DNA from: a virus
Reading direction: 5' to 3' (one strand)
Length of the DNA: 64,000 bases
Virus record (IMG/VR): IMGVR_UViG_3300043313_001040
Location: 1-64,000 of that record
Below are positions 1 through 64,000 of this stretch, in pieces; within the stretch, counting starts at the first letter, position 1, and the number at the start of each line of letters is the position of its first letter. The position numbers were made by a program, and so were the translations under genes. Under the pieces are notes generated by a model. The model did no database searches. It had not been told where the DNA came from and saw only the letters and a list, made by a program, of their open reading frames with translations.

Positions 1-27
1 ACAGCCGCCGATAAACCAGCATCCAGA

Positions 28-603
28 CTACATGAGTCTCAATACCTCAGCGAGTCTCGCAAGTCTCTCCTTGCGTCTCAACACCTCAGCGAGTTTCGCA
101 AGTCTCTCCTCCGCGCTCGGGAGTCCGGGCTCACCACTCTCGGCCTTGTTCTTCTTATCGTCCTGCTTGTCTGCCTCTGCGGCGGTGGGTTCGGAGGCTG
201 GGGGTATTACGGGTGGGGGCCCGGAGGCATCCTCCTCGTAATACTCATCGTTCTCCTCGTCACCGGCAGGCTCTGAGTCTTCAGGCTCGGTCATGGGTGA
301 TGTCGTCATGATACTTGTGACCTTCCCCGTCTCGTCTACGATTTGCTTGGTCGACGATCCCTCGACCGCTATGAGCTGAACGGACACACCGTCCTGTAAT
401 CGCGGCATAAGGCTCCCTGATCGTTCCAAATCTCCGTCGCTCACCCAGAGCCTAAAGTCTACCCAATAACCCTTAGTTGGTTCGTCTCGGTTGAGCCTTA
501 TATCGAAGATGTTGCCAACCAGGCCCATGGCTTCGCTCCGTGGCACCCGCTTTACTCTCGGTTTGATTTGACTACCATCGGTCTTTCGGACGAACTCAGC
601 CAT
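28..603 (-). CDS. hypothetical phage protein with acidic linker and duplicated C-terminal ERLAxLAEVLR peptide
   Basis: 191-aa ORF in the packed minus-strand run; overlaps the upstream gene; SD-like GGGAGG upstream. Confidence 0.75.
   Translation of the reverse strand: MAEFVRKTDGSQIKPRVKRVPRSEAMGLVGNIFDIRLNRDEPTKGYWVDFRLWVSDGDLERSGSLMPRLQDGVSVQLIAVEGSSTKQIVDETGKVTSIMTTSPMTEPEDSEPAGDEENDEYYEEDASGPPPVIPPASEPTAAEADKQDDKKNKAESGEPGLPSAEERLAKLAEVLRRKERLARLAEVLRLM
36..110. repeat. 39-bp tandem duplication (2 copies, 2 mismatches)
   Basis: gtctcaaYacctcagcgagtYtcgcaagtctctcct at 36-71 and 75-110. Confidence 0.9.
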
Positions 604-859
604 TGTCCCTCCCTTCTACTTTGATCACGTTGCCGTGGGTCATGATCGCGAAAAAGTCAGAGTTGGCGTCGTATTGCTTGCACATCACCCAGTTGATGGT
701 CTCGCTGACCGCCCTGACCTTCGCATACATGCCGTCCATCCCGAGGAAGATCAGCTCCACTGAGAGCTGGTCTTCAAACACGAAATGATCACCCTTATTC
801 AGGTCCCATAGATTCAGGGGCCTGGTTTCTTTTGATTTTGTTGTTGCTGATTCTTCCAT
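596..859 (-). CDS. hypothetical protein (start trimmed to MEESATTK)
   Basis: AGGAGGT SD precedes ATG at 859; abuts the upstream stop. Confidence 0.7.
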   Translation of the reverse strand: MEESATTKSKETRPLNLWDLNKGDHFVFEDQLSVELIFLGMDGMYAKVRAVSETINWVMCKQYDANSDFFAIMTHGNVIKVEGRDNG

Positions 860-860
860 T

Positions 861-1271
861 TTACCATTTACCTCCTGTCCATTTTTCTGAGTGCATAATC
901 TGGGGGTAATGCTTGGCCAGCATCGCCGTGATCTGCACCATCTGATCCCTCGTCTCACCCAGCCAGTTCAGAAATGCGATGAACATCCCTGTCGTGGCTT
1001 CTACCTGCAGCTTTTGGGCTGCTTTCTTTTCCTCCTCGCTGTCGCCAGGATATTCGACCCACTTGGACCGCATCCGAACCTGCACCGCCCCGTCAGGATC
1101 GTCTGGCACCGGCTCCATCCAGGCGCATGACCAGGTAGGGTCAATTCGTCTAATGAACGCCATGTCGGTCCGGTCTAGCACCGACACCATCGCTGCGAGA
1201 TCGTATTTCTCCAGGATCTCCTTAATCTCGTCTACCGCTTTCTGGGGGTTTGTTCTTTGATCGTTTTTCAT
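861..1271 (-). CDS. hypothetical protein
   Basis: 136-aa ORF in packed operon. Confidence 0.75.
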   Translation of the reverse strand: MKNDQRTNPQKAVDEIKEILEKYDLAAMVSVLDRTDMAFIRRIDPTWSCAWMEPVPDDPDGAVQVRMRSKWVEYPGDSEEEKKAAQKLQVEATTGMFIAFLNWLGETRDQMVQITAMLAKHYPQIMHSEKWTGGKW

Positions 1272-1575
1272 TGTTGCTGTCTTCCTTTTTGATCTGCTCC
1301 ATGTATTCCAGGGCGAACCGGATCATCGAGATCGACGGTCCTTGCGCGTCGTCTTCGAATGCTCCCATCGCTTTTAGTAACTCAGTTCCAGCCTCGTCGG
1401 CCGTGACGTATTTCTGCTCAATGGCATCCTGAGGCACTGCCGCCAGGAATACGCCATTGGGGTAGTTGAACTGAATCTTTGCCTCCACTCCAGGATGTGC
1501 TGCCATCCAGTCCATAGCCTTGTGGCTAAGATTACGAATCTGATCGAAGTATTCCTTGGGTAGTTGGATTGCCAT
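1222..1575 (-). CDS. hypothetical protein
   Basis: 117-aa ORF; GAGAAGT leader motif. Confidence 0.7.
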   Translation of the reverse strand: MAIQLPKEYFDQIRNLSHKAMDWMAAHPGVEAKIQFNYPNGVFLAAVPQDAIEQKYVTADEAGTELLKAMGAFEDDAQGPSISMIRFALEYMEQIKKEDSNNEKRSKNKPPESGRRD

Positions 1576-1753
1576 AGAACTTCTCTTCTAGCTCCTCTCT
1601 TTCCATGTCGCGAATCACCTGCTGAAAGCGACTGATGTTGTTGTTTCTGGCCCGGGTGCAGATCCCGTCGCAGGTTGTTGTTAACGGGTTCTGGTTGGTG
1701 ACCCGGGCCCCGCAGATTACACATTTGCGGATCTTACGCTTGAACTTGGGCAT
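1532..1753 (-). CDS. small Cys-rich (CxxC...CxxxC) putative Zn-binding protein
   Basis: MPKFKRKIRKCVICG...TCDGIC; AAGGAGG SD before ATG 1753. Confidence 0.65.
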   Translation of the reverse strand: MPKFKRKIRKCVICGARVTNQNPLTTTCDGICTRARNNNISRFQQVIRDMEREELEEKFYGNPTTQGILRSDS

Positions 1754-2339
1754 CAGACCCTCCTTGTGGCTTCTGTTCCGGTGGATAGATGTCCGGCCGA
1801 CTAGCCCAATACGCTTTTGCTGCCGCGTAGTTCTCAGGATTGGCCAGCCATTCGTTATGCTCATCGTGAAACCGCTTCACGATGGCGTCCTCAGCCTCCT
1901 GAGCCGCTTTCAGCTTATCGCGGTCATTGGTGTAAGCCACGTGCTTCGTGCCTTTGCTGTGGTTCTCCAGGCAGAACACGTTGTCTCCGTGAATCGGAAA
2001 CTGATGGACGCCACTGGCGTCGATCAAAGTGAACGTGTAGCCACGAGCACCCTTGGGGTCGTTCTCGCCGCCGATCTTTAACCCATGATCGAATAGCAGT
2101 GATTTTGCGATCTCCTCATGAGTCTTGGGGATCTGAACTATCACCCAGTGCAACCCTTGCCACCTCATCATATACACGCTGAACTGTTCCTGCATTGGTG
2201 TATCCGGCCGGAAGTAGGTGTATTCCAATTGGGTCATCCACCCACTAACACCTACTCGGTCGAACATCGACGCGAATACTACTTTGCTTGGGTCGCTGCA
2301 CATCTTTACCAACTCTTCTGTTGACGGGAATCTGTTCAT
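1734..2339 (-). CDS. hypothetical protein
   Basis: 201-aa ORF; AAAGGAGAAGTAA leader. Confidence 0.75.
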   Translation of the reverse strand: MNRFPSTEELVKMCSDPSKVVFASMFDRVGVSGWMTQLEYTYFRPDTPMQEQFSVYMMRWQGLHWVIVQIPKTHEEIAKSLLFDHGLKIGGENDPKGARGYTFTLIDASGVHQFPIHGDNVFCLENHSKGTKHVAYTNDRDKLKAAQEAEDAIVKRFHDEHNEWLANPENYAAAKAYWASRPDIYPPEQKPQGGSDAQVQA

Positions 2340-2340
2340 G

Positions 2341-2640
2341 TTACTTCTCCTTTATGCTGTTGGTTAGTCTTGCTTTTCTTTTTGGTATCCAGAGCTTGGC
2401 TCCGCCCACGTCTTCAATGACGTGACTGTCTTCGTCCCTGGCGATGTGGATGCGAGCAGCTATGGCCGCTCTTTCACCCCACGTTTTCCGAACGTATTGC
2501 ACTCCCCTTTCGTTGTGGCGAACGCTACGGTGCTGTGGTCCAAGAACTGGCTGTAACTCGTCCAGCCATTTATGGACCTGCTCGTAACGTTCGCCCATCT
2601 TTTCTTCCGTCTCTCTGCAATGCTCTTCGAAGGTAGCCAT
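2341..2640 (-). CDS. His-rich HD-like small protein (DUF6915-like)
   Basis: EEHC...VHKWLD...HRSVRHN...HIARD pattern. Confidence 0.55.
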   Translation of the reverse strand: MATFEEHCRETEEKMGERYEQVHKWLDELQPVLGPQHRSVRHNERGVQYVRKTWGERAAIAARIHIARDEDSHVIEDVGGAKLWIPKRKARLTNSIKEK

Positions 2641-3788
2641 TACTCAGCCTCCGGTTTGTATTTGAGCGATGACACAAGGTCTACTTCAGTATCATCGCGT
2701 TTCCCTTTGTAGACTGGCTGATACAGGCTACCGCCTTTGTAGGCGTAGAGATACTGAACTTCCACGATGTCCCCTACTTTGGGTATCTCATGGTTGATCG
2801 GTATGGTTACATTTCCGACTTCGACAAAGTTACCTGATACGTGGTCCATTAGCCCTTTCTCTTTTTTGATTGCCAGGGCCACACTACGCTTATCATTGAC
2901 CTTGATTACCCGACAGCTCGCACTTGCTTTTAGTTTGAACTTCAGCGCTGGTCCCCCGCTTGACGGCCTGCCTGCTACATACCGAGACGCCTTATCTTTT
3001 AATGCTACCCCCTCCTTCCCGGCTTCTATAACTGACCGCAGCAGGTTCTTCTTCGATAATGCGGTGTTGGCCGTGTAGACCATCACGACTGTATCCTGGT
3101 CACCCAGGGATCGTATCAGCATCCCTAGCAGCAAGAGACGCTCTTCGTAGGGTAGCCCCCTGCAATCCTGGTCCTGGAGCTGCAGGATGTCGAAGACGTA
3201 GTATTTGTCTCCGCACGCCTCCCCGTCGATCAGGAAGACGAAATCGTTGTTTTGCAGCGCGCTGCAATATTCGCGCGGCGCTTCGATGATCTTCCCGGTC
3301 TTGTTATATGCGATGAACAGCCCTTTGCTGTTCTTGAATAACATCAGGCGCTTCCCGTCGTGCTTCTCCTGCATCAACCACATGTCGCTCTTGATTAGAT
3401 CTTTAACGTGAGATTCAGTGATCTCGTTGAGGAGCTGCGGTGCTATAATGCCATCAAACGCTGACGTGGATGGTCCCATTGTCACCTCGCTATCACTGGT
3501 TGCTACTCCGATTGGAACTTTAGGTGCCTTGCCTTTGGGCATCTCTTTATATCCCTTTTTCAGCTTCTCATTTACTATCGCCAGGTAAAGTTTTCTGGCT
3601 GCTTCAGCATGAGTTGGGCCAGCCTTCGTTCCACTATTCAGCGTGCTGCCACGCCTGCCATACTGGAATTTGACCGTGTGGTTAGCACCCACGTTCTCAA
3701 TCCAGATGTGATATACTTTGTCTGAGCTGCCTTCCCGGTATTCCAGGTCGCAGCGATTTGTTATTGTTGGTGTTGGCTTGAATGCCAT
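2640..3788 (-). CDS. WGR-domain ATP-dependent DNA ligase
   Basis: N-terminal SDKVY...YGRRG...EKLKKGY (WGR); ligase motif I QEKHDGKR, IDGE, FDIL, EGVALK, LKFK; C-terminal OB fold (VEVQY...LYQPVYKGKRDD). Confidence 0.85.
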   Translation of the reverse strand: MAFKPTPTITNRCDLEYREGSSDKVYHIWIENVGANHTVKFQYGRRGSTLNSGTKAGPTHAEAARKLYLAIVNEKLKKGYKEMPKGKAPKVPIGVATSDSEVTMGPSTSAFDGIIAPQLLNEITESHVKDLIKSDMWLMQEKHDGKRLMLFKNSKGLFIAYNKTGKIIEAPREYCSALQNNDFVFLIDGEACGDKYYVFDILQLQDQDCRGLPYEERLLLLGMLIRSLGDQDTVVMVYTANTALSKKNLLRSVIEAGKEGVALKDKASRYVAGRPSSGGPALKFKLKASASCRVIKVNDKRSVALAIKKEKGLMDHVSGNFVEVGNVTIPINHEIPKVGDIVEVQYLYAYKGGSLYQPVYKGKRDDTEVDLVSSLKYKPEAE

Positions 3789-3809
3789 TACTTCTCCTTT
3801 GCTGTTGTG

Positions 3810-4133
3810 TTATTCTTCGTCTCGCATCTGTAAGGTAAGACTCCTGTAGTGAAGGAGCTGCCTCACTCTTATCTTATAACGCACGTGCGCCGTGTAGATG
3901 TTCGTCCCGATGGAAAACAGCATGGTGAGTCCAAACCACCACACTACTACAGGGTTTGACATCAGTTTCTCCATTGCTTTCGGAAACCACAGCAGGACCA
4001 TAAATCCAATGATCCATACTGCGCTTCCAATCAGGCATTGGGTCAGGTTTAACCTGTATAGCTGTTCGCCAGCTACGTCGTGATTATAACTGGCCGCTAT
4101 TTCCGTCAGCTTCTTTTTCTGCTCGGGGTCCAT
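3810..4133 (-). CDS. membrane protein with 2 TM segments
   Basis: two hydrophobic segments (LIGSAVWIIGFMVLLWF; VVVWWFGLTMLFSIG). Confidence 0.7.
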   Translation of the reverse strand: MDPEQKKKLTEIAASYNHDVAGEQLYRLNLTQCLIGSAVWIIGFMVLLWFPKAMEKLMSNPVVVWWFGLTMLFSIGTNIYTAHVRYKIRVRQLLHYRSLTLQMRDEE

Positions 4134-4563
4134 GGTTCTTCCTTTCTACTGGTTCAATGACATTGATCGCTCCGCCGCCACCGTAATCGAGGTCTTCGAC
4201 GTAGATGAATAGGGCATCGCGAACGGTTGTTTTGATTCCAAATGCCTGCATGATCATGTTAACTGCTATCTCGTTAGGCAGCACCTTGTCTGGTGGCTTA
4301 GGCGTGGGTGTCTCATCCACGCTGATGCTGATGTGGTGACAGACGCCATGAACAGGTTGTTCTTCCTGGTTATAGACTACCCTGTAACCAATCGGGAATT
4401 CGATCCTGGTCATTTCGTTTTTGCCTACTGCCTGATCAGGATTCTGTTCTTTTGCCATCCTGGCGAGCTTGTCGGCTGGTAATACGTTGGCCCTGGCGTA
4501 TTCCAGCATTACCTTAATCCGGGCATCATGCTCCGGCGCTATCACTAGTGGTCTTGTTTTCAT
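4084..4563 (-). CDS. hypothetical protein
   Basis: 159-aa ORF; AGGAGG SD; CHHISIS motif. Confidence 0.75.
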   Translation of the reverse strand: MKTRPLVIAPEHDARIKVMLEYARANVLPADKLARMAKEQNPDQAVGKNEMTRIEFPIGYRVVYNQEEQPVHGVCHHISISVDETPTPKPPDKVLPNEIAVNMIMQAFGIKTTVRDALFIYVEDLDYGGGGAINVIEPVERKNHGPRAEKEADGNSGQL

Positions 4564-4963
4564 TCTCCTCCTTTCGCTTTTTGAATTCTTCCGGCGTTAT
4601 ACCCATCATGATGCCAGCGATGATGTTGCCAGCAGCGCACATGCCTTCGATCCCACACCCATCGACGTTGCCACCAGGACCCTGATCCTGGTCGGCTACT
4701 TTCTTCCAGTATTCGCACTCGACTTGTGCGATCTGCAGCGCCCGATTTCTCCAGCCACTCGGCTCTAACTGTGCCAGCGTGGTGCCATGAAATACATGCA
4801 CTCGATCCTGTTCGATGATCGTCAGGTCTCCATGCTGATTTCGTATTACCAGGCCAGCAATCTCAGCCATGGGCTGTAACGTGAGAGCCTCTTTGGCTTT
4901 TTCCCTGAGCTGCTTGTTTTGAGCACCAGGGAACATGCTCCCAATGTTAGAGAACTGGTTCAC
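4526..4963 (-). CDS. hypothetical protein
   Basis: 145-aa ORF in packed operon. Confidence 0.65.
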   Translation of the reverse strand: MNQFSNIGSMFPGAQNKQLREKAKEALTLQPMAEIAGLVIRNQHGDLTIIEQDRVHVFHGTTLAQLEPSGWRNRALQIAQVECEYWKKVADQDQGPGGNVDGCGIEGMCAAGNIIAGIMMGITPEEFKKRKEENENKTTSDSAGA

Positions 4964-5387
4964 CCCTCGCCTCCTTTAACGCTTCTGATATTTGATCTTT
5001 GGTGGCGTCTGGCCCTATCTCGACCACCTTTACTTCAGCTTTGTCGCCGAACATCTCCTGGATGGTCTTTCTGACGAGCGCAGCCACCGGATGAGGTTTT
5101 TGTTTCTTGTTGGCGCGCTCAGCCAATTCGACTATTTCCGGGACTTTGCACTTCAGGCATGCTGTGTTGATCTCTTCTGCTGCGAATTGCAGCACCGTGG
5201 CCACATGGGTCATCACCTCTATTGCGCACCCCTCTTCTTTGCACTCAGTTTTGTGCGCCTCGTTTAATACCGAGAAATGGTGAGCCAAGTCTCTCGGCAT
5301 ACAAAGCAGGTCCCTTGCAAGATCAGTCAGCTTTTGACCGTTCTCGGCTACTACCATGTGCGATTCACTAATGTTTGCTTTATTCAT
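4947..5387 (-). CDS. hypothetical protein
   Basis: 146-aa ORF; (CAA)n plus AGAAGTA leader. Confidence 0.7.
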   Translation of the reverse strand: MNKANISESHMVVAENGQKLTDLARDLLCMPRDLAHHFSVLNEAHKTECKEEGCAIEVMTHVATVLQFAAEEINTACLKCKVPEIVELAERANKKQKPHPVAALVRKTIQEMFGDKAEVKVVEIGPDATKDQISEALKEARGEPVL

Positions 5388-5418
5388 TTTACTTCTTCTT
5401 TTTTGTTGTTGTTGTTGG

Positions 5419-5814
5419 TTACTCGCCTACATCGGCGAAGCCGAACTCTTCGTTGATTTCGTCGGCTATGATGCTGATTGGACGGCCATTTTCAAAACGC
5501 CAAAGAACACCGTCCTTGTCCTTGTGCGTATAGATACACTTACTGTTGTGCCCAGGGATGTGCAGCAGCTCTGTGCAGAACCACTGGTTAACCTTCTGGC
5601 CGTCTATGATCTCTGGTTTGCACCAGATTATCTCCTTGTGGTGACTGGGATGCTTGGCGTGGTCCACACGTGGATCGGTAACATGGAACTCCCGAATCTC
5701 GATTGAGTCGAGGTTTACCTCGTATTGTTTGCCGATGGGGATGTGATCCCGCATGGTTACTAACCCGTCACGGGTGCTGTGCCTAACGAGTGTTGCTGTT
5801 ACGTATCTGGGCAT
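5419..5814 (-). CDS. hypothetical protein
   Basis: 131-aa ORF, translationally coupled. Confidence 0.7.
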   Translation of the reverse strand: MPRYVTATLVRHSTRDGLVTMRDHIPIGKQYEVNLDSIEIREFHVTDPRVDHAKHPSHHKEIIWCKPEIIDGQKVNQWFCTELLHIPGHNSKCIYTHKDKDGVLWRFENGRPISIIADEINEEFGFADVGE

Positions 5815-6023
5815 TAGTCCTCCTTATATTTGTCATCCTCTTTGTCCAGGTGTTCCATGACTGATTGCACATGCGGACAGGAGTCACCTTCCAAATGTGC
5901 CTCGTAGAGCACGTGGTAACAGGTCATGGCTCGGGCCACGACCTGCGATGGTTTCAGACCTGGATGTAGCTCGCAGAGCCGTTTGAGCGCGTCTTCTGCT
6001 GCATCTGGGAATTCGATTTTCAT
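5814..6023 (-). CDS. small ribbon-helix-helix-like protein
   Basis: MKIEFP (beta) then EDALKRL...PSQVVARAM (two helices). Confidence 0.5.
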   Translation of the reverse strand: MKIEFPDAAEDALKRLCELHPGLKPSQVVARAMTCYHVLYEAHLEGDSCPHVQSVMEHLDKEDDKYKED

Positions 6024-6295
6024 CAGTTCCTTTCTGCCACGTCTTTCATGGCCTTCTCGACTGCTTCTTCTGTCTCGAAGATGAACTTCACGATAAGCCT
6101 GCGCTCCAGTTGATTGAAGGTTAGGAAATCTCCCATGAGGTCTCTCATGAATTCAGCCACTCTTTTACCACGCTCAGGCGTGCCTGCTAATTGCTCGAAA
6201 CTCGCAAGTTCCAAACAATGACGTGTAACTAACGTCTGGAGGGTTTTTACGATGTCGTCTGGCACATCAGGATACTTTGGATTTTCTTCTGCCAT
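6023..6295 (-). CDS. hypothetical protein
   Basis: AGGAGAAGTA leader. Confidence 0.7.
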   Translation of the reverse strand: MAEENPKYPDVPDDIVKTLQTLVTRHCLELASFEQLAGTPERGKRVAEFMRDLMGDFLTFNQLERRLIVKFIFETEEAVEKAMKDVAERN

Positions 6296-6316
6296 ATTTA
6301 CTTCTCCTATTTAGTT

Positions 6317-6934
6317 TTAGTTACGCCTTTGAACTGAGGTCCATGTTTCAACGATGTAGGGATCGTCGATCATGGCTCCAGTGCTGATAGCTTGGTAGTT
6401 TATTATTACTCCGTTCTTGTCAGGACCTTGGCTTGCTGCTTGAAACGCTATTTGGCGCGCTTCTTCCAGCGTGTTAGCCAGCCTGTGCTCATTAGGGATT
6501 GCTTCCACGATGCCTTCGTAGATGTCCCACTGGCGCACCACGAAGTAATCAGGGTAATCGGCCGGGTGATCGTAGATGCAGAAGAACTTCTGAATCTGGC
6601 GAATCCCATTGTGGCTTGGCTCCCATTCACCTGTGATAGGATGAATGCCCATCCAATCCAGGTCGAATGGTTCGCCTACGAATGAGGAGATTCTCAGTGC
6701 TGTCAGAAGCGTGACATCAGGTGACCACGTTTGTAGGTAATGGCATACTGGACATTCCCAGCCCTTCTGGGTTGCTATCAATGCGCCATAATCTCCACCA
6801 TGAGTTTCTGCATACTCGCGATGGGCTGCGTCGCCACGGTCATTCCCACATGTTAGGGGATGAAGGAAGCTGTGCTGATACTGGTTAAGCTGAACCAGTA
6901 GTTCGTAGGGGAATGGTGCGTTTAGTATTTCCAT
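6317..6934 (-). CDS. two-domain hypothetical phage protein (HPLTC...CPVC Zn-like domain plus IYDHPxDYP domain); start trimmed
   Basis: ATG at 6934 immediately after the upstream stop. Confidence 0.65.
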   Translation of the reverse strand: MEILNAPFPYELLVQLNQYQHSFLHPLTCGNDRGDAAHREYAETHGGDYGALIATQKGWECPVCHYLQTWSPDVTLLTALRISSFVGEPFDLDWMGIHPITGEWEPSHNGIRQIQKFFCIYDHPADYPDYFVVRQWDIYEGIVEAIPNEHRLANTLEEARQIAFQAASQGPDKNGVIINYQAISTGAMIDDPYIVETWTSVQRRN

Positions 6935-6935
6935 A

Positions 6936-7115
6936 TCAGTTAGCGCTGAATACCAGCACTGCCCTTGGTTTGTCGTTTTCGTCCTTGTCCGCGTGGTCCA
7001 CACTGTCGTAGACCGCGCCCGATGCGTTAATGTAGTGATACTGGCCATCTGCCAGCACTGCCATTGGCAGGTTGCCCCATTCAGGCTTCGCTTTGATTAG
7101 TTCTTTAAGTGTCAT
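6936..7115 (-). CDS. 59-aa hypothetical protein (not in ORF track)
   Basis: MTLKELIKAKPEWGNLPMAVLADGQYHY...VLVFSAN*; preceded by (CAA)n leader. Confidence 0.65.
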   Translation of the reverse strand: MTLKELIKAKPEWGNLPMAVLADGQYHYINASGAVYDSVDHADKDENDKPRAVLVFSAN

Positions 7116-7149
7116 ATTGCTGTTTTACCTTTCGTTGTTGTTGTTGTTG

Positions 7150-7287
7150 TTATTTGCCTGGAGGCATCATCATCTCGCGCTTTTTGGCCTCTGTCTGCAC
7201 TCGGAACCAATCTGTTATTGCTCCCATAAGCCCGGTCAGGCTGTTGATTCCGTTTAACACAGCTTCGTCTAATTGTTCTTCAGTCAT
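7150..7287 (-). CDS. 45-aa hypothetical protein (not in ORF track)
   Basis: MTEEQLDEAVLNGINSLTG...PPGK*; flanked by (CAA)n tracts. Confidence 0.55.
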   Translation of the reverse strand: MTEEQLDEAVLNGINSLTGLMGAITDWFRVQTEAKKREMMMPPGK

Positions 7288-7319
7288 TTTCTTGTTGTCC
7301 TTGTTGTTGTTGTTGTTTA

Positions 7320-8054
7320 CTACGCTCCGATCCCGATAACCATGTTCAGGATCGACTGGTGACCCTTACCATAGGTCGCCAAATTCTTTAATGTGCCGTC
7401 TTCCAGGATGGCGTGGAACTGGCAGCCCTCCAGGTCTACGTCGATTGCGCTGATCTTCTCTTTGAAGTCGAATCCTGCTGCCAATGTCTTTTTGATAACG
7501 TCAGGTAGCGTGATAGGGCAGCGTTGAATCAACGATTCCATGTAAGTGACATCGTAGATCCGATAGCCCTTGAGTAGGGCCCGCATCAATATCACCGGGT
7601 CCTTATGCGCTGATGCACCATTTCGATGACATAGATAGAGGTTCATCTGGTCGAATGTTCTCATGTCAGTCGATAAGAATAACATCGGGACCGGATTAAC
7701 CAGATCCTCGATCTCTACCTTGGTGACCTTGCCTTCTTTCAGCTCTACCAGGACTGAGCCCCTGGTATAGACGCCCTTGATCGTGCCATCCAGGTTATGA
7801 TCAACAAACGTGTTGTCGAATATGAACTGTGCTCCCTCGGCGGGTGGAGGAGCAGCATCTGATTGCTGCATGCAGCTTATGGCCGATAATGCGTATGCGA
7901 CTTTCAGTAAGAAGCTCTTGCCTGAGTCGTTTTGGCCTACCAACACGTTGAGCATTTTAAGCTCTACTTCCATGTTGTTGAATTTGATTGGTGCTGTGAG
8001 ATTCAGCACCAGCTTCTGCAGATGAGCCGGTGGCTTTTTTTTAGACTTCTTCAT
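7320..8054 (-). CDS. ABC/AAA_15-21-type ATPase, C-terminally truncated
   Basis: Walker A LNVLVGQNDSGKS; ends just after signature-like YGKGHQ; no Walker B. Confidence 0.7.
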   Translation of the reverse strand: MKKSKKKPPAHLQKLVLNLTAPIKFNNMEVELKMLNVLVGQNDSGKSFLLKVAYALSAISCMQQSDAAPPPAEGAQFIFDNTFVDHNLDGTIKGVYTRGSVLVELKEGKVTKVEIEDLVNPVPMLFLSTDMRTFDQMNLYLCHRNGASAHKDPVILMRALLKGYRIYDVTYMESLIQRCPITLPDVIKKTLAAGFDFKEKISAIDVDLEGCQFHAILEDGTLKNLATYGKGHQSILNMVIGIGA

Positions 8055-8505
8055 TTTGCCTTTCGTTGTTGTTGTCCCAGCGAGCTACGGCCCTTCGGCC
8101 TTCTTCGTTGTCCCACAGCTTCGCTAGGTCATAGTTGCTGGGACACGTTTCGTTTTTCTCCATCTGGCAGCCATATGCCAGACGACATTGAGTCGGCTTA
8201 TGGTCGTGAATCTCGCACAGACCATTTTGTAGGAATGTGCATTGACCTTTCGACCATGGTTTCATGGTGAAGATTGCCTCAAATGGCATATCAGGTGCCT
8301 CCTGGCCTTCGTAGCCGATTGAGGCTGGCGCTAATGTCCAAATACGATGATCATTGCCAACTTGCTTACATGGCTCCAGCCAGTCTTTCATGAGCCTCGG
8401 TGCTAACCCGAGATCCATGAGATGATTCGCTTCTTGGGGCGTCATCCACCCAGGATTCTGCTTGCACAGCTTTACGCATTTAGCGCACGTGCATGATTCG
8501 CTCAT
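8041..8505 (-). CDS. YkgJ/CxxCxxCC-like Fe-S or Zn cluster protein
   Basis: CTCAKCVKLC...CTFLQNGLCEIHDHKPTQCR. Confidence 0.75.
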   Translation of the reverse strand: MSESCTCAKCVKLCKQNPGWMTPQEANHLMDLGLAPRLMKDWLEPCKQVGNDHRIWTLAPASIGYEGQEAPDMPFEAIFTMKPWSKGQCTFLQNGLCEIHDHKPTQCRLAYGCQMEKNETCPSNYDLAKLWDNEEGRRAVARWDNNNERQNEEV

Positions 8506-8668
8506 TTTTTACCTTTTGTTGTTGTTGTTTGGCAGACCAAAAGCCCATATCTCAGCAGCAGTGGCGCACACAATATATGTTAGCCAAAAGCTGAATCCTG
8601 GATGAGCTTCTACCATCCATGTTGCTCCCGCAGCGCTCAGAGCGATACGGCATGTCCATCTCATTTTT

Positions 8669-8857
8669 TCACCTTTCATAGTTGTGTGGATAGGCCCAGT
8701 AGGATAGGGCCACGCATCCAATACCTATTGTTAGTAGTGTTGCTGTTTGTGCTATAAGGCTCCAATCCATGAAGCCCAATTTGCCCATATTCATGCCTAT
8801 GCTGGCACTGAGGAGAATTTGGATGATTGTTCTCAATAGCTCCTCTCTACGAGCCAA
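8669..8857 (-). CDS. small membrane protein
   Basis: two hydrophobic stretches. Confidence 0.5.
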   Translation of the reverse strand: MARREELLRTIIQILLSASIGMNMGKLGFMDWSLIAQTATLLTIGIGCVALSYWAYPHNYER

Positions 8858-9024
8858 CGCAGGTTATCCACGAGCTTGAGCGCATCCTCCTTGTTTAGGT
8901 CAGACCTGATCTGCACTGCACCCAGGGTGCCAGTGCGTAGCTCGAACTCAAGGTCATCGAGCACGTGCTCGTGCTCAGCCCCCATCTCATAGTCGTTGTT
9001 GGCTTGATATGTGTTGTATTGCAT
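8833..9024 (-). CDS. hypothetical protein
   Basis: 63-aa ORF; (CAA)n leader. Confidence 0.6.
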   Translation of the reverse strand: MQYNTYQANNDYEMGAEHEHVLDDLEFELRTGTLGAVQIRSDLNKEDALKLVDNLRWLVERSY

Positions 9025-9042
9025 ATGTTGTTGTTGTGTGTT

Positions 9043-9315
9043 TTATAATATGGCTACCCAATCCCCCTCTGGCCCAAGGCTCTGAATACCCTCGTTGTCC
9101 AGTGGGTATATCGAATGGCCTGACTGGTCATCGCCCAGGTATGGGCCACCATCATCAGGCAGTAATGGCACGTCCTCTGAGGATATGCGATACAGCCTGC
9201 CGCCTGCTCTCAACTGTCGGTAGTGGGCCTTGATCCCTCTACGTCTCAGCTCATTATCGAGATCATCGAACTCAGGTGCATTGCCACCAGGTAGGATGCA
9301 GTATTGATATATCAT
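9043..9315 (-). CDS. hypothetical protein (start trimmed to MIYQY)
   Basis: (CAA)n leader directly before ATG 9315. Confidence 0.6.
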   Translation of the reverse strand: MIYQYCILPGGNAPEFDDLDNELRRRGIKAHYRQLRAGGRLYRISSEDVPLLPDDGGPYLGDDQSGHSIYPLDNEGIQSLGPEGDWVAIL

Positions 9316-9334
9316 GTTGTTGTTGTGTGTGTTG

Positions 9335-9820
9335 TTATTTGTGCTTAGGAAGGAATCGGCCATCAGGCCCATGACCTTCACGTGGGCGCTTCTTGTAGCG
9401 TTCTGGGTGCTTAGCGTTATAACGCTGGTTGTATTCACGCCTCTTTTCAGGATGTGCGCGCATGAACGCTTTGTGGCGTTCAGCACGTATGGCTCGTTGT
9501 TCAGGGCTCATGTTGGCATAGATACGCCTTGCACGAACCCTGTTGGCTTCAGCCAGCTTATCCTTATTGGCATAGTAATAATCTAATGCCTTCTTCTTAC
9601 GCAGGGCATGACGCTCTGCTATCTTCTCTGGTGTGAGCACTGGCTTTGGCTTGGGTGCTGGTGGTAGCTTGGGTTCAAATGGTTTGAACTCAGGCCATGC
9701 ACCATCACGCTGAATCATCTCCTCGTAGACAGGCCCACGTGCACGCTTACGCATGCTCTTACGCAGCCTGTGGCCTTGCTTGGGTGGCTCATGCCACTCA
9801 TCCAGTGTGTATTCTTTCAT
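9335..9820 (-). CDS. basic helical putative DNA-binding protein
   Basis: K/R-rich; YYYANKDKL...HPEKRREYN repeats; C-terminal GPDGRF. Confidence 0.65.
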   Translation of the reverse strand: MKEYTLDEWHEPPKQGHRLRKSMRKRARGPVYEEMIQRDGAWPEFKPFEPKLPPAPKPKPVLTPEKIAERHALRKKKALDYYYANKDKLAEANRVRARRIYANMSPEQRAIRAERHKAFMRAHPEKRREYNQRYNAKHPERYKKRPREGHGPDGRFLPKHK

Positions 9821-9840
9821 AAGTATAACAACCGCCGCGG

Positions 9841-9890
9841 TTTACAAGGAATCTATTCCCGGCTCAGACCCCAGCAGGTCGGCCCCCGTG
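9841..9890 (+). other. candidate cos/packaging-end site
   Basis: intergenic TTTACAAGGAATCTATTCCCGG...GACC-N6-GGTC at a sharp compositional break; loose resemblance to lambda cosQ-cosN. Confidence 0.3.
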
Positions 9891-9925
9891 CTTAGTGCCG
9901 GAGTTTGAAATCCCAAAAATGGGAC

Positions 9926-10231
9926 TCACGAATTACCATAACGTTCCACGAATACTAGAAGACTGGGCCGTTGGAGCGTTTCCAGCAGCTCCGGCGACCG
10001 GAGCGAAACATTGAGATCGGCCGGAACTTCCCCCAGGTCGCGAAGTGGTTTCACGGTCCCGTGCGGAGCGCCGGTATCCCAATGATCTTCCTCGTCGAGG
10101 TAGCGACACCCGAATTTATTCCTGACCCCGATGAAGACTCCTCCTCCTCGGTAAACGGCCAGGCTGAAGTTGCGGGCATCGACCACGTAGAGATGGCGCG
10201 GTTCGCAATCTGGAATTATGATGTGGCTCAT
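9926..10231 (-). CDS. conserved-type phage hypothetical protein
   Basis: ARNFSLAVY...FIGVRNKFG..YLDEEDHWDTGAPHGTVKP. Confidence 0.7.
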   Translation of the reverse strand: MSHIIIPDCEPRHLYVVDARNFSLAVYRGGGVFIGVRNKFGCRYLDEEDHWDTGAPHGTVKPLRDLGEVPADLNVSLRSPELLETLQRPSLLVFVERYGNS

Positions 10232-10416
10232 ATTCCCATCACCTCCTTCAGCAGATTGTCGATCAACGGCGAAGTCCCCGGAACGTAGTGTGCGCTGTCG
10301 CAGATGCTGTCGGCCAGGCCCATCAGCTCGGAGACTGCCCGCTCCCGCGTGATGAACCCCATGGCCAGCATATTTTTGATGACTGCGATGCAGCCAGCGA
10401 TTTGTTCAGGTGTCAT
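10228..10416 (-). CDS. hypothetical protein
   Basis: GGAGG SD. Confidence 0.6.
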   Translation of the reverse strand: MTPEQIAGCIAVIKNMLAMGFITRERAVSELMGLADSICDSAHYVPGTSPLIDNLLKEVMGI

Positions 10417-10417
10417 T

Positions 10418-10642
10418 TTAATTTCCTCCTTCCGGCGAATGAACGCCTTTGTTGTCTTTCTCGATCTGGTCGGCCATAGATCGCAGCATTCTGGGTAGAT
10501 CTTTGACGACCTCGATTGGTGCCTGCACTGAGAAGCCGAACCCCTCAGTTCCGCCCCACACCATTACGGCCGCGCCAAACGCTTTCGTCTGTTCGCGGAC
10601 GTAGGTGCAGAGCCCGTCGTATTTGCCAGGGCCAGCAGCCAT
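10418..10642 (-). CDS. hypothetical protein
   Basis: GPGKYD..CT.VRE motif; coupled start. Confidence 0.65.
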   Translation of the reverse strand: MAAGPGKYDGLCTYVREQTKAFGAAVMVWGGTEGFGFSVQAPIEVVKDLPRMLRSMADQIEKDNKGVHSPEGGN

Positions 10643-10821
10643 TACTCGCCCTCCTTTTTTGCAGCGTGCTGCAAACTATCGTCGTTACCGTCGACTATTG
10701 TTATGGCCTCCAAAAGGGCCTTGAATTTTTCCTCCAGCTCATGAACCCGCTTGTTCAGGTCGAACAATGCGATGAGTGCTATGATGACGAAGGCCAGGAG
10801 CAAGATGACGAGGGCGTCCAT
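10642..10821 (-). CDS. 59-aa N-terminal TM protein (not in ORF track)
   Basis: MDALVILLLAFVIIALIALFDLNKRVHELE...LQHAAKKEGE*. Confidence 0.6.
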   Translation of the reverse strand: MDALVILLLAFVIIALIALFDLNKRVHELEEKFKALLEAITIVDGNDDSLQHAAKKEGE

Positions 10822-10822
10822 G

Positions 10823-11092
10823 TTATGGCTTCCTCCCTGTGATCTTGTCGACAGCCTCCTCGGCGGTCATCTTGGCTTCCATCGTCTCGGCGACCACGAG
10901 GTCCTCCGGGTTGTCGGTAAACGGCAGCGCCCGGATTCTACCGAGCGGGTAGCCGAGCATTTCAGAGCAGATCGTTGCGGCGGCCCGCGCCAGTTGCTCC
11001 TCAGTGTAAGTGTTTGGGTCCGGCCGGTCGCCGTTACTCATCCACCCTTTTTCCTGGGTATCCCAGAGACCGTAGGTTATTGGTTTTTCCAC
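10823..11092 (-). CDS. hypothetical protein
   Basis: 89-aa ORF in packed operon. Confidence 0.65.
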   Translation of the reverse strand: MEKPITYGLWDTQEKGWMSNGDRPDPNTYTEEQLARAAATICSEMLGYPLGRIRALPFTDNPEDLVVAETMEAKMTAEEAVDKITGRKP

Positions 11093-11721
11093 TCTTCTCC
11101 CTCCTCTCCTTTGAGTTCGTATTCCCGCATCTTGGCTGCGAGCATGAGCCCGACCCGCATGGGCTCGAAGAACTGACCCCCGAAGTCCATAGCTTTTGAG
11201 GCTCTCCAGTTGCTAAGCACCTGCGGCTTGCCTTCTTCCCGCTTGATGTCGGCCAACACCATCACCGAGCCGTCGTCTGGCCCGCCATGCTGGCAGGACA
11301 TGATCGAGACTTTTTCGACTCGGTTGGGATCTTGCGATGGCATGACATGAGGCCCGTCCGGGTCGACAGGTTTACTCATCCAGACTGAACTCAACAAGGC
11401 AACGGATGTTGCCCGCGTTACGACGCATAATCTGAAGATGAGATTCGCGATGTGCGGTTTTGTCTCCGGGTTCATGTCGGCGATCCCGATAACCAGGAGC
11501 CCTTTTCCTGGGCCTGTGCCCTTTTTCAAGAGTGGCGCACTGGCACCTGGGATATAATCTGCGATATTGTCGGGGATTGTTCCCTCGACGAACAGGCACG
11601 GCATGAGGTCGTCATTCCAGGCAATGCTTTTGACGTTATCCTCGGCTCCCTCTTTGATCATCTCCAGGAACGGCGACCACCGGTCCGGCACTTCGAACGC
11701 TTCTTCTAATTCATTTTTCAT
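11077..11721 (-). CDS. hypothetical protein
   Basis: 214-aa ORF; (CAA)n plus AGAAGT leader; PSQDPNRVE motif. Confidence 0.75.
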   Translation of the reverse strand: MKNELEEAFEVPDRWSPFLEMIKEGAEDNVKSIAWNDDLMPCLFVEGTIPDNIADYIPGASAPLLKKGTGPGKGLLVIGIADMNPETKPHIANLIFRLCVVTRATSVALLSSVWMSKPVDPDGPHVMPSQDPNRVEKVSIMSCQHGGPDDGSVMVLADIKREEGKPQVLSNWRASKAMDFGGQFFEPMRVGLMLAAKMREYELKGEEGEEWKNQ

Positions 11722-11869
11722 ACTTCTGCTTTCTAGTTGTTGTTGTTATTTATTGCTTCTACGATCAGGTATAGCAGTTGCCAAAATCCGATCAGTTTTA
11801 TTGCCCACCAAATAATTGTGGTAATGATGAGGGCTTTGGTGATGTCCCAGCACCATTCTTTGACTGCTC

Positions 11870-12208
11870 TCACAGCTCCTCGACTTTCATGTTAGTCGTG
11901 AAGACTGGCACTTTGTCGCCGTCCCAGAGGACGAAGTAGCCGTAGATGGCCACCCGTTCGTCCACAATGAGCGGCTCCAGGTTTGGCTGAGCGATAGAGC
12001 CCAGCACCTTGCCTTCGCGCCCGTTGGGGGTTCGGTCGCCCTCTTCGCTGTTGACCTTCCTGACGCGCCTGCCGGTGATGATGGCACCGCGCTCCTGACG
12101 GCCTATGATGGCCTTGATAAAACGCTCGGCGCTATCGCCAACGTCACCAACGATGCCTCCTCCTGGCGCTGGATCGCCAGGCTCCAGGTCAGTTTTGAAC
12201 TCTTCCAC
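11870..12208 (-). CDS. hypothetical protein (SH3-like beta fold possible)
   Basis: AAGGAGG SD; GRRVRK..EEGD..P.G.EG.V. Confidence 0.65.
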   Translation of the reverse strand: MEEFKTDLEPGDPAPGGGIVGDVGDSAERFIKAIIGRQERGAIITGRRVRKVNSEEGDRTPNGREGKVLGSIAQPNLEPLIVDERVAIYGYFVLWDGDKVPVFTTNMKVEEL

Positions 12209-12740
12209 CTGGCCCTCCTTCCTTGTCGCGGGCTATTCCTCGGCTGAGCATGATCTTGGCGAGGTCGTCCAAGGTCAGGCCCGTGTATTTCATGACCTCT
12301 TCGACATCGGCCCCGGCAATTCTCAGCTCAATTTTTTGAGCGTCACCAAGCCTTATGCCATCGCTCATGATCGAGTTTGGCAGGCAGACGAAGCAGAGGA
12401 ATACAACGCTTCCACCTTCTTGCTCGGCAGTAGCAGCCGCATCGGCCTTGGTGCCGTAAGACACCCAGACTTTCCTGCTGCATTTATCGCATTCCTCCTG
12501 GGTCGACTCGACTTCCGGATACTCGCCTTCCCTGACGATGTTGCAGACCACAATGCTGTCGATTCCACGGTAACCGCCGTTGTGGCGGCATTCCTCCTCG
12601 ACCAATTTGGTCGCTGTCGGATCGCCCATCTCCGACAGGCAATAGACGCACGTGCCACATTCCAGGCACGGGATATGATCTAAGTCCCGTTCCCTGTGGC
12701 AGATATTACATGTTGCCTTCTCCTGTTTCGCTTCTTCCAT
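12189..12740 (-). CDS. multi-CxxC Zn-finger protein
   Basis: CNIC, CLEC, CVYC, CDKC, CFVC. Confidence 0.7.
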   Translation of the reverse strand: MEEAKQEKATCNICHRERDLDHIPCLECGTCVYCLSEMGDPTATKLVEEECRHNGGYRGIDSIVVCNIVREGEYPEVESTQEECDKCSRKVWVSYGTKADAAATAEQEGGSVVFLCFVCLPNSIMSDGIRLGDAQKIELRIAGADVEEVMKYTGLTLDDLAKIMLSRGIARDKEGGPGGRVQN

Positions 12741-12767
12741 AACTTCTCCTCCTTGTGTTGTTGTTTA

Positions 12768-13043
12768 TCATCTGATCCGTTCTACCTCGTCGATTTCGTC
12801 CGGGGTCCAGTTTGAGGGAACTGGCATCCGACCGGACCCAATTTCCACCTGAACAATGCGGATCATCCCGACCAGGTTTTGACATTCCTGTTCGTCATCC
12901 CAATGAGCCAGGTCCTTTTGATCCGCTGCGCGGTTCCTGATGATCCGCATGGCCAGCTCCATCCCGAGGATTAACGAGTGCTTGTCCACGTAATCAAAGG
13001 GATGATCCGTCTCGCAGTCCGGGCAGTCGCACAGACCTCTCAT
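12768..13043 (-). CDS. hypothetical protein (start trimmed)
   Basis: AGGAGG SD before MRGLCDCPDC. Confidence 0.6.
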   Translation of the reverse strand: MRGLCDCPDCETDHPFDYVDKHSLILGMELAMRIIRNRAADQKDLAHWDDEQECQNLVGMIRIVQVEIGSGRMPVPSNWTPDEIDEVERIR

Positions 13044-13531
13044 TCTTCCTCCTTCCTGCTGTTCCTGATGGCCGCTAACTTCAGGTCGTGCAGTGCCGGT
13101 AGGAACTGCGCCATGACGAGGTGGCAATCGCATCCTTCTGACCCACACGGCACTGGCTGGCTGGCCAGGATTTGCTCCCAGGTAGCTTTGTCGATGTTCT
13201 CCGAGAACGTGCCCATGAAGGACGCGATCATCGGGATCTTGTGATCTACCGGAATGCTGGGGTTGTTTAGCATTCCAGCCGCGTCACGCGCCACGTCGAT
13301 CACGTTGACACCCTCCAGCGTCTTGCCGGTGGCAGTCTTCACGCCTTTGAGGAGCGCCTTAATGATTTCTGGATGCTCGGTCTCGTCGTCATCGGGGTCG
13401 TGGATTTGTCCACAGCCGGGGCAGACCTCTGGTTCACCGTTATTGCCAGGTTCCCCGGCTCGAATACCTCTTATTTCTTTGAGGAACTCGTCGAAGTCGA
13501 TCCTCTCAGGTTTTTCTTCAGGCGCTTCCAT
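13040..13531 (-). CDS. hypothetical Cys-containing protein
   Basis: CPGCGQIH; C-terminal CGSEGCDCH. Confidence 0.7.
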   Translation of the reverse strand: MEAPEEKPERIDFDEFLKEIRGIRAGEPGNNGEPEVCPGCGQIHDPDDDETEHPEIIKALLKGVKTATGKTLEGVNVIDVARDAAGMLNNPSIPVDHKIPMIASFMGTFSENIDKATWEQILASQPVPCGSEGCDCHLVMAQFLPALHDLKLAAIRNSRKEEE

Positions 13532-13872
13532 TATTTGATGCCTCCTTCCTCATCAGAAACGAGCGGCTTGTCGGCCATCTGCCGGGCCCACTCGCGTTTA
13601 ATGAGGAAAAACCGCACCGGGCGCGGATCTTCCCCTTCCTGCCAGGACCGGTAGACCCGGCCGTAGTCGAATTCGTTGTCGCAGACGAGTGCGGCCTCGA
13701 ATCCTCCGTTATCGACCACGCTGACGAGCACCAATCCTTCAGGGATTAGCTCAAACATCGGTGGTTCGTGCAGCTCCTCGTCGCAAAGTGCGATCAGGAA
13801 CGACGATTTTTCGTTTTCCAACGGTTCGCCGTTGGGCTTCTTCTTCAAGTAGACGCTATCAGACTTCTTCAT
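13531..13872 (-). CDS. hypothetical protein
   Basis: VVDNGGFEAA motif; SD present. Confidence 0.7.
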   Translation of the reverse strand: MKKSDSVYLKKKPNGEPLENEKSSFLIALCDEELHEPPMFELIPEGLVLVSVVDNGGFEAALVCDNEFDYGRVYRSWQEGEDPRPVRFFLIKREWARQMADKPLVSDEEGGIK

Positions 13873-14143
13873 TTTGTTTTTCTCCTTCTTTGCTGTCCGT
13901 TCGGCCAGCTATTGCAATGTCGCGCTCGATAAACGCTTTTTGACGAGCTTCCTCGGCGCTTTTCCCCGCCCCGAATCCTGATGGACCAAGGGTTTCTTTT
14001 ATCAACGAATCGAGGACGTGGTGAAAAGCGACTGCTACTTCGTTTTCCACTTTATCCTCGGATTTTGGTGACCATTCTACTTCCAATCGGAACTTAGAGT
14101 CCTTCTCATCACCATTGATGAATCTTATTGTTACGCTTCTCAC
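13859..14143 (-). CDS. hypothetical protein (GTG start)
   Basis: AGGAGGAGAAGTG leader overlapping the upstream stop. Confidence 0.6.
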   Translation of the reverse strand: MRSVTIRFINGDEKDSKFRLEVEWSPKSEDKVENEVAVAFHHVLDSLIKETLGPSGFGAGKSAEEARQKAFIERDIAIAGRTDSKEGEKQNEEV

Positions 14144-14361
14144 TTCTCCTCCTTTGCTATTGCCACGACAGCGACGGGAGATTCGCATTCGTGACACTCG
14201 ATATGGAGCGTTCCGTCCTCATGGTAGAAGGCGTCGACTCCAGCACCAGGATGACATCTCTGGGCCATGGCTAATGGCCCTCCGGAGCACGTGCATCCGG
14301 GAGCCTGACATCCCTGTGTCATCATCTTATCCATATCAGTTCTTGTTAGGACTTTACTCAT
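14140..14361 (-). CDS. small Zn-ribbon protein
   Basis: CQAPGC...RCHP...ECHEC. Confidence 0.65.
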   Translation of the reverse strand: MSKVLTRTDMDKMMTQGCQAPGCTCSGGPLAMAQRCHPGAGVDAFYHEDGTLHIECHECESPVAVVAIAKEEK

Positions 14362-15008
14362 TGGTTTACTTCTCCTGTTGTTGTTGGTTGAAAGCCGCTG
14401 CCGGTGTCGACTTCGATTTTATCTACCGATGCTCCCATGAGAACCAGTTGATACGGCATACCGATTACGGTGTAACCTGCGTCCCGCAGGGCAACTCGGT
14501 GATCAAGGGTTCCTCTTTGACTGCCCTCTAGTTCGCCGCCGTTCTTCCAGTTGCCGAACTTATCGCAAGGGAAGATGTAAGTCTCGACTTCGAACGGATA
14601 TGAGTGTCGAAACAGAGCTTCACCTTCTTTATCGCCTTTCTCTTGCATGATTTTAACCATGCGCTGGCGCGATGCTTCCATGAATATCTTAAGGTCCGAT
14701 GCAGACACCAGGACGTAGGACGTGTAATGCGTCCTTTGTCGGTGTCTGTAGATCGGGTCCGGCTTATGGGTAAGCCAGTCGATTCCACTAATCTCGCGCC
14801 CGGTCTTGCGGTCAACCCGCATTCGGCGTAACCAGGCTCGATTTTTATCTTTTAGCAGCTTCCCGCGCCGGTAGGTTGCGCTTTCAGTCCACTCCATCGG
14901 TGGAGAGACTCTGAACACGTGTTGAATTACGTGCGGCCTTTCGTTCTCTCTGGGTGGATCATGTTTAATCTCTTTGATCCAGCGAGCTATTTTGTGTTGT
15001 TGTGACAT
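14358..15008 (-). CDS. hypothetical phage protein
   Basis: YVLVSA...ETYIFPCD...ELEGSQRG..DHRVALRDAGY. Confidence 0.7.
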   Translation of the reverse strand: MSQQHKIARWIKEIKHDPPRENERPHVIQHVFRVSPPMEWTESATYRRGKLLKDKNRAWLRRMRVDRKTGREISGIDWLTHKPDPIYRHRQRTHYTSYVLVSASDLKIFMEASRQRMVKIMQEKGDKEGEALFRHSYPFEVETYIFPCDKFGNWKNGGELEGSQRGTLDHRVALRDAGYTVIGMPYQLVLMGASVDKIEVDTGSGFQPTTTGEVNQ

Positions 15009-15019
15009 CCGCTCCTTTC

Positions 15020-15064
15020 AAAAGGGAAAAGGGCCGCCCAGGTTCGCTACGCCTGGACGGCCAC
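15020..15064 (-). terminator. intrinsic terminator inside the early arm
   Basis: minus strand GGCCGTCCAGG-loop-CCTGGGCGGCC followed by TTTTCCCTTTT. Confidence 0.7.
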
Positions 15065-15068
15065 CCTC

Positions 15069-15347
15069 CTATTTTTTCGACTTATCCGATTTCTCGGGTT
15101 TTTTTTCCGCTGCTACTGTTGCAGTAGCTGGCGCTTGCTCTCCGTGGAATAACGGGAGCCGCACACTGGCTGTAGCTACCCGCACGTCGTCGTAGTTGGC
15201 AATCTCGTATGTCGAGGTTATGCCGAACTCGATTTCTATGCTGGTTGGCTCGCCCACCCTGGCTTTACCGGCAAGCTCTTTATTAGCCGCTGATACGCCA
15301 TGGAGGACTTCTTCAACTACGCTGGCTATTACCTGGTGAATGTCCAA
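15069..15347 (-). CDS. hypothetical protein (Trypco-like beta pattern)
   Basis: IEIEFGI...ASVRLPL. Confidence 0.6.
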   Translation of the reverse strand: MDIHQVIASVVEEVLHGVSAANKELAGKARVGEPTSIEIEFGITSTYEIANYDDVRVATASVRLPLFHGEQAPATATVAAEKKPEKSDKSKK

Positions 15348-15580
15348 GTTTTATCTCCTTTCACCTTTTCGACGGCCGCCACGAAGGCGTCAGCCATTTG
15401 GCTTGGGACCACGATAGTATCGCGCTTCCCGCCGCAGGCTTCCGTGATCTTTATAAACGTGCCGTCGCTGTTCTTCTTGAGGTCAATGTAATAGACCTTC
15501 CTCTTTCTGCGGTTGAATAACCGCTCCGACCTGATGGTGAGAGTTCCGTCTCCCCATCGCTCACTTCTTGGCTGTGCCAT
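15329..15580 (-). CDS. PUR-alpha/DUF3276-like ssDNA/RNA-binding protein
   Basis: RKVYYIDLKKNSDGTFIKITE...GKRDTIVVP matches the bacterial PUR repeat pattern. Confidence 0.8.
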   Translation of the reverse strand: MAQPRSERWGDGTLTIRSERLFNRRKRKVYYIDLKKNSDGTFIKITEACGGKRDTIVVPSQMADAFVAAVEKVKGDKTWTFTR

Positions 15581-15587
15581 AGTGGTG

Positions 15588-15875
15588 TTATCCTTTCACG
15601 TGCTGCCGCAAATGGGCAAGTAGCGCCTTTCGCGCAAACCCGCTCGCGGCATTGTCGATGTATCCCGCAATCGGCCCCTCGCCGTTACGGTAATCCATTC
15701 TACTAATCTCGAACTTTCTCAACCGATAGGTGATCATGCCCGGACTGTAGTTGGTTTCGCTGATAATCGCTTTATTCGAACGACCCAGCATAGCCAGGAC
15801 CAAACATCGAAAGTCCTCGCTGTTGTTCACCGGGTCTACAGGACGCGGTGTTCGTTTCTGCTTCTTTTTTGGCAT
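15588..15875 (-). CDS. HTH-containing protein
   Basis: GRSNKAIISETNYSPGMITYRLRK. Confidence 0.6.
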   Translation of the reverse strand: MPKKKQKRTPRPVDPVNNSEDFRCLVLAMLGRSNKAIISETNYSPGMITYRLRKFEISRMDYRNGEGPIAGYIDNAASGFARKALLAHLRQHVKG

Positions 15876-16237
15876 TACATGCCCTTTCTGGCTGCGAAGA
15901 CCATCGCTACAGTAATGGCCTCCAGGTTACACCCGCACCCAGGACAGAAGCGGACTTGAGTATTTGCAGCGTGCTGCAAACTGGTCCGCTTGTTTGACCG
16001 CCTTTTCAGGCTGCCCCACGGTGCGCGTTTCTTCTTCGGCTCAGGAAGCACGTCGTTGGGTGCCGCATGTAGCTTGGCTCTCCTGGCGAGCAGAGACTTT
16101 TTCCTAGCCTCCGGACTGTTCATCCTTGCGGCCGCTTCTTTTGCCAGCTTCCGGCCACGGGCCGTGTGTTTCCGAAACACGTGGATCTGAAGACCCGCTG
16201 GACTTTTCGCTTCGTAATCGCATTGATTACACCTCAT
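15875..16237 (-). CDS. C2H2 Zn finger plus C-terminal Zn ribbon basic protein (start trimmed)
   Basis: CNQC...LQIHVFRKH; FCPGCG. Confidence 0.65.
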   Translation of the reverse strand: MRCNQCDYEAKSPAGLQIHVFRKHTARGRKLAKEAAARMNSPEARKKSLLARRAKLHAAPNDVLPEPKKKRAPWGSLKRRSNKRTSLQHAANTQVRFCPGCGCNLEAITVAMVFAARKGM

Positions 16238-16287
16238 ACTTATAACCCTTTCTAGTTGGTTGTTACTTCTGCACTTCTGCCTAACGA

Positions 16288-17190
16288 TCAATCCCAGGTC
16301 CGGAAACGCCGTGCTGCTCGCTTGGCGTCTTCCACCTGTCTCTGAGCCGGGCTGATCTGCATTTGAGTTTCCTCGTTATGCTTCACCCGATGCCAGCTCG
16401 TCAGGAAGATCGACCGGTGATGCCCACTGCGGTTATCGGTGATATAACCGCGAGCATAGATAATGCCCCCTGGCATACTTATGGCCGTCTTAGCGACGTG
16501 TGTTGAATCGCCGAGGCGCATTGCACGAATGCGACTCGACCTTTCGGTCGCGATCTTGTTCAGATTGGCCGCCATCTTCCGGGTTACTGGAAGAAAGAAC
16601 CATTCACCCTGGCGAGTGGCTCCCTTGGGCACCTCTCCGCGCAGGAGTTTGTGGGCCTCCTCTACGGACTTTGCCTGTTTCGGCAATGGCGCGATGAAGT
16701 GATGCGTCTCGTCCATCCCGATCAGGAAATGGTTGGTGCTCTTGTTGGGGACCGTCGCCGTGACGATGCCTTGGCACTTCCATTCGTATCTTGGAGGATC
16801 AGTATAGATCAGCTTATCGCGTTTTATCTCGACATCACGGACCTCCCAGGTGGTTTCCTTTGGCATTGCCATTGGAAAGTTACCTTTCAATCGAGCTTCG
16901 ATTGTTATCTGGTTAGGTCGTTTCTCATCGACGGTATTATACCGAACATTTCGAGTGATCGTCCTCGCCTTTTCGTTTACCGTTACGGCTGCCTGCCGCA
17001 ACTTGCGCGAGCCGAACACTTCGACTTTCGCCTGGCCGTGGTTGAGGGTCACGACGCCACGATCATGACCGTGTTTCTTTCGGTTCAGGATCGTGATGGC
17101 GAACACTTCTTTACCGGCCGGTGGCTTCCTGTATTCGGCTGTTCTGATGTCATAGCGACTAAGCGCTTTTGCTAAGTTTTTAACTACCAT
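16288..17190 (-). CDS. basic hypothetical phage protein (RQGE-motif family)
   Basis: RQGEWFFLP; H-containing C-terminus. Confidence 0.7.
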   Translation of the reverse strand: MVVKNLAKALSRYDIRTAEYRKPPAGKEVFAITILNRKKHGHDRGVVTLNHGQAKVEVFGSRKLRQAAVTVNEKARTITRNVRYNTVDEKRPNQITIEARLKGNFPMAMPKETTWEVRDVEIKRDKLIYTDPPRYEWKCQGIVTATVPNKSTNHFLIGMDETHHFIAPLPKQAKSVEEAHKLLRGEVPKGATRQGEWFFLPVTRKMAANLNKIATERSSRIRAMRLGDSTHVAKTAISMPGGIIYARGYITDNRSGHHRSIFLTSWHRVKHNEETQMQISPAQRQVEDAKRAARRFRTWD

Positions 17191-17224
17191 ACTATTACTT
17201 CTTCCTTTCGGTTTGTTGTTGTTA

Positions 17225-17875
17225 TTAGTTGACTGCTTTTGGATCTTCCCACGGCGCGTCGTCAGCGATCCAGGCTGACTTTTTTACTTCTTCCGTGGCG
17301 GGTTCTGGTTTGGGGATTCTGACGCCTTTTAACTCTTCCGGGCGCTCGTATTTTTTCCTGTTGGCCAGGAAGAGATACTCGGACCCAGGAGAGTTCATGT
17401 CCTGAAGGATGTCGACGACCATATCGCAGAGGGCCCTGAGCCCTTCTTCGCCTTCTTCTTCGGCTACGTTGACGTAAATATCCGGAGTGGACATTTCATC
17501 GAGATCGTGTTCCTCGCAGTGTTCCGGCCACTTAGCCTTCATCTTTTCCCTGAGATTGCGTCGCAGGCTGCTCTCTCGCAAGGTATTGCTACCAAGCTCG
17601 GCGACTGCGAATTCACGCAGCCCTTCCGCTCTCGATTGGTCGCTGTCCCAACCAAGAGAGTCATTCAAGTGAATGCCCAGGTTAATAAGCCAGGGCATCA
17701 CGCAATGTTTCGGCTGATCGTCTTTGCCCGGCAATCCCGTCGCCAGACTTACTGCTTGCTGGACGCAGAAGGTGTTGTTCTCCTTGCTGCCAGCGCCATG
17801 AACAAGCCCCTCCTTGTTATCTAACAAGCCGAGAAGCTTTAATACTACATCTTTGGTTATACTAAATAACCCCAT
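17225..17875 (-). CDS. hypothetical phage protein
   Basis: FCVQQAV...DDQPKHCV...LND; AGGAGGT SD with (CAA)n. Confidence 0.75.
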   Translation of the reverse strand: MGLFSITKDVVLKLLGLLDNKEGLVHGAGSKENNTFCVQQAVSLATGLPGKDDQPKHCVMPWLINLGIHLNDSLGWDSDQSRAEGLREFAVAELGSNTLRESSLRRNLREKMKAKWPEHCEEHDLDEMSTPDIYVNVAEEEGEEGLRALCDMVVDILQDMNSPGSEYLFLANRKKYERPEELKGVRIPKPEPATEEVKKSAWIADDAPWEDPKAVN

Positions 17876-17877
17876 TT

Positions 17878-18150
17878 TTACCTCCTATGTGTTGTTGTTG
17901 ATTGTCCTGAGGGAGACATTTCTGTAAGACTACCTTGAGCAGTCTCGAATTGAACGATGATTGGAATACCTTCCTCTTTGGCCATACAGGGTATTGCTAC
18001 CGGCATAGGCCCTTCGTTAGGCAGTTCAATCACCCTTTCCCACACAACCTTTCGGTTGTCTTCTCTGAGCATCCGAATCGTGATCGGATAGTCCTCCTTT
18101 GGCAGGTTATACTGATTCACTGTTAATCGAGGAAGCCGTCTCCAGCCCAC
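17878..18150 (-). CDS. hypothetical protein
   Basis: 90-aa ORF filling the gap. Confidence 0.5.
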   Translation of the reverse strand: MGWRRLPRLTVNQYNLPKEDYPITIRMLREDNRKVVWERVIELPNEGPMPVAIPCMAKEEGIPIIVQFETAQGSLTEMSPSGQSTTTHRR

Positions 18151-18290
18151 CGGCTGACTCTTTGCTTCTTCCTCGCCTCATACTCCTTGCGGAGTTTCCT
18201 CTCTTTCCACCAGTATCGGACCCTCGGAATGATGATTCCGCCCAGCAGAATCAAGAACACGATGATCGCTGCTGCCTGATACCGGTTCAT
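18123..18290 (-). CDS. small single-TM protein
   Basis: MNRYQAAAIIVFLILLGGIIIP plus basic tail. Confidence 0.6.
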   Translation of the reverse strand: MNRYQAAAIIVFLILLGGIIIPRVRYWWKERKLRKEYEARKKQRVSRWAGDGFLD

Positions 18291-18991
18291 TTGACCCCCT
18301 TCAGGGTCGCCACCAGGGCGTCCCGGCGTTGCGCGACGATGTTTCGGTCCTCCGGGTCCTGGCACAGCTCCAGGAGCCGTTCTATGCCCTTATTCAGGGC
18401 GTCCGAGACCTCATCGACCGTCGCTGTTCGGCCTTCCTTCCACCAGGAGACCTTTTCAGGGTTCCCGATGTCGAACAGCATGCCGCCTTTCCCGTCGTGC
18501 CACGGTTTGAGCTTCTCCGTGGTTTGCCAGACCGCCGTGACCCCAGGATTATGCGTCAGCATCAGCCCGGCGACGTTCTCAACGGCCGTTTTGGTCACTT
18601 CGTCCTCGCGCCGCTTCATTTGCGGCTTCGAAAGGAACGGGCAACCCTTTACCGACCATTCCGCGCAGTCGACGTGGCTCGGTGGCTCGGCCGAGTTGCG
18701 GTTAACTGTGCACATCGGGCCCACAACGTAGGCTCGGTGCACTCCGAGCGGTTGGCCGCAGACCCAGCAGAGATTTCCGAAGACACAGGCTCTCATGTGG
18801 ACGGGATCGACGATGCGAAAGTCCGGAAACCCTTCTCCAGGCGGCCGTGGCATCATTTTGCCGCCTACTTCCTCCATCCACTGCACAAATGCAGGAACGG
18901 GATACCCGCGTTCGTCGACCGGCAGATTTTTTAATCGCTCGGTCAACTCCGGCAGGTCACTTCTCAGTTTGTGATGCGGACATTCGCTCAT
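18287..18991 (-). CDS. conserved Cys/His phage protein
   Basis: RGYPVP.FV, CWVCG, GPMC, EPPSHVDC...CPFL. Confidence 0.75.
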   Translation of the reverse strand: MSECPHHKLRSDLPELTERLKNLPVDERGYPVPAFVQWMEEVGGKMMPRPPGEGFPDFRIVDPVHMRACVFGNLCWVCGQPLGVHRAYVVGPMCTVNRNSAEPPSHVDCAEWSVKGCPFLSKPQMKRREDEVTKTAVENVAGLMLTHNPGVTAVWQTTEKLKPWHDGKGGMLFDIGNPEKVSWWKEGRTATVDEVSDALNKGIERLLELCQDPEDRNIVAQRRDALVATLKGVK

Positions 18992-19331
18992 CAGTTTCCT
19001 CCTTTAGTTGCTGCGCTGCGTCGAGCACCTTCTCGGCTTGCTTTTCGAGCTTGAGAAGGTCACGTTCATTGATGATCGGGCGATGACGGGCCAGCTTCTT
19101 TTTCACCGGGGCCTTCAACGCCTTAACTGACTTAGCTTTCGGACCCGTTACCCTTTTGGTCTTGGGTTTTGAACGCTTCCTTTTCCTCCGGATTTCTTTT
19201 TCGGCTTCCATGATTGTTACCACCGTGGTAGCAGCCACGCCGAGGATGCTGATTACTCCAGCAACGATCTTCAGGTTCCTGTCGAACTTATGATCTGACT
19301 GTTGTTGTTTAATGTCGTCGTGTTGACTCAT
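18957..19331 (-). CDS. single-TM protein with Lys-rich histone-like tail
   Basis: IVAGVISILGVAATTVV then RRKRKRSKPKTKR. Confidence 0.7.
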   Translation of the reverse strand: MSQHDDIKQQQSDHKFDRNLKIVAGVISILGVAATTVVTIMEAEKEIRRKRKRSKPKTKRVTGPKAKSVKALKAPVKKKLARHRPIINERDLLKLEKQAEKVLDAAQQLKEETDERMSASQTEK

Positions 19332-19407
19332 TTACTTCTCCTTGTTGTTGTTAGACTTTCGATTACATAGTTGATCGCGGCGATTACCACCACGATTTTT
19401 AGATACT

Positions 19408-19710
19408 TCATTGTTTGTTGCTTCCTTTCAATCCCCTGGCCTTCTTCTCCCAAGCTTCGTCTGTAGGCGCGTCCAGGAATCCGATCCCACAAAGCACTTG
19501 AAGCTGGTAGTTGCGCGAGCCCCGGCAGATAAGGGGTTCATCCGAGACTCGCTTTGCTCCTTCGATTTTCACCAATATTTCGCCTGTCGAATGACAGATA
19601 CGAGAGGTTTTGAACGAAGCTTCTTCAAGCTCCGCTCGTAGGAATGCTCCAGAACTTCCTTCCCGCCATGGGCAGGTGGAGCACATCTTTTCCGATACCG
19701 GGTAGGCCAT
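19408..19710 (-). CDS. Cys-rich DUF6283-like protein
   Basis: CSTCPWR...CH...CRG. Confidence 0.65.
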   Translation of the reverse strand: MAYPVSEKMCSTCPWREGSSGAFLRAELEEASFKTSRICHSTGEILVKIEGAKRVSDEPLICRGSRNYQLQVLCGIGFLDAPTDEAWEKKARGLKGSNKQ

Positions 19711-20103
19711 TTATTCTGGTTGCGCTGGTCCGGGGTTTATTTTTCCCGAGCCATCCATGCCGAGCGCGATTTTGAATCGCTTCAGACCTGCGTGTTCCGT
19801 TATCGGACTTAAAGCCTTGTTCACGGCACTAACGTATTTTAGCATCCGCTCCGTGGCATCAAGATCTGCTTGGGTCAGCAAGTTGGCTCCGCATTTCGGG
19901 CACGGCCTGTTTAGCCATTCCCGAAAACCTTCGTTAACCGGCTCGTCATCCTGATGGTAGTCACATCCCGGCGCGTCACATTTGATACCTTTGATTTCTA
20001 TAGCTGCTGGTGGTGGTTTCGCTTGACTATTTTCATTCATATGTTTTATCTGTGGTTGTTGTTGTTGCAGGTGTTGGCCGGTGGGGTTTCGCTTCTTCCC
20101 CAT
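19711..20103 (-). CDS. Zn-finger hypothetical protein
   Basis: GIKCDAPGCDY...WLNRPCPKCGANLLT. Confidence 0.7.
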   Translation of the reverse strand: MGKKRNPTGQHLQQQQPQIKHMNENSQAKPPPAAIEIKGIKCDAPGCDYHQDDEPVNEGFREWLNRPCPKCGANLLTQADLDATERMLKYVSAVNKALSPITEHAGLKRFKIALGMDGSGKINPGPAQPE

Positions 20104-20114
20104 CGGCCTTTTTA

Positions 20115-20894
20115 TTACTCTTCCAACTTCAGGTGATCTTTGCCTCGCAACCGGTTTAGCCGTTTCTGGACTTCGATTTTGAGGCTAACCAACTGTTCGG
20201 GACGGACGCGGTAGTTGTAGAGGTCCTCGATCAACTCCACGTATTGCATCATGCTGGCGCACTTTACCATCCGACTGCTTTGGCCCTCGATTTTCTTTAT
20301 CATGCGCTCAGGATCGAAGTCCTTAATGTGGAACAAGTGCATGATCGCTACCGCCAACGGCCGATCCGTAGCAAACGGAATCAGCTTTTTGAGGGTAACG
20401 ATGACGTGCGCCACCTTGTAGGCGTGCTGTTCATTCACCACCCTGAACGTGCCGTATCGAATAGATTCGACTCCGCCGCCACTTTGTTTCCCTCCCAAGA
20501 GAGACGCGCTCGTCGTTACCGGGAGATGGAACTCATGGATGAACGCTCGCAGCTTCACGTAGTCCTTCTTGCCCTGCTCGGCGAAGGAATGCACGTAGTC
20601 CCGTGGCGACCACGGGGTTTGAACACTGTTAGCTGCCGATACGTCAACGATTGAGATGCTGTCTCGTTCAATGTAGAATATCGGCGTCCTAAGTGCCTTA
20701 GCCGCTTCGAATCGCGATTGTCCGTCCGCGATTCCCAATTTACCCAAATGCGGTGTCACCAGGATCGGATAATCCGCGAGCTGGTTCTTCCGCTTGATGG
20801 CTTTTATCATCTTGGCGACCCGTTTTGCCGTGGGTCGGTTGCCCTTGATGTAAGTGAACTTATTGTAGTCTGTTGTTGATAATACCTTAATCAT
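20115..20894 (-). CDS. ParB/Srx N-terminal-domain protein
   Basis: TTDYNKF...GNR...PILV...IADGQSRFEA (DGQHR-like). Confidence 0.75.
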   Translation of the reverse strand: MIKVLSTTDYNKFTYIKGNRPTAKRVAKMIKAIKRKNQLADYPILVTPHLGKLGIADGQSRFEAAKALRTPIFYIERDSISIVDVSAANSVQTPWSPRDYVHSFAEQGKKDYVKLRAFIHEFHLPVTTSASLLGGKQSGGGVESIRYGTFRVVNEQHAYKVAHVIVTLKKLIPFATDRPLAVAIMHLFHIKDFDPERMIKKIEGQSSRMVKCASMMQYVELIEDLYNYRVRPEQLVSLKIEVQKRLNRLRGKDHLKLEE

Positions 20895-20901
20895 GTTGTT
20901 G

Positions 20902-22554
20902 TTACTGACGTTTAATGATCTGAATTAGGGAATCCGCTATGTTCTCGATCTCGTTCCTGACAAGAACGCTATCGAACCACTTGTGCAGCTTGTCGCTTCT
21001 TGCCCCAGGTTCTCCGACGTAGAGACCGATGGTGTAGACACCTTTCCGGTGCCACTCCTCCTTTCTGATGTGCTCGTCGGTGATCTCGCCGTCGGTGAAG
21101 AAGATCGTTAGATCGCTATTCACCAGCTCGGCCTCATTACTCCGCATGGTGTTAGCGAAGCCTTCGAAGCCTCCCGGGGTGTGGAGATGATTCAGAATCC
21201 TGGGATCGAATGGCATCGGGACCTTGGCGTAGTTTCCTCCACTCAGGATCATATTTTTGCACTCGATCTTTCGCATTCTTACCAACTCGTTGAGCACGTA
21301 GGCCAGGTAGCACCCTTGTTCGGCAACTCCGCTCATTGAACCGCTGCAGTCCAGAACGAAGCTGATCTCTTTTACTCCATAGGGATCATCGCCTTTGCGC
21401 AGATAGATGTCGTCCGCGCCGCGCATGAACTTGTTGAAGTCGATCTTATTAGTCGGGTTCCGACTGGTTATAACTCCCTCGCCGCCCTCCAGGAACTTCT
21501 CGAACAACCGAATCAGGCCGTCAGCCTTCTTCGTGTCGATGGTTCTGATTTTGTGGCCGAAGAACTCGTTAAGTGGAAGCACCAGTTTCTTGTCCTTGTG
21601 ATCTTGCACCTTCAAGTCCGGACGAGGCGGGTCCTTTTTGAGATGCCCACCTGACGGACTAGCGCCGCTGGTCCTGGCGACTGTTTCCTCGATTTCTTTG
21701 TGCTCGCTGCCATCGGCGGCCTCTGCGCCCTCTGGCATGGCTCCGTCGCCCGGGTCCTGAGGATCTGGCAAGTCGGTTCCATGTGGACCGGCAAACCCTT
21801 CTCCAGGCGCTAAACCGCCAGATCCTTCCGCGCCGCCCCCGCCTGTCTCGGGAAAGGTTTTAATCCAGCTCTGGACAATAGGAATGATCTCTTCGGTCCC
21901 GGCCGCGTGGATTGCTCGCCGATAATACCACCTTATCAGGTTGCGACGCCCATACTTCGGGTCGCCAGCGCCTTCGAATTGCATCTTTGGGTCAGGATCT
22001 TTTTTCACCCAATCCTCCATCAGCTTTGGGCTGTTCTCCATGCGGGTGCAGTCGAGAAACAGCCTTACTGCTGGTTGCGGTTTGCCTTCCGCTTTTATGG
22101 CCTCAAGGGCTGGGTCGCCCTTCATCTCGTCGATCAGCTTCAGGTAGCGGAGCCACCCAAACCGACGACGAAACATTCGACGCCACTTGGCCTCGATCCG
22201 AGCGTCTTCCATCAGGTTCCACAAGTGGAACGGGATTTTCGCGTCTTTCTGGAGCGTCGCCATCCGTTCATTGGCCCGGTTGGTAAAGAGGCTGTGGGCC
22301 CCTTCGTGATCGTAAACACGTTGAACGAATGCCATCTTGCCCCTCGACCAGAGAGTGCGTTCGGCGCACTTGTCCAGGTCGGAAGCAATGACGATATTGT
22401 GGCGGCTAATACGATTGTCGTAGCGCCACGATGCCTCTGGCTTGAAGCCCTCAGGCATAAAGGCTAGGTCGTAACCGTCAACGGTTGTCAGTCGCATGAA
22501 CCGACTTTCGATGTGGTAATCAACCAGCCTCGTTTTTTCGCGATAGTTTAGCAT
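20902..22554 (-). CDS. vWA-domain protein with N-terminal metallopeptidase-like motif (CobT/NorD-like partner)
   Basis: HEGAH, NLMEDARIE; MIDAS DCSGSM and FTDG. Confidence 0.85.
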   Translation of the reverse strand: MLNYREKTRLVDYHIESRFMRLTTVDGYDLAFMPEGFKPEASWRYDNRISRHNIVIASDLDKCAERTLWSRGKMAFVQRVYDHEGAHSLFTNRANERMATLQKDAKIPFHLWNLMEDARIEAKWRRMFRRRFGWLRYLKLIDEMKGDPALEAIKAEGKPQPAVRLFLDCTRMENSPKLMEDWVKKDPDPKMQFEGAGDPKYGRRNLIRWYYRRAIHAAGTEEIIPIVQSWIKTFPETGGGGAEGSGGLAPGEGFAGPHGTDLPDPQDPGDGAMPEGAEAADGSEHKEIEETVARTSGASPSGGHLKKDPPRPDLKVQDHKDKKLVLPLNEFFGHKIRTIDTKKADGLIRLFEKFLEGGEGVITSRNPTNKIDFNKFMRGADDIYLRKGDDPYGVKEISFVLDCSGSMSGVAEQGCYLAYVLNELVRMRKIECKNMILSGGNYAKVPMPFDPRILNHLHTPGGFEGFANTMRSNEAELVNSDLTIFFTDGEITDEHIRKEEWHRKGVYTIGLYVGEPGARSDKLHKWFDSVLVRNEIENIADSLIQIIKRQ

Positions 22555-22562
22555 ACTTCTCC

Positions 22563-23732
22563 TTAGTTAGGCCGAATCGGGAAGTGGCGAGCGATCAGCT
22601 TACGCAACTGATCCAATTGCTCTGGACTCCGGTGGCCCTGGATATTTCTACCTACCCATACCAGGGCTGAGTCGAGCAACGTATTGCCAATGTCCATCTC
22701 GTTCTCGGCCATCTTGATTCCATCGCAAAGAATACGAACATCCGGCTCCAGCATCAGGAAGTTATCTGCCTTCAGCTTTTTACCTTCAGAGAGTAGCTTC
22801 GCGAACTTCGGTGTAAGCGACACGCTGAACCCGTGATCTTTGAGCACGGTAGCTATGATTCGCTTCACCGATTCCTCCGTGGTCTGCAGATCATACTGCA
22901 ACCATCTACCAGCTTCCGCTGGGTCACCTGCTTGAACGTCGAAACCCGCACCGATGTTTGTTGATGCGATGATTGAGATCATGTGACGCGGCGCGAAGAT
23001 CGTCTCTTGATTGGTTACGAGACCATCTTCTACGTTAATGATCCGGCCAGTCGAAATCGTGTAATACTCGATCCCGTCTGGCATCCTGAATGGAGATAGA
23101 CCGCTAATAAGCGGACTGCGTTCGCGCACTTTGATCCTATACAACTCGTCGATGTAAAGACAGACTCTCTTGCCCTGGGACGCGAGTCGAAACGCGCGAG
23201 CCAGTTCACCATCCTGCCATACTGCTGTAGTTGCGCCTCCCGATGGAGCCCATGGTCTAGGCCCTCCTTTCATCTGTTGAGCGTCCACGCCTTCATCGCC
23301 CTGCATGAGAACGACTTCATCGAACGGCTGCGAGTAGGCGAACACCTTCGCTGCCGTCGTTTTGCCCGAACCCTGGTCACCAATGAACAGGACCGGCTTC
23401 TTCGCTGCACCCGGAGGCACATACTTTCGAAGATACTTCATTACGCTGCTCTCATCACTCGCTTCTGGCGAGAGAGCAGCTTTGATTGCTTTCTTCTTCT
23501 CTACTGGTAACGGCTCGACGATCTTGGAGATGATCTCGTGCAGCTCTTTTTCAATCGGCGGGATGATGTCTTCCCGGCCGAGCTTTATTCTTGTTTCGCT
23601 GAGAATCTTGTAAACATGATCCTCGATTTCCGCTTGCTGTGTGGGGCTAAGCGCCATATACTTCTTCTTCCCTTTCTTCCTGGCCTCCCTCAGCTTCTTA
23701 CGTTTATGGTAAGCTGCGTCTCTGGTTGGCAT
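22563..23732 (-). CDS. MoxR/CbbQ-like AAA+ ATPase
   Basis: Walker A GDQGSGKT; WQDGEL..AF; Walker B LYIDE; STN; start at ATG 23732 after (CAA)n. Confidence 0.85.
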   Translation of the reverse strand: MPTRDAAYHKRKKLREARKKGKKKYMALSPTQQAEIEDHVYKILSETRIKLGREDIIPPIEKELHEIISKIVEPLPVEKKKAIKAALSPEASDESSVMKYLRKYVPPGAAKKPVLFIGDQGSGKTTAAKVFAYSQPFDEVVLMQGDEGVDAQQMKGGPRPWAPSGGATTAVWQDGELARAFRLASQGKRVCLYIDELYRIKVRERSPLISGLSPFRMPDGIEYYTISTGRIINVEDGLVTNQETIFAPRHMISIIASTNIGAGFDVQAGDPAEAGRWLQYDLQTTEESVKRIIATVLKDHGFSVSLTPKFAKLLSEGKKLKADNFLMLEPDVRILCDGIKMAENEMDIGNTLLDSALVWVGRNIQGHRSPEQLDQLRKLIARHFPIRPN

Positions 23733-23815
23733 TGTTGTTGTTTTTGCAGCACGCTGCAAAGAGGGTCGGACTCCTTGCAGCGAGGTTGTCAGACTTGTCC
23801 TACAGGGTCAAGTCT

Positions 23816-24016
23816 TTATTTTTCAGTGAAGGCAGCTATTCGCTCACCCAAAATGTCTGAGTATAACGTCATAGCTACCAGTTGCCGTTCGAGGCGTAAC
23901 TGCTCTGGCCCCTTTACGGAGCGATATGCCTCGCCCCGAAGAAACGCGGTCAGTTTGTCACGCTTTTCGTCCAGCTCTTTTTTTTCGGTCACCACCCTTT
24001 CTTGATGTGGTGCCAT
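23816..24016 (-). CDS. crAss001_48-like small protein
   Basis: HQERVVTEKKELDEK..KL..FL...RL..QL.AM..Y..IL..RI. Confidence 0.75.
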   Translation of the reverse strand: MAPHQERVVTEKKELDEKRDKLTAFLRGEAYRSVKGPEQLRLERQLVAMTLYSDILGERIAAFTEK

Positions 24017-24585
24017 TACGCCGCTTTCTTCGGGTTCTTCGGGTTCTCCACGCCTTCCTGGAGATACTCCGACAGCATCAGGTGCCCGAGGATCAGATCG
24101 TCGAGCATTTCCGATGTTACGTAGTCCGGGATGATTTGCGGCAACGGTGGGCTCATCCCGTCGTCGAACCCAATCCAGTTGTTCTCGCCATCGTCGATGT
24201 CCGGCACGAACCGGGGAGCCGGATGGCCAACGGTGCCCGCACCACTGTTGATACGAGCCGTGAAGATGAAGTCCGGCGAAAACCGGGGATCATCATCTAT
24301 GTCCATCCAACGTCCGCGTCCGTCGAACGGAGCGCGACCCGCCTTGAAGGCGTCGTAGTCCATCGGTTTGCGCAGCTTGAAGTAGTAATACCTCCCGTCT
24401 GCGTGCACGATGATTCCTTCCTGGACGTAGATCGTGTCAGGGTCTACGTCTTCTTCCTTCATGCCTTCCGGCACGTAACCCGGAATGACATCCGGCTTCT
24501 TGACTACCGCATAGCGGTGCTGGTTGGCGTCCAGCAGGTAAACTAGATCCCATTCGGGATCGAATTTGCGTTCTACTCTTGGCAT
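24016..24585 (-). CDS. acidic hypothetical protein
   Basis: 189-aa ORF; (CAA) leader. Confidence 0.7.
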   Translation of the reverse strand: MPRVERKFDPEWDLVYLLDANQHRYAVVKKPDVIPGYVPEGMKEEDVDPDTIYVQEGIIVHADGRYYYFKLRKPMDYDAFKAGRAPFDGRGRWMDIDDDPRFSPDFIFTARINSGAGTVGHPAPRFVPDIDDGENNWIGFDDGMSPPLPQIIPDYVTSEMLDDLILGHLMLSEYLQEGVENPKNPKKAA

Positions 24586-24612
24586 AACTGTTGTTGCTTT
24601 CTATTTTTGTGG

Positions 24613-24651
24613 AAAGGGCGGCCCCGAATCAACCAAGGACCGAGGCCGCCC
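24613..24651 (-). terminator. GC hairpin, possible terminator or processing site
   Basis: GGGCGGCC/GGCCGCCC stem with short U-tract on the minus strand. Confidence 0.5.
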
Positions 24652-24669
24652 GACTTCCGTTGTTTCTAA

Positions 24670-26211
24670 TTAGGCTCCGAGCGACTTCTTGATCTTCTTA
24701 ACGTCGCCTGCCACTGCATCGACCTTCGGGCCGATGACTTCTTCGATTGCCACCCGCGAAGGCGACAATATTTGATGTGCTTTCTTGACCAGGCTCAGGT
24801 CCTTCTCGGCCTGAGTCGTGCCATCGCCGCGTGGGCGAGCCTTCTTCTGCATGACCTCGCCAGCGATCACCAACATTTCTGTGGTGACGCGCGCGTCGAT
24901 CTCTGCACCGAACTTGCCAATCGCACGCATCTTTGCGCGATTGATGCCGTTCACGATGTCCGCAGGCACCAGGTCCTTGAACGCCTCCCCGATAGCCGTA
25001 ATGTCCACGTCCGGCGCAATGAATTGCCCCGCGACATGTTGAACGAAACGACCAGCCGCCTCCGCATCTGGCGGCGTAAGCTCGATGTCGATGTCGACAC
25101 GGCCGGACCGCATGAATGCGTCGTTGATCTTCTCAGGGAAGTTGGTCGTGAAGACCGTGATGACTTCCGCGTTTTTGGCACCGACACCATCGAGCGTCTC
25201 CAGGATGGAGTTCATCTCTTTGGTCCGTTCCCCGCTGAAGATCGCGTCGCAATCCTCAACGAACAGCACCGATGGGCTGTAGAGCTGCGCCAGCTTGTAG
25301 GCCGACAGGAACTTCTCCGGAGTTTTCAGGTAGAAGTAAGTCCACCCGTGCTCCTTCGCGATCTGCGCCGTGTAATACGACGTGAGCGATTTACCGGTTC
25401 CGAACTTGCCCTTCAACAGCACGCCGCGCTTCACGGCGACTCCATTGATTCGGAAGTCCTGCGGACGTTTCATAACGTCCCAGACCTCCGTCTGCAGCTC
25501 GAACTCGATGTCTCGCGGAAGAATGAGCATGACCTCCTTGGTCACGTCCATATACTTCGGCGCACACTGCGTCGGATCGAAGTTCTCCGTTCCGACATAG
25601 CTCAGATCAAGTTCAACCGGCTGACCGCGATAGATGGAGTGTTCCTTCAGGAACCACTTCGCGGTTTCGACGACTTCCTTGATCGAAGGCTCGAATTTGC
25701 GTTTCACAACGCCCGACACTCCCAACGCGAGAGGTGCACTCGCACCCTTCACGAACAGGCTAAGGCTTCCACCTTCCCATGCGGGCGGAGCCATCTCGCC
25801 ATAAACAACCTGGACGCTTTCTTCCAGGCTGACGGCGATGTTGAGACGACGCGGCGGCCGAGGGCCGAAGAACGTCATTCTCTCCTTGGCGTGGGTGAAC
25901 CCATACACCTTTTCTAAGGCCCTGTTCACGGCCACGATGCCATCCAGAGGATAGCAGTCGAACTCGAAGGAGATTTCCACTGGCTGCTCCTCCAACTCCT
26001 CAGCCTGGAGCAATGCCTTGTGCAGCTCCTTGTAGCTGTTGGCCCGGACAAACCGTTGCCCGAACCGTAGGACCTCGAATTGAGGCTCGACTACCGCCGT
26101 CCCTTCTTTGACGGACGACTCCCTGCCGATCAGCTCCGTTGTTACCAGAGCTTTATCGGATACATCTGCTTTTCGTGTTTTTACCATTTGATACCTACTT
26201 CTTCTAAGCAT
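24670..26211 (-). CDS. classical AAA+ ATPase (FtsH/SpoVK-like core)
   Basis: RGVLLKGKFGTGKS; LFVEDCD; TTNFPEKINDAFMRSGRVD. Confidence 0.9.
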   Translation of the reverse strand: MLRRSRYQMVKTRKADVSDKALVTTELIGRESSVKEGTAVVEPQFEVLRFGQRFVRANSYKELHKALLQAEELEEQPVEISFEFDCYPLDGIVAVNRALEKVYGFTHAKERMTFFGPRPPRRLNIAVSLEESVQVVYGEMAPPAWEGGSLSLFVKGASAPLALGVSGVVKRKFEPSIKEVVETAKWFLKEHSIYRGQPVELDLSYVGTENFDPTQCAPKYMDVTKEVMLILPRDIEFELQTEVWDVMKRPQDFRINGVAVKRGVLLKGKFGTGKSLTSYYTAQIAKEHGWTYFYLKTPEKFLSAYKLAQLYSPSVLFVEDCDAIFSGERTKEMNSILETLDGVGAKNAEVITVFTTNFPEKINDAFMRSGRVDIDIELTPPDAEAAGRFVQHVAGQFIAPDVDITAIGEAFKDLVPADIVNGINRAKMRAIGKFGAEIDARVTTEMLVIAGEVMQKKARPRGDGTTQAEKDLSLVKKAHQILSPSRVAIEEVIGPKVDAVAGDVKKIKKSLGA

Positions 26212-26337
26212 GGGATTTGTTGTTGTTATTTACCTGACCCACCCACACTAAACTGGCTTCCAGGTAATCTGCTGTAACGTTGGCAGCAGACTGGGGGAGA
26301 GTCCTTAGCTAAATGGACTCTCCCCGGTGTCTGCAAC

Positions 26338-26592
26338 CTATGCGATTACGGCTTCTGTTTTCTTTTTCATCGCTTTACGCCGGTCTTCCTGGGTAAGTTT
26401 GCCCAGTTTGACCCGAGTCCGTAGCTGAGACGGACTTCCGATTTCAGGATGAATTGAAACTGCGATTAGTCGTTTTTCGCGGTTCGCTTTTCGCCGAAGC
26501 AGCTTGACTGGATATGTCGCTTTGAAGTTCGCGTAATATCCTTTGTCTGCCGAGTGTCGGCGCATTTTGCTTTTCGATACTCCTTGTGCCAT
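26338..26592 (-). CDS. small basic protein with perfect SD
   Basis: AGAAAGGAGGTGA upstream; K/R-rich 84 aa. Confidence 0.7.
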   Translation of the reverse strand: MAQGVSKSKMRRHSADKGYYANFKATYPVKLLRRKANREKRLIAVSIHPEIGSPSQLRTRVKLGKLTQEDRRKAMKKKTEAVIA

Positions 26593-26678
26593 TCTTAATC
26601 ACCTCCTTTCTGGTTGGCCTAACGAGGGGTTAGTCGTCAGCCAACTGTTTAGCAATTATCTTTCTTTTTGTTGCTGCT

Positions 26679-26900
26679 TTATACTTTCTCCAGAATGCTC
26701 CGGTCCGTCAGACCAGTAGCGAACGCCCACAGCAGGAGCGCCTTTGCAGGCAGCTCGTATGGATGTTCTTTCTGGGCTTGCTCACCAACCGTGAGAAGCT
26801 CACCAACTGGCGTCCCAAACGGCTCAGGATCTGGGTTCAGATGCTGAGGACCGGTGGAGACACACGTTGCGTATTGGTGGATGTTGCTATACTTCTTCAT
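26679..26900 (-). CDS. hypothetical protein
   Basis: AGAAGTA leader. Confidence 0.55.
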   Translation of the reverse strand: MKKYSNIHQYATCVSTGPQHLNPDPEPFGTPVGELLTVGEQAQKEHPYELPAKALLLWAFATGLTDRSILEKV

Positions 26901-27018
26901 AGCTATTACTTCTGCATTGGCCTTTCTAAAGGGCCGACTTGTTGTTGTTGTTACCGAATTGGCTTATGCCAACCGGACTAGAACACCGAAGGATTGAACT
27001 TCGATGCTCTGTGTCCGA

Positions 27019-27303
27019 TCAAGAACCACTTACCGGTAGGATAAATCCTACCGTTACTTCTCCGTCTTTCAGCTCTCTAAATCCGACTGCCAATACCAGG
27101 TAACGCTTGTCGTTGTAACGGATCACGTCACCCATGCTAACTGACGGAAGCTTCTGAGCCTGAATGTCGTTTTGTCCATAGTAATAAATGGTCGACAGGT
27201 TTGTTTCGGTCAGGTCGCTGACCAAGGTTACAGGGACTTCGACCTTTCGGATCTCCCCCTGGGCGAACATGTTGAGTTCGACTTCGTAGGTTATGTTTCT
27301 CAT
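27019..27303 (-). CDS. YodL-like protein
   Basis: PSVSMGDVI...YLVLAVGF. Confidence 0.65.
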   Translation of the reverse strand: MRNITYEVELNMFAQGEIRKVEVPVTLVSDLTETNLSTIYYYGQNDIQAQKLPSVSMGDVIRYNDKRYLVLAVGFRELKDGEVTVGFILPVSGS

Positions 27304-27644
27304 TACCCGTGCACCTCGACTTTGACTCCCGTGATCTTGGTGTAGATCTCCGCGAGGTTTTTGAACTTCTCGATGATGCTCTTGGCGTAGGGACCCGAGC
27401 GATGACGTGCCTGGATGTAAAGATCTCCTGTGTCCTCATCCGTTTTGAGCCACCAGTCGTTCGTGCCACCGATCACGAGATCGGGACCAACTGAATCGTG
27501 ATCTTCCCAGTCGGCCGGATAACAGTTCGGATGATCTGGTGATATGGCCGTCGCGAACAACAAGGCCAAGGTGACCTTGCTGAAATGCATTGCTGCTCTG
27601 AATTGCATTTCGGAAATAATGTTTCCGATTTCATTGTCTTTCAT
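27303..27644 (-). CDS. hypothetical protein, first gene of the early arm
   Basis: duplicated GCAGAAGTA leader. Confidence 0.7.
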   Translation of the reverse strand: MKDNEIGNIISEMQFRAAMHFSKVTLALLFATAISPDHPNCYPADWEDHDSVGPDLVIGGTNDWWLKTDEDTGDLYIQARHRSGPYAKSIIEKFKNLAEIYTKITGVKVEVHG

Positions 27645-27699
27645 ACTTCTGCCTTTCTACTTCTGCTTTTTTTGCAGCGTGCTGCAATCGTATGATTGC

Positions 27700-28445
27700 A
27701 TAACGACACCTGCTCCCAACACACCATTGCTGATGCGCTGGGAGCAAGCGGTCGGGTAGTTGACTGTCACTCAACTCCCGACATTGCTGATCTTGCCTAC
27801 TACAGTGGGCACTCACGGTGCTCTGCGCTTTTGCTTCTCACGCTTCACTGCTCTTCCGAGTCCGGTTGATTACGGCATACCCATACCAGGTTTGGACTGG
27901 CTTTGGTGTTGCTGGCGGTCGGCCCTCCCGGGTGACGATGCTACTCGTCCCGACACAGCTAATCCGTAATTCGGCAAGATTCTTGAATGTAATCTCCTGC
28001 ACTGACCACGAACCACTCGTGGCTGATGTTCTCTTCTGCACTCCATAGTTAACAGTCGCATATTGTTGGCGTTCAGAACTCCGATGGGAGCCAGGAAGTT
28101 TCTCTCAGGAAACCTTATCCTATCTCCATCCCGCATACTGCGGGGGCCCGGCGATGCAGTAACATCACCCGTTTAGTCTGGCCTTCATCTCGTCTGTGTG
28201 CCATTTTAGCGGAACACTCCACTTCAGAGATTACACTTTTTAGGAACCATCGTCAGCTACAGTCATATGAATTCAGGATGCGCGTCTACTCGCTAAGCGC
28301 CTCTCCGTGGAGTCTCCGGGCGTCTGCCGGTTAGACCTTTATAGGACAAGGTTATGCCTAGCGAAGTGATCCGAGTTACTCCGGGTTCACTTGCTACTCG
28401 CTAACATCCTGAATGACCATCAATGGTGACGACCATCCCTAATTA
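27700..28445 (-). ncRNA. putative large structured ncRNA / leader RNA (~750 nt)
   Basis: no credible ORF; nested long-range helices 28241-28255/28427-28441 (G-U pairs only on the minus strand), 28271-28280/28405-28414, 27988-27996/28227-28235, 27869-27875/27964-27970, plus 3' hairpins. Confidence 0.65.
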
Positions 28446-28447
28446 AA

Positions 28448-28480
28448 TTTTCAAAGAACTGGCGATGTCCGAGAACATCG
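28448..28480 (-). promoter_or_regulatory. boxB-like hairpin plus boxA antitermination element
   Basis: minus strand CGATGT-TCTCGG-ACATCG hairpin then AGTTCTTTGAAAA. Confidence 0.65.
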
Positions 28481-28498
28481 TCTGCTACCTATGCAAAA

Positions 28499-28527
28499 CG
28501 AAAAAAGGCCAAGGTTTCCCCTGGCCT
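28499..28527 (-). terminator. intrinsic terminator downstream of terS
   Basis: AGGCCAGGG-GAAA-CCTTGGCC-TTTTTT. Confidence 0.75.
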
Positions 28528-28607
28528 ACTCGTATTATGCATACTAAGACAAAATTAAAAAAAATTTTGCCTTGATCCGGCCCAAAAACCGGTCTGAAAA
28601 AAACGAC

Positions 28608-29186
28608 CTAAACTTTGGAGGTCGGCCACTCCTTCTCGTGAATCGCGATTAAAGCTTCGTCGACTGCTTCACGCAGGAGCAGCTCGATCTCTTCCTTGGG
28701 ACGCATCTCAACAACCGGTGCCATCTTTGACGGCAGCGACAGCATGATTGTGCGGACCGCTGTCATCGCCTTGGAGACCCACAGCTTGCAGTCGTCGTTC
28801 GTGTGGTATTGGCCGAGCCGAATCTTTTGCTCCAGCTCCAGGCGCTCGCATACTGCAGTAAGTTTTCGAATCTCCAGCTCTGACTTCATCGGAGACGGCG
28901 GCTCGCTTCCGCCTAACGAACTAACCTTGCCGGTCTCGTCCATCCAGGCTTTCCATGCGAGCACGTTGTAGAGGCCCTTTCTTCGCCCCGGGCATCCGCT
29001 CTCACGTGTCCAGCGATTCACCGTTTCACGCGCGATCCCCAGCGCGTCGGCCAGGTCTTGCTGGGTGCTAACAAAACTTTCCTCATCGTCTTCGCTCTCC
29101 GTCATCTTGGCCAAATCAGCGTCCGACATCTTCACGTCCTTCATCGCTTTACGAAGGCGCTTGCTTGTTGCTTCTTTTGTGGGCAT
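28608..29186 (-). CDS. terS: terminase small subunit (lambda Nu1-like)
   Basis: wHTH TQQDLADALGIARETVNRW...GCP; coiled coil ERLELE...GQY; LSLPSKMAP. Confidence 0.75.
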   Translation of the reverse strand: MPTKEATSKRLRKAMKDVKMSDADLAKMTESEDDEESFVSTQQDLADALGIARETVNRWTRESGCPGRRKGLYNVLAWKAWMDETGKVSSLGGSEPPSPMKSELEIRKLTAVCERLELEQKIRLGQYHTNDDCKLWVSKAMTAVRTIMLSLPSKMAPVVEMRPKEEIELLLREAVDEALIAIHEKEWPTSKV

Positions 29187-29204
29187 ACGTTATGTCTTAC
29201 GCCA

Positions 29205-31010
29205 ATGGATATTATCGAGCAAGCTATTCGTGACGCTTGCACTCCAGCAGATAGACGGCCGCCGTGGAAATGGGCCGAGGATTATTGTTACGTCGCGACC
29301 TCACCGTTCCCCGGCAAATGGCGCTCTGATAACTCGCCCTGGGTAAAGGAACTCATGGAGTCCTTCGCTGATGGTGTCGTTAAAACGATCTCGGTCATGT
29401 GCTCTGCTCAGTCGGCCAAGACTGAGACCATGCTCGTCATGCTGAACTGGATCATCAGCGAAGATCCAGGCCCGACCATGTGGGTCACGAGTAACGACGA
29501 CGAAGCCCTCAAGTTCTGCATCGAGCGGCTCATGCCGACTCTCAACTCATGCGACAAAGTTCGCGAGCTGATGCCGAAGAATCTGACCGGCTCCATCGAC
29601 CGCAGAAAAGCCAAGGCACAGGAGATTCACTTCCCCCGAATGACGCTGGAAGTTATCGGCTCCAACTCCGAGTCGAAGCTGCAGTCTAAGCCGCGCCGCT
29701 GGCTACTGATGGACGAGGTTCGCAACTGGCCGGATGGCGCACTGCCGATGGTGCTCAAACGAACCCGCGCCTATTACAACGCCAAGCGCATCATCATCTC
29801 GACGCCCAAAGATCAGCATGATGCGGTGCACCAGAACTTCATCCAGGGCGACCAGAGGCATTGGCACATTTCGTGCCCCAAGTGCGGTCATGATCAGGTA
29901 ATGACCTGGGAAAAAATTAAGTGGGACGAAAACGGGGTCACAAGGCCTAACGGATTGTGGGACTTCGATGAGATGGCTAAGACCATCCGCTTCGAATGCG
30001 AGAAGAACAAATGCCAGATTACGGACAACCCCGTCGACCGCCGACACTTCGCTCGTAACGGAAAGTGGGTGCCGCACAACCGGCTGGCTCCAAAACACTA
30101 TAGGTCCTACTGCTGGAATGCGCTGATCCCAACCTGGGTTCGCTGGCGCGATCTCGTGGAGGAATTCATCAATGCGAACAAAGCTCTGTCATGGGGGGAC
30201 CCGGAGCCGCTCAAGACCTTCGTGAACGAAACACTGGGCGAACCGTGGGAAGATCGTATGCAATGGGGCGATGATTCCGCATACTTGGAAGCTCGCAAGG
30301 CCGACTACCGCATGGGCGAAGCCTGGGCCGATGAGAAGACCCGCTTCATTGGTGTCGACGTTCAGAAGGACTATCTGCGTTACGTGGTCCGCGCATTCGC
30401 TGATGGCGGCCGCTCGCGGCTCATTGACTATGGCACGCTGAAGAATTTCGATGATCTGAAGGGAAAGATCGCCGAGCTGCACGTCGACCCAGATAACGTC
30501 ATCCTGGATGCGGCCCACAAGACGCCGGACGTTTATAAAGCTGTCATCGACTCCGGTTACACGTGGAAGCCGTTCTGGGGCGACGACCGCGTTTACTTTA
30601 CTCTGAAGGGCGTTAAATCTGTCTGGACGGTCAACACCGTCGATCCGTTCATTGGCACCCGTTACGAGGGGCGCGCCCAGCCGATCCGGTTGTTTCACTG
30701 GAGCAATCCGTCGATCAAGGACACGCTCATGATGATGATGCAGGGGAAATCTTCCCAGTGGGAGATCCCAAAGCACGTCGGCCAGGATTACGTCCTGGAA
30801 GTGACGGCCGAATACCGACAGGAAGTCGTCGACCTGCGCGGACAGATTCGTTATAAATACGCCAGGAAGCGTAAGGAAAACCACGCATTCGACTGCGAGT
30901 GCATGATCCTCACGGCGGCCATCATCAACCGCCTCGTCGGTCTACCGGAACCCTTGGAGAGGGCCCCGGTAGAACCGATGGCTAAAGAGGAGACTTTCGC
31001 TGCGTTGTGA
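29205..31010 (+). CDS. terL: terminase large subunit (lambda GpA family); start trimmed to MDIIEQ
   Basis: WAE..PGKW; SAQSAKTE; MDEV; ISTP; GDQR...CPKCGH; FVNETLGEPWE; GVDVQ; ENHAFDCE. Confidence 0.95.
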   Translation: MDIIEQAIRDACTPADRRPPWKWAEDYCYVATSPFPGKWRSDNSPWVKELMESFADGVVKTISVMCSAQSAKTETMLVMLNWIISEDPGPTMWVTSNDDEALKFCIERLMPTLNSCDKVRELMPKNLTGSIDRRKAKAQEIHFPRMTLEVIGSNSESKLQSKPRRWLLMDEVRNWPDGALPMVLKRTRAYYNAKRIIISTPKDQHDAVHQNFIQGDQRHWHISCPKCGHDQVMTWEKIKWDENGVTRPNGLWDFDEMAKTIRFECEKNKCQITDNPVDRRHFARNGKWVPHNRLAPKHYRSYCWNALIPTWVRWRDLVEEFINANKALSWGDPEPLKTFVNETLGEPWEDRMQWGDDSAYLEARKADYRMGEAWADEKTRFIGVDVQKDYLRYVVRAFADGGRSRLIDYGTLKNFDDLKGKIAELHVDPDNVILDAAHKTPDVYKAVIDSGYTWKPFWGDDRVYFTLKGVKSVWTVNTVDPFIGTRYEGRAQPIRLFHWSNPSIKDTLMMMMQGKSSQWEIPKHVGQDYVLEVTAEYRQEVVDLRGQIRYKYARKRKENHAFDCECMILTAAIINRLVGLPEPLERAPVEPMAKEETFAAL

Positions 31011-31028
31011 ATTTGCAGCACGCTGCAA

Positions 31029-31271
31029 TCAGCCTTCGTCGCCAACGATGTTTGCTAGACTTCGGATGAGTCGGCCGGTGATCAAAACGACGTATTTCTG
31101 ACCAGCCTCGTTCTCGAACACCAGGTCAACCGTTGAGAGGTCTTCCGTGGTGCCGTGTCGAACGACATTGGCATGGTCGATCTTCGCCGCCAGGAATTCC
31201 GGTGGCCGGAATATTGGCGCTTTGGATGGATGATCGAAGACGTTTACTTTGAGATCAGTCTGACCACTCAC
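31029..31271 (-). CDS. hypothetical protein
   Basis: 80-aa ORF coupled to the upstream gene; GT...TVDLVF..E.GQKYV. Confidence 0.65.
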   Translation of the reverse strand: MSGQTDLKVNVFDHPSKAPIFRPPEFLAAKIDHANVVRHGTTEDLSTVDLVFENEAGQKYVVLITGRLIRSLANIVGDEG

Positions 31272-31861
31272 GAGATCAGCCGGGAGTGGATGTTAGCCAC
31301 ACCTGAGAGCATCCGAGCACAGGTTTCTTTCCTCTCTGAAGACCAATCTTCGAGCGGTGATTGCTCGAATTCGTCGGCGAAATACCGCTCGATCTTGGCC
31401 GCCCAGGTTACGAACGATTCCCGTTTCTCGTCCTTCTTCTTCTTCTTGGCTGGGTCGTTGTCGTCGCACAGCTTTAGGACATCGCGAATGCTCTCGCATT
31501 TCTCAATTTCCGATGCGTGCTTTGCCATCGCCTCGCTGACCTTCATGTAATTGTAGGCCGTGCGCTGCGAGAACTCGAAGGTTTCCGCCAGCCATTCCGT
31601 GAAGTTTTTATCCTTCGGGAGCTGGACTTTCGCTGCTAGGAGAAGCTGTCCGGCGCGGGCAGCGGCGATTACCGCTCTACCCATCTGACCAATCGCCGCT
31701 TTGTGGCTCTGCTTGATTTCTTCCGTAAGGGCTTCGATGCCTTCCGGAACCTCTGAGGAGAGAAGACTTAAGTCGACTGCGGGCGCGTCCTTGGACAACC
31801 TGTCCGCTTTGGTGATCCGACCTACGGCACCTTTGGTGCCTTTCCTTGTGAATTCTGCCAT
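31268..31861 (-). CDS. DUF3102-domain protein
   Basis: AGQLLLAAK..LP...FTEWL...FSQRTAYNYMKV. Confidence 0.8.
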   Translation of the reverse strand: MAEFTRKGTKGAVGRITKADRLSKDAPAVDLSLLSSEVPEGIEALTEEIKQSHKAAIGQMGRAVIAAARAGQLLLAAKVQLPKDKNFTEWLAETFEFSQRTAYNYMKVSEAMAKHASEIEKCESIRDVLKLCDDNDPAKKKKKDEKRESFVTWAAKIERYFADEFEQSPLEDWSSERKETCARMLSGVANIHSRLIS

Positions 31862-32298
31862 ACTAATTCTGCCCTTTCTTTTGTTGCTGCTGTTTTTTGT
31901 CTGATTCGCTCGATCCGCTCTAGCTGGTGCTTCTTATAGCTCAGCCGAGCTTGCGGCGATTTTTGTGCCCTGGTAATGGGGAGCTGAAAGTCTTTCTGGA
32001 ACTTGAGAACGTGCTTGTCGAACGCCTGTTTGCTGATCCCGTGCTTGGCGGCAAACTGGGTGTAAGAGCATCCTTGGTATAATGGAATGCCGATAGCCGC
32101 TATGGCAACATCAATTTTGAGCCGGTAATCAGTGCTGTCGATTACCAGCGCGATGAACTTCAGCAATGCGACTGATGCCTGCATCGGCTCCGAAGAGAAG
32201 GATTCTGTCGACGGCGATTCGTCCAGGGAGTCATAATCGAACCCACAACTCGCCTGCGGATAGTCGGCGGGGTCACCGCCCTGATACGACGAATGCAT
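31822..32298 (-). CDS. sigma-region-4-like HTH protein, candidate late regulator
   Basis: SYTQFAAKHGISKQAFDKHVLKF. Confidence 0.55.
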   Translation of the reverse strand: MHSSYQGGDPADYPQASCGFDYDSLDESPSTESFSSEPMQASVALLKFIALVIDSTDYRLKIDVAIAAIGIPLYQGCSYTQFAAKHGISKQAFDKHVLKFQKDFQLPITRAQKSPQARLSYKKHQLERIERIRQKTAATKERAELVWQNSQGKAPKVP

Positions 32299-32309
32299 CC
32301 GTTATGATG

Positions 32310-32359
32310 TTGACATCGCTGCGAGGGCAAGCTATTCACGAGCGATTCCGGTGTGTCAA
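32310..32359. promoter_or_regulatory. face-to-face TTGACA boxes, candidate divergent promoters
   Basis: plus: TTGACA(32310)-17-TATTCA; minus: TTGACAC at 32353-32359. Confidence 0.45.
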
Positions 32360-32386
32360 CGATTTTTTTCATAAAGACCACAATAT

Positions 32387-32632
32387 ATGGATGACTGGCT
32401 GATCATTTATCGCACATATAGTGCCGAGGAGCTGGCCGCCGAGATTCAATTCCTCAAAGAAGAGCTGGCCAATCCTTACTCGGCCCAGGGGCTCGGTAGC
32501 CAGTCCGCCCAGCGTGATCTTAATGCTTTGAAGAACCGATTGTCGTCCGCTCTCCGGGTAGTCAGCGAGCGTGGCGGCGTTCGGCTCATCCAGGATAGTG
32601 TGGTTGATTTTAGCCGGGGACTTAACATCTAA
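32387..32632 (+). CDS. head-tail joining protein (gpW-like)
   Basis: small ORF just before portal; YSAQGLGSQSAQRDL. Confidence 0.65.
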   Translation: MDDWLIIYRTYSAEELAAEIQFLKEELANPYSAQGLGSQSAQRDLNALKNRLSSALRVVSERGGVRLIQDSVVDFSRGLNI

Positions 32633-34179
32633 TGCTTACGAAACTCGAAAGATCGGTTCACACCGCAATCGAACGGGTAATCGCTCTCGCCAGTCCGCGC
32701 GAGGCCGCTCGACGACAATACGAACGCAAGGTTTACGAGTTCGGTTATGACGCGGCCAGTCCCGGCCGAGCCCGCCAATCAAAAGGCAGCGGACTGTGGA
32801 ATGCCGCATCCGAGAATCTCCAGAACAACCGTGATCGCGTAAAGATGATGTGGGAGGTCCGCGACCTGGTTCAAAATTATTCGTTCATTAAATCCATACT
32901 GCTGAAGGAGGCAATGTATGTCTGCGGCAAAATCCAGTATCAAGCCAACACCGGGGACCCCCAGGCCGATAGCGCCATCGAAGAATACTGGAATTACTGG
33001 TGCAAAAACTGCGACCTCACTGGCCGCCACGTCTTCCGGCAACTCATCCAGCTCATGCACGTCGGGATGCGCCGCGATGGAGATTCCGGTTTCATCCTCG
33101 TGGCTCAAGGTCCCGACCTCAAACTTCAAACCGTCGAAGCCGACCGCATCGGTAATCCGAATCAAGCGGGAACATCTGAGCAAAACTATTTCGGCGGGAT
33201 CAAGGTCAACGAGCTAGGCCAGGTTATCTATTACCGAATCTTCACCCGCAACATTCATGGACAATACTCCGATCCCACTGAGGTTCCGCCTGACAGCTTT
33301 GTTCACTATTTTGATCCTCTCCGGAGTGACCAATACCGGGGCATCACGGCTTTCGACACCGCTATACCTCATGCGCGAGACCTCTACGAACTTCTTCAAA
33401 TGGAGAAGCTTGCGGTTAAATGGGCCAGCGCCCAGACCGGCATCATCACCAAACAGGACCCATCCCTTACTGAGTGGAAGACCGGTGACCTCACGGCAAA
33501 GGGCACACCTGTCGAGTCCGTAGAAGCTGGGAAACTTCATCGACTGCTTCCAGGAGAAAATGTTACGCCTTTCCCTGGTTCGAACCGGCCAAGTGCGACA
33601 TTTAATGGATTCGTTACCACTCTTGTTCGTGAAATGGCTAATGGACTGAACCTGCCGTTTTCTTTTGTTTGGGACCCAAGCACGCTCGGTGGAGCGACTG
33701 CCCGGCTGGAGTCTGCCCAAACTCAGCGTTGTTTCGCTCGTCACCAAAATCTCCTCACCGAGCAGGTGCTCGATAAGATCAAGAACGCGGTCCTCACCCG
33801 GGCTATCGCATTCAAGCTGATCCCACCAGTTCAAACCTATCGCCAGGGCATGTGGCAGTTCCCGGCGCACATCACCGCTGACGTGGGATACCAGACTCAA
33901 GCCGACCTCGCCATGCTGTCCCAGGGCCTCAAAACTCGTTCTGACATCTACGGAGAAATGGGCCTCGACTTCGAAGAACAGACGCGCGTTCTCGCCAGCG
34001 AGATTCAGTATTACCAGCGAATCGCAGCGGAGACCGGTGTGCCCATCGAGCTGCTCACCCAAGGCCTTCCGAATGCTTCGATGATGTTGGCCCAGATGCA
34101 GCAGGCACAGGAAGCAACCATGGCAGGCAAAAAGGCTCCAGTAATTCAGTTCCGACCCGAGTCTTCGAAGACTGGCTAG
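32632..34179 (+). CDS. portal protein (lambda gpB family)
   Basis: YDAA; RDLVQN; RDGD; VEADRI; HYFDPLRSDQYRGIT; RPS..F..F. Confidence 0.92.
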   Translation: MLTKLERSVHTAIERVIALASPREAARRQYERKVYEFGYDAASPGRARQSKGSGLWNAASENLQNNRDRVKMMWEVRDLVQNYSFIKSILLKEAMYVCGKIQYQANTGDPQADSAIEEYWNYWCKNCDLTGRHVFRQLIQLMHVGMRRDGDSGFILVAQGPDLKLQTVEADRIGNPNQAGTSEQNYFGGIKVNELGQVIYYRIFTRNIHGQYSDPTEVPPDSFVHYFDPLRSDQYRGITAFDTAIPHARDLYELLQMEKLAVKWASAQTGIITKQDPSLTEWKTGDLTAKGTPVESVEAGKLHRLLPGENVTPFPGSNRPSATFNGFVTTLVREMANGLNLPFSFVWDPSTLGGATARLESAQTQRCFARHQNLLTEQVLDKIKNAVLTRAIAFKLIPPVQTYRQGMWQFPAHITADVGYQTQADLAMLSQGLKTRSDIYGEMGLDFEEQTRVLASEIQYYQRIAAETGVPIELLTQGLPNASMMLAQMQQAQEATMAGKKAPVIQFRPESSKTG

Positions 34180-34200
34180 GTTGACGCCGTTTACAATAAC

Positions 34201-35148
34201 ATGATGACCTCTGGCGGCATTCCAATCTCCGGGCCAATCGCAGCCAGGATTTTGAAGCGCGTCAAAGGTCCGCGCAAGGCAGCCAAACGTGTCGCCACCG
34301 TTTTGTCGCGCATTGTCGATCCAATGGAAATGTCGGCTATCCTCAAGACTGTCGAGTTCGCTAAATCCTGGGCAGACACAGATCCCACGAGCTGGGGGGA
34401 CGTTTACGGATCGGTTAGCGAAACCGGCCGCCGCAAGCGCGGCATCGTTCATCAGGTCGTTGGTAATGCGGAATATGGTGCTCGCTGGGCCGGTGACCTT
34501 TACGACGTGTCCAGGCGCAACCGGTCCGAAAGCGGCCGAGCCGGGAAGTTTAAGATTACCGAGAACTCACCGAATACCGCCCGTATTACCGTGGGTCCTG
34601 ACCAACGCGAACGTCGGAAGAAATACGTCTGGGAGCGCGTGGGGGTGCAACGGCAGATTGCAGCCGTTGGGCTGGCCGCTACTCTGGTTGGGGGTGCAAA
34701 GCTGCATCAGGTTTTAACAAAAGCTGGTGAAGGCAGCGCCCTTGTTGGCATAAAAAACATTGCCAAACGGGCGGCTTACGGAGTCCGCAGTGGCGTCAGC
34801 AAAGCGGTCGGTGGCGGCTCTATTTCAGAACCAGTTCTGGAGCATGGCCCACAGCATGTCGCTGCCCAAATGGCTGCTGATTTGGCCAGTCAAAAAGAGA
34901 AAAAATCACAGTCCGCAGCGAAGAGCATAGCTACAAAATTGACCAGGTATGGTGAAGGGTCAAAGAAGGTTCTACCCTTCAAGACTGCTACCGGGGACGT
35001 CGTTCCATCTGGACATCCTGAAGCCGTTGAGCCCCACTTGACACCCGATCCTAAAACTGGAGAACTGAAGCACCGTAAGAAAACTTTCCGCAAAGAAGCG
35101 TTCGACTTTCCAGGAGGCAATCCGATTCCATTTAGAAAATCCAACTAA
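34201..35148 (+). CDS. basic putative internal head/ejection protein
   Basis: between portal and protease; Gly/Ala hydrophobic segment IAAVGLAATLVGG. Confidence 0.6.
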   Translation: MMTSGGIPISGPIAARILKRVKGPRKAAKRVATVLSRIVDPMEMSAILKTVEFAKSWADTDPTSWGDVYGSVSETGRRKRGIVHQVVGNAEYGARWAGDLYDVSRRNRSESGRAGKFKITENSPNTARITVGPDQRERRKKYVWERVGVQRQIAAVGLAATLVGGAKLHQVLTKAGEGSALVGIKNIAKRAAYGVRSGVSKAVGGGSISEPVLEHGPQHVAAQMAADLASQKEKKSQSAAKSIATKLTRYGEGSKKVLPFKTATGDVVPSGHPEAVEPHLTPDPKTGELKHRKKTFRKEAFDFPGGNPIPFRKSN

Positions 35149-35149
35149 C

Positions 35150-35569
35150 ATGAACCTTACACCCAATCAGCAGAAACGTGTCGTAACTGAATTTTCGGTC
35201 CTGGAGCAACGCCTGGACATGGTGCTGTTCGCCAAACGAGACGACGACGATGATGATGGCTTTCCTTACGTGAAAACTGGCCTGGCCGGAGCTGGAGCTG
35301 CAGGTTTGGGATACGGTGGATATGCAGTTGCCCAGCGCGGCGCTCGCGTCAATGGTGCTCCTTTACCAGGAACCGTCATGGGACCAGGCATCGGCTATGG
35401 CATGAATTCGATTCCTGGGCCAATAGGTCCTTCGGCACCAAAGGGATTTTTCAATAATCTCGGCACGGGCGCTAAAGCCGTAGGAACCGACATCGCGGAA
35501 TCACCCGTGATTCGCAACCTTCGTGCCCTGCTGAAAGGCGGAGTCAGAAAAGCAGCCAAGGCCCTGTAA
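35150..35569 (+). CDS. putative internal head protein
   Basis: GLAGAGAAGLGYGGY glycine-zipper segment. Confidence 0.6.
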   Translation: MNLTPNQQKRVVTEFSVLEQRLDMVLFAKRDDDDDDGFPYVKTGLAGAGAAGLGYGGYAVAQRGARVNGAPLPGTVMGPGIGYGMNSIPGPIGPSAPKGFFNNLGTGAKAVGTDIAESPVIRNLRALLKGGVRKAAKAL

Positions 35570-37774
35570 ATGGTCATCACCTCCGTAGCTGGCAGAAAAG
35601 ATCCCGAGCAGAAGACGCACCGCACGGCCTGGCTGGCTGGCGGAGCTGCTGCTGCCGTGGTCGGCGGTGTCCTTTATGGTGGGATTAAAGGTTACCGTTT
35701 GCCCGGAGGTGGTCGAGGGCACTTGATTGACGCAATTAAGGCTTCTGGCGTCCGAGAAGAGGCAGCCAAAAAAGCTGCCATTACTTCAGCCGAACGTTTG
35801 CAGCACGCTGCAAAAATTGATGAGCTGGTGCCGCACATTGCTGCCGAAGTGGCCGAACACGGCCCTGCTCATCACATGAAGACGGCCCGCGAGATCACGA
35901 AGCTGCCGGAGCCAGGCATTGCGCCGACGCACGCCGACTTCGAAAATATTACCAAGGCTCGCCGATACGCAGTCGATGCGGCCAGGAAACATGGCACCCT
36001 GGCCCTGACTGACCCGACCAAAAGAGATTGGGTCTACTGGGCCAAGCCGTTACATGGCGATAAGCCGACGCGCGGTCATTTCTTTCCGCCAGAGACGGCG
36101 CGCGAGCTTGATCAAAAGTGGATTAAGAAAGAGGCCAAGAACCGGATAACTCAAGATCCGGAATACGTTCATCCACGGGCTGTTCAAAAGGCACTGGAAA
36201 CCCGTGGCCTTAGGCAAGCAGGCGTGCGGGACCGTCGCGGCCCTGAGCATCTCCGCTCTGATGCTACCGAATGGCGTCCAGTCATTGACCCAAAGACCGG
36301 CCGCCAACAAGGCAAAGGAAAGCCCAAGGAGCTAATGGCGCTCTTCAAGCGAATTGAGTTCGATGTTTCGCTAAAGGAAGGTCGTGGTGCCAACGGTAAG
36401 TTCACGTCCAACAACGGGATGCCGCCACTATCGCCGCGCGACCTCCAGTATGCGTATCACGCGCCTCTGATTCGGCAGCACAACGAGCGCGAGCAGCCAA
36501 AGGGAATTTCGACTGGCAAGAAGCTGGCCATCGCGGGCGTGGGAGCAGCCGTGGGTGTAGGAGCACTCGTGCTGGGGAACAAAGCTTTCCGGAACAAGAT
36601 CATAGGTAAGGCGGCAGAGGAGGCTGGGGTTGCCACGGAAGCGGCCAGTTCTAAACTGCCTAAGGGAACACGAGAGGCTGTCGAGTCGGCATTTACCCAG
36701 CGCAATGATGCCAATGTTAAGGCCCTTCGCGCTGAAGCAGAACGCAAACTTTATGCGCAAGAGCTACGGCACTCAGAGGAAGTAGCCGGGCTGAAATCAA
36801 CCATTGAGGCTCATGCTCCAGCTTTGGCCGCGCGAGATGCACTGAAAGACAAGCACGAGAAGACTATCGAACATCTTCATGGCGAGTTGAGCAAGCTGCG
36901 GACTATCCTTAAAACCGACCCGGCTGGTCCTAAACCGGTCTTTACTCCGGTAGATCGGTTCAATCGTCCAATTCATCAGCGTGCGGCATACACCCATGAT
37001 AAAGCCATCACCGAGTTGCACAATGAAGCTGATCGTCATATCGAAGACGCCAAGACAACTCTCGGCGGTGTTGGGTTACGCCTGGAGAAAGCCCATGCTG
37101 ATCCGAAGACGAGTCCGCTGCAAAAAGCCAAGCTTATAATCGAAGAGCGACACCGCCGAGCACAACTCGACCAGCATCTTCAGCACAAACAGAAGATCTA
37201 CGAAATCGACAAAGTTGGCGACCTGGATGCCAAGGCTCAAGAGATCAACTCGCTGTATAAGTCGATGCTTGGGGTTCGAGGAACTACCAGGGCGAACATT
37301 GATGCTGATCACGCAAAGTTGAGCGCTGAAAATCGCGCAGCTAGGGCGGCGGGCAAGAAGGCGGAGATGCCATTTGGCGACGTAATTTCAATCAGTCAAC
37401 GAGGCATTGCAGCCGTTGAAGGCACCGGCGTTAAAGGCCACGGCGGAAAAAAGAAGAACACCAAGAACTATATGTCCGATCAGCGCCTGGCGACTCGACT
37501 CTGCCGCGCATTGACCAAACCCGCGTTCGAACTCGTTCGGCTAACTCCGCGTATGATCGAGCTGGGCATTGGTGGAGAGCCAGCTCTCACCAGGGATGTG
37601 TTCTCCGGAATTGAAGAATTCCTCGCCAACAAACGAGCCAGGCTGGGCAAATTGAATCTGACTCCCAGGAAAAAATTGACTGCAGCTAATTCAATGGCTG
37701 ATCTACCCGCCCACGAACGTTCGTTCAAATATTCAGCAGGCATGGTTCCCATTCGCAAGTCGCAGCTCGGTTGA
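35570..37774 (+). CDS. large basic putative internal head/ejection protein
   Basis: two glycine-zipper segments, RGANGKF motif, coiled coils. Confidence 0.6.
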   Translation: MVITSVAGRKDPEQKTHRTAWLAGGAAAAVVGGVLYGGIKGYRLPGGGRGHLIDAIKASGVREEAAKKAAITSAERLQHAAKIDELVPHIAAEVAEHGPAHHMKTAREITKLPEPGIAPTHADFENITKARRYAVDAARKHGTLALTDPTKRDWVYWAKPLHGDKPTRGHFFPPETARELDQKWIKKEAKNRITQDPEYVHPRAVQKALETRGLRQAGVRDRRGPEHLRSDATEWRPVIDPKTGRQQGKGKPKELMALFKRIEFDVSLKEGRGANGKFTSNNGMPPLSPRDLQYAYHAPLIRQHNEREQPKGISTGKKLAIAGVGAAVGVGALVLGNKAFRNKIIGKAAEEAGVATEAASSKLPKGTREAVESAFTQRNDANVKALRAEAERKLYAQELRHSEEVAGLKSTIEAHAPALAARDALKDKHEKTIEHLHGELSKLRTILKTDPAGPKPVFTPVDRFNRPIHQRAAYTHDKAITELHNEADRHIEDAKTTLGGVGLRLEKAHADPKTSPLQKAKLIIEERHRRAQLDQHLQHKQKIYEIDKVGDLDAKAQEINSLYKSMLGVRGTTRANIDADHAKLSAENRAARAAGKKAEMPFGDVISISQRGIAAVEGTGVKGHGGKKKNTKNYMSDQRLATRLCRALTKPAFELVRLTPRMIELGIGGEPALTRDVFSGIEEFLANKRARLGKLNLTPRKKLTAANSMADLPAHERSFKYSAGMVPIRKSQLG

Positions 37775-37789
37775 CACCCTTGCTTCGGT

Positions 37790-39031
37790 GTGAACGAAGT
37801 TAAGGTTACCTATTTCTCCGACATCCTCGGTCGATTCGACAAGGACTCGGGCAAAATCTACGGTGTATCAGTTATCACCGAAGGCAAAGCGAAGGGGCAC
37901 GATCTGATCGTCGATTCCCAGACGCTTATGGAGATCAAGGAGGCGGCTGAATCCTGCCCAGACGGTCGACTGAAGACCAAGCTCAACCACCGCAGCGGTG
38001 TGGAATCTGTCTTCGGTTACCTGGAGAACTTCCGGGTCGACGGTCCAAAACTTCTGGCAGATCTGAAGATGCTGAAAAGTCACAAAGATTTCGAACAAAC
38101 CTTCGAACAAATCGAGTCGCTTCCGAACGCCATCGGGCTCTCTGTTGCCTTCGTTGGCAAAGAAGAAAAGAACCGGTCTGGTCAGAAACTCGCTCGTTGC
38201 CGAGAGATTCTTTCCGCCGATCTGGTGCCTGAACCAGCGGCCAATCCGACCGGCATGTTTGAAGCAAAAGGAGCTGCCGTGGTTGACACCGAAAAAATAG
38301 ATAACATGAGCAAACCAAATGATCCGGCCGGACCGGCTAACGAGCCGGAAATCACGAACGCGCAAATCATGGCTTTCCTCCAGGAACAAGTCATGCCGCG
38401 TATCGAGGCGACTGAACAATTTCAAAAGGCCATCCAGGACGAACTGGAAGCCGCCGCTGGTGATCCGGAAGGCGCTGAAGATCCAGTGCCCGGTGCTGGC
38501 GATCCCGCCAACGCCAGTGCTCACAAGCCAGGTGCCGGTGGTGACACAAACGAAGGCGGAACTCGCGGTGGAGGGCCTGAGGGCAGCTCCATGCAGCGTG
38601 CCGCCGCTCGCCAGGGTGACCCCAATGCTCAGCCTGAGCCTGTCGCCGCTGAGATGTCCGCGCTGCGTGATGCGGTTATCAATCTGGAACGTAAAATCGC
38701 TGACAAGGAAAACGCAGAGCGTGAAGTCCAGTTCGAACAAGCACTGAAGGTCATCAAGGACAAGACCGAGGCCGTGGTTGAGTATGCGGCCCAGCTCGAA
38801 CAGGACAACACTGTTTTGCTCGAAGCTCTGAAGACTGGCACCATGCCGGTCAAAAACCACAAGAGCGAGATTCTGCTCGATACCGGCAACGAAGCCGATT
38901 TCCAAACCCGCGTGAAGAAACACGTGGATGCTGGCAAGACCAAAAGCGAGGCAGTCATGCTGGCTCGGAAAGAAGATCCTGCAGCGCACACCAAATGGCT
39001 TGAGAGCCAGGGAGTCGTCACCACTCTGTAA
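37790..39031 (+). CDS. prohead protease fused to scaffold
   Basis: GVSVITEG.AKGH; KLNH; IGLSVAF; SADLVPEPAANPTGMF; C-terminal acidic coiled coil. Confidence 0.85.
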   Translation: MNEVKVTYFSDILGRFDKDSGKIYGVSVITEGKAKGHDLIVDSQTLMEIKEAAESCPDGRLKTKLNHRSGVESVFGYLENFRVDGPKLLADLKMLKSHKDFEQTFEQIESLPNAIGLSVAFVGKEEKNRSGQKLARCREILSADLVPEPAANPTGMFEAKGAAVVDTEKIDNMSKPNDPAGPANEPEITNAQIMAFLQEQVMPRIEATEQFQKAIQDELEAAAGDPEGAEDPVPGAGDPANASAHKPGAGGDTNEGGTRGGGPEGSSMQRAAARQGDPNAQPEPVAAEMSALRDAVINLERKIADKENAEREVQFEQALKVIKDKTEAVVEYAAQLEQDNTVLLEALKTGTMPVKNHKSEILLDTGNEADFQTRVKKHVDAGKTKSEAVMLARKEDPAAHTKWLESQGVVTTL

Positions 39032-39048
39032 AAACCAGACCCAAACAT

Positions 39049-39417
39049 ATGAACCACAATAACGTAATTTCTCTCCCAGTCGGTGCTTCAGCGTTGGTCG
39101 CGCATCAGCGCGTCCGGCTGGCTGCTGGTCTGGTGGTGGCTGCCGGAGCTTCTGACAAGGATTGCCTCGGTCACGTCCTTCAGGACACCGTGGCTGGCGG
39201 CACTGCTGACATCGCGATCAAATTCGCGTCAGGAATGCACTATGCAATCGCTTCTGCCGCAATCAACAACGGCGATGCGGTAACCGGCGCGGCCGGTGGC
39301 AAAATCGTGGCAGGTGCTGCCGGAGTCGGCGGCGACGTAGCCGTGGCCCTCAGCGGTGCTACCGGAGACGGTTCGATCATTCGGATCATCTACGTGGGCA
39401 GCAACGCCGGAACCTAA
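39049..39417 (+). CDS. capsid cement/decoration protein (DUF2190-like)
   Basis: Ala/Gly-rich; ASAAI..GD.V...AGGK...VALSGATGDG.IIRI. Confidence 0.75.
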   Translation: MNHNNVISLPVGASALVAHQRVRLAAGLVVAAGASDKDCLGHVLQDTVAGGTADIAIKFASGMHYAIASAAINNGDAVTGAAGGKIVAGAAGVGGDVAVALSGATGDGSIIRIIYVGSNAGT

Positions 39418-39442
39418 TTTCAACTAACCAGAACCACACACT

Positions 39443-40399
39443 ATGTATTCCAACTCCGCAGCAGTAATCCGCCAGGACCTCAGCGTATTCGCAGAAGAAG
39501 CGGCTGGAGTAGACAACTACTTTATCGCCAGCAAGATCATGCCGGTGATCGAGTCGCCCGTGAAAGCGGGTGTCTACCCACGCATCCGCATCGCAGGAGG
39601 CCAGCTCATGAAGGCTGAGTCCACGCGGCGCGGTCCGACCGGCACCTACAACGAGATCGACCGTAAGATCGAGACGGATACCTTCGACTGCGTGGATCGC
39701 GGTCTTGAGGAACGTATCGACGACGTGATCGCTCGTGACCTGGAGCGCTTCTTCGACGTGGAGGTTCTGACGACGAAGTTGATCACGCGCCAGATCATGA
39801 TGGACTACGAGATTCGGGTCGCTGCGGCGATCATGAACACCTCGACGTTCAACACGACTGCGTTCACGACGCCGCTGACAGAAGCGAACGTCGGAACAAT
39901 CGACGTGGTGGCCGACATTTTTGCAGCCAAAGAGCGCCTCACCCGGCGCGGCATCGTCCCGAACACGATGATCATGACCGACTCGGTGTTCAACCGAATC
40001 CGTCGGACCATCAAACTCCAGACGTTCCTGTATGGAACGCTCGGAGCGGGCACCGGTTACCGCCTGGTCAACGCGCAAGACATCGGCAATGCCCTGGGCA
40101 TCCCGAACGTCTTCATCGCGGCGGCGACCTACGACCGTGCGGATAAGGGCCAGGCCCCAATCCTCACTCCAGTCTGGGGCAACGAAACAATCTGGATCGG
40201 CTACGTGGCCGGTGGCGACTTCAGCGCGATGGGCGCGGGCCGAACAATCGTGTGGAGCGCAGACGCCCCCGGGATGTTCGTGACCGAGACCTACCGTTCG
40301 GAGCCACGGCGTGGTGACATGGTTCGGGTGCGTATGCACTCAGCCGAGAAGATCATCGACGCGACGGCGGGCGAACTGCTCACGACCGGATGGGCGTAA
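39443..40399 (+). CDS. major capsid protein
   Basis: 318 aa after protease and cement; FIAS.IMP; PNTMIM; strongly biased codons. Confidence 0.85.
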   Translation: MYSNSAAVIRQDLSVFAEEAAGVDNYFIASKIMPVIESPVKAGVYPRIRIAGGQLMKAESTRRGPTGTYNEIDRKIETDTFDCVDRGLEERIDDVIARDLERFFDVEVLTTKLITRQIMMDYEIRVAAAIMNTSTFNTTAFTTPLTEANVGTIDVVADIFAAKERLTRRGIVPNTMIMTDSVFNRIRRTIKLQTFLYGTLGAGTGYRLVNAQDIGNALGIPNVFIAAATYDRADKGQAPILTPVWGNETIWIGYVAGGDFSAMGAGRTIVWSADAPGMFVTETYRSEPRRGDMVRVRMHSAEKIIDATAGELLTTGWA

Positions 40400-40412
40400 T
40401 TGGTAACTGACT

Positions 40413-40832
40413 ATGGCAACACTCGTAATCGTCCCAGCTAACGTAATCGCCAGTCCCAGTGCCACCAAAGGAACTGGGGTAGCTGGAGTTACGATCACGG
40501 CAGGCCAGGTCCTCTACAAAGATGCGGCCGACTCGAACAAGCTGAAACTGTCCGACGCCAACGGCGCAGCCGCGCTGCGTGTCGTCGACGGCATCGCTCT
40601 TCACGGGGCGTCAGCCGGTCAGCCGATTACCTACGTTACGCGCGATCCGCTTCTGGTGCTGGGCACCACCCTGGTTGCTGGAACGTCGTATATGCTGGCG
40701 TCTGATACCCCTGGCGGTATCGCTCCCATCGCAGATGCGGCTGCAGGTGATTACGTGACTTCCTTGGGAGTCGCTCATAGCACGACCGAGCTGAATTTTC
40801 AGCCTGTCGCTTCAGGAGCAGTTAAAGTCTAA
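40413..40832 (+). CDS. capsid decoration/cement-like protein
   Basis: AGVTITAGQVLY...GIALHGASAGQPI. Confidence 0.65.
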   Translation: MATLVIVPANVIASPSATKGTGVAGVTITAGQVLYKDAADSNKLKLSDANGAAALRVVDGIALHGASAGQPITYVTRDPLLVLGTTLVAGTSYMLASDTPGGIAPIADAAAGDYVTSLGVAHSTTELNFQPVASGAVKV

Positions 40833-40857
40833 TTTCTCATAGGGCAAGCGCGAACAC

Positions 40858-40896
40858 GGCCGCTCCGGGCGCATACGGAGCGGCCTTTTCGTTTTT
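40858..40896 (+). terminator. intrinsic terminator after the capsid genes
   Basis: GGCCGCTCCG-8nt-CGGAGCGGCC-TTTTCGTTTTT. Confidence 0.85.
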
Positions 40897-40907
40897 ACTC
40901 CTTGGCG

Positions 40908-41510
40908 TTAGCTCCGCATTCCTGTGTGGTCGCCAAGTTGCCCCTCTTGGAAAGAGGGAGGACTGGCGTTAGCTGAATCCGTTACGTGCGAGGGGAGAAG
41001 ACGCTTTGGAACAAACATGCCGCAAGGGTCTTGCTCGATGTGACCGATTTCCATTAGGTGCTCGACCCACGACTTATCTAGATGCGGGGCCCACGGAATC
41101 AGGAAACGAATGATGCCGTTCTGAGCGATGTAGAACGCTTTCTTTTCGGTAAGCTCGTTCTGGCCTTGAGTGGTGCCTGTGGTTACATCCGCCTCTTTTA
41201 ATCCTGAAACTCGGTCGATGGCGTTCACGAACTGCTTCATTGCTTGACGCAGACTTTGATTGTCACCAGTAGTTGACCAACAATCAGCCTGTTCACGAAT
41301 GAACATCAACACCTTGTCCTTCTCCTCGGTGGCTTGTTGGAGGGCTGAGAGGATGATGGGAATTACTTCCTGATACTGCGCTTCCTGTTTAGCTTGGAAC
41401 TCGCTCGGAGTGTAAAACTCAATGTCCGCTAAAAGGTTCTCGACGCACAGCTTTTCAGCCGCGTTCCTTGCAATCTCCTCTAGTTTCGGTGTGATTTTTT
41501 GTTGGTTCAT
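40908..41510 (-). CDS. counter-oriented moron-like hypothetical protein
   Basis: 200-aa ORF with CAACAA..AAGTA leader typical of the early arm. Confidence 0.6.
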   Translation of the reverse strand: MNQQKITPKLEEIARNAAEKLCVENLLADIEFYTPSEFQAKQEAQYQEVIPIILSALQQATEEKDKVLMFIREQADCWSTTGDNQSLRQAMKQFVNAIDRVSGLKEADVTTGTTQGQNELTEKKAFYIAQNGIIRFLIPWAPHLDKSWVEHLMEIGHIEQDPCGMFVPKRLLPSHVTDSANASPPSFQEGQLGDHTGMRS

Positions 41511-41558
41511 GTTTTACTTTTTATTGTTGTTGGTTTACTTGACACTGAAATCTTAGGT

Positions 41559-41879
41559 ATGGCCGATCCGACCAGGTTCATCAAAGGCATGGAGCGAGCC
41601 AACCTGAAGTCGCTCATGATCATGAGCGAGCCTGCCACGCTGAATGGCCACACGATCCGCGTTGCCATTGACGATCTCTCAGCCACTTCTTATGCTCGAT
41701 CCGGTGGCATCAGCGCCGGTGTGGAATCAGCCGTGTTCGTTGGCGACGAAGAGTTCCACGCGGCCGGTGGCAAGAAGGGTTCCGCTATCACTTTCCAGAA
41801 TGGCAAAACCTCAATCGTCCAAAAGATCAGCGACTTCGAAGGCGTGCTTTACCTGCAGCTCGCACCCTTCAGGCCGTAA
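41559..41879 (+). CDS. head-tail adaptor/closure protein (start trimmed)
   Basis: position; TTGACAC box 20 bp upstream of ATG. Confidence 0.6.
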   Translation: MADPTRFIKGMERANLKSLMIMSEPATLNGHTIRVAIDDLSATSYARSGGISAGVESAVFVGDEEFHAAGGKKGSAITFQNGKTSIVQKISDFEGVLYLQLAPFRP

Positions 41880-41899
41880 TCTTTGCAGCACGCTGCAAT

Positions 41900-42313
41900 A
41901 TGGCTACTGACCCGAACACGTCGATGAAGACCAGGGCCGGAGAATTCTTCCGGAAGAACCTGGACATGAATGAGATCAAGTTCTTTCAGAACAATGCGGA
42001 CACGGACGCAGCGCCACCCTACGGCGTCGTCACCGTCACCAGGATGCAGGAAATCGTTCCTAATACGCACGTGTTCAACGCCGAGGTCAAAATTGCCGTA
42101 GTGACCTCCATCGACATTTCATCCTCGGAACAGCACGATACGCTCCTGGAACTGGTGCAGGATAAGCTGGCTCAGATCCCCAAGCGCGTCACCGATGACG
42201 ACATTGGTATCCGGATCTTTGGCTGGGTCGAACTCTACAGCGAGAGCGTCACCAAAGATGAATCGCAATCATTCTCGGACGTTATTACGATCAAGCTGGG
42301 GTGCGGCGGTTGA
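41900..42313 (+). CDS. tail terminator/completion-like protein
   Basis: position; PPYGVVTV motif. Confidence 0.55.
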   Translation: MATDPNTSMKTRAGEFFRKNLDMNEIKFFQNNADTDAAPPYGVVTVTRMQEIVPNTHVFNAEVKIAVVTSIDISSSEQHDTLLELVQDKLAQIPKRVTDDDIGIRIFGWVELYSESVTKDESQSFSDVITIKLGCGG

Positions 42314-42328
42314 CACGCGAAATAGGGT

Positions 42329-42688
42329 ATGCCTTCCGCTAATTACGATCAGTTCGGTGACCTAAGCTACCAGTTCGGCATCGCCGCTGCCGATACGACA
42401 ATCGTCGCTGGTATGGCGGTCGAACAAATCACCGTTACCGGCACTCCTGAGTTCGAGGCGATGGCGAAGAACTCTGGCGGCATGACTGCCTCCTACGTGC
42501 GAGGCAAAGACAAATACGAATTCTCCGCGAGTGGCTTCCTAATCGACGAGTCTGCCTTCGACGCGGTTCCAAATTTCACCTACGACGGCCACTTCTTCAT
42601 CATCAACAAGAGGGAGAAGGCCGACTCGAACGTTGATTTCCGCAAGTGCAACATCTCTGGTGTAGCATTCGCGCTGATCACCACGTAA
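42329..42688 (+). CDS. tail tube protein (putative)
   Basis: position before chaperone and tape measure; beta-rich; TTGACAC box upstream. Confidence 0.55.
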   Translation: MPSANYDQFGDLSYQFGIAAADTTIVAGMAVEQITVTGTPEFEAMAKNSGGMTASYVRGKDKYEFSASGFLIDESAFDAVPNFTYDGHFFIINKREKADSNVDFRKCNISGVAFALITT

Positions 42689-42697
42689 TCTCAGCAT

Positions 42698-43270
42698 GTG
42701 CTGGATGACGGTTTCGCTGAAGCGTGGGTAAATCGCACCCATCGGGTGCTAGGCAAAACACTCCTTCCATTCAGTCTCTGGCACAGGTTCCAGATGCTGA
42801 TTCTGGACTCGCCGTTCCTTAAGAACGAGATTCCGAAACCACTTGAGTTCGAACAAGCGATCCGCGCTTGCCGGTTGACTTATCCGGATACGGTCGACAC
42901 CAAGATCAATATGTGGTCGCTGCGGTGGCGGTTGGCTGGCCGCAAATACATCGACGAATGCCTCGCGTTCGACGCTTACATGCGAGACTACTATTCTCCT
43001 CCTAAGTTCTTGCCGCCCACCAAGAAGTATCATCAGAAGGAGGTCAACCACCCGCCACCAGAAGAAATGCGAATCTTCAGTGCCGTAGTCATGCTGACCG
43101 GCTGGCCCGAAGAAAAGATCTGGAACATGCCCATTGGCCAGGCCTACTGGTATGCGGCCGGGCACTGGTATCAGCAGGGACAAGAACTCGACTTCTTGAC
43201 ACCGGAACATCTAGTGTTGAAGCAGCGCCTCGATAAAATGAAAGCCGACAAGGAGAACGCAGATGCCTAA
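42698..43270 (+). CDS. tail assembly chaperone (putative)
   Basis: VLG..LLPFSLWH...SPF; W.MPIGQAYWY; just before tape measure. Confidence 0.6.
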   Translation: MLDDGFAEAWVNRTHRVLGKTLLPFSLWHRFQMLILDSPFLKNEIPKPLEFEQAIRACRLTYPDTVDTKINMWSLRWRLAGRKYIDECLAFDAYMRDYYSPPKFLPPTKKYHQKEVNHPPPEEMRIFSAVVMLTGWPEEKIWNMPIGQAYWYAAGHWYQQGQELDFLTPEHLVLKQRLDKMKADKENADA

Positions 43271-46200
43271 CCCAGCTTTTGTTGGCACCGGTCTTACTGA
43301 TCTCAAACAGGCACTCGCTGGCCTGAACAAGGGTGGAGGCCTGGAGTGGGGTGGCTTTGCTGGCCTCAGCGAATTGGCTACCGGTGCAAGTAAGACTAAG
43401 GCAGTTATCGAGTCGATTAAATGGGCCGCATTCGCCAGGGCTGGTGTTGCGGGGTTCATGTCTATTGTCCCAGCAGCCTACGCTCTGATGTTCGGCATCC
43501 GGAAGGCCGTTACTGAGTCAGGAATCCTTCAGGCTGCGTTGCAGCGACTGGGTGAGACAAAGGTCCTCACCGCTCAGTTCACGCAGTTCTTGGGCAGCGT
43601 GCAGCTTGCGCGACAGCGTGTAGGAGAGCTTTACGCTTTCGTGGCGAACTCGAAGTTCAACATGGGCGAGGCTGGTAACGCTTCGAAAACCCTTTCCATT
43701 CTGACTAATGGAGCCGAGGGCAGTATCGGCAGCCTTCAAATGCTCGGCCGGGTTGCAACTGCCACGGGCAATAGCCTGGAAGAACTAGCTCTCTATTACG
43801 GCAAGTTCAGCCAGCAAAGCCGCAATGGCGAGGACATCTCCGGCACCGTCCAGGCACTCAGGGAGATGGGCGTTATTACCGAATCGACGGCCGCCTCGCT
43901 GATCAACCTACAGAAATCGGGCGCATCTGCCAGCCAGCTCATGTCGGCGTTCAGGAACGACATCGCCGCCGTCGCCGCCGCTTCGACCGATACCAGCGAC
44001 TCCATTGAGGAACTCCAGGATCGAGTTGAAAAGCTCAAGCAATCCGCCGCTGCGGGCTTCGGGAAAGCCTGGATGAAACAGGAAGCTCGTGACCTGGAAG
44101 GTCAGGTCAAGCTCTGGACCGCAATTAGCGGCGCTACCGAGCAGTTTGGCAAGAGCCTGGAGTATGTCACAAGGCCCGCCAACAATCTAAAGAACGCGCT
44201 CTACGACATGGCGGGAACAGACGCGTTCAAGTCATCTCTAAAAACCTTGTCCGACATGGTGTTCATGCTGCCCATAGCCATTGCTGGATACAGCACGTTA
44301 AAAACATTGATGGCCGGGGAGTTACCCGGAAAGGGCTTGATCAAAACAGCGGGTGGCGCACTCAAGACAGTGTTAAATCCTGCTGCTGCCGCTAGGGGAC
44401 GAGGAACTGCCCTGGCTGGTGCTGCTGACGATATTCTTGAAGTTGCCTTGGCTACTCAAGCAGCTGGCGGAACAGTCACTCGTGGAACAGTAGCGAAGCT
44501 GGCAGGAACCGAAGCACTAAGTAAGGGTTTCATGGGTCTGGGTAATGTTCTGAGTGCTGCCGGGGCAGGCATGGTTCGCGTCGGCGCGTTATTGGCCCGA
44601 CTCGCCCCAGTGGGACTGCTTGTTACTGCCAGCACAATGCTTTTGGCAAAAGCCTGGGAGACTTATCGTGATCGTCAAGAACGTGCCGCCAGTGCCGCCA
44701 GAGATGCGCGAGACGCGATGGCAACACGATCCGGTTTAGCTAAAGAGATCGAAAGCGTAAAAACCCTTGATGACAAGACTCGTAAGTTGGCTGAAGCCCG
44801 CAAGTTGCTCAATTCTGCGATAGCCGAGCGTGCCAGAGTTCAATCTGATTCTTCCTCTACCGAGGATGAAGAGTCGGCCGCTATCGCTCTTGTTCATGAA
44901 CGAGAAAGAGCAGTGAAGGCTATCTCGGAAATCAATGTAAAAAACCTGGGGATGACCGAGAAGGAATTCTCCTATCGTCTTCGGCAGATCGACGTGGAGA
45001 ACGAGATTGCCGACATTCAGTATCAGGCGGCCATGAACAGGGCCAATGCGGTTCAGCGAGAGATCATGGCCAACACTCGTTTGGAAATGCTTCATAAAAG
45101 AATGGCCGAGCACGAAGCTATCCGGAAAGAGGAACCAGCGCTTCTCGCAAATCAGCAGGCCATTGATCAAGAACGAGCAGAACGTCGAGGCAAAGCTGCT
45201 GGCGCGAAAGGCGAATTGTTCAATCTCAGCAGGGAGGCGGTAGAACTTCGTAAGGAGATGAACATGCCATCTCAAAGGAGCGAGACTCGTCAACGCGAGT
45301 TGCGCGCCAGGATGGAGATTAACCTCGCTCGTCAGCAGCAGCTTCAGGGACAAATCGCTGGATTCCAAAATCCAACCGCCAAAGAGGAGCAGTTAAAAGC
45401 TGAGCGAAAAAGGATGATCGAGCAAGGCTCTTCCGAGCATAACTTGTTAATGCAGCAGGCGGAAAATGAGACCGATCCTCATAGGGCCAAAGAACTCCGA
45501 CTGGAAGCTGCTCGCGTTGTGGCGAGAAAAGACGATGCGCTGAAAGAGGAGGCAGCTCAGCTTGAGGCTACTGCCAAAGAACGCAAAGCCGCTGCCGACA
45601 AAGAGATTCGAGATTACGATACCAGCCGGTATGTTCGCAAGCTCCAGGACAAAGCAACCATGGCTGCCGCAGCCGGTAACTTTGGTCTCGCCGCTGCCTA
45701 CCAAAAGGCCGCCCAGGATCGTGAAGACGCCACGAATGACGCGAACCGGTTAGACCAACTGACCCTTGAAATGGGTGGCAAGTTTGCCGCTGCCATGAAA
45801 CTTTCACAGGAGCAGGAAGATCGGAAGAGAACCCGCGCCGCCACGGCCGAGGCACGCTTTGGACCAGAAGGCACCGCCACCCGCACGTTGCGTGAACGTC
45901 AGCTTGCGCTCGCTGAGCGCGGCCTTGGGATTCCAGGGTTCGCGGGTCCAGGAATCAGGGGAGCTGCAGCCGGTCGCGAGCTGATCAAGATGCAGGACAT
46001 TGATCAATTCAATCAGACTCTTCAAGAGCTGATGCAAGGTATCGAGGCGACTCCGGAGAACGTCAAAAACGCCACTCGGACAGCTCAGCAACTCACGGCG
46101 GCTGACATTATCGAAAAGACTGCCGACCTGCAGGGAGTTGGCAGCATGGGTGACAGCCTGACCAGGGTAGGTGGTGGCGGCGGATTTTATGCTGGTGCAG

Positions 46201-46301
46201 CCGGTGACCCACAGCTTGCTGCCACAAAACGGATTGGAGATCTTCTTATCATCACCAACGCTCATCTGGAAGAGATGAAGAAACCGGTTGTAGTAAAATG
46301 A
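43263..46301 (+). CDS. tape measure protein
   Basis: 1012 aa, Ala-rich helical; F...LGSV..A...EL..F; C-terminal DSLTRVGGGG. Confidence 0.85.
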   Translation: MPNPAFVGTGLTDLKQALAGLNKGGGLEWGGFAGLSELATGASKTKAVIESIKWAAFARAGVAGFMSIVPAAYALMFGIRKAVTESGILQAALQRLGETKVLTAQFTQFLGSVQLARQRVGELYAFVANSKFNMGEAGNASKTLSILTNGAEGSIGSLQMLGRVATATGNSLEELALYYGKFSQQSRNGEDISGTVQALREMGVITESTAASLINLQKSGASASQLMSAFRNDIAAVAAASTDTSDSIEELQDRVEKLKQSAAAGFGKAWMKQEARDLEGQVKLWTAISGATEQFGKSLEYVTRPANNLKNALYDMAGTDAFKSSLKTLSDMVFMLPIAIAGYSTLKTLMAGELPGKGLIKTAGGALKTVLNPAAAARGRGTALAGAADDILEVALATQAAGGTVTRGTVAKLAGTEALSKGFMGLGNVLSAAGAGMVRVGALLARLAPVGLLVTASTMLLAKAWETYRDRQERAASAARDARDAMATRSGLAKEIESVKTLDDKTRKLAEARKLLNSAIAERARVQSDSSSTEDEESAAIALVHERERAVKAISEINVKNLGMTEKEFSYRLRQIDVENEIADIQYQAAMNRANAVQREIMANTRLEMLHKRMAEHEAIRKEEPALLANQQAIDQERAERRGKAAGAKGELFNLSREAVELRKEMNMPSQRSETRQRELRARMEINLARQQQLQGQIAGFQNPTAKEEQLKAERKRMIEQGSSEHNLLMQQAENETDPHRAKELRLEAARVVARKDDALKEEAAQLEATAKERKAAADKEIRDYDTSRYVRKLQDKATMAAAAGNFGLAAAYQKAAQDREDATNDANRLDQLTLEMGGKFAAAMKLSQEQEDRKRTRAATAEARFGPEGTATRTLRERQLALAERGLGIPGFAGPGIRGAAAGRELIKMQDIDQFNQTLQELMQGIEATPENVKNATRTAQQLTAADIIEKTADLQGVGSMGDSLTRVGGGGGFYAGAAGDPQLAATKRIGDLLIITNAHLEEMKKPVVVK

Positions 46302-46963
46302 TCGAACTAGCCACAGCAGTCAGATACGGTCTCAGTGGACTGTGGGTAGAGAGCTACGGGCAACTCCATACCGACATCTATGGTTTGTCCTCGGCGGTGG
46401 CCATCTGGGCTTCCCCGGCCGATGCGATGAGTTACCCCAGCATGCTGACCCCACATCCGCTGTGGGGCTTTCTCCATCTCGAACGCCGAACCGTCAGTGT
46501 TGAGTATGGTCATTGCCGCACTACGGCTGAGTATGCCGGATTCGAAGGGACACCCGTCCCGGTAATTGAATGGGGCAGCGGAGTAAACGAAGAACCGATC
46601 CAGACCCATCCGGATTTTGAGTCTTTCGCTGGCAAGCCAAGCGCCCCGCTTAACGGTGCCAGGTTCGTTGATCCAACCACGAACAAAATCACAACCAATG
46701 ATGATCTTGGAGTCTTTGATAAATTCTGGTCCAACCCACCTAACAAGTGGGCTGGAGTAACCAGCTATCTTATGCCCGTTGTCATCAAAAAGATAACAAC
46801 CATCGCTCCATCCCCCATCGACATTTCCAGGGTAGGCAAACTGGAGGATGGATACCTCATCAGCAACGCGTCGAGCACTCAGCGCGGCATCGTATTCCAG
46901 AATGTTATTGAGTTCCGTGGTCCAGGTCAGCGCGGCTGGAACGAAGAACTGTATCCCGGGTAA
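46298..46963 (+). CDS. tail tip/hub protein
   Basis: EEPIQTHPDF; GVTSYL; follows tape measure. Confidence 0.6.
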   Translation: MIELATAVRYGLSGLWVESYGQLHTDIYGLSSAVAIWASPADAMSYPSMLTPHPLWGFLHLERRTVSVEYGHCRTTAEYAGFEGTPVPVIEWGSGVNEEPIQTHPDFESFAGKPSAPLNGARFVDPTTNKITTNDDLGVFDKFWSNPPNKWAGVTSYLMPVVIKKITTIAPSPIDISRVGKLEDGYLISNASSTQRGIVFQNVIEFRGPGQRGWNEELYPG

Positions 46964-47752
46964 ATGAACACGCCCGAACTCCTAGCTGCCTTAACTGAGG
47001 TTAAGCCAGGCATGTTGGTTTCCGATGTGGCTACCGCCAAACGCATGAACGCGATTAGCCAACTCCTGCGTCACGTTCTTCGCGGAGGCAATATCGTAAC
47101 TGGACCCAGAATCAGAAAGCGAAGCGGAGACGGATGGGTTACGTTGGTTGGTGAAGGCGAGGACGGCGGCTTCGGAGGATCATCCGAGTTTCCTTTCCAC
47201 CTTGAAATTGTCCCCAGGCCGGATAACCCGAGCCTGTTCGCCGTCCAGATTACCGACGGTAAGGTAAATAACGAATGGCCCGACGTTGGCACCGATACGA
47301 TGGGATCGCCAACGAGTCCAGGGTTCTTGTCGCTGGACATTGCAAATGTGGAGAACTGCAATGTGTTCCTCCGAGTGATGTTCAACGCAAAGACCAATGT
47401 TATCGCGAGGCTCGACATCTATGAGCGGCCTAACGAGACGTTCCCGGTCGATCAAATTACCTTTCTTCCACCTGACGAAGAACCCGATCCAACCGAGGCG
47501 GATGCTGCAGATAGTCCTGACGTGCCGCCCCCTGCTGGCTACGGGGTGGTTCATATTCTCCTCGGTTACACCTTTTTGATTCCACCACCTTTGGAATCTC
47601 CGCCAGGCACGCCTTCAACGACGGCCATCTTCAACATGATCAGGAGCAACATTCAGCTCGATTTTATTTACGGAAGCAAGAATGGGTTGCCAGCCGTGTT
47701 GGCGGTTAACACTTATTCCAAATTCATCGCGTTCCCTCTTGCCGCACCGTGA
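46964..47752 (+). CDS. tail protein
   Basis: position; TAKRMNAI motif. Confidence 0.55.
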   Translation: MNTPELLAALTEVKPGMLVSDVATAKRMNAISQLLRHVLRGGNIVTGPRIRKRSGDGWVTLVGEGEDGGFGGSSEFPFHLEIVPRPDNPSLFAVQITDGKVNNEWPDVGTDTMGSPTSPGFLSLDIANVENCNVFLRVMFNAKTNVIARLDIYERPNETFPVDQITFLPPDEEPDPTEADAADSPDVPPPAGYGVVHILLGYTFLIPPPLESPPGTPSTTAIFNMIRSNIQLDFIYGSKNGLPAVLAVNTYSKFIAFPLAAP

Positions 47753-48753
47753 ACGAACTCCTTTGCGGTGATCGCGGCGGCCTTGATCACAGCTATCTGC
47801 CTATTCGCCCCAGGCAACAATGGGATGATAAAATAGAAATCCTTTTTGCTGCGCTGACTGGTTTTAGGACGGAAGAGTTTTTCGAGAATTATTATCGTCT
47901 CAGCTTTCCGCTTGTCCTTAGCCCTGCGACCTACTTCAAGCTTTGCTGGCGAGTAAAGAAGTTTCAGCTAACAGGCACAATAACGACCGACGAGGGCAGC
48001 AGAGACTTCGACACCGAAGTTGCAATGGTCCGATTACCAGTGGAGGGCGATCCACAGGTTGATGACGAAACCTTTCAGACGATGGCGGCAGCTTCGGAAA
48101 TGGAGATCATTCGGTCATCCGACAGAATTTATCTGAAGGACCCTCTGGTATTGAGGCGACCTTATATGGACCCGCCCCCTGCCGAGCCGCCAGTTAAGTC
48201 ATCCGATGTGCCGAGACCGTGGCGCGACCTATTCTTCAACCAGCTACGTAATGCTGGGTTTTATATGAGGCAATACGAGGATAGCCCTGTGAATTTCTCT
48301 TTGGCAAAACCGTTTCCAGAGGGTGGCGGCTTGCCGTTTTGTAATGTCGATTTCAATCTTCTGTCCGACGAAGGACGGTATGCCGACGTGTTCTTTCCGG
48401 CGTATCCGGAATTTATTGGAGCGATCTATGACGAAGACACGAAGATGGTTCACGCTCCGTTGTTTTTCTCGGTTGTTCTTGGTGCTCAGACTTGCCGGTC
48501 CACACAGGAGCCGGTGGCGGGAGACCCTCTTACTGACTACCCTGGGGGCAATATAGCGGCTGGCGAATTGAGCATCGAGGGTCTTCAGGACGATCCAATT
48601 ATCGTGCCAATGTATCGCGGGGACATCGGCTTCGGAACCGCCAGCGTCACTGCCACGCTGACAGCGGCTGAATTTTGGCCCTACCAAAACTCCCAGGGGC
48701 TGCCAATTTATGACACCATAACCGGAGAGCAACTGCGCGATCCGTTGACATGA
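47749..48753 (+). CDS. tail protein
   Basis: position; C-terminal EFWPY....PIYDT.TG. Confidence 0.55.
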   Translation: MNELLCGDRGGLDHSYLPIRPRQQWDDKIEILFAALTGFRTEEFFENYYRLSFPLVLSPATYFKLCWRVKKFQLTGTITTDEGSRDFDTEVAMVRLPVEGDPQVDDETFQTMAAASEMEIIRSSDRIYLKDPLVLRRPYMDPPPAEPPVKSSDVPRPWRDLFFNQLRNAGFYMRQYEDSPVNFSLAKPFPEGGGLPFCNVDFNLLSDEGRYADVFFPAYPEFIGAIYDEDTKMVHAPLFFSVVLGAQTCRSTQEPVAGDPLTDYPGGNIAAGELSIEGLQDDPIIVPMYRGDIGFGTASVTATLTAAEFWPYQNSQGLPIYDTITGEQLRDPLT

Positions 48754-48766
48754 TTTCATCAGCAGA

Positions 48767-49315
48767 ATGAAGCTCTACGTCGACATTGATTCTCAGACGG
48801 TAATCTCTTCTCCCGGGGTGCCGCAGAGACTCGACGCGATTACCCTGAAGCGTGCCGGTCTCGTCGAGCTGTCGATCCAATTCTGTCGTGCCGGGCAGAT
48901 CGTTGAGCTGGCCCCTGGGGCGACTGGCATCTTTGAGCTGAAGCCGTCGGGGCAATATGACGCTGATCCAGTTTCAGGAGACGACAACTGGGAGCAGGTC
49001 GGCACAGGGACCGGCACCTCTTATAATTTCCTTTTCTCGCTTCTAACGGAAGCACTGGACGCGCTGCTATTCGTCAACACTGATCCATCTGACGACAAGA
49101 AGAGCATCACCTTAATGGGCGAACTCCAGTGGTATGACGGAGCGCAACACACCACTCAGACCCTTACAGTTACGATTGAAAACAACGTCATCCGCGTCGG
49201 AGACACAATCCCGCCCGGGGCCGCACCCGTCGACTATTTAGTTGACGACTCCGACCCTGGTATGCCCGAGATTATGTTTGACGAAGAGGGCGGCGAACCT
49301 TTGACGGTCTCATAA
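48767..49315 (+). CDS. baseplate upper/fibre-attachment protein
   Basis: MKLYVDID..; LMGELQW; TQTLTVTIENNV. Confidence 0.55.
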   Translation: MKLYVDIDSQTVISSPGVPQRLDAITLKRAGLVELSIQFCRAGQIVELAPGATGIFELKPSGQYDADPVSGDDNWEQVGTGTGTSYNFLFSLLTEALDALLFVNTDPSDDKKSITLMGELQWYDGAQHTTQTLTVTIENNVIRVGDTIPPGAAPVDYLVDDSDPGMPEIMFDEEGGEPLTVS

Positions 49316-49316
49316 T

Positions 49317-50141
49317 ATGATCCATTCCAACTCCGTTAAGAACCACAAGATCGAGAACTGGACGTATGCCAATGCGGCAGCACGAACCGGGGCTACAGGT
49401 TTCCTCGCGGCCGACATCGGCAAGCTGGCCTACCAGACCGACAATCAAACCTACTGGAGGTTAACCGCCGTTACGCCTACCTGGATTCAAGCCATGGCGG
49501 GCCCTGCTGGCGCGGACGGCGCGGATGGCGCAGCCGGACCCGGAGTGCCTACCGGTGGAACTGCTGACCAGATCCTCGCAAAGATCGACGGCACTAATTA
49601 CAATACCCACTGGATCGACGCTCCCAGCGGCGGCGGCGGTGCGCTAACGATGCTTGCCAACATGGACGAAACTGGCGGCACCGTTCCCGCCGATGATCCG
49701 GTCGATCACATTGATCTGCTCAGCATTCCTGGCACCGGCAAGAACCTCAGGATCGAAGGGTTCTTCCGGGGTTACGATGTCGATTACACCGACACGCTTG
49801 GCAATTTGCTGCTCTACTTCAACGCCAATTACACGGACAGTGATTACTGGTATGCCACCAACGAGGATGCAGTCCACACCGACGCGAATGGCGCTCCGGT
49901 AGTCGCCAAATCTGGGATCTACGGTGCTCACCACATCCTAATCGAGATCCCAATGTATTCTTCCACGACTGGATTCTCGCCAACCGCATTTGTCCGAAGC
50001 ATATTTGTCGATGCTTCCGGGATGCACAACCGCGAAAGTATCGTGCGCTTTGCGGCTGTAAGCGGCTCGCCCTTGACTCAGCTTCGCCTCAAAACGTCAC
50101 TGTCACGCCTGGAGTTTCACGGTCGAGCATACCTCTTGTAG
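49317..50141 (+). CDS. tail fibre/virion protein
   Basis: GPAGADGADG; GVPTGGTADQILAK..GTNYNTHW. Confidence 0.65.
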   Translation: MIHSNSVKNHKIENWTYANAAARTGATGFLAADIGKLAYQTDNQTYWRLTAVTPTWIQAMAGPAGADGADGAAGPGVPTGGTADQILAKIDGTNYNTHWIDAPSGGGGALTMLANMDETGGTVPADDPVDHIDLLSIPGTGKNLRIEGFFRGYDVDYTDTLGNLLLYFNANYTDSDYWYATNEDAVHTDANGAPVVAKSGIYGAHHILIEIPMYSSTTGFSPTAFVRSIFVDASGMHNRESIVRFAAVSGSPLTQLRLKTSLSRLEFHGRAYLL

Positions 50142-50178
50142 TTTGCAGCACGCTGCAAATTGACACCTGGTCATAGGC

Positions 50179-50547
50179 ATGGCGTCCATCGTTCGTAATT
50201 ACACGGTCGAACGTGGGATTCCGTTCTCCCGTCAGATCACGGTTACTTCAGGTGGCGTCGCGGTCGATCTTACCGGTGCTACCATTGAGGCTCAGGTCCG
50301 CCTGGCCAAGCTGCCAGAAGAATATCGTTATAGGCCGACTGGGACGGGGCCGCTAATCACCAGCTTTGATGTCGACATCCCGATTTATACCGACGGTAAG
50401 TTCACCATCAAGTTGCCGGAAAACAAGACGCTGCTGATGGGTCGCGGTGAATACGACTATGACGTAATTATCACCTTCCCTACTGGAACCAAGAACCGGG
50501 TGTTGGCAGGCATTCTTACTGCCGTGGAGGTTACTACGCATGCCTGA
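50179..50547 (+). CDS. BppU-like virion protein
   Basis: VDLTGATIEAQVR...YDYDV...LAG.L.A. Confidence 0.6.
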   Translation: MASIVRNYTVERGIPFSRQITVTSGGVAVDLTGATIEAQVRLAKLPEEYRYRPTGTGPLITSFDVDIPIYTDGKFTIKLPENKTLLMGRGEYDYDVIITFPTGTKNRVLAGILTAVEVTTHA

Positions 50548-51115
50548 CGATCTTACAATCTCCATCGACGAAGGTCCCATCTCGGAGGTGATCGAAGGCC
50601 CCAGCCAGGATGTCACCGACATCTCCGATCCCATTATTGGGATTGCGGTTGAGAATCCGGCCACCGAAGAGGTCCCCTCTGCGCCACCGGTGGAATCGGT
50701 AACTATTGTCGAGAAAGGCGATCCAGGCCCACCCGGGCCGCCCGGGCCTCCCGGTGGTGGCGGCGGCGGTGGCACAACCGATTACGATACGACGGAGATC
50801 GTAGCGCATGAGGCGATCCCGGCGCTTTCGTTCGTGACCTCGGACGGCAAGATCGCTGATTCGAATAACCCGTTTCATTTCAACAAGGTCATGGGCATTA
50901 CCTTGGTCAGCGTTCCAGTTGACACTGTGGCCACGGTTATAACCGAGGGGGAGGTGACGGATCTTTCTTGGAATTGGACCGCGAATCAAAAACTTTTCCT
51001 CAATGGCACCGCACTCTCACCAATCCCAGTTTCTTCTGGCTTTAGTCAGATGCTCGCTGTGGCCCAGAACTCTCAGACCATCTTTATCCGCGTTCGAACT
51101 CCGATCCGTCTCTAA
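50540..51115 (+). CDS. collagen-repeat virion protein with cement-like C-terminal domain
   Basis: GDPGPPGPPGPPGG; GEVTDLSWNW...LFL. Confidence 0.65.
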   Translation: MPDDLTISIDEGPISEVIEGPSQDVTDISDPIIGIAVENPATEEVPSAPPVESVTIVEKGDPGPPGPPGPPGGGGGGGTTDYDTTEIVAHEAIPALSFVTSDGKIADSNNPFHFNKVMGITLVSVPVDTVATVITEGEVTDLSWNWTANQKLFLNGTALSPIPVSSGFSQMLAVAQNSQTIFIRVRTPIRL

Positions 51116-51120
51116 CTAAT

Positions 51121-51570
51121 ATGGCCACAAGAAAAGCAATCGTTCTCGTTAACGGCGAATTTCAACAGCTCCAGGCTGGAGATACGCTTGCCGGTCCAAT
51201 AGCAGAGGTAGATTTGATTTCGTTGACCAACGGCGAGTCCAGCGCCGCCCTGGCCCTTGGTGACATCGTTTACATTAGCGCGGCCGATACAGTGAAGAAG
51301 GCCAAGGCGGATGCTGCCTCCACTGCTGATGCTTTTGGGATCGCCACGGCTGCCATCGCGGCCGGTGCTGCGGGATACATTCAAACCGCTGGTGTTTTGA
51401 GCGGCCTAACTGGTCTTACGGCTGGCGCAGTCTACTATCTTTCGGCAGCCACGTCCGGATTACTAACGACTACGGCCCCCAGTGCCACAGGGCAAACTGT
51501 AACCCGCGTTGGTAAGGCTATTTCGACGACCGAACTCGAAATCAATATTCAGCGGCCTGTCCTGCTGTAA
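51121..51570 (+). CDS. cement-like (DUF2190-related) virion protein
   Basis: GD.VYIS...KAKAD; GLTAGAVYYLS; VGKAISTTE. Confidence 0.65.
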   Translation: MATRKAIVLVNGEFQQLQAGDTLAGPIAEVDLISLTNGESSAALALGDIVYISAADTVKKAKADAASTADAFGIATAAIAAGAAGYIQTAGVLSGLTGLTAGAVYYLSAATSGLLTTTAPSATGQTVTRVGKAISTTELEINIQRPVLL

Positions 51571-51579
51571 TCCCAGGTC

Positions 51580-53145
51580 ATGGCGAATTACGCCCCCATC
51601 ATCATCAAGAATGGGGAGCTGCAGCAGCTTCAGGCGGCCGACTCGCTTGTTGTTCCAATCCTCAATGCAAATGGTGGAAGCGGCACAAAGACCAATATCC
51701 TGTCGGTTTCCGGACTAGCTTTAACCGATACCGGAGCTGCTTCCTCTTCAGTTAGTTCTACCTTTTCAGCAAGAGCCGCAACTGCAGGGCCTGTTGGAGG
51801 TTTAGTTCTTACCACCTACGGTAATTCGGAAGCCACTCATCCCGGCGAAACCACGCTTAACTTTTTTGGGTCCGGAGCTATCTGCTCAGGATTCGTTATC
51901 GGGTCAAATGCTTATCCCACACACATGCTGGATGTGTATGGGACGGGCTGGTTTCAGAATACTTTGCAGGTAGGGGATGGCACAACCTCTGCCTCGGGCG
52001 AGCTACTATTAAATGGAGTGGCGGCTACAAATGAAGGTCCGTATATCGGCTTTCAAAAATCTGGGTCAACTAAGTGGTATGTCGGCCTCACTTCAAGGGT
52101 GATCGGCGGCACTTCGAATAGCTTTACCTTCTTTAGCCTAGCTAACGGTGAAGTGATGCGCATTGGTGCTGGCGTCAACATCGGCGGCACAACTGATCCC
52201 GGTGCAGGAGGTTTGATTATCGCTGGTAGTAATAGTTACCCCTGTGATATTTCATCATCGAATGCCACTAATGTTATCTCTCGTGTTACTTCAACTAATT
52301 CATCCAGTCTCGCGGCCTTTGATGCTGTTAATAATACCGGGTCTATAGCAGAATTTGGAGTAAGAGGTTCGGCTAGGTCTGCGTATGGCGTCTTAGTGGC
52401 CAACGACGGCTATCTTTACTCCGGTGGGCATTTAACCTTACTTGCTGATGGCTCTGGCGTTATTAAATTCGCTGCCAACGGCAACACTGAGCGAATGCGG
52501 CTTGCCTTGGGACTAAACATCGGCGGCACAACTGACCCCGGCGTGGCGAATTTATATGTTGGGAATAGTTCATCAGGGACGGGAACAAGTCATGGTATTT
52601 TCATGTTTGGTTCAAACCAATCATTTATCCGAATGTATGGGCAGACTCGCAACTGGGGGTTGCTTCAAAACAGTTTAGGGCAAGGAGATTTTGCCATATG
52701 GCAAAGTAACAGTGCCGGAACGGACACTAACGCAACTGGTTCAGACCCCTTTGCTGGAACTATTCGTTTTTTAATCGGGAGTGCCGGAGCAATTCGGTTT
52801 CCTGCTTACGGCGCAGGCACGCTTGTAACGGATTCCAGCGGTAACATTACTGCATCATCGGATGAAGCACTTAAACGAAATATCCGACCATTTACTCGCG
52901 GTCTTAAGTCTCTCTTGGGTCTCAATCCGATTACCTATCAGTGGACAAAGGAATCAGGTATGGACCCTGAAGGCGACTATACTGGGTTTGGCTCCCGTCA
53001 TACTCGGACCTGCATCCCCGAAGCCGTCAGTGAAGACCTGACATTCTCTGATAGACCAATTATCGCAGCCATGGTAAATGCGATAAAGGAACTCAACAAC
53101 CGATTGGAAAAATTTGAACATGCCAACACCAACACCAACGCCTAA
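51580..53145 (+). CDS. tail fibre with C-terminal peptidase S74 intramolecular chaperone
   Basis: SSDEALKRNI...LNPITYQW...GF...IPEAV...AIKELN; internal NIGGTTDPG repeat. Confidence 0.85.
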   Translation: MANYAPIIIKNGELQQLQAADSLVVPILNANGGSGTKTNILSVSGLALTDTGAASSSVSSTFSARAATAGPVGGLVLTTYGNSEATHPGETTLNFFGSGAICSGFVIGSNAYPTHMLDVYGTGWFQNTLQVGDGTTSASGELLLNGVAATNEGPYIGFQKSGSTKWYVGLTSRVIGGTSNSFTFFSLANGEVMRIGAGVNIGGTTDPGAGGLIIAGSNSYPCDISSSNATNVISRVTSTNSSSLAAFDAVNNTGSIAEFGVRGSARSAYGVLVANDGYLYSGGHLTLLADGSGVIKFAANGNTERMRLALGLNIGGTTDPGVANLYVGNSSSGTGTSHGIFMFGSNQSFIRMYGQTRNWGLLQNSLGQGDFAIWQSNSAGTDTNATGSDPFAGTIRFLIGSAGAIRFPAYGAGTLVTDSSGNITASSDEALKRNIRPFTRGLKSLLGLNPITYQWTKESGMDPEGDYTGFGSRHTRTCIPEAVSEDLTFSDRPIIAAMVNAIKELNNRLEKFEHANTNTNA

Positions 53146-53344
53146 AAAAGAAGAACCCAAGATCGACTACTCGGACCCAAAGGTTTTGGACGAACAGATC
53201 GAGATGGCCACGAAAGCCCTGCGTGATATGGAGATGGAGAGTTCTTCTCGTCTGAGCTTTCTGAATGGCAATTTAAATGCCCTGAATCAAATTAAAAAAG
53301 GCCTGGCTGTTATCTTTCGAAAATCTGATGTCGACCAAAAATAA
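53114..53344 (+). CDS. small coiled-coil protein
   Basis: 76-aa ORF between fibre and lysis genes. Confidence 0.6.
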   Translation: MNMPTPTPTPKKEEPKIDYSDPKVLDEQIEMATKALRDMEMESSSRLSFLNGNLNALNQIKKGLAVIFRKSDVDQK

Positions 53345-54137
53345 ATCAGTTCTGGTTATCGAAGATCATCCGGATAGCTGCCAGGTCTTGAAGGAGATGC
53401 TGAAGCGGCGCGGGCTTCATGCCGAGTGCGCCGACACTATCAGAGAAGCCGAGAGCTGCATCATGTTTGCAGAGTCTCAGGGCAAACCGTATTCCTGCAT
53501 TGTATCAGACCTTGGCCTGGGTGATTCCAATGCACTCCAGACGGTTGAGTGGCTTAAAAAAGTCTCCAACAAACTGCCGGTCCGCGCAATCTCCGGAATC
53601 CAGGACCCGGCAGTTATTGAAGCGTGCCGCACCGCCCGGATTCCCCTGATCTTGAAGGGGACAAGCGCTGAAGGCATCATGGAATCGGTGCTCTATGCGA
53701 TTACCGAGCGTGACACGCCTCCAGATAGGGAGATCATAAATATCATAGCTGATAACAGAAAACACCAGCGCGAGGTGCACGATCCTGGGCAACCGGATAG
53801 CGGGCACCGGGATAATGATGGTGCTTTTTCTAGTTGGTCAAAGACTGGGAAAGCGATCACCAAGTTTGGCGTTATTGTCGGAACTCTCACGGCCACTCTG
53901 ACCCTCGGAGCGTGGCTGTATCGAGGACTGGAAGACCGGATTCTCGATGCAGCAAGCACTAAAACCCATCTCGCTTTAATCGACAGCAAAATCTCTGATG
54001 GAGCCGAGCAGCGAAAACAACATGGAGATAAAATCCGCGCCCTGGAAGATAACCGGCTCGAAGTAAATCTGAAGCTGACCTCCATCAACGAAAAGCTTGA
54101 CCACATAGATAAGAAGTTGGATGGTCCATCCAGATGA
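53328..54137 (+). CDS. response-regulator receiver domain fused to TM plus coiled coil (holin/antiholin-like position)
   Basis: VLVIED (E12 D13), IVSD61LGLGD, ISG (S89), LILK110G; TM ~180-198; C-terminal heptads. Confidence 0.8.
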   Translation: MSTKNKSVLVIEDHPDSCQVLKEMLKRRGLHAECADTIREAESCIMFAESQGKPYSCIVSDLGLGDSNALQTVEWLKKVSNKLPVRAISGIQDPAVIEACRTARIPLILKGTSAEGIMESVLYAITERDTPPDREIINIIADNRKHQREVHDPGQPDSGHRDNDGAFSSWSKTGKAITKFGVIVGTLTATLTLGAWLYRGLEDRILDAASTKTHLALIDSKISDGAEQRKQHGDKIRALEDNRLEVNLKLTSINEKLDHIDKKLDGPSR

Positions 54138-54382
54138 ACTGGCGCGTTAACTGGTTCGTGTTTCTTGTTCTCCCATGGCTGATCATCATTCTCGTCTGTT
54201 TGTCGAGCTGCGCTCCGATCAAGCCAAAGACAAATACGCCAGTCCCCTCGCTGACTAAAGCTACCGAGATCAATCGTTCGGTTCGTTCGAACATCGTCGA
54301 CTCGAAGGATGCAATCGGCCGAGCCCGTCGGTTGAACACGGTTATCGACAACAAGCTGAATCTTCTCCGCGATTACAAATGA
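54134..54382 (+). CDS. lipoprotein, o-spanin-like
   Basis: hydrophobic signal plus lipobox LSSC. Confidence 0.6.
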   Translation: MNWRVNWFVFLVLPWLIIILVCLSSCAPIKPKTNTPVPSLTKATEINRSVRSNIVDSKDAIGRARRLNTVIDNKLNLLRDYK

Positions 54383-54813
54383 TCCTGAACAAGAAATGGT
54401 TTCTTATTGCGGTAATCGTCATCGAGCTAATGGCGTTAGCTGCGGCGATGGCGCAGCAGGTTCAGTTGACCAGGGAACAGCTAATCAACCAGATCCAGGA
54501 TAAAGTCCACGAGCAGGAAAAGGAGCTGGAGTTCGCTGAGAAGAAAGCCAAAGAGGCTCGCGACAATTCGGATCGCACCCACGAGGAACTCGGCCGCGCC
54601 CAGGGGCAGATCGACCAGGTTGGCAAAGAGCGAGACGCCTGGCACCAATACGGCGACGATCAGCACGACAAGTGGATGAACGCCGAGACCCGCGTAGCCA
54701 AGGAGCAGGCAGCAGTCCTGCGGCGTAACATCATCATTATCGGATTAGTTTTGCTGATCGGATTATACGTGGTGGCCAAGATCTACTTCAAAGCTCAATT
54801 ACCATTTCTATAA
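54379..54813 (+). CDS. spanin-like coiled-coil membrane protein
   Basis: N-terminal signal/TM, long coiled coil, C-terminal TM. Confidence 0.55.
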   Translation: MILNKKWFLIAVIVIELMALAAAMAQQVQLTREQLINQIQDKVHEQEKELEFAEKKAKEARDNSDRTHEELGRAQGQIDQVGKERDAWHQYGDDQHDKWMNAETRVAKEQAAVLRRNIIIIGLVLLIGLYVVAKIYFKAQLPFL

Positions 54814-54815
54814 CC

Positions 54816-55145
54816 ATGGACTCAGCACCTACCCCTTCAGTGATGCAGCAGCAGAAGAACGTATTCGAGTTCATCACTGACCAGCTCGGCACTAACCCCA
54901 CTGAGTCGAAGAAGTTTCTCATGGCTCTTGTTGGAATCATTGCCATTTTTCTCCAGTTCGTTGTGTCGGCAGTGTTGATGTTCTACCGCACGGACTTGGG
55001 CGCGCACTTGGTTGCGATGTTCACAATCGCCGTCCCATCGCTCGCGGGTATTGTCGCAATCTACCTCGGCGCTCAGGGTGCCGTTGAAGTCAAAGCTAAT
55101 GGGGTGCTCCAGCATCAGGCCCAGGACCTCGCTTCAAAGCTATGA
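54816..55145 (+). CDS. holin (2 TM)
   Basis: SKKFLMALVG...; two TM helices; directly upstream of endolysin. Confidence 0.7.
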   Translation: MDSAPTPSVMQQQKNVFEFITDQLGTNPTESKKFLMALVGIIAIFLQFVVSAVLMFYRTDLGAHLVAMFTIAVPSLAGIVAIYLGAQGAVEVKANGVLQHQAQDLASKL

Positions 55146-55774
55146 GCCCATCGGAAGCTAAGGATAAGATTCGCCAGATCCAGCGCATCCTTGAAGTCAA
55201 AGATGATGGCGACTTTGGAGTCAACAGTAAGCTTGCGCTTTCCAATCTCGATAACATCAGTCGTCAGCTCCCTCAGCCATCAATCGTAACACCGCCACCA
55301 GGGTCTGGAGAGACGCCGGTTGATCCGCGAAGCGAGAAAGCCATCGCCACGTTGCATCCACGGGTCCAGCCAATCGCTCGTCAGTTCGTGAAGCTCACGG
55401 CCGCCAATGGCATCAAGGTTGAGATCACGTCGGGCACCAGGAGTTATGCCGAGCAGCAGGCGCTCTTTGACAAGCACGATGGAACGACCCGTGCTCCGGC
55501 TGGTTATTCGAACCACAACTTCGGTCTCGCCTTCGATGTCACGATGGATGCCGAACCGGACGACACCCTGCAGCCGGTCTGGGAATCACCGCTCTACAAG
55601 AAGCTTGGAGTGCTCGGCAAAAGCCTGGGGCTGACCTGGGGCGGCGACTGGCAAAGCATCGTGGACGAACCGCACTTTGAAGTGCGCCCTCCGTGGGCCA
55701 AAGATTTAAGCGAGACCTCAATGATCTCGGAGCTACGACGACGCCATGCCGCAGGAATCGACGCCTTCGCCTGA
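55142..55774 (+). CDS. endolysin, M15 (L-Ala-D-Glu-type) peptidase with N-terminal PG-binding-like segment
   Basis: SGTRSYAEQ..LF; SNHNFGLAFD; WGGDW...DEPHFE; IQRIL...DGDFG. Confidence 0.9.
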   Translation: MSPSEAKDKIRQIQRILEVKDDGDFGVNSKLALSNLDNISRQLPQPSIVTPPPGSGETPVDPRSEKAIATLHPRVQPIARQFVKLTAANGIKVEITSGTRSYAEQQALFDKHDGTTRAPAGYSNHNFGLAFDVTMDAEPDDTLQPVWESPLYKKLGVLGKSLGLTWGGDWQSIVDEPHFEVRPPWAKDLSETSMISELRRRHAAGIDAFA

Positions 55775-55955
55775 GCCAGTGCCTCAGGAACAGGAAAAGT
55801 TGCAGCGTGCTGCAAAACACGCCTGCGATCTCTGTGGTGAGCCAGCCCTGGTCCATCAGTTCGGTTGCCACTTCTGCCGGGAGTGCGCGGTGAACAACAT
55901 CTCAGTAACCGGTGGATAAGAAAATAAAATTAAAGTTCCCTCTGGCACGGCATGT

Positions 55956-56004
55956 GATTTGTCTTACAGCACCGATGGTGCAATTCTTATAAGTAAGACA
56001 AATC
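55956..56004. promoter_or_regulatory. 12-bp perfect inverted repeat (operator/promoter candidate)
   Basis: GATTTGTCTTAC-N25-GTAAGACAAATC with inner GCACC-GAT-GGTGC. Confidence 0.6.
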
Positions 56005-56076
56005 CTACACCGACCTAACGACTGGTTCATTGGGTCCGATTTGACGGCCTTTGATGTTTCTGAAAAGGTGTCGGTC

Positions 56077-56316
56077 ATGGCCAAACTCGCGCTCCCCAAG
56101 CTTCCAGAGCCACTGCCGGAGACTCTCACCGTCCGGTTCAAGAAGCCGCTAATGCGGGGGATTCTTACCTACACTATTTACTCGGACGTGACGTATAGCC
56201 GTCTCGTCCAGCGTGCCGTCGAGAAAGAGCTTGATCGACTGGCGCGAAAAGATCCCAAGCTCAAAGCCAAACTAGAAAGGGCAATGCAGAATGGAACTAA
56301 CGACAACACCGAGTAA
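56077..56316 (+). CDS. ribbon-helix-helix-like regulator
   Basis: TLTVRF beta plus YSRLVQRAVEKEL helix; first gene of the operon. Confidence 0.55.
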   Translation: MAKLALPKLPEPLPETLTVRFKKPLMRGILTYTIYSDVTYSRLVQRAVEKELDRLARKDPKLKAKLERAMQNGTNDNTE

Positions 56317-57103
56317 CCCCCAGGCAGTAGCAATCTATCAACGGATGCAAGACCCGCTCGACGCCATTACCAAGATGGGCGAGATGTTCGCGTCCAGCGG
56401 CATGTTCGGCTGCACCAAGCGCGAGCAGGGACAGGTGCTCGCACTCGCCTGTCTCGTTCAGGGTAAGGACCCGTTCGAGTTGATGCAGAATTATTACATC
56501 ATCAACGGCTCGCTCTCGATGAAGTCCGTTGCGGTCCTGGCCAACTTCATGAAGGCCGGTGGCAAAGTGAAATGGTTCTCGGCGCTCAATGATGCGAGAG
56601 AGGCCAAGGCTACTTTCTCCATCGGCGATAACACGCTGGAGGAAGCCGTCTACACCATCGACGATGCGAAGACCGAGGGTCTGATCAGTGGTCCCAACAA
56701 GAACAACTGGGCCGTGCGCCCGGCTGACATGCTCAGGGCCCGGCTGATCACCAAGGCTGTTCGCATGATTGCTCCCGGCATCATCATGGGCATGCAGGAA
56801 GAAACTGACGCTGGCAACCAGCCGCCAGTAGACCGCACGCCGCTGCGGGCAACTGTTGAAGAACCGAAGCCACAGGAGGAACCCGAGAAGACGCTTGAAG
56901 ACATCCTGGCGGAGAATGATGTCTCCGAGCAGGACGCTATCAATCTCTGCGTTGATCTGAAGTTTCTCGATCCGGGTGAAACCCTCCGCAATCTGACGCC
57001 TACGGTGCGCAAGCGCATCATGAAAAAGGTCCCAGAGTTCATCGAGAAGGTGAAAGCCTTCAACCAACCGGAGCTACCCGACAATGAATCCGCCGCAAGT
57101 TGA
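56291..57103 (+). CDS. single-strand annealing protein (RecT/Redbeta-like)
   Basis: YIING...; YTIDDAK..GL....NW...P.DMLRAR.ITKAVR...P. Confidence 0.75.
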   Translation: MELTTTPSNPQAVAIYQRMQDPLDAITKMGEMFASSGMFGCTKREQGQVLALACLVQGKDPFELMQNYYIINGSLSMKSVAVLANFMKAGGKVKWFSALNDAREAKATFSIGDNTLEEAVYTIDDAKTEGLISGPNKNNWAVRPADMLRARLITKAVRMIAPGIIMGMQEETDAGNQPPVDRTPLRATVEEPKPQEEPEKTLEDILAENDVSEQDAINLCVDLKFLDPGETLRNLTPTVRKRIMKKVPEFIEKVKAFNQPELPDNESAAS

Positions 57104-57132
57104 TGTCGAGGTAATCTACCGGCCTAACAAAC

Positions 57133-57357
57133 GTGAACGAAGACTTCAATTCATTGCCGACTCCCAACGAGCCGCCGCCGATATTGCCAAAAAGCGAAGC
57201 GCCCGAACCAAAGCCAACCGCGAGAAATATGCCAAGAAATCCAGATGATGAGGAACCCGTGAAAGGTTGCTTCATTCTTTGTCTGACCTGCCTGCTTCTC
57301 TCGCTCGGCGTCTGGAAGCTCGTCGAGTTGATAATAATTTTCTGCCACTGGGTTTAA
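57133..57357 (+). CDS. small TM protein
   Basis: C-terminal hydrophobic helix. Confidence 0.5.
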   Translation: MNEDFNSLPTPNEPPPILPKSEAPEPKPTARNMPRNPDDEEPVKGCFILCLTCLLLSLGVWKLVELIIIFCHWV

Positions 57358-57359
57358 CC

Positions 57360-58391
57360 ATGGCTGACCACCATTCCACCTTTGCACCGTCGTCTCTGCC
57401 GATGTTGGAGCAGTGTCCCTGCTTCGAACGGGCAGAGGACACTTCGTCGACCATTTATCGTGACCGAGGCGTAGAGTTACATCTGGCATTCGAACATCGG
57501 CTGCGCGGCTTCCCGCTCCCACCTGAGACTGTGCTTACCCCGTCCGAGAAGGAGCAGATCGAGTGGGCGGTCGATCACGTGCTTGTAAACATGTCGTCGG
57601 AATTCCCGCTGGAGATCGAGCAGAAGCTCGTCCTCCTGGATGATAACTTCAACGTTATCACCTTCGGGACCGGTGACGTATTAAATGGGCCACAGTTATT
57701 CGATCTGAAGACCGGAGATTACCACAACTACTGGCTGCAGGTTGCCTGCTACGCCCTCATGCAGATGGACCGTATCGAGGCTGATCGAGCCAAGGTCAAC
57801 CTTCTCTTTGTCCGGCATAAGAACGTTCATCAGATCGACGTTACCCGGGAAGAAGCAACCCGGCGCATCAATAAAGTCGTGGCTGCCGTGCTTGACCCGG
57901 ACAAGAAACCCCGGGCTAACCCTTACTGTCGCTGGTGCCGCAAGGTCATGACATGCGAAGCAGTCGTGCACCTTGTCAGTGGAGTCGAGGCTGAGCACTA
58001 CGAGATTCGCGACCCGGAAGCACTCTCCGCTGCGCTGATGGCTGCTAAGACCGTCAAGGAATGGGCCGAGCGCGTGGAGGCCTACGCCAAAGAGTCCGCG
58101 CTGGCCGGGATGGAGATTCCTTTCTTCTATCTCAAGAGTCGGGCCGGTGCCCGAGAGATCATGGACGTAAACAAAGCGTTCGCTCTCTCAGAGTTGCCTG
58201 CCGATTTGTTCCTAACCCTTTGCAACCTGCCGGTCGGTAAGCTGGAGGATGCGATTGCTCAGCATGAAGGAGTAAAGAAATCTGCTGCCAGCAAGATAGT
58301 TAACACACGGCTAAGTGAAGTGATCAAGCGGCGACCGCCGACCGTTCACCTGGCTCCAACCAAAAACGAAGACGAACCAACGGAAAAATAA
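57360..58391 (+). CDS. PD-(D/E)XK exonuclease (DUF2800/Cas4-like); start trimmed
   Basis: HSTFAPSS...CP; RG..LH; FGTGD...DLKTG...QVACYAL; YCRWC...C. Confidence 0.85.
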   Translation: MADHHSTFAPSSLPMLEQCPCFERAEDTSSTIYRDRGVELHLAFEHRLRGFPLPPETVLTPSEKEQIEWAVDHVLVNMSSEFPLEIEQKLVLLDDNFNVITFGTGDVLNGPQLFDLKTGDYHNYWLQVACYALMQMDRIEADRAKVNLLFVRHKNVHQIDVTREEATRRINKVVAAVLDPDKKPRANPYCRWCRKVMTCEAVVHLVSGVEAEHYEIRDPEALSAALMAAKTVKEWAERVEAYAKESALAGMEIPFFYLKSRAGAREIMDVNKAFALSELPADLFLTLCNLPVGKLEDAIAQHEGVKKSAASKIVNTRLSEVIKRRPPTVHLAPTKNEDEPTEK

Positions 58392-58392
58392 T

Positions 58393-58932
58393 ATGCCATC
58401 ATTCAAATACGACGATACCCCGCGCAAGCCTTACGAGGAACCGGGTGAATACCAGGTAAAGGTGGAGACTGCCGAATGGCAGACTGCACGCGGAAGCGGG
58501 AACACCATGATCAAGCTCCAGCTCAGGACGATTCCTGGCGGCGCGGTGGTGTTCGATAACCTCGTGTTCGTGGACAAAGCCTTCTGGAAGGTCAGCTCCG
58601 CGTTCGCTGCTTTCTTCCCGAGCAAGGGAATCAAGGCACCAGCCAAGGACGAGAACGTGGATTACGAAGAGCGTCAGGATTGGCTCGACGAGCACCTGGT
58701 CGGTGCGACCGGCTGGGCGCTGCTCTCAAAAGGCACCAGCACCAGCGGCAAGCTGCGGAACGAAGTGGAGGCTTACCTGTTGCCGAAGAAAGGCGACAAG
58801 CCGGTGTCAGGTCCAACAACTAAACCGACACCGGCCGTCGCCACTTCTGCTTCAGCAACAAAAACGAAAACCAAGGAAGCCCCGAAGTCGACCTTCCCGA
58901 AATCTGACGATGACGACGAAATCCCGTTCTAA
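58393..58932 (+). CDS. ssDNA-binding protein (DUF669-like)
   Basis: PGEYQVKV...SGNTMIKL; acidic tail DDDDEIPF. Confidence 0.8.
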   Translation: MPSFKYDDTPRKPYEEPGEYQVKVETAEWQTARGSGNTMIKLQLRTIPGGAVVFDNLVFVDKAFWKVSSAFAAFFPSKGIKAPAKDENVDYEERQDWLDEHLVGATGWALLSKGTSTSGKLRNEVEAYLLPKKGDKPVSGPTTKPTPAVATSASATKTKTKEAPKSTFPKSDDDDEIPF

Positions 58933-59083
58933 GCCTAACAAGCCGCCGTTTGAAGTAACCTACGTCGACAACCTACCGTTTGTTGTTCGTGATGGGTCAG
59001 TAGGTTTGGAGCCGACCACAACCGAGGTCGCGCTACTGTGGGAGATTCTCCAGTCTATCAAGCGGGTAACAAAGAGTGGCTGA
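58910..59083 (+). CDS. small hypothetical protein
   Basis: MTTKSRSKP... fills the gap and is coupled to the helicase. Confidence 0.45.
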   Translation: MTTKSRSKPNKPPFEVTYVDNLPFVVRDGSVGLEPTTTEVALLWEILQSIKRVTKSG

Positions 59084-60608
59084 ACTTCGACCATACCAAC
59101 GGGACGCCGCTAATGCGGTCTGGCGCGGGTTCAGGGAGCACCGCAAGCAGTTAGCGGTGCTCCCCACTGGCGCTGGCAAGACCATCATCTTCACAAAGAT
59201 GGTGGCCCACCCAGCATTACAACCTGCGCTCATCCTCGCGCACCGGGATGAGCTGGTGCAACAGGCGAGCGATAAGGTGAAGGACGCCTTAGGTAAGGTC
59301 CCCGGAATCGAGAAGGCCCATCGTAGCTGCCATGTCGAGAAACCGCCCATAGTGGTCGGGTCCGTGCAGTCGCTCAGCAATCTCGAACGGCTTGCCAGGT
59401 GGAACCCCGACCACTTCAAGTTCATAGTGGTAGACGAAGCGCACCACGCGCTCTCGAAAAGCTGGCAGACCGTCCTCGATCATTTCCCGAGCGCCAAGAT
59501 ACTTGGTGTCACCGCTACGCCCCATCGTGGTGATAAGAAAAACCTCGGCAAGTTCTTTGAGAACCTCGCCTACGAGATCAGCCTTCTTGACCTGGTGAAA
59601 GCTGGCTTTCTTTCGCCGATCAAGGTCAGGACGGTGCCGCTCAAGATCGACCTGACCCCGATCTCCAAGAAAGCTGGCGACTTCAGCGAGGCCGACAGTG
59701 GCGCACTCCTCGAACCGATGCTGGAGCTGATCGGCGAGGCTATCCGCGAATTCGCGGATGACCGCAAAAGTCTCATTTTCGTTCCCCTTCGTCAAACCTC
59801 CAGGAAGCTTTGCAGCGTGCTGCAGAAACTGGGCCTGGCCGCCGAGCACGTTGACGGCGACGACCCTGATAGAGCCAAGAAACTGAGGGACTTCAAAGAT
59901 GGGAAAATCACTCATTTGTGTAACGCCATGCTGCTCACGGAAGGCTACGACGAGCCATCCATTGAATGCGTCATACCACTTCGACCGACCGCCTCCCAAC
60001 CATTATACGCTCAGATGGTGGGACGTGGGACTCGGACTTTTCCGGGTAAAGATCACCTTCTGCTTCTCGATTTCCTTTGGCTCCACGAAAAGCACAGTCT
60101 CATACGGCCCGCCCATCTCGTCGCCGCCTCCGACGAAATAGCCAGGTTGATGACTGAGCCCATGACGGGCGAAGCCGAGAAGGGTCTCGTAGCTACGTTC
60201 GATCTTGCAGAGAATCACGACGCGGCCCTCCACGAACGCGAAGAATCGCTCCGTCGCGAGTTGGCAGCCAAGGCATCAAGGAAGTCGAAGCTGGTCGACG
60301 CCCTAGAATACTCGCTCGACATCGGCAGCGTGGCGCTCGCGGATTACGAACCTGTCATGCCGTGGGAAGGGGAGAAGCCGACTGAACGCCAACTCGAACT
60401 GCTATCGAAGTTCGGCCTCAAACCGGAATCCATCAAATCCCGAGGTCACGCCGCAAAGATCATGGTCACAATGTTCGATAGGTCGAAGATGAAGTTGGCC
60501 ACGGCGAAGCAGGTCTTTTGGTTAACTAAGTTCAGGCATCCCAGTCCGCATACTGCCAGCGAGAAGGAGGCAGCCGCGTTTCTGGACAAGAGGTTCAGAA
60601 AACGATGA
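59076..60608 (+). CDS. SF2 DEAD/DEAH-like helicase
   Basis: LRPYQ; PTGAGKT; DEAHH; TATP; LTEGYD; QMVGRGTR. Confidence 0.95.
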   Translation: MAELRPYQRDAANAVWRGFREHRKQLAVLPTGAGKTIIFTKMVAHPALQPALILAHRDELVQQASDKVKDALGKVPGIEKAHRSCHVEKPPIVVGSVQSLSNLERLARWNPDHFKFIVVDEAHHALSKSWQTVLDHFPSAKILGVTATPHRGDKKNLGKFFENLAYEISLLDLVKAGFLSPIKVRTVPLKIDLTPISKKAGDFSEADSGALLEPMLELIGEAIREFADDRKSLIFVPLRQTSRKLCSVLQKLGLAAEHVDGDDPDRAKKLRDFKDGKITHLCNAMLLTEGYDEPSIECVIPLRPTASQPLYAQMVGRGTRTFPGKDHLLLLDFLWLHEKHSLIRPAHLVAASDEIARLMTEPMTGEAEKGLVATFDLAENHDAALHEREESLRRELAAKASRKSKLVDALEYSLDIGSVALADYEPVMPWEGEKPTERQLELLSKFGLKPESIKSRGHAAKIMVTMFDRSKMKLATAKQVFWLTKFRHPSPHTASEKEAAAFLDKRFRKR

Positions 60609-60769
60609 TCTGCGCCAAACGCTCCTACCCCGATAAGAAGGCCGTGACCACCGCGATCAAAGTCATCGAACGTCGACGGAAGAACCGGCCGAAACAACTT
60701 CGCAGTTACTACTGCTTCCGGTGCCATGGCTGGCATCTGACGCATCAACCAGAAAGGGTTTTTCAATAA
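60605..60769 (+). CDS. 54-aa Zn-finger protein (not in ORF track)
   Basis: MICAKRSY...RSYYCFRCHGWHLT. Confidence 0.7.
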   Translation: MICAKRSYPDKKAVTTAIKVIERRRKNRPKQLRSYYCFRCHGWHLTHQPERVFQ

Positions 60770-61245
60770 TGAATTCTTACGCATCCGGCACATCCGTCTC
60801 GGTCGAGAAGACCAAGGGCGAGATCGAGGGCCTCGTTACTCGCGCTGGCGCTGATGCCTTCGCTTCCGCTTTCGCCAACGGCCAGGCCCAGCTCCAGTTC
60901 AAACTCAAAGAGCGCATCATTAGATTCCGGCTCCCGCTCCCCAAGCGCGATGATCCGCGTTTCATGAAGCGAAAGAAATACAATTACATGGTCAACAACA
61001 CCGACGAGCAGGCTTACCGGCTCTGGGAGCAGGCGTGCCGGGAGAAGTGGCGCGCCCTCTTCCTTTCGATCAAGGCCAAACTCTACTCCATCGAGAGCGG
61101 CATCGAGTCGTTCGACTCCGCGTTCATGGCCCAGGTTGTCATGCCCAACGGAAAGACGATGGAGGAACTCGCTGTCCCCATGATCGAACAGGCTTACGAG
61201 CGCGGCGCGATGCCCGATATGAACGTGCTGGCGTTGACATATTGA
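60769..61245 (+). CDS. conserved phage hypothetical protein (start trimmed)
   Basis: YA.GTSVSVEKTKGEIE; WRAL.L.IKAKL..IESGI..F. Confidence 0.75.
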   Translation: MNSYASGTSVSVEKTKGEIEGLVTRAGADAFASAFANGQAQLQFKLKERIIRFRLPLPKRDDPRFMKRKKYNYMVNNTDEQAYRLWEQACREKWRALFLSIKAKLYSIESGIESFDSAFMAQVVMPNGKTMEELAVPMIEQAYERGAMPDMNVLALTY

Positions 61246-61247
61246 CC

Positions 61248-61616
61248 ATGAATATGACACCAAATATGATCCCGGTCGCCGACTGGGTTCCTTGCGCCCA
61301 GGGTCTGCCTGAGCCGGGGAAGTTCGTCTGGATTGTCGTGGGTCGCATCGTCGGCGCTGGCCTGGCCCGCCGTTACGTCAAAGAGGTTCACATGGGCACT
61401 TGGGACTCCGAGAAAGAGTGCTTCAAGATCTACCCTTACCGGCTGCCCATGGTCTCCAATCAGGTCTGGGCATGGGCCCAGATGATTCCGCCCTCCGCGC
61501 CGCTTACGCGCTCGACAGAAGCCGTTCACCAGGGCGAAGAGTGGAAAGACGAGCCACAGCCACAGCCGGACGAGGAAGAGTTTGACGTTGACGACAGCTT
61601 TGATGAGGACGAGTAA
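61248..61616 (+). CDS. DUF551-like protein
   Basis: WVPCAQGLPE...V.AW...P..P. Confidence 0.6.
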   Translation: MNMTPNMIPVADWVPCAQGLPEPGKFVWIVVGRIVGAGLARRYVKEVHMGTWDSEKECFKIYPYRLPMVSNQVWAWAQMIPPSAPLTRSTEAVHQGEEWKDEPQPQPDEEEFDVDDSFDEDE

Positions 61617-61627
61617 CAACGCCGCCG

Positions 61628-61831
61628 ATGACCAACTGGACCCGGGAATTCATCGAAGGACGAGTCGTCTACGTGATTCACGCCGAGGCCGGGGACACTA
61701 TCGGCGCGGCTAACGCCGTTTTCCAGCTTCTCCCAACCCTCCTGACAGGCGAAGAAATTCGCATCAGGCCCGCTGTCAGGCCCCCGGAACCACCCGACCC
61801 CTTCACCGAGTTCCTGCCTCAAAGCTTATGA
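61628..61831 (+). CDS. hypothetical protein
   Basis: coupled small ORF. Confidence 0.55.
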   Translation: MTNWTREFIEGRVVYVIHAEAGDTIGAANAVFQLLPTLLTGEEIRIRPAVRPPEPPDPFTEFLPQSL

Positions 61832-62139
61832 TTGATCTGTTTTGGACGCTCGTCACCGAAGGGAAAGGCAAGGGCCTGTTTCTGAAGATGCCAGTTGAAG
61901 AGGGCGAGTCCATTTTCGGGACGCACCAAGTCGCTCTGTTCGCGCTGATCAACCATTCCTGCGAGCCTACCTGCAAATTACGAAAGTCAATGTATCTCCA
62001 TTGGGTCACGGCCAGGCATGATCTTGCGCCAATGACCGAGCTGACCATCGACTACAACCAGATCCCGTTTCCCTGCTACTTTCTCGAATTTGATTGCCGG
62101 TGCGGTTCACCAAACTGCCGAGGGCATATCAAGCTGTGA
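61828..62139 (+). CDS. minimal SET-domain protein with post-SET Zn motif (putative lysine methyltransferase)
   Basis: GKGKGLF....V..GE; INHSCEP; ELTIDY; CRCGSPNCRG. Confidence 0.85.
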   Translation: MIDLFWTLVTEGKGKGLFLKMPVEEGESIFGTHQVALFALINHSCEPTCKLRKSMYLHWVTARHDLAPMTELTIDYNQIPFPCYFLEFDCRCGSPNCRGHIKL

Positions 62140-62615
62140 GCGATGTCATAGAGTTCTTTGTCCCGGGCATTCCTAAGGCTCAGGGACGACCGCGCACGCG
62201 CGTCATCAGGCGAGGAAAAGCTGCCTGGGCCCAAATCTACAACCCGCATAACGCGGACGACTGGAAAGCTCGTATCCAGATCATTGCCCGCCCACACGCG
62301 CCGCGCGCGCCGATTCTTGGCCCCGTCAGGCTGTCGCTGACCTTCCTGCTCCCGCGACCTCAGACCCACTTTAAAAGGCGCGTGCTGCGCCCAGACGCCC
62401 CGCAGTGGCATGCAATCAAGCCGGACATGGATAACTTCGAGAAAGCTATCCTCGACGCGATCACGGTCGTTAAAATTTGGCACGACGATTCCCAGATCGC
62501 CGATAAGCGCACACGCAAAATTTACATACCCGAAGCAGACGATCCGCCAGGTTGCTTCGTGAGTCTGCAGGCAATCGAAACCGACCCACTTATTTCCGAG
62601 TTATGCCCACCTTAA
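62136..62615 (+). CDS. rusA: RusA Holliday junction resolvase (GTG start)
   Basis: PKAQGRPR; KPDMDNFEKAILDAI...WHDDSQI. Confidence 0.9.
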   Translation: MSDVIEFFVPGIPKAQGRPRTRVIRRGKAAWAQIYNPHNADDWKARIQIIARPHAPRAPILGPVRLSLTFLLPRPQTHFKRRVLRPDAPQWHAIKPDMDNFEKAILDAITVVKIWHDDSQIADKRTRKIYIPEADDPPGCFVSLQAIETDPLISELCPP

Positions 62616-64000
62616 GACCGCCAGAAGAACCATTCAAAATAGTCAAGCTGCCCAAGCCGCTTCAGGATTACATTGAGTTTCCACAGCCGTCCGGCACTCG
62701 CAACGACGCCCTTCTCGCCGCCTCCTGCCAGGCACGCGATGTGCGCTGGACAGAGACTGAAACCATGTCGCGCCTTCTCGCGCTCGCCACCGAGCGTGAC
62801 GGCCTGCCGGAGAACGAAGCACGTGCCACTATCCACTCGGCTTACACCCGCGACCCGCGAGATGTTCCACGTGGAACAATGACCATTCCGGGTGGCCCAA
62901 TGGGCACATGGCGACCCTCGGCACCATCACCAGCCAAGAAAGAGATCGCGCCGGTCGAATACGAACTCGACCCCGAGTTCAAGCTCCCCGCGCCAATCGC
63001 GAACCCGGTTATCCCCCTCCTCGAAGCCCTCTACAAGCCGGGAGAGTATGTCTTCTTCATGGGAGCCACCTACGACGCTGCCGTGGACGCCAAGGAGAAA
63101 CCCGACCGCTACGACACCAACAACATCTGGAACCGCGACGCGCTTCTCAAGGTCCTCAGGGAGAAGACGGGCGGCACACTCAAGGGCATCGAGGGATTCG
63201 ACATCGACAAGGGTCTCTACTTCAACATCAACCCCTTGAGCAAGACCGCCAAGGGCCGGACAAAAGAGGAAGTCCAGGAGTTCCGCTATGGCCTGATCGA
63301 GTTCGATCATATCCCGAGGGAACAGCAGTATCAGGTTCTCGTTAAATCCAACCTGCCCATCTGCGCCTTGATCGACTCCGGCCGCAACTCCATCCATGCC
63401 ATTGTCAAGATCGACGCAGGCCGCGACGAGCCGCTGTTTAAGGCCCGGATGAATGCGATCCTCCATCATTTCAAGAAATACGATGTCGACCCCAAAAACA
63501 ACGACGTTACCAGACTCTCCAGATTCCCTGGAGTTACCAGGTCGGACAGCAAGGGAGCACAATTACTCCTCTCGCTCGCCACCGGTCTTCCCACCTACGA
63601 GGAATGGGAACGTGCCATGGTCGTCGAGGAAGACGGGCTCCCGGCTATTGAGGACATGTTCGATCTGCTGGAGGATTACCGGGCAGGCAAGTTGATCGAG
63701 CCCCAGGAAGTCATCCAGGGCGTTGCGCACGTCGGCTGCAAGCTCGTCTTCGGCGGCGCGTCCAAGGCTCGCAAAACGTGGGCCCTGGCCGATCTCGCGG
63801 CCTCAGTCATGTCGGGTGGCAAGTGGTTCGACTTCCTTCAGTGCAATCAGGGGAACGTCCTTTATCTCAACATGGAGCTGCCTAAATACTTCATGGTCAA
63901 GCGCGTAGACATGATATTAAAAGCCAAGGGAATCGACCTCAAAGAACGTGGGCGATTCAAGATGATCAATCTCCGGGGCTTCTCGGCTAGTTTGACGCTG
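62603..64000 (+). CDS. primase-helicase (PriCT-like + AEP/RepB-type primase + AAA_25 helicase); runs off the window; absent from ORF track
   Basis: open frame from ATG 62603: GTRNDALL..; FNINP; LIEFD; DSGRNSIHA; RLSRFPG; GGASKARKT; VLYLNMEL. Confidence 0.88.
   Translation, partial: MPTLRPPEEPFKIVKLPKPLQDYIEFPQPSGTRNDALLAASCQARDVRWTETETMSRLLALATERDGLPENEARATIHSAYTRDPRDVPRGTMTIPGGPMGTWRPSAPSPAKKEIAPVEYELDPEFKLPAPIANPVIPLLEALYKPGEYVFFMGATYDAAVDAKEKPDRYDTNNIWNRDALLKVLREKTGGTLKGIEGFDIDKGLYFNINPLSKTAKGRTKEEVQEFRYGLIEFDHIPREQQYQVLVKSNLPICALIDSGRNSIHAIVKIDAGRDEPLFKARMNAILHHFKKYDVDPKNNDVTRLSRFPGVTRSDSKGAQLLLSLATGLPTYEEWERAMVVEEDGLPAIEDMFDLLEDYRAGKLIEPQEVIQGVAHVGCKLVFGGASKARKTWALADLAASVMSGGKWFDFLQCNQGNVLYLNMELPKYFMVKRVDMILKAKGIDLKERGRFKMINLRGFSASLTL
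62863..62878. other. parS site (bacterial chromosomal consensus)
   Basis: perfect palindrome TGTTCCACGTGGAACA. Confidence 0.75.

What the first reader, a model, noticed from the sequence alone, without database searches (positions are those of the whole stretch)
27690..28530. ~750-nt multi-domain structured RNA behind a boxB/boxA site at the head of a 28-kb early operon
Seen: an ORF-free stretch of about 900 bp with nested long-range helices. On the minus strand, UAGGGAUGGUCGUCA (28441-28427) pairs with UGACGAUGGUUCCUA (28255-28241) using G-U pairs that work only on that strand. It encloses a perfect 10-bp ATTCAGGATG/CATCCTGAAT helix. A 9-bp TGTAATCTC/GAGATTACA helix closes a ~240-nt domain, ATTACGG/CCGTAAT closes a third, and hairpins follow at 27711-27746 and 27751-27782. 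CGAGUAG recurs (loop-E-like AGUA). A GAAA-loop terminator, a hairpin and AGTTCTTTGAAAA (boxA-like) lie directly upstream. Known: phages carry giant ncRNAs (GOLLD, ROOL) and antitermination RNAs (nut, HK022 put). Inference: this is either a new large ncRNA class or an elaborate antitermination/processing leader for the long early arm, which contains internal terminators.
Basis: partly seen in the sequence, partly recalled or inferred. Interest (0 to 1): 0.82.

Follow-up and report, generated by a model that had tools for sequence, protein, structure and literature searches.

The report
Giant phage RNA behind rRNA-type leader
An uncultured soil phage carries a roughly 750-base, densely folded, non-coding RNA of no known family, placed behind a copy of the signal bacteria use to keep ribosomal RNA transcription from stopping early.

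Summary
Window 27645-28607 is a 963-nt stretch closed in all six frames. Its minus strand folds far better than shuffles: z -7.07, against -3.40 for the plus strand. Three sub-domains give z -4.5, -4.2 and -6.3, each with 0 of 200 shuffles as good.

Rfam has no family for it.

The "boxA-like" site is real. The 19-mer at 28459-28441 matches 18 of 19 bases of 16S leaders in Verrucomicrobiota genomes that carry related terminase genes, and 19 of 19 bases of a 16S-23S spacer boxA.

One relative, L004, has the same layout, z -7.5, and compensatory changes in the 3' hairpins. Its core cannot be aligned.

Three soil metatranscriptomes hold identical contigs over 27777-28473.

Some GOLLD RNAs carry the same hairpin-boxA leader.

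Best reading: a new giant phage RNA transcribed under hijacked rrn-type Nus antitermination, at the head of the 27.6-kb left arm. Its own function is unknown, and only two members are known.

The parts
28608..29186 (-). TerS-like gene (192 aa, N-terminal HTH) that ends just upstream of the element
   Evidence: It hits phrog_57, terminase small subunit, at E 3e-21, and Pfam finds HTH motifs. Homologues sit next to TerL in relatives.
28533..28543 (-). TATGCATAATA box, near-palindromic. It may be a promoter -10 region or an operator.
   Evidence: It is an identical 11-mer at the same place in L004. It is unique in the window apart from its own reverse-complement overlap. No sigma-70 consensus promoter was found in 26500-29500.
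28501..28527 (-). GC-rich hairpin with a GAAA-type loop, followed by a T-run. It is either the TerS terminator or the 5'-terminal leader hairpin.
   Evidence: It has 9 pairs, 6 of them G-C, then TTTTT. Verrucomicrobiota rrn leaders carry a similar hairpin plus T6 about 40 nt before boxA.
28481..28494 (-). GCATAGGTAGCAGA motif of unknown role (promoter or processing signal)
   Evidence: A second copy with 1 mismatch lies at 26343-26330 on the minus strand. It is also followed by a hairpin and sits upstream of the 513-aa ATPase gene. L004 has CCATAGGGTAGAGAGAC at the matching place.
28463..28480 (-). boxB-like hairpin (7-bp stem, 4-nt loop) 3 nt before boxA
   Evidence: Seen. rrn leaders of G001-G004 have a hairpin directly before boxA, and L004 has a different hairpin at the same place. 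RNA contigs of three runs end at 28473, 28473 and 28471, in its loop.
28441..28459 (-). rrn-type boxA (GTTCTTTGAAAA) plus 7 flanking bases
   Evidence: It is 18 of 19 identical to the G001 16S leader and 19 of 19 to the G187 16S-23S spacer boxA. Among about 2 Mb of fetched loci, only rrn leaders and the window match with 1 mismatch or fewer. The 12-mer is unique in the window.
28241..28441 (-). Domain 1. A 15-position long-range helix closes it, with a 10-bp perfect helix and a multi-branch core inside. It holds two TTAGCGAGTAG copies.
   Evidence: Folded alone, z is -4.47 with 0 of 200 shuffles as good.
27986..28237 (-). Domain 2, closed by a 12-bp helix (GUGUAAUCUCUG with CAGGAGAUUACA)
   Evidence: Folded alone, z is -4.17 with 0 of 200 shuffles as good.
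27790..27980 (-). Domain 3, closed by an 8-bp helix. It contains the ATTACGG/CCGTAAT sub-domain.
   Evidence: Folded together with H2 and H3, z is -6.27 with 0 of 200 shuffles as good.
27751..27782 (-). Hairpin H2
   Evidence: Of 6 outer-stem pairs compared with L004, 5 are the same and 1 is a G-C to A-U compensatory change.
27707..27750 (-). Hairpin H3 (19-20 bp). It may be an RNase III-type processing site (inferred).
   Evidence: Of 15 pairs comparable with L004, 9 are the same, 4 changed on both sides, 2 changed on one side, and 0 are broken. G-U and U-G pairs are conserved at positions 2 and 4.
27672..27687 (.). TTGCAGC-NN-GCTGCAA palindrome, 28 nt before the ATG of the first ORF
   Evidence: There are 11 copies in the window against 0.28 expected, mostly just before gene starts. 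The same 16-mer is in L004.
27303..27644 (-). First ORF (113 aa) of the leftward gene arm
   Evidence: It has no PHROG match. The next ORF (27019..27303) is 44-47% identical to the first ORF after the L004 RNA.
27777..28473 (-). Stretch covered by identical metatranscriptome contigs
   Evidence: X1 covers 27777-28341 and 28313-28473. X2 covers 27848-28194 and 28280-28473. X5 has five 151-nt pieces between 27410 and 28471. Contigs cannot show the strand.

Best explanation
This is a long non-coding RNA with a structured body of about 735 nt (28441-27707). It is encoded on the minus strand of a complete 72-kb phage genome with direct terminal repeats, probably a phage of soil Verrucomicrobiota, at the head of the 27.6-kb leftward non-structural gene arm.

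Its 5' leader copies a bacterial rRNA-operon leader: a hairpin with a U-tract, a short boxB-like hairpin, then boxA.

Proposed mechanism (inferred from established rrn biology, not shown here):
1. boxA in the nascent RNA recruits host NusB and S10. With NusA and NusG and their partners, these turn the host RNA polymerase into an rrn-type antitermination complex.
2. That complex resists Rho on the long untranslated RNA. It may help the long-range helices that close each domain to form, and it may read on into the early genes.
3. The structured body is then kept as a stable RNA. It is probably released by cleavage near the conserved 3' hairpins.
4. The body has a function of its own, as GOLLD and ROOL are thought to have. 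What that function is remains unknown.

What is shown: the RNA-strand-specific structure, the non-coding status, the boxA identity to real rrn leaders, the conserved synteny with compensatory changes in two hairpins, and presence in RNA libraries.

What is inferred: Nus recruitment, processing, and an independent function.
For: Structure:
- Minus strand z -7.07 against plus strand z -3.40.
- The domains folded alone give z -4.47, -4.17 and -6.27.
- The region is the best-folding part of the window on the minus strand.

Non-coding. There is no tblastx match between the window and L004 inside the gap.

Leader:
- It is 18 of 19 and 19 of 19 identical to rrn boxA regions.
- Published boxA consensus sequences are AUGAUCUUUGAAA (B. 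subtilis) and UGCUCUUUAACA (E. coli). The same passages say boxA is sufficient to prompt formation of the complex (PMC13753749, passages).
- boxB, boxA and boxC lie in this order in rrn leaders, and the complex is thought to hold the leader strand for long-range pairing (PMC10250234, passages).

Homologue L004 (TerL 78-80% identical):
- It has the same TerS - gap - small-ORF layout with an 880-nt gap, and z -7.49.
- H3 has 4 double and 2 single compensatory changes in 15 pairs, with none broken. H2 has 1 double change in 6 pairs.

Expression:
- 10 of the 24 listed runs that hold the stretch are soil metatranscriptomes.
- Three of them were laid. All three give 100% identical contigs over the RNA at their highest depths (5.5, 6.3 and 5.4). 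X2 covers only 4 of 30 bins of the 20 kb, while the DNA run covers 22 of 30.

Precedent:
- GOLLD RNAs in 4 of 4 tested loci of one IMG/VR group, and in a 635-kb phage, are headed by hairpin + GTTCTTTGAAA(A/T) 446-510 nt before the conserved GOLLD 3' domain.
- More distant TerL relatives carry a boxA-like site, a long untranslated leader and a twister-like ribozyme at the same genomic place.

No T7-type RNA polymerase or tyrosine integrase was found in the 72-kb genome. The phage would then depend on host polymerase. The PF00940 control matched nothing in any of the 14 control genomes, so that negative is not validated.
Against: - Only two family members exist. The three central domains cannot be aligned between them: blastn finds nothing in the gap, and only scattered 7-10-mers are shared. 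So there is no covariation test for most of the structure.
- L004's boxA is degenerate, with 9 of 12 bases identical when aligned without gaps.
- The 19-mer is not specific to the phylum. Its G form also heads GOLLD in phages of 31% GC.
- The RNA contigs show no strand. They are at low depth (2-6), and DNA carry-over is not formally excluded.
- The contigs stop at 28473/28471, inside the boxB-like hairpin. If that is the true 5' end, the hairpin is not part of the RNA.
- No contig bridges the RNA body and the first ORF, so continuity with the operon is not shown.
- In relatives L032 and L165 the boxA-led leaders are not structured (z -0.22 and -0.43). The structure is therefore not needed for the leader role.
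- Few intrinsic terminators are predicted in the arm.
Confidence: 0.6

Rival explanations
1. It is purely a cis-acting leader. The whole stretch would be the 5' untranslated region of the early operon. Its only jobs would be to load the antitermination complex and to regulate or stabilise the downstream mRNA. The structure would merely keep Rho and RNases off, and the RNA would have no function of its own.
For: - It is on the same strand as the first ORF and directly upstream of it, with no U-tract terminator after H2, H3 or the palindrome.
- X5 contigs also cover 27410-27697, in and just before the first ORF.
- Relatives keep boxA, a long leader and a ribozyme at this place, while the leader body is unstructured or unrelated.
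- The core diverges fast between the window and L004 although the flanking genes are 71.5% identical in DNA. This fits selection for 'being folded' rather than for a specific fold.
Against: - 735 nt arranged in three separately closed domains, with z -7 in two diverged phages, is far more than any known leader needs.
- In X1 and X2 the contigs cover only the RNA body, at higher depth than anywhere else in the 20 kb, as expected of a stable processed RNA.
- GOLLD, an RNA with a solved quaternary structure, has the same leader in some phages.
Confidence: 0.25
2. It is a DNA-level element beside the terminase genes, such as a packaging site, a replication origin or an array of protein-binding sites. 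The RNA fold would then be incidental.
For: - It lies next to TerS and TerL.
- It holds palindromes (TATGCATAATA and TTGCAGC-NN-GCTGCAA) that look like protein-binding sites.
Against: - The fold is strand-asymmetric (z -7.07 against -3.40).
- G-U and U-G pairs conserved in H3 would be A/C mismatches on the other strand.
- The stretch is present in RNA libraries with uneven cover of the phage.
- In most relatives TerS lies elsewhere, co-directional with TerL, so the adjacency is recent.
- The palindromes lie at the edges, not in the 735-nt body.
Confidence: 0.04
3. It is a decayed gene remnant or a chance structure, with no function.
For: - The family is tiny.
- The core is not conserved in sequence.
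- It was not found in 401 sampled genomes of the phylum.
Against: - Two diverged copies both reach z of about -7.
- No frame can be rescued, and there is no tblastx signal.
- The leader and the 3' hairpins are conserved, with compensatory changes.
- It is the best-covered part of the phage in RNA libraries.
Confidence: 0.03

Closest known systems
Bacterial rrn antitermination leader (boxB-boxA-boxC; rrn antitermination complex of NusA, NusB, NusE/S10, NusG and partners)
   Same: - The order is the same: a hairpin, then boxA.
- The boxA sequence is identical to that of Verrucomicrobiota rrn leaders and spacers.
- A hairpin plus U-tract lies about 40 nt upstream in both.
- Right after boxA begins the 5' strand of a long-range helix that closes a large structured RNA. 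In rrn operons, boxC and the leader-trailer helix play this part (PMC10250234, passages).
   Different: - What follows is not rRNA (no Rfam rRNA match) but an unrelated 735-nt RNA, then protein genes.
- It is encoded by a phage.
- Nus binding has not been tested.
GOLLD RNA (Rfam RF02032)
   Same: - It is phage-encoded and 700-800 nt long, with multiple domains and extreme predicted structure.
- The 3' part is better conserved than the rest.
- GAGUA-type motifs occur in both.
- In one group of aquatic phages and in a 635-kb phage, GOLLD sits behind the same hairpin + GTTCTTTGAAA(A/T) leader.
- Its function is unknown (bioRxiv 10.1101/2024.12.08.627333, passages).
   Different: - The Rfam model does not match, even at E up to 10.
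- There are no tRNAs nearby: 0 in the window.
- It lies at the head of a protein-coding arm, not in a tRNA island.
- Whether it forms multimers is unknown.
ROOL RNA
   Same: It is a large ornate phage or prophage RNA of unknown function (passages).
   Different: There is no Rfam match and no tRNA neighbourhood.
Lambda nut sites and N-dependent antitermination
   Same: A boxA element and a hairpin in the leader of a phage early transcript, using host Nus factors (PMC2800207, search-listing abstract only).
   Different: - In nut, boxA comes before boxB, and boxB binds the phage N protein. Here the hairpin comes first, as in rrn.
- No N-like protein was looked for.
boxA in front of other long untranslated RNAs (CRISPR arrays, suhB)
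   Same: boxA protects a long untranslated transcript from Rho. PMC13753749 (passages) states that boxA lies upstream of suhB and CRISPR operons.
   Different: Those are host loci. Here the protected RNA is a giant structured phage RNA.
Twister-P1 ribozyme (RF03160) at the end of boxA-led leaders in related phages
   Same: It occupies the same genomic position: the end of the leader, 22-28 nt before the first ORF of the leftward arm in L032, L165 and L127, and overlapping the called start in L029.
   Different: - The window and L004 have no twister match. They have hairpins H2 and H3 there instead.
- The twister hits are all below Rfam's gathering score: 31.7-46.9 bits against 67.2.

Membership tests
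GOLLD (RF02032) | Match to the covariance model of the conserved 3' domain (gathering score 150 bits) | tested here: not met
   There is no hit at gathering score in 64 kb, and none at E up to 10 in 27300-28800. The same tool scores true GOLLDs at 285-315 bits.
GOLLD (RF02032) | Phage-encoded RNA of about 800 nt, usually next to tRNA genes | tested here: inconclusive
   Phage origin and size fit. There are no tRNAs in the window.
ROOL, OLE, HEARO, group I/II introns, RNase P, tmRNA, rRNA | Match to the Rfam covariance model | tested here: not met
   The only intron-type row is a 44-nt plus-strand match to a 47-position plastid model at E 6.6, which is noise.
rrn-type antitermination leader | boxA sequence as found in rRNA leaders of the host lineage | tested here: met
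   It is 18 of 19 identical to the G001 16S leader and 19 of 19 to the G187 spacer boxA. The 12-mer core is identical.
rrn-type antitermination leader | Hairpin (boxB) directly upstream of boxA | tested here: met
   A 7-bp hairpin at 28480-28463 lies 3 nt before boxA. rrn leaders of G001-G004 have the same arrangement.
rrn-type antitermination leader | boxC, meaning the 5' strand of a leader-trailer helix just downstream of boxA | tested here: inconclusive
   A 15-position long-range helix starts 6 nt after the boxA 12-mer. L004 has local hairpins there instead, and there is no sequence match to E. coli boxC.
rrn-type antitermination leader | Binding of NusB:S10 and resistance to Rho | not testable with these tools
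   This needs biochemistry or a reporter assay.
Lambda-type nut site | boxA followed by a boxB hairpin that binds an N protein | tested here: not met
   The order is hairpin then boxA. What follows boxA is the domain-1 helix.
Twister ribozyme | Match to the Rfam twister models, or to the conserved core motif | tested here: not met
   There is no hit at E up to 10. A core-motif regex finds 4 distinct twister-like sites in related loci but none in the window or L004.

The most novel reading that the evidence does not exclude
Giant phage RNAs form a wider class of 'pseudo-ribosomal' transcripts. The phage would borrow the host's rRNA leader so that the rRNA antitermination complex transcribes, protects and co-transcriptionally folds a large RNA particle. 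This soil-phage RNA would be a new, structurally unrelated member of that class. Its body would form a discrete stable particle, possibly multimeric like GOLLD and ROOL or a sponge for ribosomal proteins, that acts in trans during infection.
Probability: 0.3. Interest if true: 0.85.

Novelty: new variant of a known kind. Interest (0 to 1): 0.7.

Why it matters
Large, elaborately folded phage RNAs such as GOLLD and ROOL are among the least understood RNAs in biology. Their structures are now solved, but not how they are made or what they do.

This case adds a new, unrelated RNA of similar size from a soil phage, with evidence of transcription. It also adds a concrete and testable link. The RNA, and some GOLLDs, sit behind a copy of the host rRNA antitermination leader. 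In two searches of the held library I found no paper that connects GOLLD or giant phage RNAs with boxA.

If the link holds, it says how phages get 700-800 nt of untranslated RNA past Rho and folded. It also points to Nus factors as a handle for experiments on all such RNAs.

Tried and rejected
**Searches for more homologues**
- blastn of the region against 50,697 phage records found no match.
- An exact 17-mer scan of IMG/VR gave 11 loci, of which only L004 is related. That count is about what chance gives by my rough estimate.
- An anchored two-block pattern found only L004.
- TerL-profile scans gave 80 metagenome loci, 80 viral loci and 56 genome loci. Sensitive blastn of both RNAs against the metagenome and viral loci held at that point (L015-L173) found nothing.
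- A scan with the small protein that follows the RNA gave 7 loci, including L004 again as L303. None of the others has a gap upstream.
- A DNA search of 401 genomes of the phylum gave only 25-38-nt chance hits.

**Other attempts that led nowhere**
- MAFFT alignments of the two RNAs (A1, A3, A6) misplace the helices, so I did not build a covariance model from them. No CM was built. The count of structure pairs and fold_alignment were not used. The pair counts for H2 and H3 come from my own script.
- Similarity of the RNA body to host rrn operons: only boxA matches. The other 11-12-mers have E of 1-4.
- Sigma-70 promoter scan: none found in 26500-29500. I could not place the promoter.
- A long-range helix that would close the whole RNA (28497-28484 with 27706-27693) has no counterpart in L004, so I dropped it.
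- Several GOLLD-like short strings occur in the window (UGUAAUCUC after an A-run; GGAGUG). They come in a different order from GOLLD, so I treat them as chance.
- Two Acinetobacter phage GOLLDs (L298, L300) sit in tRNA arrays, with no boxA-like site within 1.5 kb by my regex. The boxA-GOLLD link is therefore specific to some lineages.
- Parts of the 20 kb without RNA contigs, and the RNA contig ends at 27777 and 27848, are not evidence of transcript ends.

- Supplementary files of papers were not opened. Those of PMC13753749 and PMC10250234 (boxA and boxC alignments) and of the GOLLD cryo-EM paper could bear on the leader comparison.
Full report
**Where it is.** The window is 64,000 of the 72,014 bases of an IMG/VR virus record with direct terminal repeats, rated 100% complete. 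Long ORFs run on the minus strand from 27644 down to position 28. On the plus strand they run from about 29.1 kb onward: terminase large subunit, portal and structural genes. A TerS-like ORF (28608..29186, minus strand; phrog_57, E 3e-21) and a 113-aa ORF (27303..27644, minus strand) flank 963 nt without a credible ORF. All six frames of that stretch hold 9-21 stops, with every stop codon type present at least twice. No change of genetic code opens a frame.

- The 841-nt stretch 27690-28530 folds at -325.3 kcal/mol on the minus strand, z -7.07.
- On the plus strand it folds at -276.4 kcal/mol, z -3.40 (20 shuffles each).
- Folded alone, the three parts give z -4.47 (28238-28445), z -4.17 (27984-28239) and z -6.27 (27700-27983), each with 0 of 200 shuffles as good.
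- In a scan of 638 windows of 300 nt, corrected for GC, the four best minus-strand windows start at 28401, 27501, 28501 and 28301.

The body consists of three domains. Each is closed by a long-range helix: 28441/28241, 28237/27986 and 27980/27790. Two hairpins follow: H2 at 27782-27751 and H3 at 27750-27707.

**Is it known?** Rfam 15 gives no match at gathering score anywhere in the window. At E up to 10 over 27300-28800 there are nine noise rows, the best being FasX at E 0.45 on the terminator-like hairpin. GOLLD, ROOL, OLE, HEARO, catalytic introns and ribozymes are all absent. The DNA has no match in 50,697 phage records. The terminase large subunit is below 60% identical in all 870 matching phage records, and 27% at most in the 30 listed.

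**The leader.** On the minus strand, after the TerS stop codon, come:
- an AT-rich stretch and the box TATGCATAATA (28543-28533);
- a 9-bp hairpin with a T-run (28527-28501);
- GCATAGGTAGCAGA (28494-28481);
- a 7-bp hairpin (28480-28463);
- after 3 nt, GTTCTTTGAAAATTTAATT (28459-28441).

Of the 56 genome loci found with relatives of this phage's terminase, 46 carry record titles naming Verrucomicrobiota lineages (my count). I took five of these genomes and located their 16S genes; four had one. Each of the four reads, 130-150 nt before the 16S gene: a hairpin plus T-run, a short hairpin, then (G/A)(T/C)TC(T/A)TTGAAA(A/G)TTGAATTGTGCGA.

The phage 19-mer matches the G001 leader at 18 of 19 positions. 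Across about 2 Mb of loci fetched up to that point, only rrn leaders and the window match that 19-mer with 1 mismatch or fewer. In 401 sampled genomes of that phylum, the exact 19-mer (with G or T at the variable position) occurs in 3:
- G001, in its two rrn leaders;
- G187, in the phage's own T form, between tRNA-Ile and the 23S gene, which is the spacer boxA;
- G252, three copies at contig ends.

Published boxA consensus sequences are AUGAUCUUUGAAA for B. subtilis and UGCUCUUUAACA for E. coli. boxA alone is reported to be sufficient for formation of the complex (PMC13753749, passages read). The element is of the rrn type (hairpin, then boxA), not the lambda nut type.

**A homologue.** IMG/VR holds one close relative, L004, a 4,751-bp contig with TerL 78-80% identical.
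- It has the same order: an inverted TerS, an ORF-free gap of about 880 nt, then a small ORF. That ORF is 44-47% identical to the second ORF after the window's RNA.
- Its gap folds with z -7.49.
- TerS and TerL are 71.5% identical in DNA, but blastn finds nothing inside the gap.
- Shared elements are the TATGCATAATA box, a CATAGG(G)TAG motif, a hairpin before a degenerate boxA (9 of 12 bases), scattered 7-10-mers, and the 3' module.
- In H3, 15 pairs can be compared: 9 are the same, 4 changed on both sides, 2 changed on one side, and none is broken. G-U and U-G are conserved at pairs 2 and 4.
- In the H2 outer stem, 1 of 6 pairs changed from G-C to A-U.

This is genuine RNA-level conservation, but only for the 3' hairpins. 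Domains 1-3 cannot be aligned and so have no comparative test.

**Expression.** Of the 24 listed public runs that hold the stretch, all soil, 10 are metatranscriptomes. I laid three RNA runs and one DNA run on window 18001-38000. The RNA runs give 100% identical contigs:

| Run | Contig | Depth |
|---|---|---|
| X1 | 27777-28341 | 5.5 |
| X1 | 28313-28473 | 4.3 |
| X2 | 27848-28194 | 6.3 |
| X2 | 28280-28473 | 5.4 |
| X5 | five pieces between 27410 and 28471 | 2.1-3.0 |

- For X1 and X2 these are the highest depths anywhere in the 20 kb.
- X2 covers 4 of 30 bins and the DNA run covers 22 of 30. Even DNA carry-over is therefore unlikely, though not excluded.
- All three RNA runs stop at 28473 or 28471, in the loop of the boxB-like hairpin.
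- Contigs do not show the strand, and none bridges the RNA body and the first ORF.

**Relatives further out.** In most TerL relatives, TerS is co-directional with TerL: 36 of the 40 best rows shown. In a subclade with about 51% TerL identity, the head of the leftward arm has three features in a row:
- a hairpin plus a boxA-like site: L029 GATCTTTGAAAT, L032 GTTCTTTGAGAT, L165 GTTCTTTGACAG;
- then 360-530 nt without ORFs;
- then a sub-threshold twister-P1 match on the same strand, against a gathering score of 67.2 bits: L032 46.9 bits (E 2.5e-7), L165 44.3 bits (E 1.4e-6), L029 31.7 bits.

A core-motif regex finds 4 distinct such sites (L029, L032, L127, L165). In L032, L127 and L165 a called ORF of 50 aa or more starts 22-28 nt after the site; in L029 the called start lies inside it.

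Those leaders are not notably folded: z -0.22, -0.43 and -2.12. A boxA-led leader that is cut off from the mRNA therefore looks ancestral in this phage group. The giant structured body is special to the lineage of the window and L004. In that lineage, hairpins H2 and H3 occupy the ribozyme's place. H3, with 19-20 bp, could be an RNase III site; that is inference.

**GOLLD has the same leader.** A scan of IMG/VR for the boxA 18-mer gave 63 loci. Most are AT-rich coding hits.

One group of 8 loci (GC about 0.31) has a hairpin + ACGTTCTTTGAAAATTGAATT in non-coding DNA. In 4 of the 4 members I tested, Rfam finds GOLLD at 285-315 bits, 446-459 nt downstream on the same strand. The Rfam model covers the conserved 3' domain only, and GOLLD has a less conserved 5' region of about that size (10.1101/2024.12.08.627333, passages).

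A 635-kb uncultured phage (L299) shows a tRNA, a hairpin, GTTCTTTGAAAT, and then the GOLLD 3' domain 510 nt later. Two Acinetobacter phage GOLLDs inside tRNA arrays show no such site within 1.5 kb.

A full-text search for GOLLD together with boxA returned 4 papers, all unrelated plant papers. A second search on boxA, bacteriophage, rrn antitermination and noncoding RNA listed nothing on giant phage RNAs.

**What the 3' palindrome is.** TTGCAGC-NN-GCTGCAA at 27687-27672 is one of 11 copies in the window: 10 perfect and 1 with one mismatch, against 0.28 expected. Most copies sit in short gaps just before a ribosome-binding site. The centre reads AC, GT or GC, that is, in both orientations. This fits a DNA site for a dimeric regulator better than an RNA hairpin, so I do not count it as part of the RNA.

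**Reading.**

Shown:
- a strand-specific, non-coding, highly structured RNA-like element;
- a genuine rrn-type boxA leader;
- conserved synteny, with compensatory changes in two hairpins;
- presence in RNA libraries.

Inferred, from established knowledge of rrn antitermination:
- boxA recruits NusB:S10, and the modified host polymerase resists Rho on 700-800 nt of untranslated RNA;
- the complex may help the domain-closing helices to form, as proposed for the rRNA leader-trailer helix;
- it may carry on into the 27.6-kb arm.

The phage has no T7-type polymerase match (control not validated) and no tyrosine integrase match. What the structured body does is not known. Its abundance relative to the flanking genes, and the GOLLD parallel, favour a stable RNA with its own role over a mere leader.

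**Limits.**
- Only two members are known.
- There is no covariation for the core.
- The promoter and both ends are undefined.
- The host is inferred only from terminase relatives in MAGs and from boxA, which is not phylum-specific.
- Intrinsic terminators in the arm are few.

Noticed in passing
window 3252, 10659, 15964, 23744, 27672, 31013, 35798, 41883, 50143, 55800, 59810 (16 nt each): The palindrome TTGCAGC-NN-GCTGCAA occurs 11 times against 0.28 expected by chance. Most copies lie in short intergenic gaps just before a ribosome-binding site or start codon, and the centre occurs in both orientations. It is probably the DNA site of a phage regulator. L004 has one copy at the same place.
   Followed up: partly
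L274 5811-4946(-), L287 4435-5296(+), L282 673-1535(+), L296 10654-11519(+), L299 1405-2345(+): In AT-rich aquatic phage contigs and in a 635-kb uncultured phage, GOLLD RNA is preceded by a hairpin and an rrn-type boxA (GTTCTTTGAAAA or GTTCTTTGAAAT). The site lies 446-510 nt before the conserved 3' domain, with tmRNA and tRNA genes nearby. I found no paper linking GOLLD and boxA.
   Followed up: partly
L032 1812-1742(-), L165 1694-1624(-), L029 1531-1444(-), L127 1539-1481(-): Twister-P1-like elements lie at the end of boxA-led untranslated leaders in related phages. Three scored 31.7-46.9 bits, below Rfam's 67.2; the L127 site was found by regex only. In L032, L127 and L165 a called ORF starts 22-28 nt after the element; in L029 the called start overlaps it. 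In L029 a CCC to CAC change is matched by GGG to GUG.
   Followed up: partly
window 26343-26330 (-) and 28494-28481 (-): There are two copies of GCATAGGT(A/T)GCAGA(C), 14 nt with 1 mismatch. Each is followed by a hairpin. One sits before the RNA's boxB-like hairpin and the other before the 513-aa AAA ATPase gene. The role is unknown.
   Followed up: partly
window 31364-31960: This is the only other place covered by contigs in all three metatranscriptomes. It holds two minus-strand ORFs (197 aa with DUF3102; 158 aa) wedged between the plus-strand TerL and portal genes. Both are conserved next to TerL in many relatives.
   Followed up: no
window 28608-31010 and L004: TerS is inverted relative to TerL in the window and in L004. 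In most relatives it lies on the same strand as TerL, often directly upstream. The listed 650-aa TerL ORF starts at a TTG that overlaps TerS; database relatives are 601 aa.
   Followed up: partly
window 25201-26100 (-): Several 300-nt minus-strand windows inside the 513-aa ATPase gene are among the 12 best-folding of 638 after GC correction.
   Followed up: no
L321, L323, L325 (genome G252): The phage form of the 19-mer boxA occurs three times at contig ends of one genome, each copy with the same 100 nt upstream. No 16S start lies within 260 nt in the one copy that continues. It could be an rrn leader variant or another boxA-led element.
   Followed up: no
L029 2179-2370 (+): A 63-aa ORF very rich in lysine and arginine lies in the divergent gap opposite the boxA-led leader (sequence, ORF list).
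   Followed up: no

Follow-up and report, generated by a model that had tools for sequence, protein, structure and literature searches.

Two-component spanins such as lambda Rz/Rz1 pair an inner-membrane protein of N-in/C-out topology, with a helical periplasmic domain, and a small outer-membrane lipoprotein, the gene for the former lying just upstream of and overlapping that for the latter within the lysis cassette. Classical i-spanins have few cytoplasmic residues, and the periplasmic part of the Rz type is about 130 residues long. In phage T4, where holin T acts with the antiholins RI and RIII, a single-pass N-in/C-out lysis protein with soluble domains on both sides of the membrane is also found, and lysis timing depends on a signal, with a separate protein as its periplasmic sensor. 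XhlA of the Bacillus prophage PBSX (PF10779; phrog_937, "hemolysin") is another small coiled-coil protein of a lysis cassette, with a single transmembrane (TM) helix. Phage burst size and fitness depend on when lysis occurs, and the known controls of lysis timing are intrinsic holin clocks, antiholins, and superinfection sensing of the T4 type. Among signaling proteins, CheY, DivK, CpdR, and Spo0F have a complete phospho-site, no DNA-binding or enzymatic output, and no adjacent cognate kinase gene, and LytSR ties two-component signaling to the holin-like LrgAB and CidAB proteins, by transcriptional control and on the chromosome.

A gene of an uncultured soil phage (complete record 72,014 bp, or ~72 kb) resembles each of these in part. 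It lies at 53328..54137 on the + strand of the 64,000-nt stretch of DNA analyzed here (the window), and its 269-aa product is a membrane-anchored response-regulator-type protein, with a receiver (REC) domain followed by a linker, one TM helix, and a C-terminal coil. Topology and gene position recall Rz/Rz1, but about 170 residues, including the receiver, would be cytoplasmic and only about 70 periplasmic; there is no periplasmic Cys. Compared with the T4 proteins, to which it has no sequence or family match, its periplasmic part is a plain helix rather than a globular domain, and sensing would fall to a fused cytoplasmic phospho-receiver. In XhlA the order is reversed, the TM helix following the motif and coil, and no PF10779 match to the window protein was found at E ≤ 0.1. 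Unlike CheY, DivK, CpdR, and Spo0F, the receiver here is fused to a membrane helix and periplasmic coil and encoded in a phage lysis cluster; unlike in the LytSR system, it is part of the membrane protein itself. No paper that describes a receiver domain in a phage lysis protein turned up in literature searches; the "Receiver domain" of the phage N4 pinholin is its authors' name for a region and not a CheY-like domain (PMC12642591).

Gene cluster and neighboring proteins

The REC gene heads a lysis-type cluster of five late genes, all on the + strand and joined by start/stop coupling. Its stop codon overlaps the start of the lipoprotein gene (54134..54382) by 4 bp (ATGA), and both this overlap and the leading position had been noted in an earlier reading of the sequence alone. 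The 82-aa lipoprotein, an o-spanin-like candidate, has a lipobox (L-S-S-C, Cys26) and a mature part of 57 aa with a Pro-rich start. A second ATGA overlap leads into the gene for a 144-aa protein (54379..54813) that begins with a signal or TM helix, continues as a coil of about 90 residues, ends in a second, C-terminal TM helix, and has no Cys. It was earlier described as spanin-like, but a plan that is hydrophobic at both ends differs from that of a classical i-spanin; it is possibly an inner-membrane spanin partner or a lysis regulator. No match to it was found among INPHARED phages by tblastn. After a 2-nt gap comes the gene for a 109-aa protein (54816..55145), called holin-like for its size, topology, and position. 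Originally designated a holin, it has two hydrophobic helices but no holin family match (best holin PHROG, E = 0.61). Its stop codon is overlapped by the start of the endolysin gene (55142..55774), whose M15 label was borne out: the product is of the Peptidase_M15_4/VanY type (51.8 bits) and matches endolysin phrog_2649 (E = 7.5e-27), with no hydrophobic segment of signal or SAR type detected.

Upstream of the cluster is a tail-fiber gene (51580-53145) with an S74 chaperone domain (Pfam, 30.2 bits). A 76-aa ORF (53114..53344, + strand; TTG start, with an ATG at 53120) overlaps both the end of this gene and the start of the REC gene. It has no TM segment and no family match in Pfam or PHROGs, and its membership in the cassette is uncertain. 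Between 50000 and 57500, promoter-like sequences were no more numerous than in shuffled sequence and no convincing internal terminator was seen; an Rfam search of 55700-56350 gave no match. Metatranscriptome contigs identical to 54337-54793, 54145-54295, and 54320-54470 exist, which does not in itself show transcription; none spans the REC gene, an absence that is equally uninformative.

The absence of a histidine kinase from the window can be extended to the complete 72,014-bp record, where searches for HATPase_c, HisKA, and Hpt were negative; the same searches detected these domains in 14, 13, and 11 of 14 control genomes, respectively. Any phosphoryl donor must therefore be host-derived.

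Receiver domain and phospho-site

The N-terminal part of the protein (residues 8–126, 53349..53705) is a genuine REC domain. Pfam Response_reg (PF00072) matches residues 8–111 at 39.4 bits (cut-off 30.2, E = 7.7e-10), and the match was recovered at 41.4 bits in a six-frame search. Residues 7–126 fold as a (beta-alpha)5 domain in an AlphaFold2 model (block pLDDT mostly 85–96), with strands at 7–11, 31–35, 57–61, 85–89, and 107–109 alternating with helices at 15–27, 38–50, 69–79, 94–102, and 113–126. In a Foldseek comparison of the model to the PDB, every listed top match has a receiver domain (E-values from 2.5e-8 downward); ranks 1–10 are a single engineered REC–coiled-coil fusion (entry 6oec), and Sln1-type receivers bound to Hpt proteins are also among the listed top matches. 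Pfam detected neither a DNA-binding nor an enzymatic output domain in the protein.

The phospho-site residues are E12/D13, D61, S89, and K110, as originally read; all of them are intact. The prediction that D61 should be conserved was tested on 44 aligned metagenomic family sequences, in which D13, D61, and K110 are invariant. All 44 have an acidic residue at position 12 (E in 36, D in 8) and 43 have S or T at position 89, though some of the sequences diverge to ~18–20% identity. The beta5-alpha5 stretch (residues 110–124) is also highly conserved. Two features are less usual and weigh against phosphorylation control: the receiver Lys is generally followed by P, while K110 is followed by G in 32 of the 44 sequences, and position 107 is L, not an aromatic residue, in 20.

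Linker, membrane helix, and predicted periplasmic coil

The receiver is joined to the membrane segment by a linker (residues 127–179, 53706..53864), of which residues 130–171, some 40–45 residues, were modeled at low confidence and are predicted to be disordered. It has conserved juxtamembrane residues (I140, N143, R148, and W170). A disordered linker weakens the case for simple mechanical coupling of the receiver to the membrane helix. In the AlphaFold2 model residues 172–264 form one long helix, of which residues 180–198 (53865..53921) are hydrophobic and the predicted TM segment. The mean Kyte-Doolittle value there is a moderate 1.49, just below the threshold of 1.5 used, and one such segment is found in the same place in 13 of 13 close homologues. 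The linker, single TM helix, and C-terminal helix of the sequence-only reading were all recovered. The large N-terminal receiver and lack of a signal peptide suggest an N-in/C-out orientation, with the receiver cytoplasmic and the coil (residues 199–269, 53922..54134) periplasmic. The C-terminal tip of the coil is conserved, with a sequence of the type L-D/E-R-I-E-x-K-L/I-D.

Among the holin, antiholin, and spanin families of Pfam and PHROGs, none matches the membrane-coil part above noise, the best PHROG matches being phrog_1009, of unknown function (E = 0.0064), and, with the C-terminal 140 residues as query, the Rz-like spanin phrog_739 (E = 0.18). These searches do not bear out the specific description of the protein as a REC-holin/antiholin fusion, and its topology and overlap with a lipoprotein gene fit an i-spanin-like role equally well or better.

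Relatives and their genomic context

A profile search of 1.84 billion representative sequences gave 16 matches at E ≤ 1e-30, and among the 150 matches listed ~38 sequences of ~250–310 aa spanned nearly the whole profile. Two shorter ones, P0033 (186 aa, E = 3.6e-23) and P0089 (111 aa, E = 6.5e-14), match the membrane-coil part only and have no REC domain; the membrane-coil module therefore exists alone, and the architecture is modular. By eye, P0033 has a similar juxtamembrane stretch. A word search for shorter stand-alone relatives found none. Beyond the family, the best profile matches are receiver domains inside long proteins of 500–1800 aa, which are probably hybrid kinases, judging by how long they are and where the match lies.

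Few relatives could be placed in a genome. No match to the whole protein was found among INPHARED phages by tblastn, and the receiver part alone had one, at E = 0.1. Three family alignments were used to search IMG/VR: the first (A1) gave 24 pattern matches, none confirmed, and the others (A2 and A3) gave 9 and 8 loci, respectively, matching the receiver part only. The three loci found with A1 in GTDB contigs were all generic receivers, and of 14 loci in metagenome contigs a single one, L004, was full length. Another locus, L003, is in a genome (G001) labeled as a Verrucomicrobiota MAG, and 401 genomes of the same phylum were searched. The whole-family profile, with six candidates scored per genome, had matches in two at E ≤ 1e-22, both receiver-only; a membrane-coil profile (A5) had none in the 401, a count that without a positive control is uninformative. 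A search for synteny by way of the endolysin produced four loci but no helpful context; in the one inspected (L019), the lysin lies between ORFs that by eye are terminase-like and portal-like.

Context can be read for two family members, that in the window and that in L004, of ~40 family clusters. In both there are holin-like, lipoprotein, and M15 peptidase genes nearby, in keeping with the linkage to lysis genes expected of homologues. In L004 a 260-aa homologue is followed directly by a 95-aa protein with two TM segments, and then, 1.8–1.9 kb downstream, by an ORF for a 47-aa lipoprotein and a peptidase of the M15_3 type (48.4 bits). A tail-fiber-like gene is at 9218-10567, and the gene strand of this 16-kb locus showed no further single-pass coil protein.

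Other membrane-anchored receivers in phages

Sixteen REC ORFs from 17 IMG/VR loci were inspected, and three have a C-terminal membrane anchor. At L024 the anchored REC protein is followed by a two-TM DUF7940 protein (42.1 bits), a Phage_lysozyme (122.1 bits), and a DUF2514 protein (55.5 bits); at L032 a GH19 enzyme (27.9 bits, cut-off 25.5) comes after it. These two are an independent parallel, differently anchored phage REC proteins that head lysis clusters. Comparison of the L024 receiver protein to phage records by tblastn found generic response regulators only, many of them in bacterial-looking records.

Possible roles

That the protein is a phosphorylation-controlled component of lysis is given about an even chance of being right. 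The state of D61, set by a host histidine kinase, a phosphorelay, or acetyl-phosphate, would govern its activity in the lysis machinery. Phosphorylation would alter dimerization of the receiver through its conserved beta5-alpha5 face, and thereby how the membrane helix and periplasmic coil oligomerize. The conserved tip of the coil would then bind or release envelope proteins encoded next to it. As to the partner, there is a slight lean toward the overlapping lipoprotein and/or the 144-aa coil protein, in a spanin-like trans-periplasmic step, over an antiholin-like action on the 109-aa protein. With either, the timing or completion of lysis would be tied to host phospho-signaling or metabolic state.

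The choice of partner is finely balanced. A complex prediction for two copies of residues 196–269 with the mature lipoprotein scored 0.46 (rated as weak support), against 0.01 for the best of three controls, with at least 90% of contacts shared between runs and a partner pLDDT of at least 71. Of 80 solved complexes 58 attained the mark used, as did 2 of 110 mismatched pairs; at scores ≤0.60 it was attained by only 7 of the solved complexes and by both mismatches. The observed score is in a band where such predictions are more often wrong than right. Also against a spanin step are the short periplasmic part (71 residues), the 144-aa protein as a competing inner-membrane candidate, and the position of the lipoprotein gene in L004, which is not adjacent to the REC gene. 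A holin-directed action is made less likely by the distance of the holin-like gene, two genes away in the window, and by the lack of any recognized holin family. The REC gene is three genes upstream of the endolysin gene in the window, and in L004 it is directly upstream of that for the two-TM protein.

The protein might instead be a constitutive structural lysis protein, an i-spanin or XhlA-like holin accessory, with the receiver as a phosphorylation-independent domain for dimerization or anchoring. Such receivers are known, P0033 and P0089 suggest that the job of the membrane-coil module is independent of REC, the gene order and overlap match an i-spanin-then-o-spanin layout, and the complex prediction adds a weak argument. 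Retention of all five phospho-transfer positions over 44 diverged sequences would be unexpected for a pseudo-receiver, and with no spanin family match above noise this explanation seems unlikely. An improbable one is that the protein interferes with host signaling, as a phosphate sink or decoy at the membrane, draining or reading a histidine kinase of the host such as one of an envelope-stress pathway, and is in the late operon for expression timing only. The need for a host donor, the resemblance to receivers in putative hybrid kinases, and the Sln1-type receiver/Hpt complexes among the top structural matches would all suit it, but the conserved periplasmic coil and tip, the start/stop coupling to lysis genes, and the fact that membrane-anchored REC proteins recur at the heads of lysis cassettes would be left unexplained. 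Very improbable, finally, is a membrane factor for tail or virion assembly or for entry, with the gene as part of the preceding tail-fiber module. Tail-fiber-like genes precede the gene or are interleaved with it in both readable contexts, and several small proteins sharing the tip motif are encoded after tail-fiber-like ORFs or in a head module (L046, L054, L061, and L062); however, the REC gene is coupled to those downstream of it, the separate 76-aa ORF lies between it and the tail-fiber gene, and a cytoplasmic receiver has no obvious role in tail assembly.

If phosphorylation-controlled lysis is correct, host two-component or acetyl-phosphate signaling would feed directly into lysis as a new input channel, and a single-pass membrane helix with a periplasmic coil would be a new type of response-regulator output. 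The system would be compact and testable, with a single Asp and a lysis curve. More tentatively, phages may have repeatedly recruited a phospho-receiver as an input to lysis, with phosphorylation of D61, by a host kinase or acetyl-phosphate, gating a spanin- or holin-associated membrane coil. Two-component chemistry would then let the phage time its lysis by the physiological or envelope state of the host, a principle of lysis control that the literature searches did not find in print.

Scans for the C-terminal tip motif

A scan of IMG/VR for the tip motif RLERIEDKLD found 37 loci with 35 ORFs, none fused to REC. A second scan, for the type QLDRIExKxD, found at least 120 loci, with no family member among them. 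Alignment of the coil module to 12 ORFs from the first scan by profile comparison was confined to the 25-column motif, and is circular because the ORFs were chosen by that motif; the link is treated as a lead and not as homology. Proteins of the RLERIEDKLD type have matches to XhlA below the cut-off (PF10779, E = 0.0044–0.056; phrog_937, E ~2e-5). In these 12 ORFs the TM helix comes first and the motif last, and ten of their loci were inspected. One neighbor at each of five of the inspected loci was compared to Pfam; those at L047, L070, and L073 had no match, and those at L053 (M15_4) and L071 (Phage_lysozyme) are lysins. L046 and two identical copies of it are between portal-looking and scaffold-looking genes, a non-lysis position.

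Domain structure and relatives of the receiver protein

The ORF at 53328..54137 (+ strand; REC gene) encodes a protein of 269 aa, in which the Pfam Response_reg domain covers residues 8–111 (39.4 bits, cut-off 30.2). An AlphaFold2 model made with 13 homologues gives residues 7–126 as a canonical (beta-alpha)5 domain, with block pLDDT mostly 85–96, followed by a low-confidence stretch (130–171) and a single uninterrupted helix (172–264), and all listed Foldseek matches in the PDB contain a receiver domain. The segment at 180–198 is moderately hydrophobic (Kyte-Doolittle mean 1.49), with a hydrophobic segment, mostly a stronger one, at the equivalent position in 13 of 13 close homologues. Both the receiver and the single transmembrane (TM) helix proposed in the sequence-only reading are thus borne out. 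Because no signal peptide is present in the large N-terminal domain, we infer that the receiver would be cytoplasmic and residues 199–269 periplasmic.

A word-indexed search returned 13 proteins of 258–306 aa, 12 besides the window's own, which are 35–64% identical. When 1.84 billion representatives were searched with a profile, 19,218 matched at E ≤ 0.001, for the most part generic receivers, and 16 did so at E ≤ 1e-30; in the 150 matches listed, some 38 sequences of ~250–310 aa aligned in one stretch over nearly the whole profile. Of these 150, 35 were fetched (those of roughly 240–310 aa that matched over nearly their full length, and three short ones), and 31 of them were aligned with the 13 first matches. 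Excluded from this alignment of 44 were metagenomic representatives with a truncated receiver (P0023), a truncated N-terminus (P0086), or no receiver (P0033 and P0089).

Residues L9, D13, D61, and K110 are invariant in the alignment. Position 12 is acidic in 44/44, position 89 is S or T in 43, and G90 is likewise present in 43. Conservation of the phospho-acceptor D61 had been named beforehand as a point on which the idea of phosphorylation-controlled lysis could fail, and it holds in every aligned sequence. Within the close subfamily, the beta5-alpha5 stretch is near-invariant; its consensus in that subfamily's alignment is KGTSAEGIMESVLYA. Most members end in a C-terminal tip motif, L-D/E-R-I-E-x-K-L/I-D, and one subfamily has a different end. 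The two proteins without a receiver match the membrane-coil half only: P0089 (111 aa) consists of a TM helix and a coil behind a short N-terminus, while in P0033 (186 aa) two extra TM helices replace the receiver. The membrane-coil module therefore occurs by itself, and the receiver is a domain added on the presumed cytoplasmic side.

The lysis cluster and a second locus

Five genes are linked start to stop, and the REC gene is the first of them, overlapping the lipoprotein gene as described from sequence alone: the lipoprotein start (54134..54382; 82 aa, lipobox LSSC, Cys26) and the REC stop share an ATGA. The third gene (54379–54813), whose start overlaps the lipoprotein stop, encodes a protein of 144 aa in which a coil of ~90 residues separates two terminal hydrophobic helices. 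The N-terminal one is signal-like or a TM helix and is followed by AMA-QQ, the C-terminal TM helix is strong, and there is no Cys; the layout resembles that of a unimolecular spanin lacking a lipobox, or of a protein of the inner membrane whose periplasmic part is a hairpin. The fourth gene (54816..55145) encodes 109 aa with two TM helices, and the fifth (55142..55774) a 210-aa endolysin (Peptidase_M15_4, 51.8 bits; endolysin phrog_2649, E 7.5e-27) that showed no hydrophobic segment. The earlier naming of an M15 endolysin is therefore upheld; the names holin and spanin-like found no family support, and these labels for the 109-aa and 144-aa proteins rest on size, topology, and position, since neither has a lysis-family match above noise. 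A putative 76-aa ORF with a Pro/Thr-rich start (53114–53344), for which no relatives were found, overlaps the 3' end of the preceding tail-fibre gene on one side and 17 nt at the beginning of the REC gene on the other. Two soil metatranscriptome runs belonging to separate studies contain contigs identical to portions of the lipoprotein gene and of the 144-aa gene (within 54145–54793), an identity which by itself is no proof of transcription.

Scans of IMG/VR, GTDB contigs, and JGI metagenomes yielded just one further full-length family member with its DNA, at metagenome locus L004. This protein (260 aa; Response_reg 41.3 bits) belongs to the subfamily with the different C-terminal end and, compared by eye, is apparently identical to the metagenomic representative P0028. 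Directly downstream of it is a 95-aa two-TM protein, followed by a tail-fibre-like gene, an ORF of 47 aa (10567–10710) whose lipobox, LTGC, is perfect, and an M15_3 peptidase gene (48.4 bits). The 47-aa ORF, a candidate for an o-spanin-like protein, has no i-spanin gene beside it, and no other single-pass coil protein was seen on the gene strand of the locus's 16 kb. The immediate downstream neighbor thus differs, a lipoprotein in the window versus a two-TM protein in L004, but both readable members (2/2) accompany holin-like, lipoprotein, and M15 peptidase genes; linkage to lysis genes, another point on which the idea had been said to stand or fall, holds at these two loci.

Similar arrangements in other phages

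An exact back-translated scan of IMG/VR for the tip sequence RLERIEDKLD found 37 loci with 35 ORFs, none of them fused to a receiver. Twelve are small proteins in which a TM helix precedes the motif and the motif forms the extreme C-terminus, the layout of the REC protein's own module; in the other 23 the motif comes before a hydrophobic C-terminus, an XhlA-like mirror layout. Three of the latter were scanned; all three weakly matched PF10779, below the XhlA cut-off (E 0.0044–0.056), and two matched phrog_937 (~2e-5). Ten TM-first loci were inspected, and one neighbor from each of five was tested against Pfam, giving lysins at two (L053 and L071) and nothing at the other three; other TM-first loci follow tail fibres or belong to a head module. 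Homology of the coil module to these ORFs was not accepted, since the profile comparison aligned the motif alone and the test is circular. The coil tip is kept as a lead, a possible recurrent motif of phage membrane proteins.

IMG/VR scans with the distant subfamilies gave 17 loci with receiver-only matches. Three of 16 ORFs inspected have a C-terminal hydrophobic anchor. In one (L024, 6737–9037), a complete-looking lysis cassette lies directly downstream: a two-TM protein of DUF7940 (42.1 bits), a Phage_lysozyme (122.1) whose N-terminus has a hydrophobic segment, and a protein (55.5) of DUF2514, an Rz-like spanin family. In the second (L032), a GH19 enzyme is encoded ~350 bp or less downstream (27.9 bits, cut-off 25.5); in the third (L033), no lysis gene was seen on inspection.

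Possible roles

The chances appear about even that the REC protein is a phosphorylation-controlled lysis component. In such a scheme, D61 would be phosphorylated by a host donor, altering dimerization through the conserved beta5-alpha5 face; this could shift how the TM helix and coil oligomerize, which in turn would change their contacts with neighboring envelope proteins. The absence of a histidine kinase, reported earlier for the window, extends to the whole 72,014-bp record, where six-frame searches found no HATPase_c, HisKA, or Hpt (the same searches matched 14, 13, and 11 of 14 control genomes, respectively) and no receiver besides this one.

As to its partner, there is a slight lean toward a spanin-like role. 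The topology is i-spanin-like, the lipoprotein gene overlaps the REC gene, and L004 has no other i-spanin candidate. A complex prediction for the coil with the mature lipoprotein scored 0.46 (best of three controls, 0.01), with contacts agreeing at least 90% between runs and partner pLDDT of at least 71; it was rated as weak support, the mark being passed by 58 of 80 solved complexes and two of 110 mismatched pairs, but at scores ≤0.60 by seven of the 80 and both mismatches. Against this, the coil is short (71 residues), the lipoprotein gene is not adjacent in L004, the 144-aa protein could fill the same role, and the REC protein matches no spanin profile. Regulation of the holin-like protein may be the role instead: the REC protein heads the cassette, its L004 homolog directly adjoins the two-TM gene, and in L024 the anchored receiver coexists with a DUF2514 protein. 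A structural role independent of phosphorylation seems unlikely, interference with host signaling somewhat more so, and a function in the tail module, whose S74 chaperone-domain fibre gene lies upstream of the REC gene, the most improbable of these.

Since nothing relevant came up in full-text literature searches that combined receiver or response-regulator domains with phage holins, spanins, or lysis, the protein is considered a new combination of known parts with a putative function, of real interest to specialists in phage lysis and two-component systems. The "Receiver domain" of phage N4 is the authors' local name for a pinholin region (PMC12642591).

The phage and its surroundings

The full record has direct terminal repeats and is rated complete; the window is its bases 1–64000. 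No cultured phage in INPHARED has a large terminase more than 27% identical to this one's. Downstream of the five-gene cluster are RecT-like and exonuclease genes, and just past the endolysin is a 57-aa ORF with a zinc-ribbon-like CxxC...CxxC pattern (55746–55919). An Rfam search of 55700–56350 gave no match. Very deep 31-letter contigs in RNA runs match 55896–55930 with two to three differences, and probably come from an unrelated abundant RNA. Near-identical DNA is present in soil metagenome runs, the best of which hold 0.66, 0.42, and 0.26 of the sampled words.
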